Source: Vicinamibacteraceae bacterium (GTDB lineage: Bacteria; Acidobacteriota; Vicinamibacteria; Vicinamibacterales; UBA8438). From it: DNA of 64,000 nucleotides. This document shows positions 1 to 64,000 of the stretch, piece after piece; within the stretch, counting starts at the first letter, position 1, and every line of letters begins with the position of its first letter. Position numbers and translations under genes: made by a program. The notes below the pieces were generated by a model. It saw nothing but the letters and a program-made list of their open reading frames with translations. It searched no databases and was not told the origin of the DNA. The stretch is taken from contig JAAXGX010000197.1 of NCBI GenBank assembly GCA_012271165.1, positions 34,145 through 98,144 on the forward strand, in the 5' to 3' direction.

Positions 1-878
1 AGCTCGACGAGCGCGTCCTGCCGGTCCTGCGTCGCGCTGCAGATCGTCTCGAACGCCCGGTAGTGGTCGGCCAGCGCCGCGGCGCCGTGCCGATCGATCA
101 TCGCCAGCCGAATCATCTCGCCGATCTCGATCGATTCGGACATCAGCATCGTCGTCTGATTGGCGAGGCCTACGCGCTCGAGGTCGCGGTCCGGATCGAA
201 TCCCGGCGAGCAGGCATCCGCGAACGTTGCCAGGAACCGATCGCGGTCGATCGTGCCGCGGATCCGCCCGCACACGATCTCCGCCTGCGGCCGGTCGAGG
301 ACGATGAGGTAGCCCCCGGCGTTGACGTCGGCCGCCTGCGACGCGGTCGCCCGCGTCTCCTCGTGGTGCGCCTTGCCGTGGATGACCGCCGTATAGCCGT
401 CGCGCGCGTACTTGCGGACGTTCTTCCAGACGTTGAGCACCGAGCCGCAGGTCGTGTCCACGAGGGTGCAGCCCCGGCGCTGCAGACGCTGGAGAGCCTC
501 CACCGTCACGCCGAACGCGGGAACGATGACGACATCCGCGGGCTCGAGGCGGTCGATCGAGTCGCCGAGGTCGTCGAGGAAACGCACGCCGGCCGCACGC
601 AGCCGGCCGTTGACGTTCGGGTTGTGAATGATCTCGCCGGCCAGGAAGACGCGCCGGTCCGGGAACCGATGCCGTGTCTGATACGCGTAGTCGACGGCGC
701 GGTCGACGCCGTAGCAGAAGCCGAACTCGCGCGGCAGACGCACGGTCAGACGACCGGCCTGCGTGGCGTGGCCCGCCTCCCGCATCGTGTCGATCAGCCG
801 GCTGTGGTAGTCGCTCGCAATGGCGCCGGCAACGTCCTGCTTCAGGTCCAGGCCCTTGCGGTAGACGGTTCCAGACAT
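1..878 (-). CDS. ispH: 4-hydroxy-3-methylbut-2-enyl diphosphate reductase (IspH/LytB); the 3' end runs off the window
   Basis: This gene is not in the ORF track because it has no stop in the window. My reverse translation from the ATG at 876-878 gives MSGTVYRKGLDLKQDVAG...FGFCYGVDRAVDYAY...VDTTCGSVLNVWKNV...GLANQTTM, which are typical IspH Cys and NQTT motifs. Confidence 0.85.
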   Translation of the reverse strand, partial: MSGTVYRKGLDLKQDVAGAIASDYHSRLIDTMREAGHATQAGRLTVRLPREFGFCYGVDRAVDYAYQTRHRFPDRRVFLAGEIIHNPNVNGRLRAAGVRFLDDLGDSIDRLEPADVVIVPAFGVTVEALQRLQRRGCTLVDTTCGSVLNVWKNVRKYARDGYTAVIHGKAHHEETRATASQAADVNAGGYLIVLDRPQAEIVCGRIRGTIDRDRFLATFADACSPGFDPDRDLERVGLANQTTMLMSESIEIGEMIRLAMIDRHGAAALADHYRAFETICSATQDRQDALVE

Positions 879-891
879 GGGCTGAGCGCGA

Positions 892-1494
892 TCACCAGGG
901 ATCGATCGCCGCTTCGCGCAACTGCGGCGTGAGGGTGTCGAGGGTGCTGAGCTCGGGCACCTGCGGACCGTGCAGCGCCCGGTCGACCGCGTCCATGAAC
1001 GCCTCGTCGGCCGCGCGGCCCGCCGCGGCCGCCGCCCGCTCCGGCGGCGGCGCGGGCGGCGGCAGGTGCGCCAGACCCAGCGCGATCAGCAGCGCGGCCG
1101 CGGCCGTGGCGCCGAGCAGTCCGGGGTTGCGCGACAACCGCCGGCGGGCCGAGGCGATGCGCGCGAAGCGGCCCGGCCGGCCCGGGAAACGAAGAATGCG
1201 GGCCCGCGCGCGACGACCGTTGCCGGCCCGCTCCAGCCCGCGCAGGACGCCGTCCTGCAAGGCGGCCAGCCGGCGGGCCGGAAACGCGGCCTCGAAGGCT
1301 CCGTCGTGAGCTGCGGCGAGCTCGTCGAGCAGCTGCTCGATCTCCGCCAGGCGGGCGGCGCACGCGGGGCACCGGCGCACGTGCCGCGCCGTTGCCGCGG
1401 CCTGGCGCCGGCTGGCGCCGTTCGCCGGGAACAGCACCGCCAGCACGTCCGCGTCGGTCAGGTGCCGGGAGTCGGCAAGGGGCGACATGCTCAT
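892..1494 (-). CDS. anti-sigma factor (zf-HC2-like, one predicted TM segment)
   Basis: This is the distal part of the 445-aa ORF, starting at MSMSPLADS. It has the HVRRCPACAARLAE motif and a hydrophobic LLGATAAAALLIALGLA segment. Its ATG (1492-1494) overlaps the stop of the upstream sigma gene by 4 nt. Confidence 0.6.
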   Translation of the reverse strand: MSMSPLADSRHLTDADVLAVLFPANGASRRQAAATARHVRRCPACAARLAEIEQLLDELAAAHDGAFEAAFPARRLAALQDGVLRGLERAGNGRRARARILRFPGRPGRFARIASARRRLSRNPGLLGATAAAALLIALGLAHLPPPAPPPERAAAAAGRAADEAFMDAVDRALHGPQVPELSTLDTLTPQLREAAIDPW

Positions 1495-2153
1495 GCGCTC
1501 GCGGCCTGCCGCCGCCCCGCGGGCCGCAGGCGTCCGCCGCCCAGACGCGCTCGCAGGGTCTGCACGGCGCGAAACAGATGCACTCGGACGGTGGCCTCGT
1601 TCAGTCCGAGAATGGCGCCGGCCTCCCGGGGCGAGTGCCCCTCGAAACGGGTGAGCAGCACGGCCGCTCGTTGACGCTCCGGCAGGCGCTCGACGGCTGC
1701 CAGCAGGCGGCGGCGGGTCTCGCGGGCGAGCAGAACGCCCTCGGGGGACGGACCGCCCGCTTCGTGCCGCTCGTGCAGGCCGCGGCCGTCGGTGCTGGCG
1801 GCCACCAGCCAGCGCCGCCGCCGCGCGCGCGCCTTCAGCCGGTCCAGGCAACCGTTGACGAGGATGCGCGTGAACCACAGGTCGAACCGCAACTCGGCGC
1901 GGCAGTCGGGCAGGTGCTTGAAGACCTTCAGGAACGCGTCCTGCACGGCCTCCTCCACCTCGACGGGGTCGCGCAGGTAGTGATACGCGATCCGGGCGGC
2001 GCGCCGCTGGTAGCGCTCGACCAGCATTCCGAAGAGCCGTTGCGCCGCGGCGGAGTCGCCGCTCGCCAGCAGCGCCTTGACGTCCCGGACCAGTTCCGTG
2101 TTGGTCGGCTCGCCGGCAGGTTGCGCGCTGGCCGCGAAGCGGGCTTTGCTCAT
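1491..2153 (-). CDS. ECF-type RNA polymerase sigma-70 factor
   Basis: The 220-aa ORF has region 2 (YHYLRDPVEVEEAVQDAFLKVF) and region 4 (ERQRAAVLLTRFEGHSPREAGAILGLNEATVRVHLFRA) signatures. Confidence 0.85.
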   Translation of the reverse strand: MSKARFAASAQPAGEPTNTELVRDVKALLASGDSAAAQRLFGMLVERYQRRAARIAYHYLRDPVEVEEAVQDAFLKVFKHLPDCRAELRFDLWFTRILVNGCLDRLKARARRRRWLVAASTDGRGLHERHEAGGPSPEGVLLARETRRRLLAAVERLPERQRAAVLLTRFEGHSPREAGAILGLNEATVRVHLFRAVQTLRARLGGGRLRPAGRRQAASA

Positions 2154-2322
2154 GCTTCGATGGGCTGCGGGCAGGCGGTCTTCGGCCGGCCATGCGGCGG
2201 ACGTCGCCGCCTTGCTGCCCTCGGTTCAATGATAGACCAGTCGCGCGCGGCGTGACCCGCCGGGGCGGGGCGGGCGGACGCGGACGGCCGGGGCGCCGGC
2301 CACGGGCGCCCCCGTGCCGCGA

Positions 2323-3348
2323 TCAGCGCGCCTGGGTGAGGCGGCTGCGAGTCGTGCCGACGGCCGTCCCGTGGTAGTAGTGCTCCAGGATGGCGCGCGG
2401 CGAGTGACCTGCGCGTGCGCGTGCCCGCGCGCCTATCTGGCAGAGTCCGACCCCGTGGCCGAAGCCCAGCCCCTCGAACACGACCGTGTCGCCCTTGCGC
2501 CGCACGGTGAACCGCGTGCTCTTGACCGAACGGGCCCCGAAGCGGGGCACCAACGCGGCGCGCAGCTGCTCCCCGCGAACCTCGACCGTGTGCTCGCCGC
2601 GCAGCGCGACGCGCTGGACGCGGCCGGCCGGATCGCGGTGGGTCACGACCAGCTCGTCGAGGCGCCTGCCGACCCGCGTGCGGGCATTGCGGTTGAGCTC
2701 CCGGCGCAGCGCGGACACCGTGGTCTCGAAGCGCCAGGGCGCCGCGCCGTCCCGGATGCAGAAGGCATCCGGCGTCCCGCGGAGGTAGGCCGGCGCCGCG
2801 CCGGACCAGACGACGTCGGCGTCGCTGGTATGCCCCCCGCAATCGGCATGGAAGACCGCATTGATGGGATGGCCGGCGTGCGTGACGACGACGTTCCGGG
2901 TGGAGCTCACGGCTTCCTCGGCGAGCCGCACGAGGTGCGACGGCCAGTCCTCGAGATCGCGGTAGACCTGGCAATGCGTCGAAGCGCACAGGTCGAAGCC
3001 CTCGCCGGCATGCCGGTCCAGGTTCGAGAGCGCGTAGGTGCGCGCGAGAATCGCCTGGACCTGGGCTACTCTCAGGGCGGCGTCGGAATCGAGGTTCCCG
3101 AGAGCGGCCTCGGGGAGTATCGCGCCCCGCACGTAGTCGTCCAGCGCGATGCGCCGACGCTTGCCGTCGTGCGTGCGGATCCGCAGCTCGATGCCGGAGA
3201 GATCCGCGCCCGGCGCAACGTCCGGGCGTGCGACGGGCGGCGAGCCGGAGCAGCCGGCCGCGAGCAGCGCGATGCCGGTCACGAGGCAGATCAGGGCCAG
3301 GGTGCGTGCAGAGCGGGGCGGGAAGTGCATGGTCATTCGTAGAGTCAC
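2323..3348 (-). CDS. SpoIID/LytB domain protein, lipoprotein-like
   Basis: The 341-aa ORF has a signal peptide plus LLAAGCSG lipobox and the motifs CASTHCQVY, FHADCGGHT and GHGVGLCQIGA. Confidence 0.8.
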   Translation of the reverse strand: MTLRMTMHFPPRSARTLALICLVTGIALLAAGCSGSPPVARPDVAPGADLSGIELRIRTHDGKRRRIALDDYVRGAILPEAALGNLDSDAALRVAQVQAILARTYALSNLDRHAGEGFDLCASTHCQVYRDLEDWPSHLVRLAEEAVSSTRNVVVTHAGHPINAVFHADCGGHTSDADVVWSGAAPAYLRGTPDAFCIRDGAAPWRFETTVSALRRELNRNARTRVGRRLDELVVTHRDPAGRVQRVALRGEHTVEVRGEQLRAALVPRFGARSVKSTRFTVRRKGDTVVFEGLGFGHGVGLCQIGARARARAGHSPRAILEHYYHGTAVGTTRSRLTQAR

Positions 3349-3509
3349 CGTGGACAGGTATCAGGTACCGCTGCTGCATGAGGTATCGGCTCGAGAGCCG
3401 CTCCCCGCCAGTCCCGGAAAGCCCTGCCGCGTTTGACTTTCCCGAGCACCGGCGTTTACGATTTTTCGTTCGTCCGGCACCCGGCCGCCCCGATACGACC
3501 TTAGCAGAC

Positions 3510-5105
3510 ATGCAAGACGCCGCGCCCACGTTCAGCCTCGCCCCCCACGGCATTACCGAGCCGCGCAACGTGTACCGCAACCTCGGCACGGCGGCTCTGT
3601 ACGAACACGCGATTCGACGTTCCGAAGGGGTGCTGGCCGAGCACGGTCCCCTCGTGTGCCTCACCGGCGTCCATACCGGGCGGTCTCCGAACGACCGCTT
3701 CCTGGTCCGCGAGCCGTCGAGCGAAGGCAACGTGTGGTGGGGCCCGGTCAACAAGGCCATCGAGCCGGGCCAGTTCGAGGCCGTCAAGCAGAAGATGCTG
3801 GCGTCGCTCCGGGGCAGGGACCTGTTCGTTCAGGACTGCTACGCCGGGGCCGATCGTGAGTACCGGTTGCCGGTCCGGATCATCACCGAGCTGGCGTGGC
3901 ACAGCCTGTTCGCGCGGACCATGTTCCTGTCGGGGCCGGCCGGCGCCGTGGACCCGGAGCACGCCCCGGAGTTCACGGTGATCAACTCGCCGTCGATGGT
4001 GGCCGATCCCGCAGTCCACGGCACCCGCTCCGGCGTGTTCATCCTGGTGAACCTGGCCGAGCGCCTCGTGCTGGTCGGCGGGACCAGCTACGCCGGCGAG
4101 ACCAAGAAGTCGATCTTCTCGGTGATGAACTATCTCCTCCCGCTGCGCAACGTCCTGCCGATGCACTGCTCGGCCAACATCGGCGCGGCGGGCGACACGG
4201 CCCTCTTCTTCGGCTTGTCGGGCACGGGCAAGACCACGCTGTCCAGCGATCCGTTGCGCCGGCTCATCGGCGACGACGAGCACGGCTGGAGCGAGCGGGG
4301 CGTGTTCAACTTCGAGGGCGGCTGCTACGCGAAGACAATCAAGTTGTCGGCGGAGGCCGAGCCCGAGATCTACGCGACGACCCGCCGCTTCGGCACGGTG
4401 CTCGAGAACGTCGTGGTCGACCCGCAGACGCGCCGGCTGGACCTCGACGACGGCTCGCTGACCGAGAACACGCGCGGCGCGTACCCGATTTCGTTCATCG
4501 ACAACTGGGTGCCGTCGGGGCAGGGCGGGCATCCCGCGAACATCGTCATGCTCACCGCCGATGCCTTCGGCGTCCTGCCGCCGATTTCCCGGCTCAGCTC
4601 GGCGGGCGCCATGTACCACTTCCTGGCCGGCTACACCGCGAAGGTGGCCGGGACGGAGAAGGGGGTCACCGAGCCGCAGGCCACCTTCAGCACCTGCTTC
4701 GGCGCGCCGTTCATGGTGTGGCACCCGACCGTCTACGCCAAGCTGCTCGGCGAGCGAATCGCGACGCACCGCTCGAAGGTCTGGCTCATCAACACCGGCT
4801 GGACAGGCGGCGCGTACGGCGTCGGCCACCGGATGCCGATCGGGCACACCCGGGCGATGATCACGGCGGCGCTGTCGGGGGCGCTCGACGACGTGGCGTA
4901 CGAGACCGACACGCGGTTCAACGTCGACGTGCCGCTGAGCTGTCCGGACGTTCCGGCCGGGGTGCTGACCCCCCGTGCGACGTGGGACAACACGGCGGAC
5001 TACGACGCCCAGGCCGGCAAGCTCGCGGGAATGTTCGCCGAGAACTTCAAGCGCTTCGAGGCCGAGGCTGCCGACGACATCAGGACTGCCGGTCCCCGCG
5101 CGTGA
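3510..5105 (+). CDS. pckA: phosphoenolpyruvate carboxykinase (ATP)
   Basis: This is an internal ATG of the 625-aa ORF (MQDAAPTFSL...). It has GLSGTGKTTLS and LIGDDEHGW, the ATP-type PEPCK motifs. Confidence 0.95.
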   Translation: MQDAAPTFSLAPHGITEPRNVYRNLGTAALYEHAIRRSEGVLAEHGPLVCLTGVHTGRSPNDRFLVREPSSEGNVWWGPVNKAIEPGQFEAVKQKMLASLRGRDLFVQDCYAGADREYRLPVRIITELAWHSLFARTMFLSGPAGAVDPEHAPEFTVINSPSMVADPAVHGTRSGVFILVNLAERLVLVGGTSYAGETKKSIFSVMNYLLPLRNVLPMHCSANIGAAGDTALFFGLSGTGKTTLSSDPLRRLIGDDEHGWSERGVFNFEGGCYAKTIKLSAEAEPEIYATTRRFGTVLENVVVDPQTRRLDLDDGSLTENTRGAYPISFIDNWVPSGQGGHPANIVMLTADAFGVLPPISRLSSAGAMYHFLAGYTAKVAGTEKGVTEPQATFSTCFGAPFMVWHPTVYAKLLGERIATHRSKVWLINTGWTGGAYGVGHRMPIGHTRAMITAALSGALDDVAYETDTRFNVDVPLSCPDVPAGVLTPRATWDNTADYDAQAGKLAGMFAENFKRFEAEAADDIRTAGPRA

Positions 5106-5127
5106 CGGTTGCCGGGGCGTCCGCGCC

Positions 5128-6591
5128 ATGGATTTCGAACCGGTCATCGGACTCGAGATACACGCCCAGCTCCTCACCGAGACGAAAATCTTCTGCGGCT
5201 GCAGCGCCGAGTTCGGCGGCCCGCCGAACTCGCACGTCTGTCCCGTCTGCCTGGGACTCCCCGGCGCGCTGCCCGTGCTCAACCGGCGGGCCGTGGAGCT
5301 GGCCGTGCGTGCCGGGCTGGCCCTGGGGTGCGCGATCCAGCCGGCGTCCCTGTTCGCGCGCAAGAACTACTTCTACCCGGATCTCCCGAAGGGCTATCAG
5401 ATCTCGCAGTACGAGCAGCCGCTGGCCACCGACGGCCGCGTCGAGTACGAGTCCGAGGGGGAGACGGTCGCGGTCCGCATCATCCGCGTGCACCTCGAGG
5501 AGGATGCGGGCAAGTCGCTGCACGAGGGTCTCTCCGGCGCGGGCCGCGCCACCCACCTGGACTTCAACCGCAGCGGCGTCCCGCTGATCGAGATCGTCAC
5601 CCACCCCGACCTGCGCTCCAGTGCGGGGGCGGCCGATTTCTTCAGCCGGCTGCGGGCGTTGTTCCGGGCGATTGCCGTCAACGACGGCAACATGGAGGAG
5701 GGGAGCCTGCGCTGCGACGCGAACGTCTCGATGCGGCCGGCCGGGACCCGGGGGCTCGGCGTGAAGGTGGAGGTGAAGAACATCAACTCCTTCCGCTTTC
5801 TCCAGCGCGCGCTCGACTACGAGTTCGAGCGGCAGGCCGACGTGCTGCGGCGCGGCGGCACCGTCGTTCAGGAGACCCGCCTCTGGGACACGGCCAGCGG
5901 CTCGACGTTCCCCATGCGGACCAAGGAGGAGGCGCACGACTACCGCTACTTTCCCGAGCCCGATCTGCCGCCCCTCGAGGTGCCGGAGAGCTGGGTCGCG
6001 GCCATCCGCGCGACGCTGCCGGAGCTGCCCGAGCAGCGGAAGCGCCGCTTCCTGAGCGACTACGGTCTCACTGAGCAGGAAGCCGGGTGGCTGTCCCAGT
6101 CGGAGGCCGTCGCCGGATACTTCGAGGAGACCGCGCGGAAGTCGGGGAACCCGCGGGCCGCCAGCAACTGGATCATGGGGCCCGTCGGCCGGCATCTGAA
6201 CGAGCACGGCATCGACATCGGGCAACTGCGGGTCGACCCCGCCGGGCTGGGCGGCCTGATCGAGCTGGTGGACCGCGGCGTCATCAGCGGCTCTGCGGCC
6301 AAGACCGTCTTCGAGCGGATGGTGGAGTCGGGCGACTCGGCGCAGGCGATCGTCGAGTCGGAAGGCCTCGCGCAGATCGATGACGCGGCGGTGCTGGGCG
6401 CCGCCGTCAGGACGGCCATGGAGGCCAATCCGCAGGCGGTCGCCAGCTACCGCGCCGGCAAGACGGGCACGCTCGGGTTCCTGGTGGGCCAGGTCATGCG
6501 GCAGACCCGCGGCCAGGCCAATCCGCGGCTGGTGCGTGCGCTGGTGCAGAGCGCGCTGGATGCGGTCGAAATTGACACCGCCAGAGGGTGA
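5128..6591 (+). CDS. gatB: Asp-tRNA(Asn)/Glu-tRNA(Gln) amidotransferase subunit B
   Basis: The translation MDFEPVIGLEIHAQLLTETKIFCGC...PVCLGLPGALP...NYFYPDLPKGYQISQY matches GatB. The start is an in-frame ATG at 5128. Confidence 0.95.
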   Translation: MDFEPVIGLEIHAQLLTETKIFCGCSAEFGGPPNSHVCPVCLGLPGALPVLNRRAVELAVRAGLALGCAIQPASLFARKNYFYPDLPKGYQISQYEQPLATDGRVEYESEGETVAVRIIRVHLEEDAGKSLHEGLSGAGRATHLDFNRSGVPLIEIVTHPDLRSSAGAADFFSRLRALFRAIAVNDGNMEEGSLRCDANVSMRPAGTRGLGVKVEVKNINSFRFLQRALDYEFERQADVLRRGGTVVQETRLWDTASGSTFPMRTKEEAHDYRYFPEPDLPPLEVPESWVAAIRATLPELPEQRKRRFLSDYGLTEQEAGWLSQSEAVAGYFEETARKSGNPRAASNWIMGPVGRHLNEHGIDIGQLRVDPAGLGGLIELVDRGVISGSAAKTVFERMVESGDSAQAIVESEGLAQIDDAAVLGAAVRTAMEANPQAVASYRAGKTGTLGFLVGQVMRQTRGQANPRLVRALVQSALDAVEIDTARG

Positions 6592-6616
6592 CGGCTACAC
6601 TGTGCGACCGAGATCG

Positions 6617-6928
6617 ATGCCGCCATCGAACCGCGACGGCCTGCTCGGGCGCGAGCCCCGGCGCCCGACGGATTTCCGGGCCGTCGCCGGTCGCAGCAGC
6701 TTCTACCGGGAGGAGCTGGTCAAGCACCGCCGGTGTCTCGAGCGGCAACGCGAGTACTATTCGGAAAAGGTCATCGGTGACGTCGAGGCGGCGCTCACGC
6801 GCCTGATCTCCGAGGTCGACCGCCTGTGCGAGCGTGAGAACGGCGCTCTGCTGGTGAGTCGGCTGCTGCGCAGGATCGACGGCGTCACGCGCCTCTCGGA
6901 TTGGCCCGACCAGAAGAAGTCCCACTGA
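6617..6928 (+). CDS. hypothetical small protein
   Basis: This is an in-frame ATG inside the 182-aa ORF. The composition of MPPSNRDGLLG...YSEKVIGDVEAALTRLISEVDRL is non-shadow-like, but I recognise no family. Confidence 0.35.
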   Translation: MPPSNRDGLLGREPRRPTDFRAVAGRSSFYREELVKHRRCLERQREYYSEKVIGDVEAALTRLISEVDRLCERENGALLVSRLLRRIDGVTRLSDWPDQKKSH

Positions 6929-8235
6929 AGAACGCCTCCGGCGCCCTGCGCCGCCATCTGCTCGACATCGTCGACGCCGGCATCGCCGCCGTATCAGGGG
7001 AGCGGCTGGTCGAGCGGGCGCTTGCGGGCACCCGACTGGGCGGGGAGCTCCGCGGTCGCACGATGACGCTGGTCGCCGCCGGCAAGATGGCGGAGCCGAT
7101 GGCCGCGGCCTTCCTGCGCCTCTACCCCCGGTCCGTGACGGCCGGCCTCGTCGCGGCGCCGGCCAGCGGGGGACCGCTCGGTCGGCTCGAGCGGAAGCGG
7201 GTCGGGCATCCCGTCCCGGACGCCGAGAGCGTGGCCGCGGGGCGGCGCGCCCTGGAGCTCGCGGGTCGTGTCGCCGCCGGCGAGACGCTGGTCGTGCTGC
7301 TGTCGGGCGGGGCGTCGGCCGCGCTGGCGGTCCCCCTCACCGGTCTCACCCTCGACGACAAGATGGGGGCCACGCGCTCGCTGCTGGCCGGCGGCGTTGC
7401 CATCGACCGGATCAATTGCGTCCGCAAGCACCTCTCGGCAATCAAGGGCGGCCGGCTGGCGGCGGCCGCGTCCGGGGAGGTCGTCACCCTGGCCGTCTCG
7501 GACGTGGTCGGCCCCGTTCCCGACGACCCGGCGGTCATTGGCTCCGGCCCGACGGCGCCCGATCCGACCCGCTACGCAGAAGCGCTCGACGTGGCGGACG
7601 CGCGACCGGTGCGCGCGACGTTCCCGCCGGCGGCCCGGCTGGCGCTCGCGCGCGGACACCAGGGGCTGATCCCGGAGACGCCGAAGCCCGGCGACCCGCG
7701 CCTGGCGCGGTCGCGAGTCCACGTCATCGGCAGCCGCCTGGACGCGATGGATGCGGCGGCCCGCAAGGCGGCCGGCCTCGGATATCACGTCGAGATGTGG
7801 ACCGAGCCGGTGATCGGGGAGGCGCGCGTCGCGGGCGAGGCGCACGTGCGGCGCGCTGCGGCGGCCGGCGCAGCGCTCCCGCGCCCGGCGTGCGTGGTGT
7901 CCGCGGGCGAGACGACCGTGGAGGTGAAGGGGCGCGGCCGCGGGGGGCGCAACCAGGAGTTTGCGCTCGCCGCGGCGCCCCTGCTGGGCGAGCTGTTCCA
8001 CCGCGCGGCGTTGGCCAGTGTCGGCACCGACGGCGTCGACGGCCCGACGGATGCCGCTGGCGCGATCGTCGATTCGACGACCGTCGCGCGGGCCGGCCCC
8101 GCGGCGGCCTCGGCATTGCGCGGCCACCTCGATCGCAACGATGCGTATCCGTTCCTGGACCGGTTGGGCGACCTGGTGCGTCTCGGTCCGACACGCGCCA
8201 ACGTCGGCGACCTGCAGGTGATGCTGATCGAGTGA
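6901..8235 (+). CDS. glycerate 2-kinase / hydroxypyruvate reductase-like (DUF4147 + MOFRL family)
   Basis: The 444-aa ORF starts with TTG. It has the motifs LLSGGASA, CVRKHLSAIKGGRLA, GGRNQEFALA and TDGVDGPTDAAGA. Confidence 0.8.
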   Translation: MARPEEVPLKNASGALRRHLLDIVDAGIAAVSGERLVERALAGTRLGGELRGRTMTLVAAGKMAEPMAAAFLRLYPRSVTAGLVAAPASGGPLGRLERKRVGHPVPDAESVAAGRRALELAGRVAAGETLVVLLSGGASAALAVPLTGLTLDDKMGATRSLLAGGVAIDRINCVRKHLSAIKGGRLAAAASGEVVTLAVSDVVGPVPDDPAVIGSGPTAPDPTRYAEALDVADARPVRATFPPAARLALARGHQGLIPETPKPGDPRLARSRVHVIGSRLDAMDAAARKAAGLGYHVEMWTEPVIGEARVAGEAHVRRAAAAGAALPRPACVVSAGETTVEVKGRGRGGRNQEFALAAAPLLGELFHRAALASVGTDGVDGPTDAAGAIVDSTTVARAGPAAASALRGHLDRNDAYPFLDRLGDLVRLGPTRANVGDLQVMLIE

Positions 8236-8237
8236 CG

Positions 8238-10472
8238 ATGCTGACACCCGAACGGGTCCTCGAGGACATCCGCGCGAAGCTCGACCATCCGGCGACGCTT
8301 CGCGAGCTCATGCAGAAGCTCGGGTTGCCGCGCGAGCAGCGTGTCAGCCTGCGGCGGCGGCTGGCGACGCTGGTCGCTGCCGGCGCGCTGATCAAGGTGC
8401 GCGGAAACCGCTACGGGCTGCCGGGGCGGATGCGCCTGGTGACGGGGCGTGCGCACGTGCATCCGCGCGGGTTCGGGTTCGTCAAGCCGGACCATCCCGT
8501 CGACGGCCTGGCCGGCGACCTCTACATCGCCGGCGCCAATCTGAACCAGGCCATGCACGGCGACCGGGTCGTCGCGCGCATCGACAGCCGCCCGGCGGCC
8601 GACCGGTCCGAGGGACGCATCGTGCGCATACTCGAGCGGGCCGCCGAGCGTCTCGTCGGCCGCTACGACGTCGACGAGGCGGGGCTTGCCTACGTGCTTC
8701 CGTTCGATCGGCGGCTCGTCATGGATGTGCACGTGCCGGCCGGCGAGGTGGCGACCGCCGCGCCCGGCGACATGGTTTCCGTCGAGCTGACCCGCTGGCC
8801 GACCGCCGCCCGCGGCCCGGTCGGGCGCGTCAGCGAGGTGCTCGGCGACATCGACGCACCGGGCGTGGACACCCGGTTGATCATCTGCAAGCATCACCTG
8901 CCCGACGAGCACGATCCCGCGGCCGTCGCCGAGGCCGCGGGCGCCGGCGATGCGGTGCAGGCGGGCGACATCGCCGGGCGGCGCGACTTCCGCGGCTGGC
9001 AGACCGTGACGATCGACGGCGAGACGGCTCGGGACTTCGACGATGCCGTGACGCTCGAGCGCCTGCCGAACGGCAACTACTGGCTCGGCGTGCATATCGC
9101 GGACGTCGCGCACTATGTGCCGGAGGGGAGCGCCCTGGACGCCGCCGCGCTCGAGCGCGGCACGTCCGTCTATTTTCCGGACCGCGCCATCCACATGTTT
9201 CCGGCGGCGCTCGCCACCGGCGTGTGCAGCCTGCGACCCGCCATCGATCGGCTCGTGCAGTCGTGCCTGATGGAGATCGATGCGCGCGGAACGGTGCTGA
9301 GACACGAGTTTCACGACGGTGTGATCCACAGTGACGCGCGCCTGACATATGGCGAGGTGAACGCCATCCTGACCGACCGCGATCCTGCGGTCCGCGCGGC
9401 CCGCGCGCCGCTGGTGCCGCTCCTCGAGTCGATGGCCGAGCTCTTCGAGGCGCTGCACGCCCGGCGCCGCCGGCGGGGCTCGATCGACTTCGACCTGCCG
9501 GCGGCCGAGTTCCTCCTGGACGACGAGGGGCGCGTCGAGGCGATTGTCGCCGCGGAGCGCAACCTCGCCCATCGGCTGATCGAGGAGTTCATGCTCGTGG
9601 CGAACGAGACGGTGGCAGGCCACCTGGAACGCTGCCGCGTCCCGGTCCTGTTCCGTGTGCACGAGGCGCCCGATCCGTCGAAGATCGCCGAGTTCGAGGC
9701 GTTCACGGCATCGCTCGGCTTCAGCCTCGGCGTGCCTGCCGACCGCGTCGCGCCCGGGGACTTCCGGCGCCTGCTCGAACGCCTGCGGGGCGAGCCCGCC
9801 GAGCGGCCGGTGGCGTTCCTCATGCTGCGCGCGATGCAGCAGGCCCGCTACGACCCGGCCAACCTCGGTCATTTCGGGCTGGCCGCCGCCACCTACACGC
9901 ACTTCACGTCGCCCATCCGCCGCTATCCCGACCTGATCGTGCACCGGGCGCTGCGGGAGTCGCGGGCCCGCTCGCCCGCGGCGGACGTGCGGGCGGGCTG
10001 GCTGGAGGATCTGCCGGAGCTGGCCCGCCACACGTCGGCCAGGGAGCGTCGCGCGGAGGAAGCCGAGCGCGAGATCGTGCAGTGGAAGAAGGTGCGCTTC
10101 ATGGCGGACAAGGTCGGCGACGAGTTCACCGGATACGTGACCGGCGTGACCGCATTCGGTCTCTTCGTCGAGCTCATCGAGCACTTCGTCGAGGGGCTCG
10201 TGCACATTTCCAGCATGGCGGACGACTACTACCGCTACGTCGAGGGCCAGCACGCGCTGCGCGGCGAGAACACGCGGAAGGTCTACCGGCTCGGCGATCC
10301 CGTGCACGTGCAGCTCGTGAGGGTGGACCGTGACCACCGCCAACTGGAGCTGGCGCTGGTCGAGATCCTCGACAGCGTGCGGCGGGCGGAGGGGCGTCCG
10401 GGCCGGACCCGGCGCCGGAGCGGCCGCCGCGGCGCGGCCGCGGCCGGCCCGCGCGGGCGCCGCCGCCGCTGA
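8238..10472 (+). CDS. rnr: ribonuclease R (RNB + S1 domains, Arg-rich tail)
   Basis: This is an in-frame ATG in the 1018-aa ORF (MLTPERVLEDI...). It has the motifs HPRGFGFV, TIDGETARDFDDAV, YFPDRAIHMFP and YTHFTSPIRRYPDL, plus an S1 domain. Confidence 0.9.
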   Translation: MLTPERVLEDIRAKLDHPATLRELMQKLGLPREQRVSLRRRLATLVAAGALIKVRGNRYGLPGRMRLVTGRAHVHPRGFGFVKPDHPVDGLAGDLYIAGANLNQAMHGDRVVARIDSRPAADRSEGRIVRILERAAERLVGRYDVDEAGLAYVLPFDRRLVMDVHVPAGEVATAAPGDMVSVELTRWPTAARGPVGRVSEVLGDIDAPGVDTRLIICKHHLPDEHDPAAVAEAAGAGDAVQAGDIAGRRDFRGWQTVTIDGETARDFDDAVTLERLPNGNYWLGVHIADVAHYVPEGSALDAAALERGTSVYFPDRAIHMFPAALATGVCSLRPAIDRLVQSCLMEIDARGTVLRHEFHDGVIHSDARLTYGEVNAILTDRDPAVRAARAPLVPLLESMAELFEALHARRRRRGSIDFDLPAAEFLLDDEGRVEAIVAAERNLAHRLIEEFMLVANETVAGHLERCRVPVLFRVHEAPDPSKIAEFEAFTASLGFSLGVPADRVAPGDFRRLLERLRGEPAERPVAFLMLRAMQQARYDPANLGHFGLAAATYTHFTSPIRRYPDLIVHRALRESRARSPAADVRAGWLEDLPELARHTSARERRAEEAEREIVQWKKVRFMADKVGDEFTGYVTGVTAFGLFVELIEHFVEGLVHISSMADDYYRYVEGQHALRGENTRKVYRLGDPVHVQLVRVDRDHRQLELALVEILDSVRRAEGRPGRTRRRSGRRGAAAAGPRGRRRR

Positions 10473-10490
10473 GGCTCGGAGAAGCGTGCC

Positions 10491-12425
10491 ATGAGATACG
10501 TGGTCGTCGGTACTGCGGGTCACATAGACCATGGGAAGAGCGCCCTCGTGCGGGCGCTGACCGGGGTCGACCCCGACCGCCTGCAGGAGGAGAAGGTCCG
10601 CGGGATCACGATCGATCTCGGGTTCGCGCACTACGCGCGGGACGATGTGAACATCGCGTTCGTGGACGTGCCGGGCCACGAACGGTTCGTGAGGAACATG
10701 CTGGCCGGCGCGAGCGGCATCGATGCCGTGCTGCTGGTCGTGGCGGCGAACGAATCCGTCATGCCCCAGACCCGCGAGCACTTCGACATCTGCCGGTTGC
10801 TCGGGGTGACGACGGGCGTGGTCGCGCTGAGCAAGTGCGATCTGGTCGACGGCGAGATGCTCGAGCTGGTGCAGCTCGAGACCCGCGAGCTGCTCGAGGG
10901 AACCCCCCTTGCGGACGCGCCGGTCGTCGCCGTGTCGGCACGCTCCGGCGCCGGGCTCGACCGGCTGCGGGCGGCGCTGCACGACGTGGCGGCCTCGCTC
11001 CCGGTCCGTGCGGCGGACGGCGCCGCGCGGCTGCCGATCGATCGGGTGTTCACGGTGCGGGGGTTCGGCACCGTGGTGACCGGCACGCTCGTGTCCGGGA
11101 CGCTGGATCTCGACATGGATCTGGACGTGCTACCGGGCGGCCGCCGCGTGAAGGTCCGCGGGCTGCAGGTGCACGGCAGGCAGGAGCGCGCTGCCGGTCC
11201 CGGACAACGCGTCGCGGTCAACCTGCAGGGCGTGGAGGTCGGCGATCTCGGCCGCGGCGACACGCTCGTCGAGCGGGGCAGCCTCGAGAGGACGCGGCGC
11301 TTCGATGCGGTGCTCACCGTCCTGCCGAGCGCGCGCGCGGTCAGGCACGGCGCGCGGGTCCGGTGTCACCACGGCACGGCGGAGGCGATGGCGCGCGTGT
11401 CGTTGTGCGGGCCGACGACGATGACGGCGAACACGGACGAGCCGGTGTTCCCGACCGCCATCGAGCCGGCCGCGGAGGCGTTCGTACGCGTCCGGCTCGA
11501 GGAGCCGCTGGCCCTGACGCGCGGCGACCGCTTCGTGCTGCGCGCCTATTCGCCCCCGATGACGATCGCCGGGGGACAGGTGCTCGACCCGTTGCCGCCG
11601 CGCGGACGCCTGCGGTCGCGGCGCGGCGTCGCCAGACTGCAGCGCCTGAGCAGCGGGGGCGGCCTCGCCGGCTGCATCGCGGTCATGGCCGAGGAAGGCG
11701 CCGGGCGCGGCGTATCGCGCGCGGCGCTGGTCCCGCGCCTGGGGGTCGGCGCGGCGGTGCTGGACGGCACGGTCGTCCGTGTCGCGGCGGCCGGACGGGT
11801 CGCCGTCGTGGGCGACCTGCTGGTGGCGCCGGACGAGCTGGACGCCGTGCGGCGGCGCCTGCTGGAGCTGGCTGCCGAGTTCCATGCGGCGCACCCCCTC
11901 GAGCCCGGACTGCCCAGGGAGGAGGCGCGAGAGCGGTTGGGTGACCGGGCGGCCGTCGCGGTGTTCGACCACGTCGTGGCCGAGCTGGTCGCCGAGGGCG
12001 CCCTGGTGGCGACCGATCATCTGGCGCTCACCTCGCACGAGGTCGAGCTGTCGGCCGAGGAGACGCGGGCCCGGGAAAGCCTGGCCGAGCTGTTCCGGGC
12101 GTCCGGGTTGATGCCGCCCGGTGCGGGGAGCGTGGCGACGGCCGCGGGCGTCAGCGCGGAGCTGGCGGAGCGCCTGCTCAAGCTGCTCGTCCGCGAGGGC
12201 ACGCTCGTCAAGGTCGAAGCGCTGTTCTTTCATGTGGAGCACCTGTCCCGCCTGCGCGCCGACGTGACGGGTCTGAAGTCCGCGGCCTCGGGGCCGGCGC
12301 GCATCGACGTCGGCATGTTCAAGGAGCGGTTCGGGGTCACGCGAAAGTACGCGATCCCCCTCCTCGGCTATCTCGACCGCGAGCGGATCACGCGTCGCGT
12401 GGGCGACGTCAGGCTGGTGCTGTGA
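10491..12425 (+). CDS. selB: selenocysteine-specific translation elongation factor
   Basis: The 644-aa ORF has [27 protein letters not shown] and SKCDL G-motifs and a long winged-helix C-terminal extension. Confidence 0.9.
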
Positions 12426-12495
12426 GGCGGCCGCGGCGCCGCCGGCGATGCCGCGCGCTGGTGTACACTGGACCTGCAGCTACTCGAGGTCGGGA

Positions 12496-12957
12496 ATGGC
12501 AGAGAACGAGGAACGAATCATCTTCACGGTCGGCGTCTTCCAGGACACCGCGTGGGCCGAGCGCGGGCTCGAGGCCCTGAAGCGGCGCGGGTTCACCGCC
12601 GACTCGCTGTCGATCGTGGCGAAGCACAGCCCCGCCGTCGCCGAGCTGGTGGAGCGCGCGCTGGCGGCCGAGACGACGCCGGTCGACGTCAGCGGTCTCG
12701 GGTCCGCCGTTGCGAGCGGCCCGCTCGTCGCCGCCCTGCAGGGGGCCGACGGAGGTTTCGGCAAGACCGGCATCGCCGCCACGATTCGCAGGGCCGGCTT
12801 CCAGGCCCACGACGGCTTCATTTTCGAAACGCTCACGGCCCGCGGCGGGGTGCTGGTCGGCGTCGAGAGCGAGGCGCTCGCCGCGGACGCGCTGACCGTG
12901 ATGCATGCGTACGGCGGCGGCAACGCCGCGATCGGCGCATGGACCGGCAGAGTCTAG
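12496..12957 (+). CDS. hypothetical protein (Gly/Ala-rich, internally repeated)
   Basis: The start is MAENEERIIFTVGVF, preceded by a GGGAA-type RBS region. I recognise no confident family. Confidence 0.5.
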   Translation: MAENEERIIFTVGVFQDTAWAERGLEALKRRGFTADSLSIVAKHSPAVAELVERALAAETTPVDVSGLGSAVASGPLVAALQGADGGFGKTGIAATIRRAGFQAHDGFIFETLTARGGVLVGVESEALAADALTVMHAYGGGNAAIGAWTGRV

Positions 12958-12958
12958 G

Positions 12959-13106
12959 CGCCCGAGGCGCGCCTCGGCGGGAGCGGCGCGGGGCGTAGGG
13001 GTCCCCGCAAGCGGACGCCGGGGGCTTGGGGCGCAGCCCCATCTAGAGGACGCCGGGGGTTCGGGGCGTAGCCCCGTCTGATTGAAGGGGCGCAGCCCCG
13101 TCTGAA
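12959..13106 (+). repeat. GC-rich structured intergenic repeat: one full unit plus two partial 3' sub-repeats
   Basis: The sequence ...gcgcgcctcggcgggagcggcgcggggcgtaggggtccccgcaagcggacgccggggg...ggggcgcagcccc[ag]tct[ag]a matches the units at 15860-15950 (reverse) and 53551-53735. Confidence 0.85.
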
Positions 13107-13124
13107 TGCACCGGGGGGCATCCA

Positions 13125-13421
13125 ATGGCGGTCTACGTCGTCGCACAGGGACGCATCGAGAATCCGGAAGTGCTGGCGCAGTACGTCGAGAAGGCGATTC
13201 CGACCATCGGCGCCCACGGCGGTCGCATCGTGGCGTTCGACGAGACACCGGAAGTCGTCGAGGGCAGCGTGGGGTTTCCCCGCACCGTGATCGTCGAGTT
13301 TCCGACGCGCGAGGCGTTCCGCGCCTGGTACGACTCGCCGGAGTACCAGGCCATCCTGCCGATGCGCCTCGACGCGGCGCCGGGCACCCTGATCGTGGCG
13401 AACGGACTGGGGGCGAAATGA
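13125..13421 (+). CDS. DUF1330 domain protein
   Basis: The 98-aa ORF reads MAVYVVAQGRIENPE...FPTREAFRAWYDSPEYQ, a typical DUF1330 pattern. Confidence 0.75.
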   Translation: MAVYVVAQGRIENPEVLAQYVEKAIPTIGAHGGRIVAFDETPEVVEGSVGFPRTVIVEFPTREAFRAWYDSPEYQAILPMRLDAAPGTLIVANGLGAK

Positions 13422-14800
13422 GATCCCATCCCGCGTGGAACCGTCCGTTGGCGGGGCGCTGGCTGGTTGCGTGCGTGGCCGCCGCGTTGCTCGTGCTGTG
13501 GCTGGGCGCGGCGCCCGCCGTCGCCGAGGCCCAGGAGGCCCGCTGGATCGGCACCTGGGCGACCGGTCCCGTGTCGTTGCCGCCCCCGGAGGAAGGCTCG
13601 GCGGAGCAGGGCAACGCGCCGCCGCGCATCGCCGACCAGACGGTGCGGCAGGTCGTGCGCGCGAGCATCGGCGGCTCGCGGGTGCGTGTGCTGTTCAGCA
13701 ACCAGTACGGCACCGAGCCGCTGACGATTGGCGGCGCGCACGTCGCGCTGCGCGACGCCGGCCCCGCCATCGCGGCCGGATCCGGCCGCCGGCTGACGTT
13801 CGACGGCGAGTCGACGGCGGCCGTCGAGCGCGGTGCGACGCTGCTGAGCGACCCGGTCGACCTGGCGGTGCCGCCGCTCGGCGACCTGGCGATCGATCTC
13901 TACCTGCCGGGCGACACGTGGGAGACGACGTCGCCGGCGACCACCCACGGAAACGGCCTGTCGACCACCTATCTGTCCGCGCCGGGCGACCACACCGGCG
14001 CGGCCGACCTGCCGGTCGACTCGACCGCGCTGTCGTGGTTCTTCCTGTCGCGCGTCGAGGTCGCGACCCGCACCGCCCGCGGCGCCGTCGTGGCCATCGG
14101 CGACTCGATCACCGACGGGACGGCGTCAACGCCGGACACCAACAGCCGCTGGCCCGATTTCCTCGCCGCGCGGCTGGTCGCCGCGCACGGCGAGACGGCG
14201 CCGGGCGTGCTCAACGTCGGCATCGCCGGCAACCGCGTGCTGAGTCACAACGGCGGGATGGAAACCATCCTGCGGCGCGGCGCGCCGTTCGGTCCGGACG
14301 AGCCGCGGCCGGACCCGGACGCGTTCTTCGGTCCGTCGGCGCTCTCTCGCTTCGACCGCGACGTCCTGCTGCAGACGGGGGTCACTCACGTCATCGTCCT
14401 CGAGTCGATCAACGACGTCGGGTTCGCGTTCGACCACGCCTGGCCGGCCGTCGAGGACCTCATCGCGGGGCACACCGCGCTGGTGCAGCGGGCGCATGCG
14501 CGGGGCCTGCGCATCTACGGCGGCACGCTCACGCCGTTCGAGGGCGCCATCACGTTCTCGGAGACCGGGGAGACGAAGCGGCAGGCGTTCAACGCGTGGC
14601 TGCGCACCGCGAGTCCGTACGACGCGGTGATCGACTTCGACGCCGCCATTCGCGACCCGGATCATCCGCGGCGCATCCTGCCGGCGTACGATCCCGGCGA
14701 CGCAATTCACGGCAACGACGCCGGCTACCGCGCGATGGCCGAGGCGGTCGACCTCGCCCTGTTCGACGCGCAGACGGCGGCCGCCGCCGCGGCGCGCTGA
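13418..14800 (+). CDS. secreted SGNH/GDSL-family hydrolase
   Basis: The start MRSHPAWN overlaps the DUF1330 stop (ATGA). It has a signal peptide, an AIGDSITDG block and a C-terminal D..H (GDAIHGND). Confidence 0.8.
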   Translation: MRSHPAWNRPLAGRWLVACVAAALLVLWLGAAPAVAEAQEARWIGTWATGPVSLPPPEEGSAEQGNAPPRIADQTVRQVVRASIGGSRVRVLFSNQYGTEPLTIGGAHVALRDAGPAIAAGSGRRLTFDGESTAAVERGATLLSDPVDLAVPPLGDLAIDLYLPGDTWETTSPATTHGNGLSTTYLSAPGDHTGAADLPVDSTALSWFFLSRVEVATRTARGAVVAIGDSITDGTASTPDTNSRWPDFLAARLVAAHGETAPGVLNVGIAGNRVLSHNGGMETILRRGAPFGPDEPRPDPDAFFGPSALSRFDRDVLLQTGVTHVIVLESINDVGFAFDHAWPAVEDLIAGHTALVQRAHARGLRIYGGTLTPFEGAITFSETGETKRQAFNAWLRTASPYDAVIDFDAAIRDPDHPRRILPAYDPGDAIHGNDAGYRAMAEAVDLALFDAQTAAAAAAR

Positions 14801-14830
14801 CCGCCGCGAAGACGGAAAAGGAGGTATCCG

Positions 14831-15853
14831 GTGACGAAACGATGGCTCGTCTGGTGCGGTCCGCTTGCCTTGATTCCGGCGCTCGTGGCGTCGGTGGCCG
14901 TCCCGGCGGCCGCGCAGGCCCCGGCCGGCGCGGACTGGACCCTGCCCCGCACCGCGGACGGGCATCCCGATCTGCAGGGCGTGTGGGCGAACAACAACGT
15001 CACCCCGCTGGAGCGGCCGCCCGAGTGGGCCGATAAGGCGCGCCTGAGCGCGGAGGAGCTGGCGGCGCTGGAGGCGGCCGCGGCCGAGGCGACGGACCCC
15101 GGCCAGGACGCGCTCTTCGGCGATCAGCTCGTGCTGGCCGCCATCGCCGGCGAGCAGGCCACGTCGTACGATCCGACGACCGGCAACTACAATCAGTTCT
15201 GGGTCGTCGAGCGGGACTTCAACGACCGCACCTCGCTGGTGGTCGACCCGCCGGACGGCCGGATCCCGGCCCGCACGCCGGCGGCCGAGCGGCTCGTGGC
15301 CGAGCGGGCCGCGCACCGCGCCGCGCATCCGGCCGATACCTGGGAGGACGTGCCGCTGCAAGAGCGCTGCATCACGTACGGCGTGCCGCGGCTCGGCGCC
15401 GGCTACAACAGCTACTACCAGATCTTCCAGACCGCCGACCACGTGGTCTTCCTGATGGAGATGAACCACGACGCGCGGATCATCCCGCTCGACGGCCGGC
15501 CGCAACTCGACGCCGGGGTCCGGCAGTGGCACGGCGACTCGCGCGGCCGCTGGGAGGGCGACACGCTCGTGGTGGAGACGACCAACTACTCGCCGAAGAG
15601 CGACTTCAGGGGGGCGTCGGACAGCCTGCGCGTCGTCGAGCGGTTCACGCGGACGGGGCCCGACACGCTGGAGTACGCGGTCACCATCGACGACCCGACC
15701 ACCTGGATCCGGCCGTGGACCGCGTCAATCCCGCTGCTGCGCAGCGAGGACGCGCTCTACGAGTACGCCTGCCACGAGGGCAACTACGGGATGGAAGGGA
15801 TTCTCGCCGGCCACCGCGCCCAGGAGCGGGCGGCGGCCGCCGGCGAGCGGTAG
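14831..15853 (+). CDS. secreted protein, uncharacterised CHEGN-motif family (paralog 1 of 6, short subtype)
   Basis: The start is GTG after AAGGAGG. It has a signal peptide and the motifs PRTADGHPDLQGVW, RTSLVVDPPDGRIP, ERCI, ARIIPLDGRP, GDSRGRWEGDTLVVET and YEYACHEGNYG. Confidence 0.8.
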   Translation: MTKRWLVWCGPLALIPALVASVAVPAAAQAPAGADWTLPRTADGHPDLQGVWANNNVTPLERPPEWADKARLSAEELAALEAAAAEATDPGQDALFGDQLVLAAIAGEQATSYDPTTGNYNQFWVVERDFNDRTSLVVDPPDGRIPARTPAAERLVAERAAHRAAHPADTWEDVPLQERCITYGVPRLGAGYNSYYQIFQTADHVVFLMEMNHDARIIPLDGRPQLDAGVRQWHGDSRGRWEGDTLVVETTNYSPKSDFRGASDSLRVVERFTRTGPDTLEYAVTIDDPTTWIRPWTASIPLLRSEDALYEYACHEGNYGMEGILAGHRAQERAAAAGER

Positions 15854-15859
15854 CTTCCA

Positions 15860-15950
15860 TCAGACGGGGCTGCGCCCCGAGCCCCGGCGTCCGCTTGCGG
15901 GAACCCGTTCGCCCCGCTCCGCTCCCGAGGCGCGCTGTGCGCGCCTTTGC
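15860..15950 (-). repeat. GC-rich structured intergenic repeat (one unit, reverse orientation)
   Basis: The reverse complement reads gcaaaggcgcgcacagcgcgcctcgggagcggagcggggcgaacgggttcccgcaagcggacgccggggctcggggcgcagccccgtctga. Confidence 0.85.
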
Positions 15951-15954
15951 CGGG

Positions 15955-16875
15955 CTACTCGCCGCTGGCCTCGAGCTCGTCGACGATCACCTGGATGTTG
16001 CGCCGGACGCCCGCCGCGTTGGGCGCGTCGTAGTGCGCGTAGGCTGCCGGCAGCGCCCAGGCGCCGGCGATCTCGTCGACCGACCGGCCCGCGGCCCGGC
16101 CGTCCCGGACCACCTGCAGGAAGTCGCGGTTGAAGGCGGCCCACTCGTTCAGGTCGGCCCACGTCATCTGCGAGCTGTGGCCGGTGATGATGGTGTCGAT
16201 TCCCTCGATGTTGTCGTGCGCCCCCTGCAGCGTGTCGGGGATGGCGACGCCGCTGCCGCCGTTGGCGGCATCGAGGAACGGCACCCGCTGTCCCAGAAAG
16301 ACGTCGCCGGCGTGGAGCGTCCGCAGCGCGGGGAACGCGATCCAGGCGTCGCCGCCGGTGTGGCCGCGGCCGAAGTAGTAGAGGTCGACCTGGTCGTCGC
16401 CGCTGCCCAGCGACATCCGGTCCGAGAAGGTGGTCGTCGGCAGTCCGTGCCCGTTCGAAGCCCGGAACACGTTCGCCGGCGGCTCCGTCCGCCCGGTGTA
16501 GGGCCGCATCACCTCCATGTTGGCCTTCGTGTTCTCGTGGGTGACGACCTGCACCGTCTCCGCGAACGCCACGTTGCCGCTCACGTGGTCGTGGTGGCTG
16601 TGCGTGTTGATGAGCGTCGTCACCGGCTTGTCCGTCAGCTCCCGGATCTGCGCCAGGATCGGGTCGCCCCAGCCCGGGTTCTTCGTGTCGACGACCACGA
16701 CGCCGTCCGACCTGATGAACACGGCCGTGTTGCCGCCGCCGCCCTGGCCCCTGAGCACGTACAGGTTGTCCTGGAGCTGCTCGACCTGGATCTCCATGGC
16801 GTCCTGCGCGGCCACCACGGCGAGCGAGACGGTGCCGATCCCGATCAGCAGAGCGAGAACGATGCTGCGCTTCAT
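15955..16875 (-). CDS. secreted MBL-fold metallo-hydrolase
   Basis: The start MKRSIVLALL follows AGGAGG. It has the THSHHDH motif and GHTGGDAW. Confidence 0.85.
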   Translation of the reverse strand: MKRSIVLALLIGIGTVSLAVVAAQDAMEIQVEQLQDNLYVLRGQGGGGNTAVFIRSDGVVVVDTKNPGWGDPILAQIRELTDKPVTTLINTHSHHDHVSGNVAFAETVQVVTHENTKANMEVMRPYTGRTEPPANVFRASNGHGLPTTTFSDRMSLGSGDDQVDLYYFGRGHTGGDAWIAFPALRTLHAGDVFLGQRVPFLDAANGGSGVAIPDTLQGAHDNIEGIDTIITGHSSQMTWADLNEWAAFNRDFLQVVRDGRAAGRSVDEIAGAWALPAAYAHYDAPNAAGVRRNIQVIVDELEASGE

Positions 16876-17018
16876 GTCATGCCTCCTGCAGGGTATCGCC
16901 CTCCCAACGCCGGCTGCCGGCGCCCGGCCGGGCCCTGGGATCCGGGGCCTGTCATTTCCTGAAATTCCGGCGCAGTATATCAGGCAACCAGTCAACAGGC
17001 GCAGTCCATACGCGAGCG

Positions 17019-17645
17019 ATGTCGATCGGCAGGCTGGAGGCGATATTCCAACGGTCGGAGCGGGCACTGGCGCACGGCGTGCCGATCCGCAAGACGAGCG
17101 CCGGCATCTGGGTGCCGTCTCCGATCTCCATGATCGTCGACGTCGTCTCGGCGCTGAGAGAGATCGGATTGCTCGGCCCGGCGGCGGCCGGCGGGGCGGT
17201 CGTGGACGCCGGCATGGGCGACGGCCGGGTAACCGCCGTGGTTGCCCTGCGCGAGCCGTCGCAGCCCGTGTACGGCATCGAGCGCGACCCGGTGCTCCAC
17301 TCCCGGGCCGAGCAGAATCTGCGCCGGGCGCTGCGGATGTCCCGCGGCAGCCCCCGGGTGCATCCGGTCGAGGGCGACTACTGCGACGTCGCCACCTATG
17401 CCGCCTGCGGGCTCGACCTGCAGGCGGTGGGCGTCGTGGTCAACTATCCGGACGGCAACCAGGAGCGGCTGGCGCGCTTCGTCGCGGCGCACGCCCCCGA
17501 CGCCAGCCTGTGCCTGTTCACCCACGACCGCGACCTGGAGGTCCGCGAGCTGGTCCTGCGCACCGAGCGCGACCTGCCCGCGGACTACGGTCCGGACTGG
17601 CGGCTCTGCGTCTACCGCGGCCGCCCGGGCGACCCGCGGCGCTGA
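17019..17645 (+). CDS. putative class I SAM-dependent methyltransferase-like protein
   Basis: The 208-aa ORF has VVDAGMGDGR, which resembles motif I. The rest is unassigned. Confidence 0.45.
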   Translation: MSIGRLEAIFQRSERALAHGVPIRKTSAGIWVPSPISMIVDVVSALREIGLLGPAAAGGAVVDAGMGDGRVTAVVALREPSQPVYGIERDPVLHSRAEQNLRRALRMSRGSPRVHPVEGDYCDVATYAACGLDLQAVGVVVNYPDGNQERLARFVAAHAPDASLCLFTHDRDLEVRELVLRTERDLPADYGPDWRLCVYRGRPGDPRR

Positions 17646-17738
17646 CCCGCGGCGCGCGGCGGGCCGCCGAGCTTGCTTCCGACCGGCGTGGTGGGGGACT
17701 ATTGCTCTTTGTCGAAAAATCGATTGGGAGGACCGGAT

Positions 17739-18752
17739 ATGTACCGTCGATGCCACGTTGTGCTGGCGACCGCATTCGCGCTCGCCTGCCTTGTTCCCGG
17801 AGTCGCGGCCGGCCAGGTCGAGACGGAGCCGCGCAGCGGCTGGACCCCGCCGCGGACGCCCGAGGGCGTCCCGGATCTGCAGGGCGTCTTCACGTTCCGC
17901 ACCATCACGCCGATGCAGCGGCCGGCCCAGCTCGAGGGCCGGGTGACGCTGTCGGCCGAGGAGGCTGCCGCCTTCGAGGCGTCCGAGAACACGCGCCTCA
18001 ATCGGGACCTGTTCGACCCGATCGCGGGCGCGCCGAGCGCCGGCTACGCACCGCGGGCCGAGGGCGGCGTCCTGTCGTACAACGAGTTCTGGTACGAGCG
18101 GGGCGTCGAGCTGACGCGCGACAGGCGCACGTCCCTGATCGTCGATCCCGCCGACGGGCGCATTCCGTACACCGACGATACGCGCGAGAGTATCCGCGTC
18201 ACGCGCGCCAATCTGAGCGCCGGGTTCGCCGATTCGTATACCGACCGGAGCCTCGCCGACCGCTGCCTCATGGGCTTCAACTCGGGCCCGCCGATGGTGC
18301 CGAGCGCCTACAACAACAACGTCATGATTCTCCAGACGCCGGGCCAGGTGGTCATCTACAACGAGATGGTCCACAACGCCCGGATCATTCCGACCGACGG
18401 CAGCGCACACGGTGACGTGCGGCAGTGGGTGGGCGACTCGCGCGCGCGCTGGGAAGGCGACGTGCTCGTCATCGAGACGAAGAACTTTCTGCGCGAGACC
18501 GCCTTCCGCGGGTCGACGGCCGATACGCAACTGGTCGAGCGGCTGTGGCGGGTCGATCCGGACACCGTGCTGTACGAGTTCACCGTCGACGATCCGAACT
18601 CGTTCACGCGTCCGTGGACGGCGCTGTTCCCCCTGCGGCGGACCGACGGGCCGTTGTTCGAGTACGCCTGCCACGAGGGCAACTACGGCCTGGAAGGCAT
18701 TCTGGCCGGGGCGCGGAACAAGAACACCCAGGCCGTCGAGGGATCACGATAG
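17739..18752 (+). CDS. secreted protein, CHEGN-motif family (paralog 2 of 6, short subtype)
   Basis: The start MYRRCHVVLATAF follows GGGAGGA. It has the motifs PRTPEGVPDLQGVF, RTSLIVDPADGRIP, DRCL, ARIIPTDGS, GDSRARWEGDVLVIET and FEYACHEGNYG. Confidence 0.8.
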   Translation: MYRRCHVVLATAFALACLVPGVAAGQVETEPRSGWTPPRTPEGVPDLQGVFTFRTITPMQRPAQLEGRVTLSAEEAAAFEASENTRLNRDLFDPIAGAPSAGYAPRAEGGVLSYNEFWYERGVELTRDRRTSLIVDPADGRIPYTDDTRESIRVTRANLSAGFADSYTDRSLADRCLMGFNSGPPMVPSAYNNNVMILQTPGQVVIYNEMVHNARIIPTDGSAHGDVRQWVGDSRARWEGDVLVIETKNFLRETAFRGSTADTQLVERLWRVDPDTVLYEFTVDDPNSFTRPWTALFPLRRTDGPLFEYACHEGNYGLEGILAGARNKNTQAVEGSR

Positions 18753-20137
18753 GACCCTTCCGACCGTCTGGAGTTGGCGCCTGGGGTGCGGCCGCGCTGG
18801 CGTGCTGTGTCGCCGCCGCCGTGGCTGCCGGCGGCGCACCGCAGCCTGAGGCCGTTCCGGGCGGCGTCGTGGCCTACGAAGGCGCGCGCCTCATCACCGG
18901 ACTGCCGGCCGCGCCCATCGAGGACGCGGTGCTGCTGGTCGCGGACGGCGTCGTCACGGCCGTCGGCGCACGGGGCGACCTGACGCCGCCGGCCGCCGCG
19001 CGGCGCGTCGACCTGTCGGGCCGGACGGTGATGCCGGCCCTGGTCAGCCTGCACGGGCACGTGGGCTTCCAGGACGGTCTGAGCTACGCCGCCGGCAACT
19101 ACACGCGCGCCAACATCATCGACCATCTCCGGCGCTATGCCTACTACGGCGTCGGCACGATCGTCTCGCTCGGGACGGACGCCGGCGACGCCGCCTTCGA
19201 CATTCGCGACGAGCAGGCGGCGGCTCTGCCCGCAACGGCGCGGCTGCGCACGGCCGGGAGGGGTCTGGCGGCCCCGAACGCCGGCCCGGGAGCGCTGGCG
19301 CTGCGCGGCTCCGCCTACGGCGTGACCAGCGCCGAGCAGGCGCGCGGGTACGTCGCCGAGCTCGCGGAGCGCGCCGTGGACGTGGTCAAGATCTGGGTGG
19401 ACGACCGCGGCGGGACGGTGCAGAAGCTCGATCCGGTCTTCTACCGGGCAGTCATCGACGCGGCTCACGCCCGCGGCCTGCGCGTGGTGGCGCACGTCTG
19501 CTACCACGACGACGCGTGGGAGCTGGTGCGCGCGGGGGTCGACGGCCTGGCCCACCTGGTGCGCGACCGCGAGATGGAGGCCGCGCTGATAGCCGCAATC
19601 GCCGAGCGGGACGTGTTCGTGATGCCGAATCTGGGCGTCTCCGAGCGCCGGCTGCATGCCGGCGCCCCGGGCTGGCTCGACGATCCGTTCCTGGCCGAGA
19701 GCGTGCCGGCCGCCGTGCGGCGCCGCGCGGCCGATGCGCTCCGCGCGCAGGCGGGCGATGCGCCGGGTGCGAGGCAGCGCTACGCCTGGATGGAGCGCAG
19801 CCTGGAGCAGTTGGCCGCTGCCGGCGCGCAGGTGGTCCTGGGCGCGGATTCCGGCGTGCGGGATCACTTCTTCGGCTACGCGGAGCAGCGCGAGCTGGAG
19901 CTGATGGTGGCGGCCGGTCTGACGCCGGCCCAGGCGATCGTGGCGGCCACCAGCCGCGCGGCGGAGATCCTGGCTCTCGACGAAGTCGGCAGCCTGGCGC
20001 CCGGCAAATCGGCCGACTTCGTCGTGCTGGACGCCGACCCGCTCGAAGACATCACGAACACGCGGCGCATCGCGGACGTGTACCTGCGCGGCGCGCGCGT
20101 CGACCGGGCGGCGCTGCGAGCCGGATGGGCCGAGTGA
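18743..20137 (+). CDS. amidohydrolase family protein (start codon unresolved)
   Basis: The motifs are MPALVSLHGHVG, KIWVDD, VVAHV and LGADSG, plus a C-terminal GSLAPGKSADFVVLD. There is no in-frame ATG/GTG/TTG between the upstream stop region and the GTG at 18821. Confidence 0.7.
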   Translation: MTIGPFRPSGVGAWGAAALACCVAAAVAAGGAPQPEAVPGGVVAYEGARLITGLPAAPIEDAVLLVADGVVTAVGARGDLTPPAAARRVDLSGRTVMPALVSLHGHVGFQDGLSYAAGNYTRANIIDHLRRYAYYGVGTIVSLGTDAGDAAFDIRDEQAAALPATARLRTAGRGLAAPNAGPGALALRGSAYGVTSAEQARGYVAELAERAVDVVKIWVDDRGGTVQKLDPVFYRAVIDAAHARGLRVVAHVCYHDDAWELVRAGVDGLAHLVRDREMEAALIAAIAERDVFVMPNLGVSERRLHAGAPGWLDDPFLAESVPAAVRRRAADALRAQAGDAPGARQRYAWMERSLEQLAAAGAQVVLGADSGVRDHFFGYAEQRELELMVAAGLTPAQAIVAATSRAAEILALDEVGSLAPGKSADFVVLDADPLEDITNTRRIADVYLRGARVDRAALRAGWAE

Positions 20138-20189
20138 CGGTCGCGGCCGGGCGCGCTAGAATCGCTCCTGGCGGAGGCCACGGACGACC

Positions 20190-21341
20190 ATGCTGATCGA
20201 ATGGACCGAGTTCGTCGACTTTCTGCGGACGCGCGTCCAGGAGCTCGCCGCCACCGAGCTGGACCAGGTGCGGTACGGCAGCGTGGACCTGGCCTTCCTG
20301 CTCACCCTGGTCGTCGCGGCGGCCACCATCCTCACCATGTTCCGCCTGGTGATTCGCCGCCGCAGCCACTCGCGGCACCATTCCGGCCATCTCATCGATT
20401 ACAAGCTGCAGCGCGGCCCGGTGGTGCGGGCGCTCTACCACCTGCCGAAGCTGATCCTGATCCTGGCGGTGGTGGTGCTGCTCGTGGCCGTCTCCGACCC
20501 CTTCCTGACCGCCACCGAGGAGATCGTGGGCGACGTGGAGTCGCGAGTGCGGGTCGACCTCGTCGACACGTCGCTGTCGATGGCCTGGGAGTTCCCCGAC
20601 ACGGGCCGGTCGCGGGCCGAGGTCGCGCGCGAGGCGCACCTGCAGTTTCTGGAAATGCGCCGCGAGAAGAACGATCGGGTGTCGCTGTGGATGTTCTCGT
20701 CCTATCCCTACATGGTGGACGACTTCATCCTCGACGACGAGATCTACTACTTCCAGGTGTTCGAGGCCCCGTACGTGACGGTCAGGCTGCTGGCGCCCCA
20801 GTTCCGGAGCACGCGTGACCAGATCTACGTCCCGCCGGACAAGGTGCGGATCATCCCGACCGAGGGGACGACCAACCTCGTCCGGGCGCTGCAGTCGATC
20901 GTGAGGCACTTCGACAGCGACGAGGCGAGCGCCGGCGGCGCCGCCAACCAGCACCGCGCCGTGCTCATCATCACGGACGCGGACGTGGACGAGGTGCCGC
21001 TCGCCGAGCTCGCGGCGCTGGCCCGGCGCAACATCGTGCCGTACATGATCTACATCAACGTCGGCGACACCGACCGCAGCAGCATTTCCGCGCCGGAGTC
21101 GCCCCCGCTGGTCGACACCATTCGCGAGTACGGCGGCGACTACTTCGACGTCACCGATCAGGACAGCCTGATCCGCGCCTACGAGGCCATCGACGAGCTC
21201 GAGGCGGTGCGCGTCGACCTGACGCATCGCGCCGTCAAGACGCCCATCTACTCCCGCTTCCTGCTCGTCAGCCTGGCGCTGCTCGTGGTCGGGATTCCGG
21301 CCGGCTTCCTGGCCGAGCTGCTGTGGGGCACGCATCCCTGA
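20190..21341 (+). CDS. membrane-anchored von Willebrand factor A-like protein (BatA-like)
   Basis: The 383-aa ORF has N- and C-terminal TM segments and a DTSLSM MIDAS-like motif. Confidence 0.65.
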   Translation: MLIEWTEFVDFLRTRVQELAATELDQVRYGSVDLAFLLTLVVAAATILTMFRLVIRRRSHSRHHSGHLIDYKLQRGPVVRALYHLPKLILILAVVVLLVAVSDPFLTATEEIVGDVESRVRVDLVDTSLSMAWEFPDTGRSRAEVAREAHLQFLEMRREKNDRVSLWMFSSYPYMVDDFILDDEIYYFQVFEAPYVTVRLLAPQFRSTRDQIYVPPDKVRIIPTEGTTNLVRALQSIVRHFDSDEASAGGAANQHRAVLIITDADVDEVPLAELAALARRNIVPYMIYINVGDTDRSSISAPESPPLVDTIREYGGDYFDVTDQDSLIRAYEAIDELEAVRVDLTHRAVKTPIYSRFLLVSLALLVVGIPAGFLAELLWGTHP

Positions 21342-21381
21342 CGACGCGGCGGGTTGCGCGTGCGCGGCATCCTGGTAAAAG

Positions 21382-21852
21382 ATGAAGGGACTGGAACGCG
21401 TCGGTCAGGCGGGGAGGTGGCAGATGGGGAGCAGGGCTGTCGCGGTATCGTGCGGAGCAATCGCCGTGGTCCTCGGGCTGGCGCTCGCGGGCACGAGCGC
21501 GCTGGCGCATCATATCGAGGTCAACGAGTTCGATCGGTCCAAGGCCGTTACGCTCACCGGCGAGGTCGTCCGGGTCGAGTGGATCAACCCGCACCCCTGG
21601 ATCCACATCAGCGTCGCCGGCGACGACGGCCGGGCAGAGCGCTGGATGGTCGAAGCCGCCGCGCCGATGAACCTCCTCCGCCGCGGGTTTTCCCCCGACT
21701 CGATCCGGCCCGGCACGCTCATTACCGTCGAGGGCTACCAGTCGAAGCACGGCACCCCGCTCGCGAGCGGCCACACGCTGACCTACGCGGACGGCAGCCG
21801 GTTCTACATCGGCTACCTGGGCCTCACCGGCACGGCGGAAGCCGGCAACTGA
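21382..21852 (+). CDS. DUF6152-like small secreted protein
   Basis: The signal peptide ends in ALAHH, followed by FDRSKAVTLTGEVVRVEWINPHPWI. An alternative start is at 21424. Confidence 0.65.
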   Translation: MKGLERVGQAGRWQMGSRAVAVSCGAIAVVLGLALAGTSALAHHIEVNEFDRSKAVTLTGEVVRVEWINPHPWIHISVAGDDGRAERWMVEAAAPMNLLRRGFSPDSIRPGTLITVEGYQSKHGTPLASGHTLTYADGSRFYIGYLGLTGTAEAGN

Positions 21853-21911
21853 TCCGCGGGCGGCCCCACAAGGTCACTCTTGTTTGCCGATAGAAAGCTT
21901 ATGATCCCCGT

Positions 21912-23435
21912 GTGCCTGCGGTGCTCCTCGCCTGGATTGGTCAGACCGACCTCGACTGCGCGGCGGGGAAGCGGCAAGGCACAGGTCCCATTGCCAGCGT
22001 CGTAGCGGCCCGCGCCTTCGACGCGCTGGTGCTCCTCTCGAACTACGCAGCCGAACGAAACCGGCGGTTCACCCACTGGCTGACCGGGGCGGGCTCACCT
22101 CCCGTTCACCTCCGGTCGGAGCCCTTCGACGATCCGACCGACTATGGAGCGATCCACGACGCGGCCGTCCGGGCACTCGATTTCACCCGGGAGACGTACG
22201 GTGCGGACGCGGACCTGGCGGTACACGTCAGCCCCGGGACGCCCGCCATGCAGGCGGTCTGGGTCCTGCTTGCCAAGACCCGCTATCCCGCCGAGCTGAT
22301 CCAGTCGCACGCGCAGACCGGCGTCCGCACGGTGTCCGTGCCGTTCGACATCGCCGCCGAGTACGTGCCGGCGCTGCTGCGGGAAACGGACGAGAAGCTC
22401 GCCCGCCTGAGCGCGGGCCTGCCGCCCGCATCCCCCGCACTCGAACGGATCATCGGCCGGAGTCCGCTGATGGTGCGCGCGAGGACACGCGCGCAACGGG
22501 TGGCGCCGCACGATGTCACCGTCCTGATCGAGGGAGAGTCCGGAACCGGCAAGGAGCTGTTCGCGCGGGCGATCCACACCGGGAGCCGCCGCCTGCGCGG
22601 CCCGTTCGAGGAAGTCAACTGCGGCGCCCTGCCGGACGGACTTGTCGAGTCGCTGCTCTTCGGCCACGAGCGGGGCGCGTTCTCCGGCGCGGACCGCACC
22701 CGCGCCGGACACTTCGAGGCTGCGTCCGGCGGCACGCTCTTTCTGGACGAGGTCGGGGAGCTTCCGCTGGCCGTGCAGGTGAAGCTCCTGCGCGTGCTGC
22801 AGGAGAGAACCGTCCGCAGGCTCGGATCAGACCGCGACATCGCCGTCGACGTCCGGATCATCGCCGCGACGAACCGCGACCTGCGGGCGGAGGTTGCAGC
22901 CGGCCGGTTCCGGGAAGACCTCTTCTACCGGGTCGCCACCGGCGTGATCCGGCTGCCGTCTCTCCGTGAGCGCCCGGGCGACCTGACGCCGCTCATCGAT
23001 CACTTTCTGGCCGCGGCGAACCGCAAGTTCGCCGACCAGCCAGGTGTCGAGCAGAAGACCCTTTCTCCCCCGGCAAGAAACCTTCTGCTGCGGCACGCGT
23101 GGCCCGGCAACGTCCGCGAGCTCCAGGCGACCATCGATCGGCTCGTGCTGTGGGCGCCGAATCCAGCCGTCACCGCGGACGATGTGCAGGAGGAGCTGCT
23201 GGCGACCGTCCGGGATGCCCCGGCCGATCTCCTGGGCCGCCCCCTTGGCAACGGCCTCGAGCTCCCGAAACTCGTGGCCGATCTGGCGCGCCACTACCTC
23301 GAGCGCGCTCTCGCGGAAGCGGCCGGGAACAAGACGCGCGCCGCGGAGCTGGTCGGCTTGCCAAGCTATCAGACGTTGACGAACTGGATGAACCGCTACC
23401 AGGTGAAGGTGCCCGTCGGGAAGCGCCGACGATGA
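21912..23435 (+). CDS. sigma-54-dependent transcriptional activator with RtcR-like (CARF-type) N-terminal sensor domain
   Basis: The start is GTG. The N-terminus [31 protein letters not shown] aligns by eye with E. coli RtcR YLIHITTGTHVAQICWFLLAEARYLPARLIQS. The AAA+ domain has [14 protein letters not shown] (22674-22691) and FLDEVGEL. The C-terminus has a Fis-type HTH ([23 protein letters not shown]). Confidence 0.85.
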
Positions 23436-23451
23436 TGGCACGGACGTTGCT
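23436..23451 (+). promoter_or_regulatory. sigma-54 (-24/-12) promoter P1
   Basis: TGGCACGgacgTTGCT fits the consensus TGGCACG-N4-TTGCW exactly. It lies 15 nt upstream of the conserved ATG at 23466. Confidence 0.75.
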
Positions 23452-23465
23452 ACGTAGGTGTGACG

Positions 23466-25175
23466 ATGCCGGATGAACAGCAGGACCGCGCCACCAGGGC
23501 GCCGCTGATTACCGCGTTCGAGATCGAGAACTTCAAGGGGATCGGCCGGCCCGTCCGGGTCGATCTGCGGCCCCTCACGCTGCTCTTCGGGAGCAACAGC
23601 GCGGGCAAGAGCACGATCCTCCATGCGCTGTGCTACGCCCACGAGATCCTGAGCCACCGCAACGTGGATGCGCATGCGACGGTGCTGGGCGGAGACCAGA
23701 TCGATCTGGGGGGCTTTCCCAACTTCGTCCACGGGCATGACCCGAAGCGCAAAGTGCGGCTTCGCTTCGAGTTGGACATGCGTGGTCGAGATTTGCCCGA
23801 GCTCGCCGGGCTGTATTCCGCCTCCGCGTGGGAGTTCGACGAACCTCCCCTCGTCGGTGAGTCGGCCTGGGTGGAGCTCGTGGCCGAGTGGAAGGCGGGA
23901 GTGGCGATCGTCGGAAGCTACATCGTGGGACTTGACGGAAGAACCGTCGGACGCATTGGTGCCGGGGATGGTATCGAGGCCGAACTGGTAGTCAACCTGT
24001 CGCATCCGTTGTTGGAGCGGGAGAAACGGGACGTGGCGAACGCCCTGTCAGGTACAACGAGCCAGGTAGGCGAAGGCCCCGCGTCGGAGCCGTATGGCGG
24101 GGAGTCTCAACGCTTGAAGGTGCTCTTGGGGTCCGCACTACCAAATCTTGATCGACATCTGGAGATCGACGCTGAGAGTTGGGACGATGACGAACTGCGG
24201 AGGCTCCAATACCGAGTCTCGATGCTGCTCGTGGGCGTGGGTCGCCTCTTGCGGCAAGAGGTGGCGACTCTCAGATACATTGGTCCACTGCGCGATTTGG
24301 AGTCCCGAGATGACCTGAGGCGCGGGAACCGCGGACCGTTGGCGGACGAATTCGTGCAAGAGCTGTTCTATGAGACCGTACCGCCTCCTCGGCGTTGGGC
24401 GAATGGCACTGCGGCTTGGGAGCTCCTGAACGAGAGTGCCCGGCACAACACCGAGGTCGTTCGCGATACGAGCCGCTGGTTGTCGCATGCGGATCGGCTC
24501 GATACCGGCTACGAGCTGCGCGTGCGGACCGTCGTGGAGTTGCCAGGAGACGAACCGCTGGTGGCCGGCATTCTGGATTCGAGGCAATTCAAGACAACGC
24601 GTGCCGGATCGGATCGGCCGGAGCCCGAAGCGAATCAGTCACCCAGCGAGATTTTGAGGGCCGCGGATCCGTCTCTGGTTGATGCGCTCGTCGATAGGAT
24701 CAGGAACGGCGTTCGCAGCCGAGTCGAACTCGTGTCGACCCGGATCGACCGGCCCGTGCGGACATTCGACGTCGGCGTCGGTATCTCGCAGCTCCTCCCG
24801 GTCGTCGTCGCCGCGCTCGATCCGAATCGCCCGACGATTACCGCCATCGAGCAGCCGGAACTCCACGTCCATCCCAGATTGCAGGTCGAGCTCGGTGATC
24901 TGTTCGCGCAGCGGGCCGTCAAGGGCGGGATTTTTCTCATCGAGACCCACAGCGAGCACCTCTTGCTGCGGCTCATGCGGCGCATGCGGCAAACCAGCGA
25001 CAAGACGTTGCCCGAAGGCGCCCCCGGATTGCTTCCGCAGGACGTCGCAGTGCTCTTCGTCGAGCCGGACGGCAGCGAGACATTGGTCCGAGAAATGCCG
25101 CTAAACGAACGCGGCGAACTGGTGAAGGCGTGGCCAGGGGGCTTCTTCGAGGAAGACTTGCGCGAGATCTTCTGA
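23466..25175 (+). CDS. ABC/SMC-type ATPase with DUF3696-like C-terminal tail (cassette 1)
   Basis: The ORF track starts at GTG 23460. I prefer the ATG at 23466 because it is conserved in cassette 2 and lies downstream of the predicted sigma-54 transcription start. The motifs are Walker A GSNSAGKST, YIGPLR, ITAIEQPELHVHP, ETHSEH and WPGGFFEE. Confidence 0.85.
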   Translation: MPDEQQDRATRAPLITAFEIENFKGIGRPVRVDLRPLTLLFGSNSAGKSTILHALCYAHEILSHRNVDAHATVLGGDQIDLGGFPNFVHGHDPKRKVRLRFELDMRGRDLPELAGLYSASAWEFDEPPLVGESAWVELVAEWKAGVAIVGSYIVGLDGRTVGRIGAGDGIEAELVVNLSHPLLEREKRDVANALSGTTSQVGEGPASEPYGGESQRLKVLLGSALPNLDRHLEIDAESWDDDELRRLQYRVSMLLVGVGRLLRQEVATLRYIGPLRDLESRDDLRRGNRGPLADEFVQELFYETVPPPRRWANGTAAWELLNESARHNTEVVRDTSRWLSHADRLDTGYELRVRTVVELPGDEPLVAGILDSRQFKTTRAGSDRPEPEANQSPSEILRAADPSLVDALVDRIRNGVRSRVELVSTRIDRPVRTFDVGVGISQLLPVVVAALDPNRPTITAIEQPELHVHPRLQVELGDLFAQRAVKGGIFLIETHSEHLLLRLMRRMRQTSDKTLPEGAPGLLPQDVAVLFVEPDGSETLVREMPLNERGELVKAWPGGFFEEDLREIF

Positions 25176-26107
25176 TGCCGCTGCTCGCCGACTACGCCAT
25201 CACGCCCGACGTGTTCGATGTGGCCTCGTACTCGAGCTCGGGCGAGTGTGAGGCCCGCTTGGACAACATCCGGCAAGTCATGCTCACCGAGGGGGTCGTT
25301 CGCGACTTCCGCGATGGGGAGTGGCATGCCACTTTCAAACCCGACGCGCGTCAATGGCACCGTCGAGGCGCGGAGCTCGTCAAGAAGCTGGCCACGCAGG
25401 GACGGCTCGTTCCGTATCCGCCGGCGCTGCCCGATCCGCCCCTGAACGATCGAGACTGGTGCGCCGAGGCCCTGGCGACCCACGAGCGGAGGCCGCTCAC
25501 CGGCGGCGTGATCGTGACGGAGTCGGTCAAGGACTGCTACCGGAACGAGCAGGCGGTCGCCCGCATCGACCGGTTGCCGAGCGCACCGTGGTGGGCTGCG
25601 AGAAGCCCGTCAGTCCGGCTGGCCCGGACCCTTGCCGAATACGAGACGCATCTCGATCCGATCCTGCGCTGTTCCAACTCGCTCATGTTCATCGATCCGC
25701 ATCTGGACCCCGCCAAGCCGAGGTACGGAGGATTCGGCACGCTCCTGCAGCGCGCCGGACTGAGGACGCCCGCGCCACGAATCGAGATCCACCGTGTGTG
25801 CTATGAGGGCGCTGGTCGAGGCCGGTGGTTCCCGGATTTCGGACCCGCGTTCCGTGGTGCTCTGACCGAATCGTTGCGCGTCGCCGGTCTCACCGCAACC
25901 GTTCACATATGGGACGATTTCCACGATCGCTACCTGATCAGCAACCTCATCGGAATCTCGTTGCCGAACGGCTTCGATACCTCCAGCGCCCCCGCTACCG
26001 TTACGACATGGCCTCGACTCGGAAGGAGAGACCGTGACGATATACAGCGGGAGTTCGATCCGGCCGCCCGACGACATGCTCTGCGAGACTGCTTCGAGGT
26101 TCCATAA
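25175..26107 (+). CDS. uncharacterised partner protein of cassette 1 (DPH ... H-x-R-Y motif family)
   Basis: The start MPLLADYAITPDVF comes from a TGATG stop/start overlap. It is homologous to 28663-29610 through shared blocks ([DE]YA[IV].PD, F[IV]DPH..P, H[DN]RY[LI][IL][ST]). Confidence 0.75.
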   Translation: MPLLADYAITPDVFDVASYSSSGECEARLDNIRQVMLTEGVVRDFRDGEWHATFKPDARQWHRRGAELVKKLATQGRLVPYPPALPDPPLNDRDWCAEALATHERRPLTGGVIVTESVKDCYRNEQAVARIDRLPSAPWWAARSPSVRLARTLAEYETHLDPILRCSNSLMFIDPHLDPAKPRYGGFGTLLQRAGLRTPAPRIEIHRVCYEGAGRGRWFPDFGPAFRGALTESLRVAGLTATVHIWDDFHDRYLISNLIGISLPNGFDTSSAPATVTTWPRLGRRDRDDIQREFDPAARRHALRDCFEVP

Positions 26108-26194
26108 GTAGACTTCAGCGCTGGCCAGATATTGAACCCTGTTAACCGGACGAACCGCTACCGTATGATGCTCGGCGAAGTGACTCGCAGATGA

Positions 26195-26210
26195 TGGCGC
26201 GCCCTTTGCT
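26195..26210 (+). promoter_or_regulatory. sigma-54 (-24/-12) promoter P2
   Basis: TGGCGCGccctTTGCT has one mismatch to the consensus. Its spacing to the conserved ATG at 26225 is the same as for P1. Confidence 0.65.
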
Positions 26211-26224
26211 CGATGAGTGTGACG

Positions 26225-28663
26225 ATGCCGGATGAACACAATCGCCGTACCGAGGCCGAGCGGTCGAGGCCGCTTGCGGAAGCCCCGGGCGATGGGGTAG
26301 GGACCGGAGACTCGGCGTCGCCGGGGAGGTCGTCGCTCATTACCGCCGTCGAGATCGAGAACTTCAAGGGGATAGGCCGGCCGGTCCGCGTAGATCTACG
26401 CCCGATCACGCTGCTCTTCGGGCGCAACAGCGCCGGCAAGAGCACGATCCTCCACGCGCTCTGCTACGCACACGAGATCCTGAGCCATCGCTCTGTTGAT
26501 GCCCGCAAGACCGAGCTTGGGGGCGACCAGATCGACCTGGGCAGCTTCCACACCTTGGTCCACGGGCACGATCGGGACCGGACTGTCCGGCTGCGCTTCG
26601 AGTTGAACCTCGAGAAGTGGCGGGTACCCGATCCGCTGTGGGACAAGATCGATTCTCCCATCGAGATCGATGGGATGGGTGACTCCGGACTTACGGAACT
26701 GTCAGGAACGGTCAAGACTGGATGGGTGGAGCTGAAGGTCAACGGGCGACACGGGCGGCCTGAGTTGGTCAGCTACGAGGTGGGCGTCAATGGTGCGCTG
26801 GTCGGCCGCTTTCTCGCGACCGACAGAGCACGAACAGTGCTGGAATTCAACTCGGCACATTCCTTGCTGCACGTTGCGTTTCGGCCGCCTCGCCCGTTTG
26901 CGTCGACCATGGGGGCGCCGGAGCGAGAAGTGTCGGCCGGCCATCAGGGATCCAACGCAGACCGGGTGCGTGAAGCAGCCGGCCCGAAGCCCGACGACTC
27001 GCAGCCGTGTCGCGTGACCGTGCACGAGCTAGCCGCTCCCTTGCCGTATTGGCAGGAGCTCTTGCGCTTCGATGAGCGTGAATTGGAACGTGGTGTCGAC
27101 TACGTCGATGTGCCGCACTTCAGCGTGCTGGCGTCGGCCCTGCTCGTCGGCATCGGGCATGACCTGCAGAGCGAGTTGGCTGCGTGGCGATACATCGGCC
27201 CGATCCGCAATCTGCATCCACACCGCGACGTCAAGTCCCGGACACCCGACATTTCGCAATGGGTCGACGGATCGGCCGCCTGGACGCACCTTCTTGGCAG
27301 CGCCGGTCCGGGACTGATCGATGAGGTAAGCGCCTGGCTTGCGCGCGCCGACCGGCTCGACACCGGCTATGCGCTGCGTGCCCGGTCCATCCTGAGAATC
27401 AGCGAAGGAGATGCGAAGCTGGCCTCTGCGATGCGAGAGTACCATCAGCTCAAGAAGAGGTTCGGAAGTGCGGGCGGAGCAGTCGACCTTGACGCCTGGG
27501 TACGTCAGCAGGCAGAGAACCTCGTCGGCAGCGTGGAGGGTGCGATACGCGTCGCTACGGCCATGTGCCGCCAGATGCGGGCGCGATTCGCCGACGTCAC
27601 GAGAGTTGATCAGGCCGACTACCTCGAGGTCGAGGTGCAGGAGGCCGCGCAAGGGACGGAATTGGTCGACCGGTACCGGCAGCACCTGTGCCATTGGGGA
27701 TCTGTGGACGCGATCGAGGTGCGGATCAAGGCGCGTAGCAACGACGAGATCCAGATTCCTGCAACATGGCCATCCGAGGACCACCACCGTCTGGCTGAGA
27801 TAATCGCCAGGCTGGATGGACGCGACAAGTACCGCGAGGAGATACGGCGGCTCAAAGCCAAGGATGATGACTCTGCGGAACTGCTCGCGGAGTGTGATCG
27901 CAGGCTTGCCGAGCTCTCTGGCGATGATCAGTCTGGAGACGAAGTGCTCGAAGCGAAGGTCCTGATCGAGAACGTGAGGGCCAAGACCAGGGAGATGGCG
28001 GCTGTCTATGCCGCTGGCGGGAACGTCGAGTGGAGCGAGACGCAACTCAAAGTGTCCGGCATCGACGAGCTCGAGGCACGCGTGGAGCTGACGCGGAAGG
28101 ACTATCGCCAAGTGGCCGGACTCGTCGCCAAGATGGAACGACGCGACTTCACGTCGGCGGAGCTCGACGAGCTCGCCGCAGCCGTTGGGGCCAGCCCGCG
28201 TGAGCGAGAGCTCCAGCTCGTTACCAACGCGACGGGACTGCCTGTATGGACATCTGACATCGGCACTGGCATCTCCCAGATCCTGCCCGTGGTCGTTGCT
28301 GCCCTCGATCCCGATCGTCCCGGAATCACCGCCATCGAGCAGCCCGAGCTGCACGTCCATCCCAAGATGCAGGTGGAGCTGGGTGACCTCTTTGCGCAAC
28401 GCCTCGACCAGGGCGGAGTCTTCCTCATCGAGACCCATAGCGAGCACCTGATGCTGCGCCTGCTGCGCCGCATCGAGGAGACACACAGCGGGGAACTGCT
28501 GGACGGAAAGCCGCCCCTGAGGCCGGAGCAGGTTTCCGTCGTGTTCGTGGAGCAGATCGACGGTGAAGTCAGGACTACGCCGCTACGGATCGACGAAACG
28601 GGCGAATTCAAGGACCGCTGGCCGCACGGGTTCTTCCACGAGCGTGCCGATGAGCTCTTCTGA
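26225..28663 (+). CDS. ABC/SMC-type ATPase with DUF3696-like tail and a long charged helical insertion (cassette 2)
   Basis: The ORF track starts at 26213, and the conserved ATG is at 26225. The motifs are Walker A GRNSAGKST, YIGPIR, ITAIEQPELHVHP, ETHSEH and WPHGFFHE. It is about 250 aa longer than the cassette 1 ATPase. Confidence 0.85.
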   Translation: MPDEHNRRTEAERSRPLAEAPGDGVGTGDSASPGRSSLITAVEIENFKGIGRPVRVDLRPITLLFGRNSAGKSTILHALCYAHEILSHRSVDARKTELGGDQIDLGSFHTLVHGHDRDRTVRLRFELNLEKWRVPDPLWDKIDSPIEIDGMGDSGLTELSGTVKTGWVELKVNGRHGRPELVSYEVGVNGALVGRFLATDRARTVLEFNSAHSLLHVAFRPPRPFASTMGAPEREVSAGHQGSNADRVREAAGPKPDDSQPCRVTVHELAAPLPYWQELLRFDERELERGVDYVDVPHFSVLASALLVGIGHDLQSELAAWRYIGPIRNLHPHRDVKSRTPDISQWVDGSAAWTHLLGSAGPGLIDEVSAWLARADRLDTGYALRARSILRISEGDAKLASAMREYHQLKKRFGSAGGAVDLDAWVRQQAENLVGSVEGAIRVATAMCRQMRARFADVTRVDQADYLEVEVQEAAQGTELVDRYRQHLCHWGSVDAIEVRIKARSNDEIQIPATWPSEDHHRLAEIIARLDGRDKYREEIRRLKAKDDDSAELLAECDRRLAELSGDDQSGDEVLEAKVLIENVRAKTREMAAVYAAGGNVEWSETQLKVSGIDELEARVELTRKDYRQVAGLVAKMERRDFTSAELDELAAAVGASPRERELQLVTNATGLPVWTSDIGTGISQILPVVVAALDPDRPGITAIEQPELHVHPKMQVELGDLFAQRLDQGGVFLIETHSEHLMLRLLRRIEETHSGELLDGKPPLRPEQVSVVFVEQIDGEVRTTPLRIDETGEFKDRWPHGFFHERADELF

Positions 28664-29610
28664 TGCTTCGCGAATACGCGGTCGAGCCGGATCTCGTTCC
28701 GACATGGCTGGATCGCGAGACAGGCCGGTACTTCCTCGACAATTTCGGGCTCGGGACCCCACGCATCATGTCGCGGTATCCCCGCAAGCATTGGAAGAGG
28801 CTCGTCTGGGCGGCTTGGCGCGCGAGCAACGACGGCAAGGAAAACGAACAGACGCGGATGGAGACGTTGGTCCAGCGATTGTCAGAGGTCATGGTGAAAC
28901 GCCGGAATGCGGTTTGGGATCCGAGCCGGCCCTGGTTGGATAGTGCGGTCGAGGAACACATGAGAGCGCCGTTCCATGCCGTTCTCGCCCGCAGCAACCC
29001 GGCTGGTCATGATCGGATCCTGATTGCCGGCGACGTGGACGGTCGCACGCCGCTCTGGGCCGTTGATCATGGCGACACGATACCGAGGAAGGCCGAAGCA
29101 ATCGCTGGTGCCGTCGGAGACATGTTGCGAGTGGCGACCGACATCGTCTTTGTCGATCCGCACTTTGCCCCGCACCGGCGGCGCTTCTTCGACGTTCTCG
29201 ATGCATGCTTCGGAAAGTGTTTCGAGGGCAGGGTTGCCGATGTGCCCCGAATCCGACTCTTCAGTTCCACTCGGGATGAGAATGGCGAATTCGAGTTCTT
29301 CAAGAAAGAATGCCGCAATCGGCTACCAGTCACGCTGCCTGATGGCCAGGAGGCGACAATTCGCCGCCTGCGGGAGCGGCGGCCGGTCGGCGAGAAGCTT
29401 CACAACCGGTACATCTTGACGGAGCTTGGCGGCGTCAGCTTCGGCACCGGTCTGGATAGGGAGGAAGCGCTGGGTCACGCAACGGATGATCTGAACCTGC
29501 TCGGTCGTGACCAGTATGAAAGACGTTGGCGGCAGTACGCGAGCGAGCCGCCGGCGTTCGACCAGCCGGAAGCCCCGATTGTCGTCACCGGGACCGGCCG
29601 GATTTCCTGA
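28663..29610 (+). CDS. uncharacterised partner protein of cassette 2 (DPH ... H-x-R-Y motif family)
   Basis: The 315-aa ORF starts MLREYAVEPDL from a TGATG overlap. It has VFVDPHFAP and HNRYILTELGGVSFGTGLD (29401-29457). Confidence 0.75.
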   Translation: MLREYAVEPDLVPTWLDRETGRYFLDNFGLGTPRIMSRYPRKHWKRLVWAAWRASNDGKENEQTRMETLVQRLSEVMVKRRNAVWDPSRPWLDSAVEEHMRAPFHAVLARSNPAGHDRILIAGDVDGRTPLWAVDHGDTIPRKAEAIAGAVGDMLRVATDIVFVDPHFAPHRRRFFDVLDACFGKCFEGRVADVPRIRLFSSTRDENGEFEFFKKECRNRLPVTLPDGQEATIRRLRERRPVGEKLHNRYILTELGGVSFGTGLDREEALGHATDDLNLLGRDQYERRWRQYASEPPAFDQPEAPIVVTGTGRIS

Positions 29611-29651
29611 GCACGGCGTCCTACCCGCGTGCTGCAGCAGCGCGAACCTCC

Positions 29652-32576
29652 TCAGAACCGGAAGCCGAGCGACATCAGGAACGTCCGGCCGCCGTCGACG
29701 CCGGCCCGCCACGGCGGATAGTCGCCGGCCGAGGTCCCTTCCCCGAAGCGCGGTCCCTCCACGTACGTCAGCGGCAGCCCGAGATCGTCCAGCGGCCCGT
29801 CGTAGTTCGGCTCCACCGTGGTGTCCCAGCCGATGAGCGTGTCGTTGTTGAACACGTTGTACAGCTCGAACTTGAAGTACGGCCGCGCCGTGCGCCAGAT
29901 CGGCAACTGGTACTGGACCGACGCGTCGAAGAGGCCGTAGCCCTTGAAGCCCTCGGTGCCGCGCGCGTCGAAGTACAGGCTCTGCCCCGTCGGGCCGCTG
30001 GCGTAGCCCAGCTCGTCGAGGATGGCCTGCTGCCGGTCGGTCAGCCTGACGCCGCCCGCCACGAGGCTGTAGACCTGCCCCGAGTTGTAGCGCCAGATGC
30101 CGCCCAGGTCGACATCGCCGGCCCACCCCAGGTCGAGGCTGTAGATGCCCCAGATGCGCACCTTGTGCCGCTGGAAGTCGTTGAGCCGGCCGAAGGGGTA
30201 GTTGCGCTCGGGCGTGAAGATCTCCGGGTAGTTGAACGCGACCGACGCGACACCGGGCTGGTTCGTGGCCTCGCCCTCGAAGTTCCCCTCGTTGCGGAGC
30301 TGCACGGTGTAGCTGCCGTCGAGCTGGAAGCGGCTCGTCACGCTGTAGCGGCCGTCGAACTGCAACGCATCGTAGTTGCGCGCCAGCTCGTTGGTGTTGC
30401 GGAACACCTCGTTGACGAACGTGCCGTAGCTGCGGCCCTCGTGCATGATCTCGGTCGCGCCGGTCGACAGGTCGAGGAAGTCCTCGATGAAGTTGCCCGC
30501 GCGGCGCCGGATGAACGTGGCCTTCAGGTGCCCGCGGTTGCCGAGCGTGCCGCCGGCCGAGACGGTGAACTCCTTCGTGAGCGGCGACTTCAGGTCCGGC
30601 TCGAGCATGACGTTCTGCGTCGCGAACGAGCCATCGACGATGCGGTAGTTGTCGACGTCGAACCCCGGCGCGAAGTCGCGGCCCTCTCCGCCCGGGCCGG
30701 TGTAGATGCCGATCAGCAGGTCGGGGTTGCCGACGTTCGTGGTCTCGGAGAACTGGGCCTCGCTGTACTTGCCGGCGTAGTGGCTGTAGGTGCTCTGGAT
30801 GGTGAAGCGCCCGTCGCCGAGCGGGTCGTAGGCGACCCCGAGCCGCGGCACCACCGAGCTCGTGTCGACCGTGGTGATCCCGCCGGTCGCCTCGCTGTCC
30901 ACCGTCTCGCCGCGCACGCCCAGGTTGAACGAGAAATGCTCGTTCAGCGCCCACTCGTCGTTCACGAAGAACGACGTGGTGTTGATGTCGATCCTGGCGC
31001 CGCGGGCGGGCAGCCAGTTGAGGCCGATGGTCAGCGGGCCCGGCGTGAAGATGGGCACGAGCTGCTCGTCGGCGTCGAGCAGCGGGCTGCCGTCCGGGCC
31101 GACCGCGTAGTTCGTGCGGAACACCCAGCCGGTCGAGCTCTGCGAGTTGCCGCCGATGTTGGTCGACGTGTAGCGCTCGAAGCCGGCCTTCAGGCTGTGC
31201 GAGCCCGCCTGCCGGCTCGACAGGAACCAGGTCACGTTGCCGGTGATCTGCCGGTTGTTGCGGTCCTCCGGATCCGTGGCGTCGAAGTACGGGGCGTTGT
31301 AGTGCGCCAGCGCCTGCGTGCGGGTGAGGAACGGAGAGTCGAAGATGTCGGTCGACGTGCCGCCCCCGCCGCGGAACCCGTGCCGCTTCTGCGAGTACTG
31401 CACCTCGGCGAACACGTTGTTGGTGAGCGCGCCGCGGTAGGTGCTGACGAACAGGTCCTGCGGCCTTTCACGGTCGATGATCGTGCTCGGCACGACACTG
31501 AAGCCGAACGTCGAGCCGGTGTCGGTGAAGGCTCGCCGCAGGTAGTTGCCCGACAGCGTGTGGCCTGGCGCGAGGGTCGCGGTCAGCTTGAACTGGTTGC
31601 GGTCCTCCCTTCCGGCGGTGTCGTAGCGGATGCGCGTCTCGTTGAACGTGTTCGTTCCTTCCTGCCTCGTGATCAGGCCCGAGTAGAAGAACCACAGGCG
31701 GTCCCGGACGAGCGGGCCGCCGAGCGTGATCTCGTGGTCCAGGTTGTCGCCGAGGTCGCCCTCGCGCGGCTCGTCCTCGAACGGCGTCAGCGAGGTCCAG
31801 GACGACGGGCTGTACATGTTGAGCCGGTAGCTGCCCGCGAAGTCGTTGCCGCCGCTCCGGGTGATGATGTTGATGACGCCGCCGGAGAACCGCCCGTACT
31901 CGGCGGAGATCCCGGACGTGAGCACCTGGGTCTCCTGGATGGCGTCCTCGACGAAGAGACTGTTGGCGATGCCGAAGAGGTTGTCGTTGATGTCGACGCC
32001 GTCCACGAGAAAGATGTTGTCGTAGGCGAACGCGCCGTTGATGGTGACCTGGCCCACGTTCGGCGTGTTGTCCGTCAGGCCGGGCTGCAACTCCGCGATG
32101 CGCCACGGTTGGCGGCTCGTCGGCAGCGCGTGCACCTCGTCCGCCGTGATGTTCGAGCTGGTGATGGTCGTCTCGATGGGCGTCGGCACGACCCCCACCA
32201 CCTCCACGGTCTCGACGACGCCGGCGGGCGCCATGGCCGCGTTGACGCCGACATCGCCGCCCAGCGGCACGGTCGCCGTCTCGACCACCTCGGCGAACCC
32301 GGAGAGCTCGAAGAAGACGTGGTACTCGCCGGGCGGGAGCGCCAGGATCCGATAGTTGCCGTTGATGTCGGTCACGGTCGTGCGCAAGCCCTGCAGCGCG
32401 TCGGACCGGACGGTCACGGTCACGCCGGGCAGGACGAGGCCCTGGGCGTCGAGCAGGGTGCCGCGGATGGTGCCGGTCTGGCGGCCCTGGGCCGCGGCGC
32501 CGGTCGCCGTCGCGGCCAGCAGGGCGGCGGTCAGCAGCAGGGCTTTCGTGGGTACGGCTGGAAGAAAGTGAGACAT
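29652..32576 (-). CDS. TonB-dependent receptor-like outer-membrane protein with N-terminal carboxypeptidase-regulatory-like domain
   Basis: The start is MSHFLPAVPTKALLL with a signal peptide. It has GTIRGTLLDAQGLVLPGVTVTV...DINGNYRILALPPGEY and a terminal ...LGFRF. Confidence 0.85.
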   Translation of the reverse strand: MSHFLPAVPTKALLLTAALLAATATGAAAQGRQTGTIRGTLLDAQGLVLPGVTVTVRSDALQGLRTTVTDINGNYRILALPPGEYHVFFELSGFAEVVETATVPLGGDVGVNAAMAPAGVVETVEVVGVVPTPIETTITSSNITADEVHALPTSRQPWRIAELQPGLTDNTPNVGQVTINGAFAYDNIFLVDGVDINDNLFGIANSLFVEDAIQETQVLTSGISAEYGRFSGGVINIITRSGGNDFAGSYRLNMYSPSSWTSLTPFEDEPREGDLGDNLDHEITLGGPLVRDRLWFFYSGLITRQEGTNTFNETRIRYDTAGREDRNQFKLTATLAPGHTLSGNYLRRAFTDTGSTFGFSVVPSTIIDRERPQDLFVSTYRGALTNNVFAEVQYSQKRHGFRGGGGTSTDIFDSPFLTRTQALAHYNAPYFDATDPEDRNNRQITGNVTWFLSSRQAGSHSLKAGFERYTSTNIGGNSQSSTGWVFRTNYAVGPDGSPLLDADEQLVPIFTPGPLTIGLNWLPARGARIDINTTSFFVNDEWALNEHFSFNLGVRGETVDSEATGGITTVDTSSVVPRLGVAYDPLGDGRFTIQSTYSHYAGKYSEAQFSETTNVGNPDLLIGIYTGPGGEGRDFAPGFDVDNYRIVDGSFATQNVMLEPDLKSPLTKEFTVSAGGTLGNRGHLKATFIRRRAGNFIEDFLDLSTGATEIMHEGRSYGTFVNEVFRNTNELARNYDALQFDGRYSVTSRFQLDGSYTVQLRNEGNFEGEATNQPGVASVAFNYPEIFTPERNYPFGRLNDFQRHKVRIWGIYSLDLGWAGDVDLGGIWRYNSGQVYSLVAGGVRLTDRQQAILDELGYASGPTGQSLYFDARGTEGFKGYGLFDASVQYQLPIWRTARPYFKFELYNVFNNDTLIGWDTTVEPNYDGPLDDLGLPLTYVEGPRFGEGTSAGDYPPWRAGVDGGRTFLMSLGFRF

Positions 32577-32801
32577 CGTCAACCTCGATGGTTGGGGTTG
32601 GCACGGTGATACCGTGGCGGGATCAGTGCAGATTCTGCTATGTGTCATATGGATTACTGACACGTTACTCCCCATGAATCCAGCATACACGGAACGGTCG
32701 CCCCGCTGCGGGTGGACCGGCGAGCGCGCCATGGTGGCGCCACGGCGCCCGACGCGTTAACCTGCGTTACGTGGGCGGGGAGCCCGGATTGGAGGAGGGG
32801 A

Positions 32802-33404
32802 GTGGGCGGTTTCTTCAGGCGGCGGAGATTCCTGTCGGGGCTCGGGCTCGGTGTGCTCGCGGCGCCGTTCGCGGCGCAGGATGTCAGCGCGTCCCGGGCC
32901 GGCGGGCATCCGGGCGGGATCGGATCGGGAGCGGCGAGCCTGGAGTCCGGCGAGCTGCGCGACCGGTTCGAGATCCGCGAGCTGCTCGAGCGCTACTCGC
33001 ACACGGTGGACTTCATGGACTGGGAGCGGCTCGATACGGTGTTCACCGACGACGCCACGGTCGACTACTCCGCGCTCGAGGACTCGTTCGGCGACTGGCC
33101 GCACTTCGCGCGCGGCCTGCAGGAGATACGGCGGCTGTACGAGATCGTCATCCCGCCCAACTACGGCACGCTGCACCACATGTCCAACCACCTGATCGCC
33201 CTGTACGGCGACGAGGCCCGGGTGCGGACGTACATGCACGTCGGCGGGGGCAGCGCGTTCGCCGGCGTCTACCTGTGCGGCGTCGTGCGGACCGCGTCCG
33301 GCTGGCGCATCCGCGATTACTCGTGGGCGGCGCACACCCGGGAGAATCCGGCCGACGCCGAGCGCATGCGCGCCTGGATGCGGAAGCCTGCCGAGCGGGT
33401 CTGA
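32802..33404 (+). CDS. SnoaL-like/NTF2-fold protein with twin-arginine signal
   Basis: The start is GTG after GGAGGAGGGG. It has the RRRRFLSGLGLGVLAAPFAA Tat-like leader and the body IRELLERYSHTVDFMDWERLDTVFTDDATVDY. Confidence 0.6.
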   Translation: MGGFFRRRRFLSGLGLGVLAAPFAAQDVSASRAGGHPGGIGSGAASLESGELRDRFEIRELLERYSHTVDFMDWERLDTVFTDDATVDYSALEDSFGDWPHFARGLQEIRRLYEIVIPPNYGTLHHMSNHLIALYGDEARVRTYMHVGGGSAFAGVYLCGVVRTASGWRIRDYSWAAHTRENPADAERMRAWMRKPAERV

Positions 33405-33518
33405 ACCCACGTCGGCACGGGCGAGCGGGCAGAGCGAGCGCTTCGACTCTTTCCGGGGAAGCGGCCGAACGAGAGAGTTGGCGGGCGGCGCCTGCCGCGC
33501 GGACGCCGCCCGGCCGGT

Positions 33519-34871
33519 CTACTGCGCCGGGCGGCGAGCCGCGGCCTGGCCCTCCACGGTGTAGGTGAAGAAGCCGATCATCATCTCCTCCCACGTCTGG
33601 TCGCCCCAGCGAACCGTCGCGGTCGGGTCGGGATTCGCGCGGTTGGCCGCCGAGTTGTCGAAGTGCGCGCTGACGTGCATCTTCGACCCCCTGGGCAGCA
33701 GGAGCGGCTCGGCCAGCCAGTAGTCCGTCTGCCAGCCGAAGTCGAAGCGCGGCACGCGCAGGACGATCTCGGTCCGGCCGTCAGGGTAGGTGACCGTGTA
33801 GGTCATGTCCTTGCCGCGCAGGTGCATGTGCGGGTGCATCGTCCACACCCTGACGTCCGCGCTGAAGGTCGCCTCGGCCTCGACCTCGTGGTTCGCCGCG
33901 CCCGGCGGCAGCTCGAACACGGGGTTGAGGATCATGCCGGTGCGAATCTCGTGCGCGGGCGGCTGCTTCGCGAAGATGAGGCCCAGCTTCGAGCGGTCCA
34001 CGCCCGGCTCGCCGTCGGTCGTGTAGTGCATCTGGAAGACCAGCGTCGAGCCGGCCGGAATGCGCTTGGCGGTGCCGGGCAGGTAGACCGGCGCATCCTC
34101 GCCCACCGCCCAGTTGACCAGCATCGCGTCTCCGCCACCCACGGGACGCTGCCCGGCGCGTGCGGCCAGCGCCCGCAACGCCTGCGGGGACGGCCGCTGT
34201 CCCGCGGGCAGGATGGGCCGCACCGCTACCACCCCGGGCCGCGTATTCGGCTCCGGCTCCCGCACGTAGACGACGATGTGGTGGACGTGCGCGCGGTCGC
34301 CGGGGCGCGCCTCGCCCGCCTGCATCCAGCGGTCCTCGGTGAAGTTGGTGGGCACGTCGAAGTACTGGTACTCGACCGTGCCGGTAGCCGGCACCTCGTA
34401 GTCGACGGGCATCTCGAAGACCATGTCCGGGGTGCCGATCTGCCAGCCCTCGGTGAGCTCGGGCAGCGGCGGCAGATCCGCCGGATCGCCCTCGCGCGCC
34501 CCGCCCGTCACCCAGGCGGCGATGGTGTCGATCTCCGGCTGCATGAGGCTCAGGTCGTTGCGGAAGACGCCGTAGCGCCGGTCGGCGTGCCACGGCGGCA
34601 TCTCGCGCGTGGTCACCTTCTCGTGAATCGCGCGCGCCCAGGGTCGTGCCTCGCGGAACGTGATGAGCGACATCGGCGCCACCTCGCCCGGCCGATGGCA
34701 ACTGATGCACTTCCCGTAGAAGATCGGCGCGACGTCCCGGCTGAAGGTGGGGACGCCCGCGTTGTCAGCGGGGGCCTCCTGGGCGCTCGGATGTCCGCTG
34801 AGCGGACTCCCGCCCAGCCATATGCCGACGGCAGCAACGAAGACGCCGGCCCGAATCACGTTGCAGATCAT
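33519..34871 (-). CDS. heme-c motif + copper type II monooxygenase-like (PHM/DBH-fold) secreted protein
   Basis: The real start MICNVIRAG (after GGAGGAG) lies inside a 1090-aa shadow-extended ORF. It has CISCH, then HVHHIVVY, MHY, MHPHMHLRGKDM and a later Met (SKMHV). Confidence 0.6.
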   Translation of the reverse strand: MICNVIRAGVFVAAVGIWLGGSPLSGHPSAQEAPADNAGVPTFSRDVAPIFYGKCISCHRPGEVAPMSLITFREARPWARAIHEKVTTREMPPWHADRRYGVFRNDLSLMQPEIDTIAAWVTGGAREGDPADLPPLPELTEGWQIGTPDMVFEMPVDYEVPATGTVEYQYFDVPTNFTEDRWMQAGEARPGDRAHVHHIVVYVREPEPNTRPGVVAVRPILPAGQRPSPQALRALAARAGQRPVGGGDAMLVNWAVGEDAPVYLPGTAKRIPAGSTLVFQMHYTTDGEPGVDRSKLGLIFAKQPPAHEIRTGMILNPVFELPPGAANHEVEAEATFSADVRVWTMHPHMHLRGKDMTYTVTYPDGRTEIVLRVPRFDFGWQTDYWLAEPLLLPRGSKMHVSAHFDNSAANRANPDPTATVRWGDQTWEEMMIGFFTYTVEGQAAARRPAQ

Positions 34872-35006
34872 GTCTCCTCCCGTCCGCCGCGTACCTGCCA
34901 ACGATACCACGCAGCACTCGCGCCCCCGGCGGGCCACCGAACTCCGGGCCGAGGTGCGGCGGGTATACAATCGGGCCTGTTCCGTCTCACAGAGCAAGGA
35001 GGACTC

Positions 35007-36005
35007 ATGGCCCGCAACCTGGTCTTGGCCGGCGTGCTGGCGCTGCTGCCCGCGGGTGCGCTCGCTCAACCGGACGCCGCGACGTTCCGCACGCCATGGG
35101 GCGACCCGGACCTGCAGCATGTCTGGACCAGCTCCACGCTGACGCCGCTGGAGCGGCCGGACGAGCTGGCGGGGAGGACGGCGTTGACGGCGGAGGAAGC
35201 GGCCGCATCGACGCAGTTGGAGCTGCGGCGCATCGACGGCGATCAGCGCGTGGGAGAGGGCCGGGGAGACCGGCAGGAGGACACGCCGGACGGGCGGACG
35301 GACGTCGGCCGCGCGTACAACGAGTTCTGGCGCGAGCGGGGCCGGATGCTGCGGCAGACGTCGCTGATCGTCGATCCGCCGGATGGACGCATCCCGTACA
35401 GGTCGGGCGGGCGGCCCGCCGAGTCCCCGTATCACGGCGGGGTGGGCGAGTACCCGGCCGGCCCGGAGACCCGCGGTCTGGCCGAGCGGTGCATCGCCTG
35501 GGGCAGCGCCGGGCCGCCGATGCAGCCGACCACCTACAACAGCAACTTCCAGTTGCTGCAGACTCCCGACCACGTGGCGATCGTCAACGAGATGATCCAC
35601 GACGTGCGCATCGTGCCGCTGGACGGCCGGCCGCACCTCGCGTCGGGCGTCCGCCAGTTGCTGGGCGATTCGCGGGGCCACTGGGAGGGTGAGACCCTGG
35701 TGGTCGTCACGGCCAACTTCACCGACAAGACGCGCTTTCGCGGATCCAGCCCGGACCTGCACCTGGTGGAGCGGTTCACACGGGTTGCTGCCGATACGCT
35801 GCTGTACGAGTACACCGTCGAGGACGAATCCGCCTGGACGCGGCCCTGGACCGCCGCCTGGCCGCTCAGCAGCCTGCGGTCGCAGCTCGGGGCGGAGCCG
35901 GGCAGCGTTGGCGCGCACCTGTTCGAGTATGCCTGCCACGAGGGCAACTACGGCATGACGAACCTGCTGGCCGGCGCCCGCGCCCTGGAACCCTCGCGCG
36001 ACTGA
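35007..36005 (+). CDS. secreted protein, CHEGN-motif family (paralog 3 of 6, short subtype)
   Basis: The start MARNLVLAGVLALL follows AAGGAGGA. It has the motifs TPWGDPDLQHVW, QTSLIVDPPDGRIP, ERCI, VRIVPLDGRPH, GDSRGHWEGETLVVVT and FEYACHEGNYG. Confidence 0.8.
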   Translation: MARNLVLAGVLALLPAGALAQPDAATFRTPWGDPDLQHVWTSSTLTPLERPDELAGRTALTAEEAAASTQLELRRIDGDQRVGEGRGDRQEDTPDGRTDVGRAYNEFWRERGRMLRQTSLIVDPPDGRIPYRSGGRPAESPYHGGVGEYPAGPETRGLAERCIAWGSAGPPMQPTTYNSNFQLLQTPDHVAIVNEMIHDVRIVPLDGRPHLASGVRQLLGDSRGHWEGETLVVVTANFTDKTRFRGSSPDLHLVERFTRVAADTLLYEYTVEDESAWTRPWTAAWPLSSLRSQLGAEPGSVGAHLFEYACHEGNYGMTNLLAGARALEPSRD

Positions 36006-36014
36006 TCCCCGCGG

Positions 36015-36048
36015 GCAGGGCGCCGCTCCGGCGCGAGCGGTGCCCTGC
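36015..36048 (+). terminator. stem-loop downstream of paralog 3 (no U-tract)
   Basis: gcagggcgccgctc-cggcgc-gagcggtgccctgc forms a 14-bp stem with one G:U pair. Confidence 0.35.
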
Positions 36049-36288
36049 GTACTCACACCGCTGGACAGTCCGCATCTGTATGTAGACCATCGCGTCCGGC
36101 GCGGCGTGCTCTGCGAGGAACCCGGTCGGCGTTGCGGCGTCGGTGCGCGGCACGACGACCGCGCGGACCTTTCCGGACAACGCGGTCCTTCACGCCGGCG
36201 ACGGCGGTCTTGCCGACGGCCCCGCAACTCAGCCCGGCCCTGCCGAGCGTGGCGCGGTCGGGCCGGGCGGCACCCGCCCGGCCGCGCG

Positions 36289-38139
36289 CTACGCCGTCGC
36301 CGCCGGGCCGGACGCCTCCGGCTTCCCGGCGTCGGTGCGCGGGGTCCACAGCACGTCGATCGCGTAGCCGAGGTCGAGCCGGCCGCCGCCCCCGACCGGG
36401 GTCGCCGCGTCCGGCCCGATGCGGATGCCGGCCGCGTGCAGGCGGCCCGCGGTCGGTGCCAGCGCCGGCCCCGTCCACTCCTCGGCGGGCGGCGCCGCCG
36501 GCAGCAGGCGTCCGTCCGGCCAGCGGAACTCGGCCGCGCCGTCAGGCCCCAGGCGCACCGTGAACCCCTCCTCGTGCACCGCCCGATGGTGCCGCCGGCA
36601 CAGCCGCACCAGGTTCGAGAGCTTCGTCGCCCCGCCGTCCGCCCAGTGCTCCACGTGGTGAACATCGCAGTGCCGCGCCTGGCAGCCCGGGAACCGGCAG
36701 CGCCGGTCGCGCGCCTCCAGCGCCCGCCGCAGCGCCGGCGGCACCGTCCGCGCCTTGCGTCCCACGTCGAGCACGGCGCCGTGCCCCGCATGCCGCATCA
36801 CCACCAGCGCCGCATCGCACGCCAGCCGCCGCGACGTCTCCGCGGAGACGCGTAGCCCGTCGGCGTCCTCCAGCGCGGCTTGGCCGGCCGGCGGCGCCGG
36901 CCGCAGGCATGCCGCCTGTGCGCCTGCCCCGACCGTGCCGCCGCATCCGCATGCCGGCGCGTCGGTTTCGGCGGCAGCCTCTGCCCGCTCGTGATCCCCG
37001 GTCCCAGCGGCCGCGGCCTCGTCTCCGGATAGGCTTGCCACCCCATGGGCATCGGCGCTGCTACTGCCCCGCGGCGTCTCCGCGGAGACGCGAACCGCGC
37101 CCGCTTCCGCCGGACCGGCGGCGTCCGGCAACGGCGCCGGCTGGCGCCCGCCGTCGTCGCCGACGTCAGCCGGCGACACAACCTGCAGCGACTCGGCCTC
37201 GACGTGCAGGACCACCTGGTAACGGTCGCCCACCGTCCCCCGGTCCAGCCCGCCCGCCAGCGCGCTCTCGGCCACCAGCCCCAGCGCGTCCGCCCGCCGC
37301 TGCCCCGTGCTCGTCTCCGCCGCCTCGTCCGGGGACACCTCCGCCCGCAGCCGGTCGGCCGCCGCCTCCAGCGCCTGCCGCACCACCGCCCCCACCTCGG
37401 GCGCCAGCCGGCCGCGGACGACCACCATTCCGTCGTCGTCCACCCAGGTCTGCAGCTCGCGCCCCTCGTGCCGCTGCCGGTCGGCGTCGGCCTCGGCCTG
37501 CCGGTCCACGCGCTGCCACGCCCGGGTGAGCCGCTCGACCTGGGCGGCCGTGGCGCAGCGGGCGCAATCAAGCAGCCGCGCCTCGTTGGCCGGCGTGGCC
37601 ACCCGCGTCAGCGCGCGCACCTTCGAGTAGGAGAGCTGCCCGCGCCGCATGGCCGTGGCGAGCAGCGGCAGCGCGCCCAGCGCGCGGGCGACGCGCACCT
37701 TCTCGCGGGCGGCCCCCGGGGCGAGTCCGGTGCGCCAGTGTAGCCAGTGGGCGCAGGAGGGGAAGCCGGCCCAGCCCTGCCGGGCGTCGAACTCGCGCAG
37801 CATGACCAGCAGCTCGTAGGTGGCCGCCTGGATGCGGGCGGCCAGCTTCGCGATGTCGTCGCCGAGCCGCGCGGACGTCTTGCGCCGCCGCGCGATGTCG
37901 TCGCCGGGCGGCGCCGGCCCCTGCGGTTCCTGGCCGTCGGGCGCCGGGCCCCGCGACTCCTCGCCCGGCCATACCGGGACCGCCGCGGCGGGCGGACCGA
38001 CCGGCACGGGGGTCGCCTCGTCCGGGCGAGGCGTCGCAGTCGGTGCCGGTGGGAGAGCTGGTGGGACAGGTGCGCCATGCGGCGTTGCGTCGGGCCGGGG
38101 AACAGGGATCATGAATCCATTGTAACCCGTTGTTTTCAA
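36289..38139 (-). CDS. DUF222 (13E12-repeat-type) HNH endonuclease
   Basis: The motifs are AATYELLVMLREFDARQGW, SCAHWLHWRTGL and GQLSYSKVRALTRV, plus C-terminal CRFPGC....CDVHHVEHWADGG.T.L.NLVRLCRRHH. The start is uncertain. Confidence 0.75.
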   Translation of the reverse strand: MKTTGYNGFMIPVPRPDATPHGAPVPPALPPAPTATPRPDEATPVPVGPPAAAVPVWPGEESRGPAPDGQEPQGPAPPGDDIARRRKTSARLGDDIAKLAARIQAATYELLVMLREFDARQGWAGFPSCAHWLHWRTGLAPGAAREKVRVARALGALPLLATAMRRGQLSYSKVRALTRVATPANEARLLDCARCATAAQVERLTRAWQRVDRQAEADADRQRHEGRELQTWVDDDGMVVVRGRLAPEVGAVVRQALEAAADRLRAEVSPDEAAETSTGQRRADALGLVAESALAGGLDRGTVGDRYQVVLHVEAESLQVVSPADVGDDGGRQPAPLPDAAGPAEAGAVRVSAETPRGSSSADAHGVASLSGDEAAAAGTGDHERAEAAAETDAPACGCGGTVGAGAQAACLRPAPPAGQAALEDADGLRVSAETSRRLACDAALVVMRHAGHGAVLDVGRKARTVPPALRRALEARDRRCRFPGCQARHCDVHHVEHWADGGATKLSNLVRLCRRHHRAVHEEGFTVRLGPDGAAEFRWPDGRLLPAAPPAEEWTGPALAPTAGRLHAAGIRIGPDAATPVGGGGRLDLGYAIDVLWTPRTDAGKPEASGPAATA

Positions 38140-38175
38140 AGGGCTTGAAAGCCGACAGGAGGCGCTTTCCGGGCT

Positions 38176-38837
38176 TCAGGGTCGCCTCGCGACGGTTTCG
38201 ACGCGCGGTCGGCCGCCAGCGGCGCGCTGAGGCGGTGTCGAGAGCATTCCACGACCGGCACGCAACTCTCCGAAACTGGGCACCGGATTGGCTGTCAAGG
38301 AAGAATTTGGAATCTGGGCCAAGGACGCTGTCTGCAGGCGCACGCCACGGGTCGGGCCCGCGTAGTAGGTCCGGTCCGCATTCAGCCGGGCTTCCACGGC
38401 CCCGGCCGCCAAGCGAAGAGCCTGCTGGCGGGCGGCCCGTTCGATGGCCTCGAAATCCAGCCCGTCGACCGCCCCCAGCCCCACGAGCGCTTTGATTTCG
38501 GCGTGGACCTCGACCGTGACCCCTTCCCTGAAGCCCCTTTTCTTGCCGCCTCGGGGGCGTCCCCGCGACCGGCCGACAGTCGCGTGTGGCACAGGGTGTC
38601 GCTGACCTCGATCAGCTCCCCTCGGAAGTCTCCTCCGCCGATCACGATCGTGACGTGCACCCGCCCCATGCACCCGCCGCTCATCTTGCGCTTGACGCCG
38701 CGGGGCTTCTTCTGCTCACGACTGGGGACCACCCGCTCTTCCAGGATCTCGTCCAGCACGCGGTTGCGAGACCGCTCAATGTTGTTTGTGCTGAGCTGGA
38801 GCGCTTGATGGAGCGCGATCGATGGTTGTGTCTCCAC
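38176..38837 (-). pseudogene. frameshifted, truncated mobile-element (transposase-like) ORF remnant; family uncertain
   Basis: Two overlapping minus-strand frames (38382-38837 and 38176-38673) read through each other near 38560-38600. The joined text is ...RVHVTIVIGGGDFRGELIEVSDT.../...EVHAEIKALVGLGAVDGLDFEAIERAARQQALRLAAGAVEARLNAD.... It then degenerates and lacks a catalytic domain. Confidence 0.35.
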
Positions 38838-38862
38838 GAGAGTTCCGCGGATCTTATTGCCC

Positions 38863-40155
38863 CTACCAGCGGAACGCGCCGGTCGCCAGCGCGCCGGCCG
38901 CCATCAGGAGGGTGAGCGCGAACGCGTAGGGGATGGTCCGCCGCTGGTGGTCGCCGAGGTCGACGCCGGCCAGCCCGGTCAGCAGGAACGTCGCGGGCGT
39001 CAGCGGGCTGACGGGGAACCCCGTGGTCATCTGGCCCAGCAGCGCGGCCCGGGCCACCTCCACCCCCGGCACGCCGGCCACGCCGGAGGCTTCGGCGATC
39101 ACCGGCAGCACGCCGAAGTAGAACGAGTCGGGATCGAACAGCAGGCTGAGCGGCATCGCGGCCGCGGCCATCATCGGCGGCAGGTGGGTCGCCGCGCCGG
39201 ACGGCAGCGCCGCGACCAGGCTCTGTCCCATCGCCGCGAGCATGCCCGACTCGCGGAGGACGCCGGCGAAGACCCCGGCCGCCAGGATCAGCGCGACCAT
39301 CGACATGGCGTGGCTGCCGTGCCGCGCGATCTGCTCGCTCTGCGCCGCCGGCTGCGGGTGGTTGACCAGGAGCGCCACGGCCAGGGCGCAGATGAAGACC
39401 ACGGGCGGCGGCAGCGGCGCGAGCACCAGGGCCGCGAGCGTCGCGGCAGTCAGCAGCGCGTTGAAGGCCAGTCGCCGCGGGCGGACTTGCGCCGTCGCCG
39501 TGTTCGGCTCAGTGGCAGGCTCCCCCGCGGGCTGTCCGGCCGGCCGGAGGCGCCGCCGCTCGCAGTGGCCCATCCAGGCCGCGGCCGCGAGCACGCCCAG
39601 CAGGCCGAGTGCGAGCGAGGGCAGCAGGGGGCGGAAGAGCAGTCCGACCTCGACCTGGAGGGCGGCGGCCGCCCGCAGCATGGGGCCGCCCCAGGGCATG
39701 ATGTTCATCGTCCCGGCGGCGAGAGCCGCCGTGCACGCCAGCACGCGCCGGTCGAGGCCCAGACGGTCGTAGACGGGCAGCAGGGCCGGAATCACGATCA
39801 GGAACGTCGACGCGCCCGAGCCGTCCAGGTGGCAGAGCATGCTCACGACGGCGGTGCCGGCGACGAGGCGGACCGGATCGCCGCGGCAGCCGCGCACGAC
39901 GGCGCGGATCACCGGCGAGAACAGGCCGGCGTCGTTCATGACCCCGAAGTAGAGCACCGCGAAGCCCAGCATCGCGGCCGTGCCGGAGACGCCCTGGATG
40001 CCCGCCAGCGCGTACGTCCCGATATCGCGGCCGAAGCCGGCCAGCAGCCCCACGCCCAGGGGCACGACGACCAGGGCGACCAGGACGGACGTCAACCGGA
40101 AGAGGATCAGGACGAGGAGGGCGGCGATGGTGGCGGCGCCGAGTGCGGTCAGCAT
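38863..40155 (-). CDS. CitMHS-family (metal-citrate) transporter
   Basis: The 430-aa polytopic ORF has [19 protein letters not shown] and MNIMPWGGP motifs. Confidence 0.75.
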
Positions 40156-40179
40156 CGGGACGCCGCCACCGGGGCGCGC

Positions 40180-41883
40180 TCAGTCGCGCAGGGCGAAGGT
40201 CGACAGCGAGTGGCCGGAGATGATGGCCACGTACTGCCGGCCGTCCACCTCGTAGGTCACCGGGCCGTTGATGATCTGGCTGCCGAGGCTGGCCTTCCAC
40301 AGCAGGTCGCCGGTGCGGGCGTCCAGGGCCTGGAAGTAGCCGGACCGGGCGCCTGTGAACAGCAGGTCCGACGCCGTCGTGAGGATGCCGCTGCGGATGA
40401 CGTCCGTCATCTCGAACCGCCACTGCTCCTCGCCGGTCAGCGGATCCAGCGCGAGCACGGCCCCGCGGCCCCCGACCTCGGTCCAGTTGTTGATCGGACC
40501 GCGGGTCAGCGTGGGCGGGACGGGCGCATCCGGTACGGGCTGCCAGGTTCTCGGAAAGTCGAGGCGGCGGCCGGTGAAGGACCGGCCCGGGACGTAGACC
40601 TGCGGCGCGGCATCGAAGACCGTGGCGTAGTCCTCCCAGGCCGGGACGTAAAACAGCTCCGTCCGCGGGCTGTAGGATGGCGAGTACCAGTTCGTCGCGC
40701 CCGATATGCCCGGATACGTGGGCTCCCCGGCGGGCTGCGGGGTCTCGACCGGACGCCCGCTGTCGTCCAGCGCCTCGGCCCAGTTGACCGACACGAACGG
40801 GCGGCCGGTCAGAAAGCGGCCCGTCGCCCGATCCAGCACGTAGTAGAAGCCGTTGCGGTTGGCGAACAGCAGCACCTTGAAGAGCGTGTCGTTGCGGGTG
40901 ATGTCCGCCAGCACCGGAATCTGGACCGCGTCGTAGTCGTACGGGTCGTCCGGCGTGAACTGGAAGTGCCAGCGCAGCTCCCCGGTGTCGGCGTCGAGCG
41001 CCACCACCGAGCAGGAGTAGAGGTTGTCGCCCGGCCGCTGCGCCCGGTTGTAGTCGGGACCCGGGTTGCCGGTGCCCCAGTAGATCAGGTTCAGCTCCGG
41101 GTCGTACGAGCCCGTGAGCCAGGCTGCGGCCCCGCCGTGCATCCAGGCCTCCGGGTCGCAGTAGGTCTCCGGATTGGGCGGACACGGCTCCCAGGTCTCG
41201 TGACCCGGCTCGCCGGGTCCCGGAATCGTGTAGAAGCGCCAGACCTCCTCGCCGGTCTCGGCGTCGAGCGCCGCGATGAACCCGCGGATGCCCTGGTCGC
41301 CGCCCGTGGAGCCGACGATGATCTTGCCCTCGACGGCCAGCGGCGCCAGCGTGAAGGCGTAGGCCAGCGTCATGTCCGCCACCCGGGTGTTCCATATCTC
41401 CACGCCCGTCGTCGCGTCGATCGCCACGACGTGGGCATCCAGCGTGGCCATGAACACCTTGTCGCCGAGCACCGCCACGCCGCGGTTGTTCGCCCCGCAG
41501 CAGGCGAGGTGGTTGGGCGACGTCGGATAGCGGTAGATCCAGAACACGCGTCCGGTCCGGGCGTCGAGGGCGACGATGTCGTTCGGCCGCTGCGTCAGGT
41601 ACATCACCCCGTCGACCACGATCGGCGTCGTCTGCCACGGCCCCGCCACGGCGGTCTGGTACACCCACTGCAGCGCGAGGCCGCCGACGTTGTCGGGGTT
41701 GATCTGGTCGAGCTCGCTGTAGCGTTGGCCGAAGTAGTCGCCCGAGTAGGTCAGCCAGTTCTGCGGCTCGTCCGCCGTGCCGCGCAGGCGGTCGAAGGTC
41801 ACCTGCGCCGACAGCGGAGCGGACAGCAGGCCGACGAGAACCGTCCCGAGCACCGCGCGCCGGACCATCGCTCCTGAGGTCAT
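40180..41883 (-). CDS. PQQ-dependent alcohol dehydrogenase (methanol/ethanol family quinoprotein), periplasmic
   Basis: The start is MTSGAMVRR with a signal peptide. It has the vicinal Cys pair LACCGANNRG (41497-41502) and DPYDYDAV (D-Y-D at 40930-40938). Its ATG overlaps the stop of the upstream gene (ATGA). Confidence 0.85.
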   Translation of the reverse strand: MTSGAMVRRAVLGTVLVGLLSAPLSAQVTFDRLRGTADEPQNWLTYSGDYFGQRYSELDQINPDNVGGLALQWVYQTAVAGPWQTTPIVVDGVMYLTQRPNDIVALDARTGRVFWIYRYPTSPNHLACCGANNRGVAVLGDKVFMATLDAHVVAIDATTGVEIWNTRVADMTLAYAFTLAPLAVEGKIIVGSTGGDQGIRGFIAALDAETGEEVWRFYTIPGPGEPGHETWEPCPPNPETYCDPEAWMHGGAAAWLTGSYDPELNLIYWGTGNPGPDYNRAQRPGDNLYSCSVVALDADTGELRWHFQFTPDDPYDYDAVQIPVLADITRNDTLFKVLLFANRNGFYYVLDRATGRFLTGRPFVSVNWAEALDDSGRPVETPQPAGEPTYPGISGATNWYSPSYSPRTELFYVPAWEDYATVFDAAPQVYVPGRSFTGRRLDFPRTWQPVPDAPVPPTLTRGPINNWTEVGGRGAVLALDPLTGEEQWRFEMTDVIRSGILTTASDLLFTGARSGYFQALDARTGDLLWKASLGSQIINGPVTYEVDGRQYVAIISGHSLSTFALRD

Positions 41884-42968
41884 TGTCTTCCGTCCCCCGC
41901 CGCCTCGGTGGCCATCCGCTCGAGGTTGCGGTTGATCTCGAGGATGTGGCGGATGTCGTGGTTGCCCTCGTGGCAGCCGTACTCGTACAGCGGCCCCTCG
42001 ATCCTGACCATCGGCAGCTCCACCGTCCACCGGCTCACCCACGTCGTCGGGTCGCTGACCGTGAACTCGTAGTGAATCTGGTCGGGGCTGGCCGTGGGCG
42101 TGAAGCGCTCCACGACGTGCAGGGCGCCCGTGGCGCCGCGGAAGCGCCGCCGCTCGGCGTAGTTGCGCGTCTCGATCACCAGCGTGTCGCCTTCCCAGCG
42201 CCCGCGCGAGTCGCCGGGGAACTGGCGGATCCGGTCGGAGATGTGCGGGCGCCCGTCGAGCGGGACGATGCGCGGCGGGTTGTTGGCCATCTCGGTGTGC
42301 ACCACGATGTGGTCCGGGGTCTGGAAGATCTGGTGGATGTCGTTGTACGACGGCGGCATCATCGGCGGTCCCTCGTGCCCCCAGGTGATGCACCGCTCGC
42401 TGTGCGGCCGGGTCTCGTGGCTGTCGAACACCTCGCGCATCGCGCGAGCGTGCGCCGCCCGCGCGGCGCCCTGCGGCGTCAGGGCGGGCATCCGGCCGTT
42501 GCGCGGGTAGGTGATCAGCGATGTCCGGCGGGTCGACAGGCCCTTCGGCACCGGCGTGCGCAGCCAGATCTCGTTGTCGTAGTGGATGTGGTGGCGTTCC
42601 TCCCGCGTGCGGTTGCCCTGGAACTTGTAGCGCTCGAGCTCCTCCCGGTCCTCGAGCTCGATGAGGGTGAGGATTTCGCGCGCGGAGGGATCGACGCCCG
42701 CTGCCGTGAGCGTGTCCTGCAGGTAGGCCCACTCCTCCTCGGTGAAGAACTCCTTGTCGGCCAGATGATCGGGCCGCTCGAGCGGCGTGAAGGTCTGGGT
42801 CGTCCAGTACCCCTGCAGATCGGGTCGGCCGTCGGGGGTGCGCTGGAACGCCTGCTCCGCTGTCCCGTCCGGGGCGGGCTGCGCCTGATTCTGCGCGGAT
42901 GCCGGGACCGGCGCCAGGAGCCCGACGGCGACGACTGCTGCCAGCGCGATACGAGCGGCGTGGCTCAT
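41880..42968 (-). CDS. secreted protein, CHEGN-motif family (paralog 4 of 6, long subtype)
   Basis: The start MSHAARIALAAV follows AGGGAGGA. It has the motifs RTPDGRPDLQGYW, RTSLITYPRNGRMP, ERCI, PRIVPLDGRPH, GDSRGRWEGDTLVIET and YEYGCHEGNHDIRHILEINRNLER. Confidence 0.85.
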   Translation of the reverse strand: MSHAARIALAAVVAVGLLAPVPASAQNQAQPAPDGTAEQAFQRTPDGRPDLQGYWTTQTFTPLERPDHLADKEFFTEEEWAYLQDTLTAAGVDPSAREILTLIELEDREELERYKFQGNRTREERHHIHYDNEIWLRTPVPKGLSTRRTSLITYPRNGRMPALTPQGAARAAHARAMREVFDSHETRPHSERCITWGHEGPPMMPPSYNDIHQIFQTPDHIVVHTEMANNPPRIVPLDGRPHISDRIRQFPGDSRGRWEGDTLVIETRNYAERRRFRGATGALHVVERFTPTASPDQIHYEFTVSDPTTWVSRWTVELPMVRIEGPLYEYGCHEGNHDIRHILEINRNLERMATEAAGDGRQ

Positions 42969-43079
42969 CTGATCCTCCCTCGGCTGCGGCCGACTGGCCG
43001 CATGGATACGGAGCATGACGTGAGGCGGGAGCGGTGCGCGGCGCGCCGGACCGTCCGGCGCGCCGCGCACGAAGCGGAT

Positions 43080-44162
43080 CTACTTGCCTTCGGCGGCGGC
43101 GGCGGCGGCGGCAGCAGCGGCGGCCTCGGCCGCCATCCGCTCGAGGTTGCGGTTGATCTCCTGGATGTGGCGGATGTCGTGGTTGCCCTCGTGGCAGCCG
43201 TACTCGTACATCGGCCCCTCGGTCCTGATCATCGGGACTTCGGCGCTCCACGAGCTTTGCCACGTCGTCGGATCGTCGATGGTGAACTCGTAGTGGATCT
43301 GGTCCTCGGCGACGCGCGTGAAGCGCTCCACGACGTGCCGGAACTGGTTCGAGCCGCGGTAGTTCCGGCGCGCGATGAAGTTCTTCGACTCGACCACCAG
43401 CGTGTCGCCCTCCCACCAGCCGCGCGAGTCGCCGTTGTACTGGCGAATGTCGTCCGCGATGTGCGGGCGCCCGTCGAGCGGGATGATGCGGGGCAGGCCG
43501 GTGCCCAGCTCGGTGAAGACGACGACGTGGTCCTTCGTCTGGAAGATCTGGTGGATGTCGTTGTACGACGGCGGCAGTATCGGCGGCCCCTCGTGCCGCC
43601 ACGCGATGCAGCGCTCCGGCAGCGGCCGGGTCTCGTAGCTGTCGAAAACGTTGCGCATCGCGGCCTCGTGGGCGATGCGCGCGGCGCCCGCGGGCGTCAG
43701 GGGCGGAATCCGGCCGTTGGGCGGGTCCGTGATCAGCGACGTCCGGCGGCTCGACAGGCCCTTGGGCACGGGCGTGCGCAGCCAGACCTGGTTGTCGTAG
43801 TGCACGTACGACGCGTCGCGGTTCTCCTGATACAGCGCCTCTTCGCGCTCCGCGTCGTCCTCGATGGCGATGGCGTCACGCCGCAGCGGATCGACGCCTT
43901 CGGCCGTGAGCTGCCGCTGCAGCTCGGCGACCTCCTCCTCCGTGAAGAACGCCTTGTCGCCGAGGTGCTCCGGACGCTCGACGGGCGTGAAGGTCTGAGT
44001 CGTCCAGTAGCCTTGCATGTCCGGGTGGCCGTCCGGCGTGCGCGGCATGGTCCACGCCGCGGACGCGTCAGTCTCGCCCTCGACCTGCGCGGCCGCGGAG
44101 ACGGGCGCCAGCAGCGTGATGACGACGAGCGCTGCCGATGCAGCAAGAGTGGAGTGCCTCAT
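43080..44162 (-). CDS. secreted protein, CHEGN-motif family (paralog 5 of 6, long subtype, poly-Ala tail)
   Basis: The start MRHSTLAASAAL follows GGGGAGGA. It has the same motif set as paralog 4. The C-terminus is EAAAAAAAAAAAEGK. Confidence 0.85.
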   Translation of the reverse strand: MRHSTLAASAALVVITLLAPVSAAAQVEGETDASAAWTMPRTPDGHPDMQGYWTTQTFTPVERPEHLGDKAFFTEEEVAELQRQLTAEGVDPLRRDAIAIEDDAEREEALYQENRDASYVHYDNQVWLRTPVPKGLSSRRTSLITDPPNGRIPPLTPAGAARIAHEAAMRNVFDSYETRPLPERCIAWRHEGPPILPPSYNDIHQIFQTKDHVVVFTELGTGLPRIIPLDGRPHIADDIRQYNGDSRGWWEGDTLVVESKNFIARRNYRGSNQFRHVVERFTRVAEDQIHYEFTIDDPTTWQSSWSAEVPMIRTEGPMYEYGCHEGNHDIRHIQEINRNLERMAAEAAAAAAAAAAAEGK

Positions 44163-44270
44163 CAGATCCTCCCCTACCGACCGATGGATACGCGAGTATG
44201 ACGCCTGCCCGGGGCCGGTGCAAGCGGGAACCGCACCGGCCCGGAGCGGTTCCCGCAACGCCGCGAGGCA

Positions 44271-45338
44271 CTACCTCGACGCCGCGGCTGCCGCCGCCTC
44301 GGCCGCCTGGCGCTCGAGGTTGCGGTTGATCTCGAGGATGTGGCGGATGTCGTGGTTGCCCTCGTGGCAGCCGTACTCGTACATCGGCCCCTCGGTCCTG
44401 ATCATCGGGACCTCGGCGCTCCACCGGCTGGTCCACGTGGTCGGGTCGTCGACGGTGACCTCGTACCGGATCGTATCCTCGGCGACGCGCGTGAAGCGCT
44501 CCACGACGTGTCGGAACTGGTTCGAGCCGCGGTAGTTCCGGCGCGCGATGAAGTTCTTCGACTCGACGACCAGCGTGTCGCCTTCCCAGCGCGCGCGCGA
44601 GCTGCCGCCGAACTGGCGAACGGTCTCGGGCAGGTGCGGGCGGTCGTCGAGCGGGATGATGCGCGGCAGGCCGGTCCCTATCTCCGTGAACAGCACGATG
44701 TGGTCCGGGGTCTGGAAGATCTGGTGGATGTCGTTGTAGGCGGGGGGCAGCATCGGCGGTCCCTCGTGGGCCCAGATGATGCACCGCTCCATCAGCGGGC
44801 GCGTCTCGTAGCCGTCGAACACGTTGCGCATCGCGCGCTCGTGCGCCACGCGGGCGGCGCCCTGGGGCGTCATGGGCGGGAACCGGCCGTTGCGCGGATA
44901 GGTGATCAGCGAGGTCCGCCGGCTCGACAGGCCCTTCGGCACCGGCGTTCGCAGCCACACCTGGTTGTCGTAATGGACGTACGACGCCTCGCGGTTCTCC
45001 TGGTAGAGCGCCTCCTCGCGGACGTTCGGATCCCCGATCTCGACGGCGTCGCGCCGCAGGGGATCGACGCCCTCCGCCGTGAGCTGCCGCTGCAGCAGCG
45101 CCAGCTCCTCGTCCGAGAAGAATTCCTGATCGGCCAGCCGCTCGGGCCGCTCGACCGGCGTGAACGTCTGGGTCGTCCAGTAGCCCTGCATGTCGGGCTG
45201 GCCGTCCGGGGTACGCGGCAGCGTCCACTCGGCGCCGCCGTCCGCGGCCTCCTGGGCCTGCGCCGCCCCCACGGCGGCGACCGATGTCAACGCTGCGACG
45301 ACGACTACGGTGACAAGCGCGGCAAGGCTGCGGTGCAT
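44271..45338 (-). CDS. secreted protein, CHEGN-motif family (paralog 6 of 6, long subtype)
   Basis: The start MHRSLAALVTVV follows AGGGAGGG. It has the same motif set as paralogs 4 and 5. Confidence 0.85.
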   Translation of the reverse strand: MHRSLAALVTVVVVAALTSVAAVGAAQAQEAADGGAEWTLPRTPDGQPDMQGYWTTQTFTPVERPERLADQEFFSDEELALLQRQLTAEGVDPLRRDAVEIGDPNVREEALYQENREASYVHYDNQVWLRTPVPKGLSSRRTSLITYPRNGRFPPMTPQGAARVAHERAMRNVFDGYETRPLMERCIIWAHEGPPMLPPAYNDIHQIFQTPDHIVLFTEIGTGLPRIIPLDDRPHLPETVRQFGGSSRARWEGDTLVVESKNFIARRNYRGSNQFRHVVERFTRVAEDTIRYEVTVDDPTTWTSRWSAEVPMIRTEGPMYEYGCHEGNHDIRHILEINRNLERQAAEAAAAAASR

Positions 45339-45429
45339 CTGACCCTCCCTGATCGCGTACAAGCAATTGTGATTCGAACAGTATACCGCCGCGGCCCTGG
45401 CGGCCGCGCCGGTGCGCACGTTCCCCGTC

Positions 45430-47460
45430 TTACCCCTGCGGCAGCGCGAACGCCACGAGGGAGGCGTCCGGTCCCGCGCCCGTGGCGATGACGATGAACT
45501 GGCGGCCGGACCGGGTGACGTAGGTCATCGGGTTCCCGCTCGTCCGGAACTCCGTGGGCGCGCGATGGATCTCGCGGCCGGTGGCCGCGTCGAACGCGTA
45601 CAGGTAGCGCTCGCCGCCGCCGATGAAGACGATCCCGCTCGCGGTCGACATCGGCCCGTTGTTGCCCGGCGTGCCGAGACGCGCGGGCAGCTCGGCGTCC
45701 CGCAGCAGCGGATGGGCCCGAATGATCGGGCTGCCCTCGCCGAACGGCACCTTCCAGGCAATCTCGCCCCGGTGCAGATCGATGGCCACGAGGTTGGCGT
45801 AGGGCGGCTTGATCATCGGGATGGCGCCGAGACGGCTCCGCGCGGCCGGCACCTCGCCGGCCAGGCCGCGGAAGATCCCGCCCGACGCGCCCCAGGCGCA
45901 GTTGTTCGTGTAGGCGACGTCCACGTCGGGCAGATCGGGATCCGTCGCGCAGACCTGATTCGGCGACACCCCCTCGGACGACCGCACGACGAGCAGGCCG
46001 AGATCCTCGATGAACGTCGCGCCGCCCCAGTTCGCGCCGCCCGACTCGCGCGGGCGCATCAGCGTGCCCTGCAGGCTCGGCGGCGTGAACAGCGGCCCGA
46101 GCCGGAACTGCTGCATCTGCTCGATCGCCAGCGCGTGCACCTCGGGGGTCAGGTCGTTGGCGTCGTCCAGCGACGTGCCCTGGCCGGCGAACGGCGGCGG
46201 CCGGGTGGGGAAGGGCTGGGTCGGCCACGGAACCTCCCCCGGCACGTCGGTCTCGGTGTCGACCGGACGCTCCTCGATCGGCCACACCGGCTCGCCCGTG
46301 ACCCGGTCGAAGACGTACGTGAAGCCCTGCTTCGATACCTCGGCCACCGCCTCGATGGTGCGCCCGTCGACCGTGATCGTCACCACGTTCGGGGGCGAGG
46401 TGAAATCGTAGTCCCAGAGCCCGTGATGGACGCCCTGGAAGTGCCACAGCCGCTCGCCCGTGCGGGCGTCGAGGCACAGGAGCGACTCGGCGAACAGGTT
46501 CGCCCCCAGCCGGCGGCCGCCCCAGTAGTCGCCGCTCGGCGTGCTCGTCGGCACGTACAGCAGGCCTCGCTCCTCGTCGAGCGACATCAGCCCCCACACG
46601 TTGGCGTGGCCCGTGAAGCGCCACGACTGATCCTCCCAGGTGTCGGCGCCGAACTCGTCGTTCGACTGCGGCACCGTGTAGAACGCCCACCGCCGCTCGC
46701 CGGTATGCACGTCGAAGGCCTGCACGGACCCGGGCGTATCGAAGCGGTGCTGGATGCGGTCGGGCACGCGGCTGCCGACGATGACCAGATCCTCGAAGAC
46801 GACCGGCGGCGACGTCTGGTCGAACTCGTCGTGGCTGACCTCGTTGGGGAAGCCCTCGGTCAGGGCGACCTCGCCGCCGTCGCCGAAGCTCGTGATCAGG
46901 TCGCCGCTGCGCGCGTCGAGCGCGTAGAGGCTCACGCGGCTGTTGATGAAGACGCGCATGTCGTCACCCTCGCCGTGCACGGCGACGCCGCGGTGCTTGT
47001 AGCCGCCGGGGCTGGCGCCCGCGGCGCCGGTTTCGTAGGCGCGCGGGTCGAAGGCCCACAGCTCCGCCCCCGTCTCGGCGTCCAGCGCCACCACCCGGGT
47101 GTACATGGTGGAGAGGTACAGGACGCCGTCGATCATCAGCGGGGTCGCCTCGAAGCTGCCCGGGCGGGTGCCGTACTCGGACAGCGGCAGCTCGTTCGGC
47201 TCCCACTCCCAGACGATCTCGAGCTGGTCGACGTTGGCCGCCGTGATCTGGTCCGCCGGCGAGAACTTGGTGTGCGCCTGATCGGCGCCGACGTACGGCC
47301 ACTCGATCGTCGAATCGGGGGCCTGCGCCGCGGCTGGCGCGCCGGCGGCCGCCACGAGCACGGTCGCGAGCACCGTCGCGCGGACTCTGCTCGTCCGGCT
47401 GCGCCTCCGCGTGCTTGCGGCGGGGGTCCCCCTCACTTCGATGCTGGCTCGCAGTGACAT
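45430..47460 (-). CDS. PQQ-dependent dehydrogenase, glucose/quinate-dehydrogenase-like, periplasmic
   Basis: The 676-aa ORF has an Arg-rich signal and the motifs HRGVA, GANLFAESLLCLDARTGERLWHFQGVHHGLWDYDF and GGANWGG. Confidence 0.85.
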   Translation of the reverse strand: MSLRASIEVRGTPAASTRRRSRTSRVRATVLATVLVAAAGAPAAAQAPDSTIEWPYVGADQAHTKFSPADQITAANVDQLEIVWEWEPNELPLSEYGTRPGSFEATPLMIDGVLYLSTMYTRVVALDAETGAELWAFDPRAYETGAAGASPGGYKHRGVAVHGEGDDMRVFINSRVSLYALDARSGDLITSFGDGGEVALTEGFPNEVSHDEFDQTSPPVVFEDLVIVGSRVPDRIQHRFDTPGSVQAFDVHTGERRWAFYTVPQSNDEFGADTWEDQSWRFTGHANVWGLMSLDEERGLLYVPTSTPSGDYWGGRRLGANLFAESLLCLDARTGERLWHFQGVHHGLWDYDFTSPPNVVTITVDGRTIEAVAEVSKQGFTYVFDRVTGEPVWPIEERPVDTETDVPGEVPWPTQPFPTRPPPFAGQGTSLDDANDLTPEVHALAIEQMQQFRLGPLFTPPSLQGTLMRPRESGGANWGGATFIEDLGLLVVRSSEGVSPNQVCATDPDLPDVDVAYTNNCAWGASGGIFRGLAGEVPAARSRLGAIPMIKPPYANLVAIDLHRGEIAWKVPFGEGSPIIRAHPLLRDAELPARLGTPGNNGPMSTASGIVFIGGGERYLYAFDAATGREIHRAPTEFRTSGNPMTYVTRSGRQFIVIATGAGPDASLVAFALPQG

Positions 47461-47545
47461 GCGCGCTCCTCCACTGAATAGTGTGAATAGTGTGCAAGCG
47501 GCAAACCGCTGTCAAGACGGATCGGGTAGAATGCAGGCTGATCAG

Positions 47546-47620
47546 ATGGCGCTCCACGACATGCTGCGGGTAGTCGTCGTCGGTGCCGCTGGCGTCATCA
47601 CGCCGGCGGGCGCCGGCTGA
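47546..47620 (+). promoter_or_regulatory. ilv leader peptide ORF (MALHDMLRVVVVGAAGVITPAGAG)
   Basis: The 24 codons include four consecutive Val codons (gta gtc gtc gtc) plus further Val, Ile and Leu codons. The ORF ends 31 nt before a terminator hairpin that abuts ilvD. An alternative in-frame ATG is at 47531. Confidence 0.6.
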
Positions 47621-47650
47621 TGACCCTGCGGGAGCGAGCGGGCATCCAGG

Positions 47651-47686
47651 GGCCATCATCCGCAGCCGGATGATGGCCATTTTTTT
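47651..47686 (+). terminator. rho-independent attenuator terminator upstream of ilvD
   Basis: ggccatcatccg-cagc-cggatgatggcc is a perfect 12-bp stem followed by a-ttttttt. The ilvD ATG is at 47698. Confidence 0.75.
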
Positions 47687-47697
47687 GGTTTCGGACC

Positions 47698-49374
47698 ATG
47701 AGCGACAACGGGGATTCGAAGCGCAGCGACGCCATCACCGCGGGGCCGAGCCGGGCGCCGGCGCGCGCCATGCTCAAGGCGGTCGGCTTCACCGACGAGG
47801 ACCTGCGCCGGCCGATCATCGGCGTGGCGAACACGTGGATCGAGATCGGGCCGTGCAACTACCACCTGCGCGACCTCGGCGAGCAGGTCAAGGCGGGGAT
47901 TCGCGCCGCCGGCGGCACGCCGATGGAGTTCAACACGGTGTCCATCTCCGACGGCATCACGATGGGCAGCGAGGGCATGAAGGCCTCGCTCGTCAGCCGC
48001 GAGGTCGTGGCCGACTCCATCGAGCTCGTCGCCCGCGGGAACCTGTTCGACGGCCTCGTGATCCTGGTCGGCTGCGACAAGACGGTGCCGGGCGGCGTGA
48101 TGGCGCTGGTGCGCCTGAACACGCCGGGCCTGGTGCTCTACGGCGGGTCGATCGCCCCGGGCCGCTGGGAGGGCCGGGACGTCACGATCCAGGACGTGTT
48201 CGAGGCGGTGGGCGCGCACGCCGCCGGCAAGCTGACGGACGCGCAGCTCGGCGCGCTCGAGAACAGCGCCTGCCCGGGCCCGGGCGCGTGCGGCGGCCAG
48301 TTCACGGCGAACACCATGTCGATGGTGTGCGAGCTGCTGGGCGTGTCGCCGCTGAGCGCGAACGGCGTGCCGGCGATGGTCGCCGAGAAGGGCGACGTGG
48401 CGCACCGCGCCGGCCAGCTCGTGATGGAGCTCGTACGGAACGATCTGCGGCCGCGGCAGATCGTGACGCGGGCCGCGGTGGAGAACGCCATCGCCGGCGT
48501 CGCCGCAACCGGCGGCTCGACGAACGCCGTGCTGCATCTGCTGGCCATCGCGCACGAGGCGGGCGTCGACCTGGAGATAGACGACTTCGAGCGCATCAGT
48601 GAGCGGACGCCGCTGCTGGCCGACCTGAAGCCGGGCGGGCGCTTCGTGGCGACCGACCTGTACCGCGCCGGCGGCATCGGGCTCGTCGCGAAGCGGCTGC
48701 GCGAGACCGGCCTGCTCCACCGCGACGCCCTCACGGTGACCGGCGCGACCATCGGGGAAGCGGCGGGCGCGGCGGCGGAAACGGCGGGGCAGGTGGTGGT
48801 GCGGCCGGTGGCCGAGCCGCTAACCCCCACGGGGGGGCTCGTGATCCTGAAGGGCAACTTGGCGCCCCACGGCTGCGTGGTGAAGGTCGCCGGTCACGAG
48901 CCCGCGACGCACCGCGGCCCCGCCCGCGTGTTCGACAGCGAGGAGGCGGCGTTCGAGGCGGTGGGGCAGGGTCGGATCCGGGCCGGCGACGTCGTGGTCA
49001 TCCGCTACGAGGGGCCCAGCGGCGGCCCGGGCATGCGGGAGATGCTCGCCGTGACGGCGGCCATCGTGGGAGCGGGGCTCGGCGAGTCGGTGGCGCTGCT
49101 CACCGACGGCCGGTTCTCGGGCGCCACCCGCGGCATGATGGCGGGTCACGTGGCGCCCGAGGCGGCCAGGGGCGGGCCGATAGCCATCGTGCGCGACGGC
49201 GACACGATTCTGTTCGACGAGCGGAACCGGAAGCTGCAGCTCGAGGTGAGCGACGCGGAGATCGAGTCGCGGCTGGCCGCCTGGCGGGCGCCCGAGCCGC
49301 GCTTCGCGAGCGGCGTCATGGCCAAGTACGCCCGCCTGGTCTCGTCCGCGTCGACCGGCGCGGTGACGAGCTAG
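47698..49374 (+). CDS. ilvD: dihydroxy-acid dehydratase
   Basis: The 558-aa ORF has [28 protein letters not shown] and CPGPGACGG. Confidence 0.95.
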
Positions 49375-49394
49375 CGGTTGCGAGGGAGCCAGTC

Positions 49395-51116
49395 ATGTCT
49401 TCGATGCGGACCGGTGCGCAGATCGTGTGGGAGGCGCTCGTCCGGGAGGGTGTCACGACCGTCTTCGGCTATCCCGGCGGCGCGATCCTGCCGGCGTACG
49501 ACGCCATGCTCGAGTATCCGATCCGGCACGTGCTCGTGCGCCACGAGCAGGGGGCCACGCACATGGCCGACGGCTACGCGCGCGCCAGCGGCGAGGTCGG
49601 CGTCGCCATCGCCACGTCCGGACCCGGCGCGACGAACATGGTGACCGGCATCGCCACGGCCATGCTGGACTCGTCGCCCATCCTCTGCATCACCGGCCAG
49701 GTCGGCAGCAAGGTGATCGGCACGGACGCGTTCCAGGAGACCGACGTCACCGGCGTCACGCTGCCGATCACCAAGCACAACTACCTGGTCTCGGACGTCG
49801 ACGACGTGGCGCCCACCATCCACGAGGCGCTGTACGTGGCCCGGTCGGGGCGGCCCGGCCCGGTGCTCGTCGACATCACGAAGGACGCGCAGCAGGCATC
49901 GACCGAGATGCAGTGGGACCCCGGCGCCGTCAAGCTGCCCGGCTATCGACCCGACCTGCGCGCGTCGGACGCGGAGTACCGCCGCGCCGCCGAGCTGATC
50001 AACGGGTCGAAGCGTCCCCTCATCCTCGCCGGCCACGGCGTGCAGCTCTCGGGGGCGTCGGGGGAGGTCAGGCAGTTCGCCGAGCGGGCCGACATGCCGG
50101 TGGCGATGACCCTGCTGGGCATCGGCGGCTTTCCGGCCCTGCACCCGCTCAACCTCGGGATGATGGGGATGCACGGCGAGGCCTGGGTCAACCAGGCCGT
50201 GCAGGAGGCCGACCTGCTGCTGGCGCTGGGGATGCGCTTCGACGACCGGGTGACCGGCAACGTGAAGACCTACGCGCCGAACGCCCGCAAGGTGCACATC
50301 GACATCGACCCGTCCGAGTTCAACAAGAACGTGAAGGTGGACGTGGCGCTGGCCGGCGATCTGCGGATGGTGCTCGAGGAGCTTTCGCCGCTGATCGCGG
50401 CGGGCGACCGCAAGAGCTGGCTCGCCGCCATTCGGGAGATGAAGGGCGAGGTGGCGGTGCGCGACATCCAGAACCTGCCGGACAGCGGCCACCTGTACGC
50501 GGCGCACGTGATCCACGACATCTGGCGGCTGACGAAGGGCAAGGCCGTGGTGGTGACCGACGTGGGCCAGCACCAGATGTGGGAGGCGCAGTACTACCAC
50601 CACGAGCAGCCGCGTTCGCTCATCACCTCGGGCGGACTCGGCACGATGGGCTTCGCCCTGCCCGCCGCCATCGGCGCCAAGCTGGCGCAGCCCGACGCGG
50701 AGGTCTGGGTGGTGGCCGGTGACGGCGGCTTCCAGATGACGATGGCCGAGCTGGCGACGATCGCGCAGGAGAAGATCAAGATCAACGTGGCCATCATCAA
50801 CAACGGCTACCTCGGGATGGTGCGCCAGTGGCAGGAGTTCTTCTACGAGCGGCGCTACGCGGCCACGCCGCTGCTGAGCCCCGACTTCGCGAAGCTCGCG
50901 GAGTGCTTCGGGCTGACCGGGATGCAGGTCGACAAGCGCCAGGACGTGGTGCCCAGCGTCGAGCGGGCGCGCGCCGACGAGCGGACGGTCGTCATCGACT
51001 TCCGCGTCGAGCAGGAGGACACGGTCTATCCGATGGTGCCGGCCGGCGCGGATCTCCACAACATGATCCGCCGCCCGAGCCCGAACCCCATCGTCGAGAC
51101 GGCCGACGACGAGTAG
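49395..51116 (+). CDS. ilvB: acetolactate synthase large (catalytic) subunit
   Basis: The 573-aa ORF has FGYPGGAILP, HEQGA.HMADGYAR and the ThDP motif GDGGFQMT...NNG.LGMV. Confidence 0.95.
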   Translation: MSSMRTGAQIVWEALVREGVTTVFGYPGGAILPAYDAMLEYPIRHVLVRHEQGATHMADGYARASGEVGVAIATSGPGATNMVTGIATAMLDSSPILCITGQVGSKVIGTDAFQETDVTGVTLPITKHNYLVSDVDDVAPTIHEALYVARSGRPGPVLVDITKDAQQASTEMQWDPGAVKLPGYRPDLRASDAEYRRAAELINGSKRPLILAGHGVQLSGASGEVRQFAERADMPVAMTLLGIGGFPALHPLNLGMMGMHGEAWVNQAVQEADLLLALGMRFDDRVTGNVKTYAPNARKVHIDIDPSEFNKNVKVDVALAGDLRMVLEELSPLIAAGDRKSWLAAIREMKGEVAVRDIQNLPDSGHLYAAHVIHDIWRLTKGKAVVVTDVGQHQMWEAQYYHHEQPRSLITSGGLGTMGFALPAAIGAKLAQPDAEVWVVAGDGGFQMTMAELATIAQEKIKINVAIINNGYLGMVRQWQEFFYERRYAATPLLSPDFAKLAECFGLTGMQVDKRQDVVPSVERARADERTVVIDFRVEQEDTVYPMVPAGADLHNMIRRPSPNPIVETADDE

Positions 51117-51129
51117 CAGGCTGGCATCC

Positions 51130-51702
51130 ATGCAGACGCGGCACACGTTCTCCGTCTACGTCGAGGACAAGCCCGGGGTCCTCAACCGCATCGCCTCGCT
51201 GTTCCGGCGGCGCGCCTTCAACATCGAGTCGCTGACGGTCGGCCACACCGAGACCCCCGGCGTCTCGCGGATGACCATCCTCGTCAACAGCGACGTCCAG
51301 GGGGCGCGGCGCCTGGAGGCCAACCTGTACAAGCTGGTCAACGTCCTGCGCGTGCACGACATCACGGCCGAGCCGGCGGTGTACCGCGAGCTGGTGATGA
51401 TCAAGGTGGCCACGCGGACGCTCGAGAACCGGATCCACGTGCTCCAGCTCGCCGAGGTGTTCCGGGCGCGCGTGGTCGACGTCGCGCCCGACTCGGTCAT
51501 CGTCGAGACGACCGGCACGGAAGACAAGATCGAAGGCCTGCTCGAGGTGCTGCGCCCGCACGGCGTGCTGGAGCTGGTGCGGACCGGCCGGGTCGGGATG
51601 GTGCGCGGCCCGCAGAGCGTCATGGTCGAGCCGGCGCCCCAGCGGCCGCGGTCCGAGCGGCCGGCCGCGGCCGACGACGGGTCCATTTCCTATTCGGTAT
51701 AG
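51130..51702 (+). CDS. ilvN: acetolactate synthase small (regulatory) subunit
   Basis: The 190-aa ORF has the ACT-domain sequence HTFSVYVEDKPGVLNRIASLFRRRAFNIESLTVG. Confidence 0.9.
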   Translation: MQTRHTFSVYVEDKPGVLNRIASLFRRRAFNIESLTVGHTETPGVSRMTILVNSDVQGARRLEANLYKLVNVLRVHDITAEPAVYRELVMIKVATRTLENRIHVLQLAEVFRARVVDVAPDSVIVETTGTEDKIEGLLEVLRPHGVLELVRTGRVGMVRGPQSVMVEPAPQRPRSERPAAADDGSISYSV

Positions 51703-51755
51703 AGTATCCCGGCGCTCGACGGTGAGCGCCACGATCACGAGCGAGGACTGCCGGT

Positions 51756-52769
51756 ATGGCGACGATCTACTACGACGATGCGGCCGACCTCTCGCTGATT
51801 CGCGAGAAGAAGGTGGCGGTGTTCGGCTACGGCTCGCAGGGCCACGCGCACGCCCTGAACCTCAAGGACAGCGGGGTGGACGTCCGGGTGGTGCTCCAGG
51901 CCGGCAGCCGGTCGCGCGCCCGGGCCGAGGCCGAGGGGCTGACCGTCACGCCGGGCGGCGAGGCGTCGGCGTGGGCCGACGTCATCATGCTGCTCACGCC
52001 GGACACGACGCAGGCCGGCATCTACGCCGAGCAGGTCGCGCCGCATCTGAGCGCCGGCAAGATGCTGATGTTCGCGCACGGGTTCAACATCCGCTTCAAG
52101 ACGATCGCGCCGCCGGCCGACGTGGACGTGGCGCTGATCGCTCCCAAGGCGCCGGGGCACCGCGTGCGCGAGGTCTTTCTCGAGGGCGGCGGCACGCCGG
52201 CCCTGATCGCCGTCGAGCAGGACGCGACCGGCAGCGCCCAGGCGCTGGCCCTGTCCTACGCGAAGGCGCTCGGGTTGACGCGCGCCGGCGTCATCGAGAC
52301 GACGTTCGCGGAGGAGACCGAGACCGACCTGTTCGGCGAGCAGACCGTGCTGTGCGGCGGCGTGAGCGCGCTGGTGAAGGCCGGCTTCGAGACGCTGGTC
52401 AAGGCGGGCTACCAGCCGGAGGTGGCCTACTTCGAGTGCATGCACGAGCTCAAGCTCATCGTCGATCTGTTCTATCGCGGCGGCTTGAACTACATGCGCT
52501 ACTCGGTGAGCGACACGGCCGAGCACGGCGACTACACCGGCGGCCCGCGGATCGTCACGGACGAGACCCGCAAGGCGATGCAGCAGATCCTGGCGGAGAT
52601 TCAGGACGGCACCTATGCCGCGCGGTGGATCGCCGAGGACCGGGCCGGCCGGCCCTGGTTCATGGCCCAGCGCAGGGAGGAGCAGGCCCACCAGCTCGAG
52701 CAGGTGGGGGCCGAGCTGCGTAAGATGATGCCGTTCCTCGACGCGGTGACGCTGAAGGAGAAGGTGTAG
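51756..52769 (+). CDS. ilvC: ketol-acid reductoisomerase (class I)
   Basis: The 337-aa ORF has [24 protein letters not shown] and [11 protein letters not shown]. Confidence 0.95.
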
Positions 52770-52907
52770 GGCGGGCAACGCCCTGGCGCGTTCCACCGCG
52801 GCATGGAAGTCCGCGGTGGAACGAACCGGGACGCGGGCGAGCGTTTCGGACCTGAAGAACCGAGCGACTCCCCCGCCGCAGGGCGGGGGAGCTGCGGCAA
52901 GTCTCTG

Positions 52908-53330
52908 CTACTTGGCGTCTGCCGCGGCAGACGGCCGGGCAGGTTTCTTGGCTGCCGCCGCCGCGCGCGCCTCCGCCGCCTTGGCCGCGCGCTCGGCGGA
53001 ATTCCGAAGGCCGAGGCGCGTGAAGATGCGGTAGACCATGTCGCTGCCGCCCGCGATGAGCAGGGCCGTCAGCGCCTGTCCCGAGAACGTGGCGGCGTGC
53101 TCGCCGTCGCCGGCGACGTTGAGCACCTGGCTCACGAGGTCGACGTTGAAGGAGTCGACGACGATCCACGCCAGGATGACCGTCAGGGGCGTCTTCACGC
53201 CCCTGCCTTCGAAGCGCTTGGCGAACCATCTCCAGTTGAAGACCGTCGTCATCGCGGCCTCGAAAATAACCGACAGCAACAGGAACAACACCAGAATCTG
53301 CACCAACTCGAGCCAGGCTGACTGGGTCAT
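52908..53330 (-). CDS. hypothetical membrane protein with Ala/Lys-rich tail
   Basis: The 140-aa ORF has two or three hydrophobic segments. I recognise no family. Confidence 0.45.
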   Translation of the reverse strand: MTQSAWLELVQILVLFLLLSVIFEAAMTTVFNWRWFAKRFEGRGVKTPLTVILAWIVVDSFNVDLVSQVLNVAGDGEHAATFSGQALTALLIAGGSDMVYRIFTRLGLRNSAERAAKAAEARAAAAAKKPARPSAAADAK

Positions 53331-53550
53331 TTGCTTTCTCCTGGTAACGCGTTCGGTAACGATTGTGGTCCTAGTACGCCGTGCCGCTGCTGCTTCTGGA
53401 AATCGCTGCCATTATACCGCTTGCCCCCGCCGATTCAAGGCTCGCGGCGGGCGCCGCGGTCGCGGCCCGGCGCCGGCGTTCGCAGGGCGTTTCGCGCGCC
53501 CGAAACGCCCGTCGCCGCACCCTGTATGCTTGGGAGTCTGCACCGCAAAG

Positions 53551-53735
53551 GCGCGCACGGCGCGCCTCGGCGGCAGCGGCGCGGGGCGAAGGGGTCCCCG
53601 CAAGCGGACGCCGGGGGTTCGGGGCGCAGCCCCGTCTGAATGATGCCGCGCACAGCGCGCCTCGGCGGCAGCGGCGCGGGGCGAAGGGGTCCCCGCAAGC
53701 GGACGCCGGGGGTTCGGGGCAAAGCCCCGTCTGAA
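53551..53735 (+). repeat. GC-rich structured intergenic repeat, two tandem units (53551-53640 and 53645-53735)
   Basis: The units are near-identical: gc[gc]cgcac[ag]gcgcgcctcggcggcagcggcgcggggcgaaggggtccccgcaagcggacgccgggggttcggggc[ga][ca]agccccgtctgaa. Confidence 0.9.
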
Positions 53736-53752
53736 AGAAGCAGGAGACGAGA

Positions 53753-54244
53753 ATGCCGCGGATTGCCTTCGACGAGTTGCCCGGGGACGCCCGGGTCTGG
53801 ATCTTCGCGGCGGCCCGCCCGCTCGGGCGGCCGGAGCAGGAGCGGCTGCTGGTCGAGGTGGATGGGTTCATCGCCGGCTGGGGAGCGCACGACGCCCCGC
53901 TGACGGCCGGGCGGGAGCTGCGCTACGACCGGTTCCTGTTCGTGGCCGTCGACCAGCGGCGGGTCGGGCCGTCGGGCTGCTCGATCGACGCGCTGGTGCG
54001 GGAGATGAAGCGGCTGGGGCGGGAGCTCGGCGTCGAGCTGGTGGACCACGCGCCGGTCGTCTTTCGGGAGGGGGACGAGATCAGGCGCGTGGCGCGCGAC
54101 GAGTTCGCAACGCTCGCTGCGGCGGGGGCGGTCGGACCCGACACGACCGTCTTCGACAACACGCTCACCCGACTCGGCGACGTGCGGGCGGGGCGGTGGG
54201 AGACCCCGGCCGCCAACTCGTGGCACGCGCGCGCGTTCTTCTGA
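53753..54244 (+). CDS. hypothetical conserved protein
   Basis: The 163-aa ORF follows GGAGACGAG. The composition is coding-like, but I recognise no family. Confidence 0.5.
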   Translation: MPRIAFDELPGDARVWIFAAARPLGRPEQERLLVEVDGFIAGWGAHDAPLTAGRELRYDRFLFVAVDQRRVGPSGCSIDALVREMKRLGRELGVELVDHAPVVFREGDEIRRVARDEFATLAAAGAVGPDTTVFDNTLTRLGDVRAGRWETPAANSWHARAFF

Positions 54245-54257
54245 GTAGAATGGGGCC

Positions 54258-54959
54258 ATGTCTACCCGACACAGGCTGATCCTGGCCTTGGCGGGCGCGG
54301 CGCTCGCGGCGGCGGTGCTGCCGGCAGTGGCCGGCGCGCACCCCATGGATGAGCGGAACGCCGCGTTCGTCCGGAGCATCGACGGCTTCGCCTTCTGGCC
54401 GTTCCTGTACCTGGGCGCCAAGCACATGGTGACCGGCTACGACCACATCCTGTTCCTGGTCGGGGTCATCTTCTTCCTCTACCGGCTGCGGGACGTGGTG
54501 CTGTACGTCACCCTGTTCACGGTGGGCCACAGCATCACGCTGCTGCTGGGCGTGCTCGCCGGCCTGAACGTCAACGCGTACGTCATCGACGCCATCATCG
54601 GCCTGTCGGTCGCCTACAAGGCGTTCGAGAACATGGGTGGATTCGAGCGCCTGGTCGGCTACCGGCCGAACACGCGCTGGGCGGTGCTCGTGTTCGGCCT
54701 GTTCCATGGCCTCGGCCTCGCCACGAAGCTGCAGGAGTTCACGGTCAGCGAGAACGGGCTCGTCGCCAACATCCTGAGCTTCAACGCCGGCGTGGAGGTG
54801 GGGCAGATCCTCGCGCTGTCCGCGGTGCTCCTCGCCTTCCTGTACTGGCGCACGCGCCCCAGCTTCGAGCGCCACGCCTTCGTGACCAACTCCGCGCTCA
54901 TGACCGGCGGGTTCCTGCTGGCCGGCTATCAGTTGGTCGGATACGTGCTGTTCTCCTGA
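54258..54959 (+). CDS. HupE/UreJ family membrane protein
   Basis: It has a signal peptide ending in AGAHP, the G.DHILFL motif (TGYDHILFLVGVIFF) and multiple TM segments. Confidence 0.75.
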   Translation: MSTRHRLILALAGAALAAAVLPAVAGAHPMDERNAAFVRSIDGFAFWPFLYLGAKHMVTGYDHILFLVGVIFFLYRLRDVVLYVTLFTVGHSITLLLGVLAGLNVNAYVIDAIIGLSVAYKAFENMGGFERLVGYRPNTRWAVLVFGLFHGLGLATKLQEFTVSENGLVANILSFNAGVEVGQILALSAVLLAFLYWRTRPSFERHAFVTNSALMTGGFLLAGYQLVGYVLFS

Positions 54960-54984
54960 AGACAGCCGATTGTCGGAGGCACCC

Positions 54985-55560
54985 ATGGCGCAAGCCGTCG
55001 AGCAGGCATCACCCCGCAAGGTCGCCATCGCCTCGATCGCCGCGCTGCTCGTGGCGGCGCTGCTGCTGGTAGCCGTCGTCCTGCCGGCGGAGTACGGCAT
55101 CGACATGCTGGGCGTGGGCGCGGCGCTCGGACTGCTCGGGCTGGCGCAGGAGCAGCCGGTCGCGGCGCAGGACGACGAGTACCGGCTCGACGAGGCGCTG
55201 CTGCGGGTCGGGCCGGGCGCCTGGCTGGAATACACCTACCGCATGGAGGCGGGCGCCACGATGCTCTACTCGTGGCAGGCCACCGGTCCCCTGGACTACA
55301 ACTTCCACAGCGCGCCCGACGGCGCCCCCCCGGGCTACGCCGAGACCTTCGACGCGCAGGAGAACGACCGCGCGCACGGCGCCTACACCGCGCCGTTCAC
55401 CGGCGTCCACGGCTGGTACTGGGAGAACGCAACAGACGGCGACGTGACCATCTCGTTCTGGACGGCCGGCTTCTACAGCGAGGCCCACGAGGCGCGCGAC
55501 CGCGCGGACGGCTACCACGCCCTGACCGATCTGCGAGGCAACGAGGTGCGCGACCGCTGA
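54985..55560 (+). CDS. hypothetical membrane-anchored protein
   Basis: It has one TM segment (IASIAALLVAALLLVAVVL) followed by a soluble domain. The ORF-track start is 54970 (TTG) and the first ATG is at 54985. Confidence 0.4.
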   Translation: MAQAVEQASPRKVAIASIAALLVAALLLVAVVLPAEYGIDMLGVGAALGLLGLAQEQPVAAQDDEYRLDEALLRVGPGAWLEYTYRMEAGATMLYSWQATGPLDYNFHSAPDGAPPGYAETFDAQENDRAHGAYTAPFTGVHGWYWENATDGDVTISFWTAGFYSEAHEARDRADGYHALTDLRGNEVRDR

Positions 55561-55844
55561 GCGGTCTCGCCCGAGCGGGAGTGGCTCCGGCAACTCGAAC
55601 GCGGTGACGCAGGCTGTCAGCGACAGCTTGGCCAACCGGCGGCCGAAGATCATTGGCCGCCAGACGTCGCACCAATACCGCACCCGTGCCACACAGGGGC
55701 GGGCCTTGGCCCGTCGCGGGCTGGCCATGTCGACACCACACAACTGAAGTGGTAGGTTTGCCGTACGGCACGCTCGGCGGATGTCTCACCCGGATCGGCG
55801 GCGGCGGAGCCTGCGGGAACCGGCAAGTCCAACGGGAGGGTGAC

Positions 55845-58800
55845 GTGCAGAACAGAGCGAGCGTTCGGACGAGCGGCGTGCGGCGTCGTCGGGCGCGGGC
55901 CGGGCTGGCGGTCCCGGCCGGCGTGATCGGCCTTCTGATTCTCTTCCCTGCCGTGGCCGCCGCGCAGCAGATCGGCGGCACCGTGACGGACACCACCGGC
56001 GGCGTGCTGCCCGGCGTGACGGTCGAGGCGCGCAGCCCCGACATCATCGAGCAGGTGCGCACGGCGGTCACCGACGGCAACGGGCAGTACCTGATCGTCG
56101 CGCTCGAGCCCGGCACCTACTCGATTACCTACACCCTGCCCGGCTTCGGCACGCTGATCCGGGAGGGCATCGAGCTCAGCACCGGGTTCACGGCGACGGT
56201 CGACGTGGCGCTGTCGGTGGGTGACATCGAGGAAACGGTGACCGTCTCGGGGGCGAGCCCGGTCGTCGACATCCAGAACGTCGAGCAGCGCCAGGTGATG
56301 GACCGCGAGGTCATCGACAGCATCCCGACCGGCAAGTCGCTCACCAGCTACGGGCTGCTGGTGCCCGGCATGGTCGGCGCGGAGTCGTACGGCACGACCC
56401 TGTCGCAGGACTCGGGCGGACTGACGTCGCAGACCTCGCAGCGGATGTCGATCCATGGCGGGGAGCGCGAGGACCAGGTGATCTCCATCAACGGGATGGA
56501 CGTGTCCGACCCGTTCACGCAGGGCGCCAACCTGGCCTACTTTCCGGACACCAACTTCGAGGAGATCGCCTTCAGCTACTCGGCGAACTCGGCCGAGATC
56601 GAGACCGGCGGCGTCTCCATCAACATGATTCCCCGTGAGGGCGGCAACAGCTTCAGCGGCGCGGTGTTCAGCACCTTCGGCTTTCCCGACCTGCACGCCG
56701 ACAACCTCGATCAGGATCTGATGGACCGCGGGCTGGCGTCGGCCACGAAGCTGCAGCGGAACTTCACCATCGCGCCCTCGTTCGGCGGCCCGATCGTCCG
56801 CGACCGGCTGTGGTTCTTCGTCAACCACACGACGAACTTCGCCGATCTGCAGGCGCCCGGCGTGTTCCATCCGCTCGACCCGGCCGCCTTCGTCTTCACG
56901 CCGGACCCGGACCGGCCGGCGATCGACGAGTCGACTGCCCGGGAGCAGTCGATCAACCTCACCTGGCAGGCGACCGAGAAGGACAAGTTCAAGCTCTACT
57001 GGACCAACAGCGCGGTGCGGAAGCCGCACTTCCTGCAGGGGCGCACGCTCGTCTCGATCTTCATCACGCCGGAGGCGGCCTTCAGCTCGGTCATCGACGT
57101 CAACAACTACCAGGTCGCCTGGACGCGGCCCCAGACCAACCGGCTGCTGTTCGAGGCGGGCATCTCGCACGAGCCGTTCCGCTTCGACCTGCTCCCGGCC
57201 CCGGGGGCGGTGACCGACATTCCGGGCATTCTCGAGTTCTCTCCCGTCCGGGCGTCCAGGAACATGTCGGGCTGGCTGTCGGGGCCGACGGTGCGTTACA
57301 GCCCGAAGACCGTCAACTACTACCGCGGGTCGGTCTCCTACGTCACGGGCAGCCACAACCTGAAGATCGGCTTCAACCTGAACACGCAGGAGACCAGCGT
57401 CAGTCAGCACAACGACGGCGAGTGGGTTTCTCTCAACACCTTCGGGGGCTTTCCGATCCGCGCGAACTTCTGGGGCAGCGCGAGCTCGACCGACGAGGCG
57501 AAGCCCAGCATGGGGATCTACGCGCAGGAGCAGTGGACGGTCGATCGGCTGACCGTGAACGCGGGCCTGCGCTGGGACTACGTGCGGGCCGGCTATCCAG
57601 ACCAGTTGCGGCCGACCAACATCTGGGTGCGGGACCCGTTCCTGATCGAGGCGGCCCACGTGGTGACCTGGAAGGACTTCCAGCCCCGGCTGGGCGTGGC
57701 CTACGACCTGCGCGGCGACGGCCGCACCGCGCTCAAGTTCTCGGCCCACCGCTACGGCCGGCGCGACTCCACCGACTGGGCGCAGCGTGTCAACCCCGCG
57801 CTCAGCAACCGGCGGATGGTGCGGTCCTGGAACGACGGGCTCACGGGCTGCATCGGAGCGGTTGCCTGCATTCCCGGCGACGGCCTCGTGCAGGGCGATC
57901 CGCTCAACGCCGAGCCCAACGGCGAGCTGCTGAGCCCGAACGTCACGCCGTCGTTCGGCGTGCCCGGCATCACGACGTTCTACGACGACAACTGGGCGTT
58001 CGGCTGGGGCAACCGCTTCTCGAACTGGGAGATGTCCGCGAGCGTCCAGCAGGAGCTGTTGCCCGGCGTCTCGCTCGACGTCGGCTACTTCCGGCGCACG
58101 TGGATCAACCACAGCGTGCTGGACAACCGCGCGGTCGGCCCGGACGACTTCGTGACGGGCACGGTGACCGTCCCCGAGGACCCGCGGCTGCCCGGCGGCG
58201 GCGGCAACACGCTGAGCTTCTACGACCTGCTGCCGACCTCCGTCCGTCCCGCCGACGAGATCAGGGTGGACGCGGGCAACTTCGCCGACCAGAGCGAGAG
58301 GTGGCACGGATTCGACTTCACGGTCGACGCCCGGATGCAGGACCTGCTCCTGCAGGGCGGCGTCAGCACCGGGACCGCATCGCACGACTACTGCAACATC
58401 CAGTCCGCCCTGCCGGAGTCGGTCGGCAACGCGTCCATCAGCGGGGCCGCGGCGATTCCGCAGCGCTCCGATTTCGGTGACACGGCACCGCTCGAGTATT
58501 GCCGCATCACCGAGAACTGGTTGACGCAGGTCAAGTTCCTGGGCTCGTACACGTTTCCGGGCGACGTCCAGATCGCCGGCACCCTGCAGAATCAGCCGGG
58601 GCCGCCGCGGGCGGCGGAGGTGAGGTTCACCGACACGTCGCTGGGGCGCCCGGCCACGCTCTACCCCGGTACCGTGACGCTCAACGTCATTCCGCCGGGA
58701 ACGATGTACGGCGAGCGGTTCAATCAGTTCGACCTGCGCGCGACGAAGATCTTCCGGTTCGCCGGCGGCATGCAGGTGCGGGCGATGTTCGATGTCTTCA

Positions 58801-58919
58801 ACGTGTTCAACGCCAACGCCGTCACGCTGGAGCAGCCGGGCTTCGGGGCCCAGTGGCTGGCGCCGCAGGCGATCATGCCGGGCCGGCTGGCCAAGTTCGC
58901 CTTCCAGCTCGACTTCTAG
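55845..58919 (+). CDS. TonB-dependent receptor-like outer-membrane protein with N-terminal carboxypeptidase-regulatory-like domain
   Basis: The start is GTG after GGGAGGG, with a signal peptide. It has GGTVTDTTGGVLPGVTVEA...DGNGQYLIVALEPGTY and a terminal ...FAFQLDF. Confidence 0.85.
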   Translation: MQNRASVRTSGVRRRRARAGLAVPAGVIGLLILFPAVAAAQQIGGTVTDTTGGVLPGVTVEARSPDIIEQVRTAVTDGNGQYLIVALEPGTYSITYTLPGFGTLIREGIELSTGFTATVDVALSVGDIEETVTVSGASPVVDIQNVEQRQVMDREVIDSIPTGKSLTSYGLLVPGMVGAESYGTTLSQDSGGLTSQTSQRMSIHGGEREDQVISINGMDVSDPFTQGANLAYFPDTNFEEIAFSYSANSAEIETGGVSINMIPREGGNSFSGAVFSTFGFPDLHADNLDQDLMDRGLASATKLQRNFTIAPSFGGPIVRDRLWFFVNHTTNFADLQAPGVFHPLDPAAFVFTPDPDRPAIDESTAREQSINLTWQATEKDKFKLYWTNSAVRKPHFLQGRTLVSIFITPEAAFSSVIDVNNYQVAWTRPQTNRLLFEAGISHEPFRFDLLPAPGAVTDIPGILEFSPVRASRNMSGWLSGPTVRYSPKTVNYYRGSVSYVTGSHNLKIGFNLNTQETSVSQHNDGEWVSLNTFGGFPIRANFWGSASSTDEAKPSMGIYAQEQWTVDRLTVNAGLRWDYVRAGYPDQLRPTNIWVRDPFLIEAAHVVTWKDFQPRLGVAYDLRGDGRTALKFSAHRYGRRDSTDWAQRVNPALSNRRMVRSWNDGLTGCIGAVACIPGDGLVQGDPLNAEPNGELLSPNVTPSFGVPGITTFYDDNWAFGWGNRFSNWEMSASVQQELLPGVSLDVGYFRRTWINHSVLDNRAVGPDDFVTGTVTVPEDPRLPGGGGNTLSFYDLLPTSVRPADEIRVDAGNFADQSERWHGFDFTVDARMQDLLLQGGVSTGTASHDYCNIQSALPESVGNASISGAAAIPQRSDFGDTAPLEYCRITENWLTQVKFLGSYTFPGDVQIAGTLQNQPGPPRAAEVRFTDTSLGRPATLYPGTVTLNVIPPGTMYGERFNQFDLRATKIFRFAGGMQVRAMFDVFNVFNANAVTLEQPGFGAQWLAPQAIMPGRLAKFAFQLDF

Positions 58920-58945
58920 TCGCCGCTCGCAAGGGTGAGTTGCAG

Positions 58946-58979
58946 GGGGGGACGGCGCGCGGGCGCCGTCCCCCCTTTT
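58946..58979 (+). terminator. rho-independent terminator after the TonB-dependent receptor gene
   Basis: ggggggacggcgc-gcgg-gcgccgtcccccc is a 13-bp stem followed by tttt. Confidence 0.75.
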
Positions 58980-59330
58980 CGTGTACGGATGCGTATCGGG
59001 ATCGGATACACTTTCGGCGCCACGCACGTTGAACGTCAGCGCGCTTCGTCTGACGCCGGGTCGCCTGCTGAATGCAATACCCCCAACACCGGGGGAAACA
59101 GGCGGGACCCTGCAAGCGAAGCGCGCAGACGTGTGTGGCAACCGGCCCGGCGACCCATTCGCCGGGAGCAGCGGCGCGTGCGCAGCCAACGGGCGCTCTG
59201 TCCTGCGCCAGCCCGCCGACTGCCACGTAACGCCCAGCTTGAGTAGAATGCGGTGTCCGCTGTGCTCTTGCCAGGGCCAGGGGCTGCCGGGTTCGCCGGG
59301 TCGACCGTGCAAGGCTGACAGGTCACCGCC

Positions 59331-61355
59331 ATGTCGTCTGCCAGAAACGCCGCCGCGCTGACGATCGTCGCCGGGAGCCTCGCGGGTTGGTGGGGGCCGG
59401 CGCCCGGCGCGCACGCCCAGTCCGGCCCGCCGGCCGGGGAATGGCCCGCCTACGCAGCCGACAAGGCCGCCAGCAAGTATTCGCCGCTGGACCAGATCGA
59501 CCGGGACAACGTGGCCGATCTGCGTATCGCGTGGCGGCAGTCGACCGTTCCCGGCGCCGTACGGCAGGGGAATGCCGTGCGGGCACGCGCGCGGTCGCAG
59601 AACACGCCGCTCATGGTGGGCGGCCGACTCTACATCAGCACCGGCCTCGGATCGGTCGCGGCGCTCGATGCGGCGACGGGCGAGGTGGTCTGGTTCGACG
59701 ACCCGCCGCAGGGTGCGGGCGGCGGCCCCGCCGGCGGCGCCGCGCGGGGCGTGGCGTACTGGCGGGACTCCGGGGCCCAGGCCGAGGCCGGTCCGGACGA
59801 GCGCATCATCGCCATCGTCGGCCCGCATCTGGTGGCGCTCGACGCACGGACGGGGCAGCGCCGGCCGGACTTCGGTGACGGAGGAGCGGTCGACCTCCGG
59901 CAGGGTTACGACGGCCGCACGGTCGACAGCTACCGCTGGCGGTCGGCGCCCATCGTGGTCAACGACGTCATCGTGGTCGGCTCCTATCACACCGACTACC
60001 TGGCGGCCGTGCAGCCGGTGACCAAGGCCGGCCCGCGGGGGGACGTCCGCGGCTACGACGTCCGGACCGGCGAGCAGCTCTGGATCTTCCACACGATCCC
60101 GCGCGAGGGCGAGTTCGGCAACGAGACGTGGGGGACCGATCCGAACGAGGACCGCGCTTCCTGGGAGTACTCCGGCCATACCAACATGTGGTCGTTCCCG
60201 AGCGGCGACGAGGCGCTGGGCTACGTCTACCTGCCGCTGACGACGCCGACCAACGACTACTACGGGGGGCACCGCCCGGGCGACAACCTGTTCGCCGAGA
60301 GCCTCGTCTGCCTCGACGCGCGCACCGGCGAGCGCATCTGGCATTTCCAGGCCGTGCATCACGGCCTGTGGGACTACGACTTCGCGTCGGCCCCGAACCT
60401 GGTCGACATCACGGTGGACGGGCGCGCGATCGAGGCGGTGGCGATCGTCAGCAAGCAGGCGTTCACCTACGTGTTCGACCGGGCGACGGGCGAGCCGGTG
60501 TGGCCGATCGAGGAGCGGCCGGTGCCGCAGTCGACGGTGCCGGGCGAGCGCACGTCGCCCACCCAGCCGTTTCCCACCAGGCCGCCGGCTTTCGACCAGC
60601 AGGGGGTAACGGTCGACGACCTGATCGACTTCACGCCGGAGCTGCGGCGCGAAGCGCTCGACATCCTCGGGGGGTTCGAGTACGGCCCGCTGTTCACCCC
60701 GCCGACCCTGATCGACGAGCGCCCCGGCGGCAAGCAGGGGCTGGTGCAGATGCCGGGCACGTCGGGCGGCGCCAACTGGACCGGCGCCGGCTTCGATCCG
60801 GAGACCGGCGTTCTCTACGTGCAGTCGGCGCACACGCAGACCGTCATCGGCATCGTGCGGCCGGAGAATCCCGTCTCCGACGTCGCCTTCGTCCGGAAGG
60901 GGTACCGCTACGCCGAGGGGCCGCGGGGGCTGCCGCTGTTCAAGCCGCCCTACTCGCGCCTGGTGGCGATCGATCTCGATGCGGGCGAGATTCTCTGGAC
61001 GGTGCCGGTCGGCGACGGCCCGCGCGAGCATCCGGCCATCCGGCACCTGGATCTGCCGCCGCTGGGCAACGGCGGCCGCGCGGCGCCGCTCGTGACGAAG
61101 ACCCTGGTGCTGCTGGCCGAGGGGGGCAGCGCGGGGCCGGTGCTGCCGATGTGGGGCGGCGCGGGCGGGAACATGCTCCGCGCCTACGACAAGGCGACCG
61201 GGGACGTGCTCGCGGCGCTGGAGCTGCCGGGGCAGGTCACCGCGGCGCCGATGACGTACATGGCCGGCGGCCGGCAGTACATCGTCGTGACGGTCGGCGG
61301 GTCGGGCGCCCCGAGCGAATACCTGGCGCTTGCGCTTCCCGACCCGCAGGACTGA
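59331..61355 (+). CDS. PQQ-dependent dehydrogenase, glucose/quinate-dehydrogenase-like, periplasmic (paralog of 45430-47460)
   Basis: The 674-aa ORF has GDNLFAESLVCLDARTGERIWHFQAVHHGLWDYDF and GGANWTG. Confidence 0.85.
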   Translation: MSSARNAAALTIVAGSLAGWWGPAPGAHAQSGPPAGEWPAYAADKAASKYSPLDQIDRDNVADLRIAWRQSTVPGAVRQGNAVRARARSQNTPLMVGGRLYISTGLGSVAALDAATGEVVWFDDPPQGAGGGPAGGAARGVAYWRDSGAQAEAGPDERIIAIVGPHLVALDARTGQRRPDFGDGGAVDLRQGYDGRTVDSYRWRSAPIVVNDVIVVGSYHTDYLAAVQPVTKAGPRGDVRGYDVRTGEQLWIFHTIPREGEFGNETWGTDPNEDRASWEYSGHTNMWSFPSGDEALGYVYLPLTTPTNDYYGGHRPGDNLFAESLVCLDARTGERIWHFQAVHHGLWDYDFASAPNLVDITVDGRAIEAVAIVSKQAFTYVFDRATGEPVWPIEERPVPQSTVPGERTSPTQPFPTRPPAFDQQGVTVDDLIDFTPELRREALDILGGFEYGPLFTPPTLIDERPGGKQGLVQMPGTSGGANWTGAGFDPETGVLYVQSAHTQTVIGIVRPENPVSDVAFVRKGYRYAEGPRGLPLFKPPYSRLVAIDLDAGEILWTVPVGDGPREHPAIRHLDLPPLGNGGRAAPLVTKTLVLLAEGGSAGPVLPMWGGAGGNMLRAYDKATGDVLAALELPGQVTAAPMTYMAGGRQYIVVTVGGSGAPSEYLALALPDPQD

Positions 61356-61383
61356 ACGCGGCAAGGATTCGGAGCTGCGACAG

Positions 61384-61623
61384 ATGACCATCGGAAGACG
61401 GCACCGCCGGATGCGCCTCCGGGGCGTCATTCCGCTCGGCGCGGGGTTGCTCGCCTGCTGGTCGGGCGGAGCGGCGCCGGGCCCCTGGACCGCGCCGCCG
61501 GCGCACGCGCAGACCGCGGAGAGCGTATCGGATTCGCGAGGCAACCTGTATACGTGCGGCCAGCGCATGCCCCAGAGGTGGCTGCTGCAGTCGCCGGAAA
61601 GTGAGGGCAACGATGGGCGCTGA
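61384..61623 (+). CDS. possible small secreted/lipoprotein ORF between two PQQ dehydrogenase genes
   Basis: MTIGRRHRRMRLRGVIPLGAGLLACWSG has a signal-like N-terminus with an LLAC lipobox-like motif. It overlaps the next gene's start by 11 nt. It has no homology support. Confidence 0.25.
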   Translation: MTIGRRHRRMRLRGVIPLGAGLLACWSGGAAPGPWTAPPAHAQTAESVSDSRGNLYTCGQRMPQRWLLQSPESEGNDGR

Positions 61624-63370
61624 CGTGCCGGTGTGCGCCGTTCTGCGGCGCACACTCCTGGCTTGCGCCGCGCTGCTGCTGGCGGGGCTGCCCGCGGCGG
61701 GGCAGCCGGACGGGCGCGGCTACGAGCCGGTGACAGAGGAAATGCTGCGCAACCCGCCGCCCGGCGACTGGCTGATGTGGCGGCGGACTTACAACCACTG
61801 GGGCTACAGCCCGCTCGATCAGATCGACGCCTCCAACGTGGGCAGCCTGCGCCTGGCGTGGGCGTGGACCATGGAGCCCGGTCGCCAGGAGACGACGCCG
61901 CTGGTCCACGACGGCATGATGTTCCTGGTGCAGGCGTGCGACTTCGTCGAGGCGCTCGACCTCCGCGACGGGTCGCGCATCTGGGAGTATCGCCGGGAGC
62001 AGGTCGAGCACGGAGCGAGTCTCGCGTGCGTCAGCCGCAACGGCGCGCTCTACCGCGACCGCCTGTTCATCGGTACCCACGATGCGCACCTGGTGGCCCT
62101 GAACGCCCGGACGGGCGAGGTGGAATGGGACGTGGCGGTCGGCGACTGGACGGTGGGGCACCACTACTCGGGCGGGCCCATGGTGATCAAGGACCGCGTG
62201 GTCGCCGGCATGTCGGGCTGCTATCACCAGAACACGCGCTGCTGGGTCTCGGCCCACGACGTGGAGACCGGCGCCGAGGTGTGGCGCACGTACACGATTC
62301 CCCGGGAAGGCGAGTTCGGCTACGAGAGCTGGGGCGACATTCCGGACGAGGATCGGCGCGGCGGCTCGCCCTGGAACTCGCCCAGCTACGACCCGGAGCT
62401 GAACCTGATCTATACCGGCGTCGGGGTGCCGATCCCCTGGGGCTCGGTGCAGCGCCGTACGGGCGACGGCGACGTGCTGTACACCAACTCCACGCTGGCC
62501 CTGAACGCCGATACCGGAGCCATCGTCTGGTACTTCCAGCACATCCCCAACGAGGAGTGGGACCTCGACCATCCGTTCGCGCGGCTGATCGTCGAAACCG
62601 AGGTGTCGCCCGGCGCCGTCGAGTGGCGGAACAACGCGCTCACGCCGGGCCGGCGGCGCAAGATCGTGACCGGCATTCCCGGCAAGACCGGCATCGTGTG
62701 GGCGCTGGACGCGGCCACCGGCGCGTTCCTCTGGGCCCAGCCCACCACGCCGCAGAACGTCGTGGTGGACATCGACGCGGAGAGCCGCCGGGTCATCACG
62801 AACGAGGCGCTCAGGTTCCCGCAGGTCGGCGAGCCGGTCTTCGTGTGCCCGAGCTACTACGGCGGCATCAACTGGCAGGCCACGGCGTACCACCCCGGCA
62901 CGAACCTGCTGTACGCGCCCGTCAACAACGCCTGCATGACCCTGACGCTCAACGAGTTCCGCGAGCGGCCCGGCGCCCACCACGGCTCGGCGCGGGTCGC
63001 GTTGGAGGCGGCCCCGGACATCGACGGCCAGATCGGCCAGTTCACGGCGCTGGACCTGGCGACCGGCGAGCCCGCCTGGGTGTACCGCCAGCGCGCCGGC
63101 GTGGCCGGCTCGGTGCTGGCCACCGGCGGCGGCCTGGTGTTCGTGAGCGACGACGCGCGCCGCTTCCGCGCCTTCGACGCGCGGACCGGGGACATCCTGT
63201 GGGAGCAGATCCTCAACTCGAGCGCCGGCGGGTTTCCGGTGACCTACCGGCACGACGGCGTGCAGTACATCGCCATCGCCGCCGGCGGGGGCATCAACTT
63301 CCGCGGGCTCACGCCGGAGATCCGGCAGCCGGGCCGCGGCAACATGCTGTTCGTCTTCCGCCTTCCATGA
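61613..63370 (+). CDS. PQQ-dependent dehydrogenase (divergent methanol/ethanol-family beta-propeller, single Cys in place of the Cys-Cys pair)
   Basis: It has YSPLDQIDASNV, LACVSRNGALY, EEWDLDH, repeated ALDxxTG.xxW propeller motifs and a signal peptide. Alternative starts are GTG at 61601 and 61625. Confidence 0.8.
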   Translation: MGADVPVCAVLRRTLLACAALLLAGLPAAGQPDGRGYEPVTEEMLRNPPPGDWLMWRRTYNHWGYSPLDQIDASNVGSLRLAWAWTMEPGRQETTPLVHDGMMFLVQACDFVEALDLRDGSRIWEYRREQVEHGASLACVSRNGALYRDRLFIGTHDAHLVALNARTGEVEWDVAVGDWTVGHHYSGGPMVIKDRVVAGMSGCYHQNTRCWVSAHDVETGAEVWRTYTIPREGEFGYESWGDIPDEDRRGGSPWNSPSYDPELNLIYTGVGVPIPWGSVQRRTGDGDVLYTNSTLALNADTGAIVWYFQHIPNEEWDLDHPFARLIVETEVSPGAVEWRNNALTPGRRRKIVTGIPGKTGIVWALDAATGAFLWAQPTTPQNVVVDIDAESRRVITNEALRFPQVGEPVFVCPSYYGGINWQATAYHPGTNLLYAPVNNACMTLTLNEFRERPGAHHGSARVALEAAPDIDGQIGQFTALDLATGEPAWVYRQRAGVAGSVLATGGGLVFVSDDARRFRAFDARTGDILWEQILNSSAGGFPVTYRHDGVQYIAIAAGGGINFRGLTPEIRQPGRGNMLFVFRLP

Positions 63371-63494
63371 CCGCCGGTGCGCGCGGGCCGGCCGGGAGAC
63401 GGATTGAAGAGGGGAGAAGCGTCCGGGGAGTCGCGCCGCCGCGCCGTGGCGGTCCGCGACTCCCCGGCATTCCGGAAGGTCGGGGCGCAGACTC

Positions 63495-64000
63495 CTAGCC
63501 GGTGACCTCGAAGGTGACGTCCTCGTAGCTCGCGAGGCCGCCGTCGTGGGCGATGCAGCGCAGCACGTAGGTGCCGGGCTCGGCGAACTTCGCCTGCACC
63601 ACCCACTTGTTGTCCATGGGCTGCGGCGGCGTCTCCCAGCCGGCGCCCCACGGCGAGTTCGAGTTCGCCCGCGTGTCCTCCCACACCTTGATCTGCGCCG
63701 GATCGAAGACCACGTCGGTCTTGCCGCGGTAGACGAACCAGGACAGCCGCAGCCCCGTCGCCGCCTGAGGCGTCAGGCTCCGCGGCCGCGCCGGGTCGGT
63801 CGGCCGCATCGGGCGCGCCTCCGGCAACCCGTCGTCCTGTGCGACGGCCGTCAGGACGACGGCCTCGTTGACCTTGACGGTCCGGCGCAGCGGGCCGTCG
63901 AGCGTCAGCGCCGGGGGCGTGTTCTTGTAGAGATCCCCCCTGACGCCCGCCCCGTTGTTGGCCATGCGGACGTTGTTGTCCATGTAGTAGTCGGGCTTGA
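63495..64000 (-). CDS. hypothetical protein, C-terminal part (the 5' end runs off the window)
   Basis: The reading frame stays open to the window edge (...KPDYYMDNNVRMANNG...). The composition is beta-rich, and I recognise no family. Confidence 0.45.
   Translation of the reverse strand, partial: KPDYYMDNNVRMANNGAGVRGDLYKNTPPALTLDGPLRRTVKVNEAVVLTAVAQDDGLPEARPMRPTDPARPRSLTPQAATGLRLSWFVYRGKTDVVFDPAQIKVWEDTRANSNSPWGAGWETPPQPMDNKWVVQAKFAEPGTYVLRCIAHDGGLASYEDVTFEVTG

Follow-up and report, generated by a model that had tools for sequence, protein, structure and literature searches.

A very large, unnamed family of exported proteins with a predicted calycin-like barrel and DUF6152 as its conserved genomic partner

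What is the role of an exported protein family that occurs six times within 64,000 nucleotides of a Vicinamibacteraceae genome (the window), each time with a C-terminal C-H-E-G-N motif? All six ORFs were found where the preliminary description had placed them. Paralogues 1 (14831..15853, 340 aa), 2 (17739..18752, 337 aa) and 3 (35007..36005, 332 aa) are on the plus strand, while paralogues 4 (41880..42968, 362 aa), 5 (43080..44162, 360 aa) and 6 (44271..45338, 355 aa) are on the minus strand. The starts of copies 1 and 2 agree with those called independently on public metagenome contigs with an identical protein, which for paralogue 1 is a called gene on ENA contigs. Over their full length, the copies are 41-47% identical to copy 1 and share 68 invariant columns, and the family profile matched all six with E-values of 1e-119 to 1e-136, far beyond chance (448 bits for paralogue 1). 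The ordered motif set described earlier recurred complete and in order in every copy, with few positions to be loosened (Q-H replaces Q-G in copy 3, copy 4 reads VERFTP, and copy 6 has GSSRA and PLDD). The alignment also separates the two subtypes that had been distinguished, a short one (copies 1-3) and a long one with an Ala-rich tail (copies 4-6). Signal peptides had been claimed for all six, and a heuristic check recognized Sec-type leaders in each copy, with one or two Lys/Arg, a hydrophobic stretch (12-residue Kyte-Doolittle maximum of 2.5-2.9 across copies) and an Ala-rich cleavage region. No lipobox was found in the six leaders. The ORFs are genuine, encode Sec-exported paralogues and belong to subtype A (C-H-E-G-N) of a superfamily that is very large and has no name.

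Searches with the family against Pfam, NCBIfam and PDB sequences gave no match, which bears out the earlier statement that it has no recognizable domain. At E <= 1e-3 the superfamily includes 23,610 clusters at 50% identity, and its representatives number 12,322 at 1e-10 and 2,515 at 1e-30. Among more than 8000 close matches we found no Pfam domain, and all of those named by their source are called 'hypothetical'. The family is found chiefly in Acidobacteriota, plus some Gemmatimonadota and Proteobacteria, in at least 595 genome loci, with up to 11 copies per 20 kb outside the window; Novosphingobium humi and Croceibacterium atlanticum are among its cultured carriers. Its motifs are kept far beyond this genome and no characterized enzyme family was matched; the picture of an exported, expanded and nameless family is supported.

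We then asked whether CHEGN could be the metal or active site that had been proposed. As described before, the mature proteins contain exactly two Cys, one in ERC and one in CHEGN. The full motif is the mark of one subtype, since sister subtypes read C-V-E-F or C-L-E-N, having kept both Cys and the Glu but lost the His and Asn. Of 538 aligned superfamily members only 368 have the His, whereas both Cys are kept in 479 of the 481 alignable sequences, across all subtypes, and the Glu in 466. CHEGN is therefore not the universal centre of the family. Because the His is lost while the Cys pair and Glu persist, the alignments point to a structural disulfide and a conserved Glu rather than a Cys/His metal or catalytic site. 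No recognizable cofactor or catalytic motif was found in the family. The residues kept across the whole superfamily are E210 (517 of 538), R216 (531), E270 (530), D288 (525) and W241, all of which fall in a predicted barrel.

This barrel is part of the AlphaFold model of paralogue 1 (pLDDT 89.4, pTM 0.85), which runs from a G-x-W strand (G50 conserved in 98% and W52 in 89%) through an insert of ~140 residues to an eight-stranded antiparallel barrel and a C-terminal helix. In the model, the insert is largely helical and bears RTSLIVDPPDGRIP and ERC, while the helix begins at CHEGN. Foldseek searches of the PDB matched the barrel alone, to SAHS, CRABP and FABP proteins, with a best E-value of 1.9e-4 and target TM-scores of 0.45-0.55. 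These weak fold matches suggest that the predicted barrel is of the calycin (lipocalin/FABP-like) type.

Gene neighbourhoods, compared over 80 loci, identify DUF6152 as the family's conserved genomic partner across several phyla. A DUF6152 gene lies within 500 bp of a family gene in ~25% of loci, often overlapping it, with same-strand gaps that often measure -3 to 50 nt. The 20 DUF6152 genes at less than 500 bp correspond to 19.4 per 100 kb, compared with at most 0.8 per 100 kb farther out. The order B-A-DUF6152, which includes a second subtype B, recurs in Bryobacterales, Terriglobia, Gemmatimonadales, Vicinamibacterales and Gammaproteobacteria. C-type members are likewise adjacent to DUF6152, and in one ORF DUF6152 is fused to a family domain. 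Reverse sampling from DUF6152 recovered two contexts, the B-A-DUF6152 run in one and a family gene, a VWA-like gene and a non-adjacent DUF6152 in the other. Against the partnership, most A-type copies have no DUF6152 beside them. Family neighbourhoods are otherwise highly variable, and for 85 of the 111 A-type copies the 20-kb locus contains no B-type gene. DUF6644 membrane-protein pairs and a cytochrome c'-like gene lie close to family genes with a frequency that decays with distance; together with TonB-dependent receptors and PQQ dehydrogenases, they are looser associates than DUF6152. Two fusions, each limited to a single cluster, join the family domain to a cytochrome c'-like domain in one secreted protein and to a CxxCH plus cyclase-like domain in one protein. 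In the literature, we found no paper mentioning DUF6152, DUF6644 or PF19649.

The window contains six A-type copies but a sole DUF6152 gene (21424..21852, plus strand). It encodes 142 aa from the start used on public contigs (the ORF opens at 21382) and matches Pfam PF19649 with 94 bits, against a cut-off of 27. Its mature N-terminus is predicted to be His-His, and the invariant DUF6152 residues are HH, D, NPH, W and E. The preliminary description had overlooked DUF6152, the one strongly conserved partner. Paralogue 2 heads a co-oriented run of an amidohydrolase, a VWA-like gene and DUF6152. The VWA-like gene (20190..21341, plus strand), which encodes a membrane-anchored protein of 383 aa with weak VWA_2 and BatA matches, lies between paralogue 2 and DUF6152 and has the same position in a marine relative (L085/L086). 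Between paralogues 1 and 2 is a gene for a secreted metallo-beta-lactamase-fold (MBL) protein (15955..16875, minus strand; Lactamase_B E = 1.7e-15), and an MBL gene flanked by family genes recurs in relatives (L001, L085). The marine contig keeps the order family gene, VWA-like gene, DUF6152, and conserved synteny is also seen for the longer order family gene, MBL, family gene, VWA-like gene, DUF6152.

Copies 6, 5 and 4 are part of a minus-strand run headed by a PQQ-dependent dehydrogenase gene (45430..47460; Pfam PQQ E = 9e-184) and continuing, after copy 4, with a PQQ-dependent dehydrogenase of the methanol/ethanol family (40180..41883; Pfam PQQ E = 2e-89; TIGR03075 540 bits, cut-off 480) and CitMHS; intergenic gaps in the run are 91-111 nt. 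The TGA stop of paralogue 4 shares bases with a potential ATG start of the dehydrogenase gene that follows it downstream (ATGA), and the two genes are co-transcribed and possibly translationally coupled. The SGNH, MBL, amidohydrolase, TonB-type receptor and PQQ dehydrogenase neighbours listed earlier were confirmed by Pfam. A 'Cu-monooxygenase-like' neighbour received weak support: this haem-c protein (33519..34910, minus strand), whose gene adjoins paralogue 3 in divergent orientation, carries the haem motif CISCH and weakly resembles the copper type II monooxygenase C-terminal domain (Cu2_monoox_C E = 0.04), the cut-off for which was reached by one homologue.

Our best guess is that, within a periplasmic multi-component system, the family serves as the subunit that processes the ligand. 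The invariant Cys pair would form a disulfide linking the start of the C-terminal helix to the segment that precedes the barrel. The functional centre would be E210, R216, E270, D288 and E316 with W241, not the Cys-His pair, and the conserved charged residues may form a closed polar pocket for binding a small molecule and processing it chemically, through acid-base or metal-assisted reactions. The family protein would work jointly with DUF6152, a small exported protein whose N-terminal His-His is probably a metal site; the sole basis for this putative site is the invariant His-His, Asp and Asn-Pro-His. Complete modules would add the B subtype, two DUF6644 membrane proteins and the cytochrome c'-like protein to give a multi-component, probably redox-linked periplasmic system. 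The six copies in the window would be diversified 'solo' paralogues that share operons, and presumably also a small-molecule pool, with secreted hydrolases and PQQ dehydrogenases. Lipocalin/FABP-type barrels are usually binders and seldom enzymes, which counts against an enzyme. As a whole, the combination of a disulfide, a polar pocket and a probably redox-linked system with DUF6152 is the best explanation, though a tentative one.

A somewhat unlikely alternative is a passive periplasmic carrier, whose barrel holds a hydrophobic or amphipathic molecule as in FABPs, Blc and YceI. Its cargo, differing among paralogues, could be a lipid, alcohol, alkyl sulfate or sulfonate, isoprenoid or cofactor, moving between outer-membrane TonB-type receptors, periplasmic enzymes and the inner membrane. 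This would fit the fold matches, all to ligand-binding iLBP/FABP barrels, a Lipocalin_5 domain fused to one family member, and the window's secreted esterase-/hydrolase-type proteins and PQQ alcohol dehydrogenases. The many conserved Arg would suit anionic head groups. TonB-type receptors are adjacent in two of three Sphingomonadales plasmid loci, one within a tauD/ssuD organosulfur island, and directly adjacent in 6 of the 80 loci (~5.8 per 100 kb versus 0-1.8 farther off), although at 7.5% of loci this association is weak in absolute terms. PQQ dehydrogenases are directly adjacent in ~6 of 80, and the earlier proposal of substrate scavenging with PQQ and TonB genes, though plausible, is weak. 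Conservation is normally very poor among carriers with this fold, whereas here a charged set is fixed over at least 23,000 clusters, and the tight A/B/DUF6152 operons and cytochrome fusions look more like an enzyme complex.

It is improbable that the two Cys and the CHEGN His form a redox or metal centre (a Sco-like Cys2His copper site, a redox-active disulfide or haem on the single C-H), with the protein serving the neighbouring PQQ dehydrogenases and haem/copper proteins as electron carrier or metallochaperone. All three residues are invariant within A-type, the minus-strand PQQ operon has no cytochrome c gene and overlaps copy 4 at a dehydrogenase start, cytochrome c'-like proteins are fused or adjacent, and DUF6152 resembles a metal binder. 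Homologues of the haem-c/Cu-monooxygenase-like gene also recur near family arrays (10-11 of 80 loci), but their frequency does not decay with distance from family genes. No PQQ gene lies within 10 kb of close orthologues of copies 4-6, and none of the six copies has a CxxCH motif. In subtypes retaining both Cys, the His becomes V, L, N, Q, E, A, T or D. The Cys are 134 residues apart in a barrel rather than a thioredoxin-like fold, and Cys pairs of exported proteins are normally oxidized to disulfides.

A protein-binding regulator (an inhibitor, chaperone or immunity protein of calycin type, directed at the adjoining SGNH, MBL and amidohydrolase) is very improbable: secreted hydrolases do flank copies 1 and 2, relatives keep the order family gene, MBL, family gene, and the strongly conserved mature N-terminal PRTPDGxPDLQGxW segment recalls the 'trunk' of barrel-shaped metalloprotease inhibitors, but MBL genes occur in just 6-7 of 80 loci without distance decay, SGNH is absent from all 80 and amidohydrolase from 77, inhibitors rarely keep buried charged residues over so large a family, and the DUF6152 pairing is left unexplained.

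Finally, we compared the family and its partner with known systems. Single-cysteine (XXXCH) c-type cytochromes are known from Euglenozoa, and the family shares with c-type cytochromes a C-H dipeptide in an exported protein. It differs in its beta-barrel fold, the lack of CxxCH and a His not kept in sister subtypes. DUF6152 resembles CopC/YcnI-type proteins in an N-terminal His exposed by signal-peptide cleavage and in further invariant His and Asp, YcnI being a copper protein with an N-terminal histidine (PMC8424229). Unlike these, DUF6152 is a putative metal binder, and profile comparison showed no homology to CopC (E. coli YobA; probability 1.7%) or CusF (0.8%). In YceI/YceJ-type pairs, the gene for a periplasmic lipocalin-like isoprenoid-binding protein lies next to that for a small cytochrome b561 membrane protein. 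The family's exported barrel beside a cytochrome and DUF6644, a small four-helix membrane protein with an invariant His, is similar in gene context rather than by shown homology; DUF6644 is not known for haem binding, and its pairing with the family occurs in a minority of loci and is absent from the window. Lipocalins and iLBPs (FABP/CRABP, SAHS, bacterial Blc) are the best and sole fold matches. They share the predicted antiparallel barrel and the C-terminal helix after it, the first-strand G-x-W, one conserved Cys pair and, in bacterial lipocalins, periplasmic export. Unlike them, the family has the ~140-residue insert between the first strand and the remaining barrel, keeps fixed charged residues and pairs with DUF6152 in operons; no sequence model matched, the target TM-score is only ~0.5, and the match covers only ~115 of 340 residues. 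Lipocalin-fold enzymes include violaxanthin de-epoxidase, allene oxide cyclase and lipocalin-type prostaglandin D synthase. They have no DUF6152-like partner and gave no sequence or specific structural match, but their combination of a barrel, a few conserved acid-base residues and a hydrophobic substrate is the chemistry proposed here.

The six paralogous ORFs of the preliminary description are all present in the window, three on the plus strand (14831-15853, 17739-18752 and 35007-36005; copies 1 to 3) and three on the minus strand (41880-42968, 43080-44162 and 44271-45338; copies 4 to 6). A profile scan of all six reading frames found these six family members in the window and no more. The starts of copies 1 and 2 agree with independent gene calls from public metagenome contigs that encode an identical copy 1. 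The proteins, of 332-362 aa, can be aligned over their whole length, with 41-47% identity to copy 1 and 68 invariant columns. Each motif of the ordered set described earlier is found in order in all six copies once some positions are loosened, the deviations being Q-H in copy 3, VERFTP in copy 4, and GSSRA and PLDD in copy 6. The signal peptides claimed for all six were borne out by a heuristic check, rather than a dedicated predictor: every leader opens with one or two basic residues, continues with a hydrophobic core and has a cleavage region rich in Ala, and none of the six contains a lipobox or twin-arginine motif. Each mature protein has exactly two cysteines, those of ERC and CHEGN, as the description had it.

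We found that the family indeed lacks a recognisable domain, since neither curated models nor PDB sequences match it. Pfam-A and NCBIfam searches with the six paralogues returned only noise (E >= 0.03, all under cut-off), and no recurrent family from either collection appeared among 139 diverse members scanned at E <= 10. PDB sequences gave no match at E <= 10, whether searched with a single sequence or with two profiles. No Pfam domain was present in the close homologues listed (at least 8000 proteins), whose names, where given, were 'hypothetical protein'. A literature search for CHEGN matched surnames and other noise. A profile built from the six copies matched 23,610 cluster representatives (one per 50%-identity cluster) at E <= 1e-3, 12,322 at 1e-10 and 2,515 at 1e-30. 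At least 595 loci on one-genome-per-species contigs encode a relative, most of them in Vicinamibacterales, Bryobacterales and Terriglobia and a few in Gemmatimonadales, Gammaproteobacteria and Phenylobacterium. Plasmids of cultured Sphingomonadales carry distant members. The family is thus both unnamed and very large. Neither of the outcomes that would have spoken against the preliminary description, motifs confined to this genome or membership of a well-characterised enzyme family, was found. With roughly 23,600 clusters at 50% identity, it is among the larger protein families without a Pfam or NCBIfam model, a solved structure or a paper. Soil and marine Acidobacteriota are rich in its members, and several copies can lie within 20 kb of one of their genomes. 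Three Acidobacteria-like contigs with family genes (L006, L015 and L017) are titled 'uncultured Bifidobacteriaceae', 'Klebsiella sp.' and 'Bifidobacterium sp.' MAGs, which look like taxonomic mislabels in the source records.

The six copies belong to one of three subtypes. In this A-type, G143, R179, C180, E210, R216, G235, E270, D288, E311, C314, H315, E316 and N318 are invariant or nearly so. B-type proteins are about 280 aa long, lack the RTSLIVDPPDGRIP insert, have KCYLPGVPR at the first Cys and end in E-[FY]-K-C-V-E-F. C-type proteins, such as WP_290010862.1 from Novosphingobium humi, have about 245-300 aa and end in C-L-E-N, C-L-E-G-N and similar. Members of the B- and C-types matched nothing in Pfam or NCBIfam.

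A first AlphaFold model of the family protein, from a 40-sequence alignment, had a pLDDT of 72 and only borderline Foldseek matches. It was replaced by a second model based on 139 diverse sequences (pLDDT 89.4, pTM 0.85). Up to about residue 190 the model is mostly helical or extended, with a short strand at 50-53 that bears G-x-W. Eight antiparallel strands follow at residues 195-305, and a C-terminal helix (316-336) begins inside CHEGN. Foldseek against the PDB matched only the roughly 115 barrel residues, to SAHS/CRABP/FABP-type barrels (probability 1.0, E = 1.9e-4 to 1e-2, target TM-score 0.45-0.55), and found no solved chain resembling the whole protein. The model thus predicts a barrel of the calycin type that carries a long insert.

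DUF6152 (PF19649), a small exported protein, is the conserved genomic partner of the family. Genes were called and clustered in 80 loci, each comprising a family gene and at most 10 kb of sequence to each side of it. Family genes were frequently in tandem, with as many as 11 at one locus. Clustering counted 164 copies, and profile-based classification gave 111 A-type and 26 B-type copies. Neighbours other than DUF6152 mostly differed between loci. Twenty DUF6152 genes were no more than 500 bp away from a family gene, a density of 19.4 per 100 kb that dropped to at most 0.8 per 100 kb farther out. Most of them followed the family gene in the same orientation, separated from it by -3 to 50 nt. 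The order B-type, A-type, DUF6152 was found at ten or more loci from four phylum-level groups. Starting reciprocally from DUF6152, one of two sampled contexts contained this run, and the other had a family gene, a VWA-like gene and DUF6152 without direct adjacency. DUF6152 also adjoins a family gene in three sampled C-type contexts and at three Sphingomonadales plasmid loci, and a 379-aa ORF in a Gammaproteobacterial genome fuses it to a C-type domain.

The window has a single DUF6152 gene (21424-21852, plus strand; 94 bits against a cut-off of 27, E = 6e-27). Around copies 1 and 2 the gene order is SGNH hydrolase, copy 1, a metallo-beta-lactamase-fold (MBL) gene on the minus strand, a 208-aa ORF, copy 2 and amidohydrolase, followed by a membrane VWA-like protein, DUF6152 and a sigma-54 activator. 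A marine contig retains the order copy, MBL, copy, VWA-like, DUF6152, and the window's DUF6152 is therefore linked to copy 2 through conserved synteny. The family is new and very large, falls by its predicted fold within the known structural kind of calycin barrels, and is part of a conserved, uncharacterised gene module. Literature searches found no paper on DUF6152, PF19649 or the membrane protein DUF6644.

Other associations are looser. Moving outward from a family gene, pairs of DUF6644 genes have densities of 4.8, 2.0, 0.7 and 0 per 100 kb in consecutive bins. The frequency of another neighbour, a protein of 160 aa, likewise falls with distance; it has CxxCH at its C-terminus and matches cytochrome c' weakly. 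Adjacent DUF6644 pairs were seen at the sampled loci L055, L059, L065, L066, L081, L084 (Novosphingobium humi plasmid NZ_CP103870.1) and L094; in each of the proteins only one His (H32) is invariant and G-R-W-I forms a C-terminal motif, and the pairs adjoin the 160-aa protein. This arrangement resembles a small membrane anchor with a periplasmic cytochrome. DUF6644 was rejected as a CopD relative (hhalign probability against E. coli YebZ 0.2%). The window contains neither a DUF6644 gene nor a B-type copy. L094, on Sphingobium sp. TomTYG65 plasmid pTomTYG65a (292192-310644), is an organosulfur-utilisation island with two pairs of family gene and DUF6152, two DUF6644 genes and one TonB-dependent receptor. 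Its other genes include tauD, a sulfonate-binding protein, alkanesulfonate monooxygenase, rhodanese, luciferase-type monooxygenases and a peroxiredoxin, and it is a possible lead to a substrate class.

Two fusions join family domains to CxxCH or cytochrome-like parts. P0166 is a secreted protein in which a cytochrome c'-like domain is joined to an A-type domain without a leader of its own. A gene-calling artefact was considered and rejected: the extended ORF encodes a signal peptide and none is found in the family part, so the fusion, known from a single contig, looks genuine. In the second, CxxCH and a squalene-cyclase-like domain are joined to the family domain.

We tentatively and slightly prefer a processing, enzyme-like role to that of a passive carrier, which we regard as possible but somewhat doubtful. 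Carriers of such a fold are usually poorly conserved, the tightly coupled multi-gene operons resemble enzyme complexes, and the cytochrome fusions favour an enzyme-like role.

Residue conservation addresses a third reading, a redox or metal centre built on Cys/Cys/His. Both cysteines are kept in 479 of the 481 superfamily members in which the pair could be aligned. Across 538 aligned members, conservation is also high for R216 (531), E270 (530), W241 (527), D288 (525), E210 (517) and E316, the Glu after the second Cys (466). The residues kept in all subtypes (E210, R216, W241, E270 and D288) are located in the barrel. The His of CHEGN, H315, is present in only 368 of the 538 while the Cys pair is kept, and CHEGN is therefore a subtype signature. 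The earlier suggestion that the Cys/His/Glu terminal motif is a metal or active site fares poorly, as sister subtypes lose the His and retain both Cys. For this reason, and because CxxCH is absent, a Cys/Cys/His centre is improbable. We infer from its conservation that the pair acts like a structural disulfide of an exported protein. An inhibitor or chaperone for the neighbouring hydrolases is very improbable, as it leaves the pairing with DUF6152 unexplained. The superfamily is real, exported, expanded and unnamed, and both its Cys pair and its set of charged residues are conserved.

Three known motif types were considered and rejected. A TPQ-like 'Y-E-Y' cofactor motif does not hold, since copies 2 and 3 have Phe, and B-type proteins Leu or Met, in place of the first Tyr. 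The c-type cytochromes attach haem at CxxCH (or CxnCH/K) and have a conserved axial His. A c-type cytochrome is contradicted by the absence of CxxCH from all six copies and by the partial conservation of the His. Sco-type copper chaperones have CxxxC and a distal His on a thioredoxin-like fold. Here, C180 and C314 are 134 residues apart and the predicted fold is a barrel.

The preliminary description placed the copies beside PQQ dehydrogenases and TonB-dependent receptors. Each is directly adjacent to a family gene in about six of the 80 loci, a modest excess over farther bins. A specific, conserved PQQ link is weakened: it involves six loci only, and the 64-kb window itself has four PQQ genes. 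Copies 4 to 6 lie in a minus-strand run of PQQ dehydrogenase, copy 6, copy 5, copy 4, PQQ dehydrogenase and CitMHS transporter, with gaps of 91-111 nt. Copy 4 and the second dehydrogenase meet in an ATGA, where the stop of the former overlaps what may be the start codon of the latter. No PQQ gene lies within 10 kb of the closest orthologues of copies 4 to 6 (64-78% identity), and the arrangement is local. The D-Y-D motif marks lanthanide-dependent PQQ dehydrogenases. It occurs in three of the four in the window (40180-41883, 45430-47460 and 59331-61355, not 61601-63370). Against NCBIfam TIGR04528, 'acido-empty-quinoprotein group A', the gene at 40180 reaches 503 bits, under the cut-off of 650.

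Copy 3 is divergent from a CISCH protein gene (33519-34910, minus strand) with weak Cu2_monoox_C similarity and no curated family of its own. Such genes occur at 10-11 of the 80 loci, with no fall-off in frequency over distance. CISCH homologues, with an N-terminal haem-c motif, were seen at the sampled positions L036:4435-5802, L074:2605-4050 and L033:13153-14553, and the gene is often followed by one for a 300-350 aa protein with weak PKD-like matches. A DUF222 and HNH endonuclease gene (36289-38139, minus strand), between copy 3 and the CitMHS and PQQ dehydrogenase operon, may be a mobile or selfish element. A SelB (selenocysteine-specific elongation factor) gene (10491-12425, plus strand) lies about 700 bp upstream of the SGNH hydrolase and copy 1 cluster.

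The sigma-54 activator (21912-23435) was rejected as a controller of the family genes, as good -24/-12 motifs precede only the AAA ATPase genes. These two AAA_15/AAA_21 genes (23460-25175 and 26213-28663) are each followed by an ORF (25130-26107 and 28663-29610) and preceded by a motif, exact (TGGCACGGACGTTGCT) at 23436-23451 and with one mismatch at 26195-26210. They match the PADLOC models NsnB, PDC-M55A, HEC-03B and AriA, and a two-gene defence system, duplicated and controlled by sigma-54, may be encoded at 21912-29610. A second envelope cluster (54258-63370) comprises a HupE/UreJ-type metal permease (54258-54959), a TonB-type outer-membrane barrel protein (55653-58919) and the PQQ dehydrogenases at 59331-61355 and 61601-63370. 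It may represent metal uptake tied to quinoproteins.

A disulfide between the two Cys is the most secure of the proposed features. Next in confidence, the charged set would line a pocket that binds and processes a small molecule. Less securely, the family protein and DUF6152 may form a complex in which DUF6152 carries a metal, and least securely of the four, full modules could be wired to cytochrome and membrane. A broader and unlikely extension is that the A- and B-types, DUF6152, paired DUF6644 and the cytochrome c'-like protein form an undescribed, multi-phylum periplasmic metallo-redox system. In such a system DUF6152 would be a histidine-brace-like metal subunit and the lipocalin-like protein the substrate subunit, massively expanded in Acidobacteriota as in the window, with electrons traded with the membrane via DUF6644 and the cytochrome.

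The family now has a definition: it divides into three subtypes and is marked by a predicted barrel of the calycin type, two paired cysteines and a set of invariant charged residues. It has a strong partner in DUF6152 and looser links to DUF6644, the cytochrome c'-like protein, TonB-type receptors and PQQ dehydrogenases. Cultured carriers (Novosphingobium humi, Croceibacterium atlanticum and Sphingobium sp.) make genetics and biochemistry feasible. If the module proves to be a periplasmic system of a new kind, whether an enzyme or one that handles metal, 'hypothetical' genes in the tens of thousands would gain an annotation, with a bearing on small-molecule processing in the Acidobacteriota cell envelope.

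Calycins have an eight- to ten-stranded barrel with a C-terminal helix, and at the level of prediction the family protein has both. G-x-W on the first strand (SCR1) is the lipocalin family signature. It is present in the family on predicted strand 50-53 (G50 98%, W52 89%), and B- and C-type proteins have it too. Lipocalin or FABP sequence models matched none of the 139 members (PF00061, PF08212, PF13924 and others), and a Lipocalin_5 match in member P0184 falls in an extra C-terminal domain outside the family domain. DUF6152 was rejected as a relative of CopC or CusF (profile-comparison probability 1.7% and 0.8%). Its invariant residues are A|H-H at the predicted signal-peptide cleavage site, an Asp, N-P-H, a Trp and a Glu. 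CopC binds copper through an N-terminal His exposed by cleavage. YcnI likewise binds copper via an N-terminal His freed by signal-peptide cleavage (PMC8424229). A cleavage-exposed N-terminal His, predicted for DUF6152, is the feature it would have in common with both.

Follow-up and report, generated by a model that had tools for sequence, protein, structure and literature searches.

The two small proteins encoded behind ABC ATPase genes in this Vicinamibacteraceae contig are probably the effector subunits of two-gene ABC-ATPase defence modules, of the type of Menshen NsnB/NsnC and HEC-03 and without NsnA. The ATPase-partner module is duplicated in tandem in the window (the whole stretch of 64,000 nucleotides that was analysed) and is most likely an inducible variant of a known ATPase-effector defence, not a wholly new kind of system. 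The first-pass annotation had described the partners as cytoplasmic effector or specificity subunits of the ATPases. The first of these roles is the one favoured by a predicted PLD-superfamily C-terminal half with an invariant D...H-x-R, and a specificity subunit appears less likely.

ABC ATPases and their partner genes

Both ATPases are NsnB/HEC-03-like and encoded on the + strand. ATPase 1 (23460-25175, 571 amino acids, likely true start at ATG 23466) has a Walker A motif GSNSAGKST, a Walker B region IEQPELHVHP and a DUF3696-type tail with WPGGFF. ATPase 2 (26213-28663, 816 amino acids, likely true start at ATG 26225) carries an insert of about 245 amino acids in the comparison with ATPase 1. 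The Pfam families AAA_15, AAA_21 and DUF3696 were found in both, the last one scoring above its cut-off of 22 bits in ATPase 2 (24.7 bits) and just below it in ATPase 1 (21.2 bits). With the PADLOC models, ATPase 1 matched NsnB (1.3e-38), PDC-M55A (2e-37) and HEC-03B (8e-28) and ATPase 2 matched PDC-M55A (3e-40) and NsnB (4.2e-39), while the HEC-03 ATPase model gave 8e-28 and 1e-28 for the two proteins. Weak matches of the N-terminal regions to AriA (7e-18 to 1e-18) and GajA (1e-9) were also detected. Walker B was EQ in all 90 of the 90 ATPase homologues, and the signature was GxG (GVG or GTG).

Partner 1 (25175-26107, + strand, 310 amino acids) is predicted to consist of a PIN-like N-domain (residues ~1-143) followed by a MIT_C/PLD-like C-domain (~145-310), and partner 2 (28663-29610, + strand, 315 amino acids) has the same two-domain architecture. 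The ATG of each partner overlaps the stop codon of the upstream ATPase by one base (TGATG), in agreement with the translational coupling proposed earlier. The two partners are homologous over nearly their full length, and the similarity goes far beyond chance, as the first reading of their shared blocks had suggested. BLASTP aligned the C-terminal 127 amino acids at 26% identity (E 3e-8), and the comparison of the profiles of both subfamilies by hhalign gave 99.3% probability (E 4.4e-20, 264 columns), spanning residues 4-293 of partner 1 and 2-285 of partner 2. The two ATPases are 41% identical over the N-terminal 400 amino acids and 58% over the C-terminal 150, so the partners are indeed the more divergent component.

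The partner family

In an alignment of 73 sequences (A1) the residues A8, P11, W95, W140, D174, P175, H250, R252 and F307 (partner 1 numbering) were invariant, and R151, Y253, G260, G266 and D268 nearly so, with D268 and R151 conserved at 97-99%. The four conserved blocks originally quoted, YA..PD, F.DPH..P and H-x-R-Y among them, were all present in the translations and aligned in A1. The key codons of partner 1 are D174 (25694-25696), H250 (25922-25924), R252 (25928-25930) and D268 (25976-25978), corresponding in partner 2 to D165 (29155-29157), H247 (29401-29403), R249 (29407-29409) and D265 (29455-29457).

The family is abundant, with 3,285 clusters at 50% identity, all of about 300 amino acids, distributed among Acidobacteriota, Latescibacterota, Binatota, Desulfobacterota, Planctomycetota, Pseudomonadota, Deinococcota and others. 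A protein identical to partner 2 (P0121) was found on metagenome scaffolds bearing the same cassette. No Pfam family had been recognised in the partners at the outset, and the searches confirmed this and extended it to NCBIfam, PADLOC and PHROG, none of which gave a family at E<=1 or 0.01. Specifically, Pfam PLDc, PLDc_2 and MIT_C did not match at E<=1, nor did the PADLOC models for NsnC, the HEC-03 partner and the PDC-M55 partner, and the profile searches that might have overturned the annotation thus placed the partners in no curated family. A sequence search of the PDB with the family profile returned only chance-level matches (methylthioribose kinase, E 0.15; LRRK1, E 1.8) and no MITD1 or PLD at E<=10. 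Because no curated model exists, the partner is missed by current defence finders.

A phage origin of the family was considered and rejected, since neither the PHROGs nor phage genomes gave a match and the family is almost absent from viral contigs (4 weak relatives in 2.9 million, none of them of the partner-1 type).

Predicted fold and putative active site

The AlphaFold2 model of partner 1 (pLDDT 93.3, pTM 0.88) has two domains. The C-domain is, according to this model, a PLD alpha/beta fold closest to the MIT_C domain of MITD1 (2ymb, 4a5z), which Foldseek retrieved with a probability of 0.99-1.00 and a TM score of 0.58-0.60 on target. The same probability was obtained for the PLD3/4 exonucleases, the SauUSI nuclease, PLDs of Streptomyces and other bacteria and the FAM83-type structure 4urj. 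Other structural neighbours were Pseudomonas phospholipase D, human PLD2, vaccinia F13 and phosphatidylserine synthase. MIT_C-type PLD domains are common to eukaryotic MITD1 and to the C-termini of BrxL from BREX, and the PLD superfamily includes both lipid and nucleic-acid enzymes. MIT_C of MITD1 is a membrane-binding domain for which, to our knowledge, no enzymatic activity has been demonstrated. An initial reading of the DPH block as PD-(D/E)xK was dropped because the predicted fold was that of PLD.

For the N-domain, modelled separately (pLDDT 80), the Foldseek matches to PIN-like folds were weak but consistent (E 0.07-1), and we regard it as predicted to be PIN-like. The best match was 3ix7 (probability 0.92, TM 0.53-0.56), followed by KHNYN, ZC3H12C, SMG6, FEN-type and VapC structures. 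The only conserved acids in this domain are D/E6 (99%), D/E12 (89%) and D/E30 (81%), and both the alignment and the model lack a conserved acid after strands 3 and 4.

This set of neighbours also bears on whether the partner might act on membranes within a defence or abortive infection system, its MIT_C/PLD-like domain binding or hydrolysing phospholipids and, once activated, leading to membrane collapse. Phospholipases D, PLD2, F13, phosphatidylserine synthase and MITD1 MIT_C are all among the top structural neighbours, MIT_C of MITD1 binds membranes and part of the PLD superfamily are lipid enzymes. However, the nucleases PLD3/4 and SauUSI score as well in Foldseek, the N-domain resembles the PIN folds of RNA and DNA nucleases, and the partners of related ATPases (NsnC, HEC-03B, AriB, PtuB) are nucleases. 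Furthermore, neither partner showed a hydrophobic or amphipathic membrane segment. The maximal Kyte-Doolittle hydropathy over 19 residues was 0.73 in partner 1 and 1.50 in partner 2, for which reason no transmembrane segment is expected, as had been noticed from the sequence at the beginning. We therefore consider an action on membranes unlikely and a nucleic acid the most likely substrate.

In the model D174 is located directly after the strand 169-173, and H250-D251-R252 directly before the strand 253-256. The partners lack the canonical HKD motif of PLDs, HxK(x)4D(x)6G(G/S)xN, and have HxR(x)4[N/D/E] in its place. Partner 1 reads H250-x-R252-x4-N257 and partner 2 reads H247-x-R249-x4-E254, in both cases with G..G.D further on. 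Arg stands here for the canonical Lys, without exception in all 73 sequences, and N occupies position +7 in the partner-1 subfamily. The missing HKD lysine and the apparently incomplete PIN acidic quartet could be taken to mean that both domains are dead binding modules through which the partner, as an adaptor, a sensor or a specificity subunit without catalysis of its own, would recognise a phage component, the output being left to neighbours such as type I R-M or SIR2. The lack of a demonstrated activity in MIT_C of MITD1 and the frequent location of the module inside larger operons with their own nucleases would fit. Still, the conservation of D174, H250 and R252 without exception, and of D268 and R151 nearly so, across very divergent members is the pattern of an active site. 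In addition, the window and many other loci hold just the activator, the ATPase and the partner and no other effector, and HEC-03 is self-sufficient and needs both of its genes. A non-catalytic partner is thus very unlikely in our view, and the reading of the partner as the effector is preferred.

Genomic context

The link with DUF3696-type ATPases, on which the earlier interpretation depended, was found well beyond this contig. In a census of 80 genome loci, seeded from the partner-2 subfamily alignment (A3), 75 of 76 partner genes, in many phyla, were preceded by an ATPase ORF with a DUF3696 tail and EQ whose end lay between -9 and +3 nucleotides from the start of the partner. Partner-1-type contexts, sampled separately, showed the same coupling, as did plasmids of cultured Methylocella and Deinococcus, one example being the pair WP_134493232.1 and WP_134493230.1 of the Methylocella tundrae plasmid. 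The usual neighbours of the module are type I R-M genes and an RtcR-like CARF sigma-54 activator, HsdS being the upstream neighbour in 16 of 31 cases, and the order activator-hsdR-hsdM-hsdS-ATPase-partner was a recurring operon. SIR2_2, NACHT, SAVED, TIR, GmrSD and toxin-antitoxin pairs were found as other neighbours across the loci.

No DUF262 protein or NsnA was found in the window, and GmrSD_N, looked for in 31 upstream and 23 downstream neighbours, was detected in just two, both downstream. One of these two (locus L044) is a full-length GmrSD/HEC-06-type enzyme and the other (L047) matches NsnA only at 2e-6. To judge from these gene arrangements, a DUF262 sensor is evidently dispensable, and the two genes of the NsnB/NsnC-type pair would work on their own as a free-standing module.

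The GC content dips to 0.63-0.65 at the cassette, compared with ~0.70 in its flanks, and the same cassette was found in different flanks in other genomes. Both observations point to horizontal acquisition of the cassette and were counted in favour of the defence module.

Activator and sigma-54 promoters

Upstream of the first module there is an RtcR-like enhancer-binding protein (21912-23435, + strand) with a CARF-like N-domain, a sigma-54 AAA+ domain and a Fis-type HTH. It matched Pfam Sigma54_activat (3e-68), AAA_lid_14 and HTH_8, and the PADLOC model RtcR_PspF2--CARF_AAA_HTH over residues 3-498 (E 8e-187), with 342 bits against the NCBIfam RtcR model, whose cut-off is 650. Of 80 genome loci, 41 have a protein with the same CARF-like N-domain next to a member of the partner family. 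This regulatory layer had been missed in the first-pass annotation.

Two sigma-54 (-24/-12) promoter-like sites were identified on the + strand, each ending 14 nucleotides before the likely true start of an ATPase. The first, TGGCACggacgTTGCT (23436-23451), begins one base past the activator stop and precedes ATG 23466, and the second, TGGCGCgccctTTGCT (26195-26210), precedes ATG 26225. About 65 nucleotides upstream of ATPase 2, including GAACCGCTACC, together with the first codons (ATGCCGGATGAAC), are common to the upstream region of ATPase 1. These two matches in the window compare with 0.04 expected. In related loci the motif was matched 45 times on the + strand, against 5 times on the - strand. 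Most of these sites lie between the end of the activator gene, which they follow immediately, and the ATPase or hsdR, and locus L009 also has a second site before its second ATPase. Scans of 21.5-30 kb for terminators, sigma-70 promoters and inverted repeats gave nothing above chance, and no clear palindromic activator site was found in this region.

The activator is closest to the RtcR-type CARF regulators, and one could think of a stress or nucleic-acid-repair operon like rtcBA, in which a Tdp1-like end-processing phosphodiesterase and a RecF/Rad50-like ATPase clamp would act under an RtcR-type sensor of damaged RNA. The ABC ATPases of this clade resemble the heads of RecF, SMC and Rad50, and the Menshen paper counts Tdp1 among the structural relatives of PB-PLD1 (PMC12065111). 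However, rtcA and rtcB are not nearby, the cargo being ATPase-partner pairs or type I R-M, and defence genes and toxin-antitoxin pairs make up the great majority of the neighbours. The patchy distribution, GC deviation, cassette duplication, shuffling and decay are typical of defence islands. Moreover, RtcR-like activators at the head of R-M and CoCoNuT defence operons have already been described (PMC4012209, PMC11090510). A repair function is accordingly improbable, and an inducible defence module accounts better for this setting.

Proposed mechanism and significance

For the defence module we infer complex formation, catalysis, substrate, trigger and activator ligand as follows. The ATPase, with its NsnB-like head, Walker B E-Q and DUF3696 tail, is predicted to form ATP-dependent dimers or tetramers. 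The PIN-like N-domain of the partner would dock on the paired DUF3696 tails, and this docking would keep the MIT_C/PLD-like phosphodiesterase domain (D174, H250, R252, D268) in check. An infection cue would alter the state of the ATPase, and the effector would be activated or released and would then cut, most likely, nucleic acid. The frequent position of the module behind hsdS makes an anti-restriction protein a plausible cue. Both module copies would be transcribed from their own sigma-54 promoters under the RtcR-like CARF activator, so that expression itself would be ligand-switched. By analogy, RNA ends that carry a 2',3'-cyclic phosphate may serve as the ligand, or else a nucleotide signal.

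A more far-reaching reading, which we offer tentatively and hold as rather doubtful when its two parts are taken together, would be that the HxR-type MIT_C/PLD domain is a genuine enzyme licensed by a hydrolysis-impaired (E-Q) ABC-ATPase clamp, and that the module is an inducible second-line immunity in which the CARF protein, on sensing a nucleotide signal or RNA ends that arise during infection, fires the sigma-54 promoters located immediately behind its own stop codon. If true, it would provide the first catalytic function for a MIT_C-type PLD domain and a tractable system to find the ligand of non-Rtc RtcR-like CARF domains.

The invariant D...HxR site allows a direct test of whether MIT_C-type PLD domains, such as those of MITD1 and the BrxL C-termini, are enzymes. 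The tight arrangement of activator and sigma-54 promoters is well suited for finding what RtcR-like CARF domains sense outside RNA repair. A free-standing pair, usually behind hsdS, also gives a simpler model for the control of effectors by DUF3696 ATPases, and the module is a candidate guard of type I restriction.

Comparison with known systems

The closest precedent is the NsnC class "inPIN + PB-PLD1" of Menshen, described computationally, whose PB-PLD1 effector site combines an acid that follows strand 2 with an H-D-R ahead of strand 5 (PMC12065111). The partners, with a predicted PIN-like plus PLD/MIT_C-like architecture and with Asp and H-D/N-R at these two places, resemble this class, PB-PLD1 being compared here by its description. 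The family, regarded as unnamed at first, is therefore without a curated name or model and has a precedent by published description. The ATPases match NsnB at ~1e-38 and have the DUF3696 tail. In both, the DE of Walker B is replaced by Glu and an amide residue, which makes EQ in these ATPases and EN in NsnB, and GxG takes the place of SGG as signature (PMC12065111). The partner gene directly follows the ATPase gene, as NsnC follows NsnB, and both systems are frequently associated with type I R-M (PMC12065111). Unlike Menshen, the module has no NsnA, the DUF262/ParB-like sensor with a ParBDB domain, and is under a CARF sigma-54 activator, and the PADLOC NsnC model does not recognise its partners. 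Full membership in Menshen was rejected because NsnA is absent.

HEC-03 (Hma-embedded candidate 3) consists of an ABC ATPase and a PIN-domain protein, protects against phage in experiments and requires both genes (bioRxiv 10.1101/2024.01.29.577857). Like our module, in which the partner is predicted to contain a PIN-like domain, it has two genes, for an ABC ATPase and a PIN protein, and is embedded in R-M-like systems. However, its partner is a VapC-like PIN, whereas here the acidic quartet appears incomplete and the domain is fused to a PLD-like one, and only its ATPase model matches here. PARIS (AriA/AriB), Septu (PtuA/PtuB) and Gabija follow a similar logic, with a nuclease that is held or regulated by an oligomer of an ABC ATPase. 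As effectors they have Toprim/DUF4435 or HNH proteins, not PIN plus PLD, and the ATPase tail and Walker B differ from those in the window. The partners gave neither the Toprim nor the DUF4435 match that an AriB effector would show. PARIS and PrrC are triggered by anti-restriction proteins, and such a response would suit a module located behind hsdS.

With MITD1 MIT_C and the PLD nucleases (Nuc, PLD3/4, SauUSI) the partners share the fold, at a Foldseek probability of ~1.0, and one His-containing motif at the edge of strand 5 followed by a Gly-rich turn, although this motif is HxR(x)4[N/D/E] and not HxK(x)4D. In contrast to MITD1, they have no MIT domain, are prokaryotic and are coupled to an ATPase. 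Finally, the RtcR-like CARF defence "superoperons" (PMC4012209, PMC11090510) also begin with a CARF-AAA+-HTH regulator in a co-directional operon, often followed by type I R-M. The RtcR regulon has the same activator architecture and sigma-54 promoters, with rtcBA as cargo. What distinguishes the present loci from the CoCoNuT superoperons is a cargo of one or more ATPase-partner pairs instead of CoCoNuT/McrBC, and explicit sigma-54 promoters that abut the activator stop codon.

The partner protein family

The two proteins encoded at 25175-26107 (partner 1, 310 aa) and 28663-29610 (partner 2, 315 aa) had been proposed in the first-pass annotation to form an unnamed family with ordered blocks at low overall similarity, and this observation was confirmed in every respect. 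The four blocks quoted for both proteins were all found in the translations and could be aligned, BLASTP detected the similarity in the C-terminal half (E 3e-8), and a profile-profile comparison of the two subfamilies covered 264 columns, nearly the full length and including the N-terminal YA..P[DE] block (99.3% probability, E 4e-20). The partners are also more divergent than their ATPases, with 26% identity versus 41-58% for the ATPase pair. Searches against Pfam, NCBIfam, PADLOC and PHROG found no matching model for either; a sequence search of the PDB gave no meaningful match and no hydrophobic stretch of transmembrane grade was found. In an alignment of 73 sequences A8, P11, W95, W140, D174, P175, H250, R252 and F307 (numbering of partner 1) were invariant, and R151, Y253, G260, G266 and D268 were conserved in at least 95%.

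The family is very large and invisible to current annotation. More than 1,300 relatives are 60-87% identical to partner 1; those of partner 2 are more divergent, down to about 37%. An exhaustive profile search (E<=1e-3) retrieved 3,285 clusters at 50% identity, and among the matches listed nearly all were about 300 aa long. Members were found in Vicinamibacterales, Latescibacterota, Binatia, Rokubacteria, Chloroflexota, Gemmatimonadota, Planctomycetota, Desulfobacterota, Myxococcota, Accumulibacter/Burkholderiales, Leptospira and Omnitrophota, and essentially none in the phage genomes searched. Plasmids of the cultured Methylocella tundrae, Deinococcus sp. AJ005 and Azotobacter chroococcum carry members annotated merely as "hypothetical protein", beside an "AAA family ATPase".

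Structure and putative active site

AlphaFold2 with the family alignment gave a confident two-domain model of the partner (pLDDT 93.3, pTM 0.88). In a Foldseek search of the PDB the C-terminal half (about residues 145-310) fell into the phospholipase D superfamily (probability 0.99-1.00). It came closest to MIT_C of human MITD1 (2ymb, 4a5z; TM 0.58-0.60 on the target); other top hits were the exonucleases PLD3 and PLD4, the SauUSI PLD nuclease domain and bacterial phospholipases D. An effector directed at lipids would fit the last of these and one acting on nucleic acid the exonucleases and SauUSI; we consider the lipid-directed version unlikely and favour a nucleic acid substrate.

In the model the invariant Asp, within F-[IV]-D-P-[HY], lies directly after the second strand of the C-terminal domain and the invariant H-[D/N]-R-Y directly before the fifth. 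The same placement of these residues has been reported for the "PB-PLD1" effector domain of Menshen (a 2025 comparative study, PMC12065111), a defence system formed by NsnA (DUF262 sensor), NsnB (ABC ATPase) and NsnC (PIN-like plus effector domain). The partner motif HxR(x)4[N/D/E]..G.....G.D has HKD-like spacing, but it departs from the canonical HKD motif in that an invariant Arg stands where PLD enzymes carry Lys. This substitution could be taken to indicate a non-catalytic adaptor or specificity subunit, a reading that we regard as very improbable for a domain with invariant Asp, His and Arg at these positions. The family also makes it possible to ask directly whether PLD domains of the MIT_C type have enzymatic activity.

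The N-terminal domain modelled alone (residues 1-143) reached pLDDT 80. Its nearest structural neighbours were PIN-like, with 3ix7 the best (probability 0.92, TM 0.53-0.56); they also included the PIN domains of KHNYN, ZC3H12C, SMG6 and EST1A, FEN/Taq 5'-nuclease domains, PRORP and VapC. Every one of these matches was weak, with an E-value of 0.07-1. Just three acidic residues are conserved, near strand 1 and helix 1, and none after strands 3 and 4, so that a full PIN metal site is unlikely. The models thus describe the partner as a predicted PIN-like plus MIT_C/PLD-like protein for which there is no curated model.

The coupled ATPases

Both ATPases are of the ABC type, matching Pfam AAA_15, AAA_21 and AAA_23, and have a DUF3696-type tail with WP.GFF at the end. 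For ATPase 1 and ATPase 2, respectively, the best defence models were NsnB (1e-38 and 4e-39) and PDC-M55A (2e-37 and 3e-40), and the ATPase model of HEC-03 matched with 8e-28 and 1e-28. The Walker B regions (24837-24851, IEQPE, in ATPase 1; 28325-28339 in ATPase 2) carry an E-Q dyad instead of D-E, as do all 90 of the 90 ATPase homologues adjoining partner genes (loci L009-L088 in other genomes). Judged by sequence, this dyad is a naturally occurring version of the well-known E-to-Q mutation that abolishes hydrolysis in ABC ATPases. NsnB was described with two peculiarities, an E-N Walker B and a GxG signature (PMC12065111); the window ATPases share the G-x-G signature (GVG, GTG), whereas the partner-linked dyad is E-Q.

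ATPase 2 contains an insert of about 245 aa (about residues 420-665) missing in ATPase 1. The lengths of homologues run from about 520 to about 870 aa, and either partner subtype can be paired with a long or a short form; loci L005 and L012 combine a long ATPase with a partner-1-type protein, opposite to the window.

The cassette and its predicted sigma-54 promoters

Five co-directional genes occupy 21.9-29.6 kb of the window: a sigma-54 activator of 507 aa (21912-23435), ATPase 1 (23460-25175), partner 1 (25175-26107), ATPase 2 (26213-28663) and partner 2 (28663-29610). In both pairs the ATPase stop codon and the partner ATG overlap by one base (TGATG). The GC content of the block is 0.63-0.65 versus about 0.70 on either flank. 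Soil-metagenome scaffolds carry an identical partner 2 with the same cassette, and among species-representative genomes the nearest match was an uncultured Vicinamibacteraceae bacterium (70% identity), so that the window probably derives from Acidobacteriota. In several Vicinamibacterales genomes the cassette has decayed, with ATPase or partner ORFs broken into fragments (L013, L020, L032, L010), or its two pairs stand in another order (L016), which points to a fast turnover of the module.

Elsewhere in the window, a GC-rich repeat, GGACGCCGGGGG[CT]TCGGGGC..AGCCCC.TCT, forms short tandem arrays at two distant sites (13013-13079 and 53552-53735) and looks like a REP-type intergenic repeat. ARAGORN called a tRNA-Ser(GGA) at 35493-35580 (-), and an Rfam scan of the window at gathering thresholds reported no family, tRNA included. 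At 36-38 kb (36001-38000) GC rises to 0.78 and GC skew is negative, and within 39001-44000 AT skew is strong at 39-40 kb (+0.26) and at 42-44 kb (about -0.2).

The activator matched the PADLOC model RtcR_PspF2--CARF_AAA_HTH end to end (E 8e-187), and the domains Sigma54_activat, AAA_lid and HTH_8 were recognised in it. In 41 of 80 loci its CARF-like N-terminal domain recurs in a protein encoded within 9 kb upstream, adjacent, divergent or with hsdRMS alone between. One sigma-54 promoter-like site, TGGCACggacgTTGCT, starts one base past the activator stop codon and a second, TGGCGCgccctTTGCT, precedes ATPase 2; the pattern occurs exactly twice in the window against 0.04 expected. In related loci 45 motifs were on the operon strand versus 5 on the opposite one, nearly always in the gap that immediately follows the activator gene and precedes the ATPase gene or hsdR. 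From this position the binding sites of the activator should lie inside its own coding region. The one-base gap between stop codon and motif recurs in many unrelated genomes (L009, L017, L024, L035, L037, L039, L043). At 23433-23466 and 26192-26227 the -12 element ends just 14 nt before a conserved ATG (ATGCCGGATGAAC), a distance from which the ATPase mRNAs would be predicted to be nearly leaderless, with transcription from the first site expected to begin at about 23462.

About 65 nt are common to both promoter regions, among them the 11-mer GAACCGCTACC and the first ATPase codons, and the promoter was therefore duplicated together with the gene pair, in tandem. The 11-mer (23390-23400 and 26152-26162, about 45 nt upstream of both promoters) may belong to a binding site for the activator or for IHF, or may be a mere trace of the duplication.

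Genomic neighbourhood

The first-pass annotation took the partners for effector or specificity subunits of the ATPases, on account of their translational coupling. The linkage holds in other genomes: in a survey of 80 loci from species-representative genomes, 75 of the 76 partner genes with a recognisable N-terminus started -9 to +3 nt from the end of an ATPase ORF of the DUF3696 type, the exception lying on a cut-off contig of 1.2 kb, and partner-1-type genes, sampled separately, showed the same coupling. This linkage and the lack of any known family for the partners are the reverse of the two results by which the first-pass annotation would have been refuted, and its effector-subunit reading is supported.

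The gene upstream of the ATPase encoded HsdS in 16 of 31 scanned cases, and the order activator-hsdR-hsdM-hsdS-ATPase-partner recurs across many phyla. Plasmid NZ_LR536452.1 of Methylocella tundrae (L090) has a WYL regulator, hsdR, hsdM, hsdS, ATPase (WP_134493232.1), partner (WP_134493230.1), SIR2 and DUF87, a gene order by which the WYL regulator stands in for the CARF activator. The module is also present in the cultured Deinococcus sp. AJ005 (p96k, L089; WP_151845320.1 with WP_151845319.1), and both strains are practical experimental sources. Further neighbours were NACHT, ThiF-JAB, SAVED, SLOG, TIR, GmrSD, MNT-HEPN and other toxin-antitoxin pairs. The DUF262 domain that marks NsnA in Menshen was seen in none of 31 cases upstream of the ATPase and in no more than 2 of 23 downstream, where one of the two proteins is a complete GmrSD/HEC-06-type enzyme. 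Its near absence and the neighbouring genes indicate that the partner family forms an NsnA-independent two-gene module in defence islands.

In L001-L003, L031 and L095 the pair is directly preceded by the gene for a SIR2_2 protein of 1,270 aa, in some cases together with a further ABC ATPase of 580 aa (present in L001 and L031, absent from L095). The variant is known from different phyla and from both partner subtypes, and it may represent a larger system of four genes.

An RNA or DNA repair operon under RtcR-type control would agree with the activator, but RtcR-like CARF activators linked to R-M systems, not to rtcBA, were noted in 2014 (PMC4012209), and we hold this reading to be highly unlikely beside a defence function.

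Proposed mechanism and relation to known systems

The analysis showed the homology of the partners and their coupling to the ATPases, their modelled folds and invariant residues, and the promoters and genomic contexts; from these we propose an inducible ATPase-effector defence mechanism in five steps that, as a whole, we consider reasonably probable. A ligand-activated CARF enhancer-binding protein would trigger sigma-54 transcription of at least one ATPase-partner pair; the ATPase would assemble as an ATP-bound dimer or tetramer, with a hydrolysis that the E-Q Walker B suggests may be slow; the PIN-like domain of the partner would bind the paired DUF3696 tails; a phage cue would alter the state of the ATPase, releasing or activating the PLD-like phosphodiesterase; and the effector would degrade nucleic acid, aborting the infection. 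Given that the module so often sits behind hsdS, an anti-restriction protein of the kind to which PARIS and PrrC respond is a plausible cue. Complex formation, catalysis, substrate, trigger and ligand are drawn by analogy.

The regulatory principle was already known from the 2014 report and from the later description of RtcR-like CARF activators heading CoCoNuT/R-M "superoperons" (PMC11090510); what the present loci add is a cargo of ATPase-partner pairs and an exact position for the promoters. The predicted partner architecture, a refinement to the first-pass annotation, has already been described for a subclass of Menshen NsnC, and NsnC proteins in general are defined by a PIN-like, probably inactive N-terminal domain followed by a variable effector domain; AlphaFold3 models of Menshen place the PIN-like domain between two DUF3696 tails of NsnB (PMC12065111). 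The closest experimentally validated relative is HEC-03, an ABC ATPase with a PIN-domain protein, embedded in Hma/R-M systems, for which anti-phage protection requiring both genes was shown experimentally (bioRxiv 10.1101/2024.01.29.577857). Compared with these, we regard the present system as an NsnA-less, often R-M-embedded ATPase-effector module under sigma-54/CARF control.
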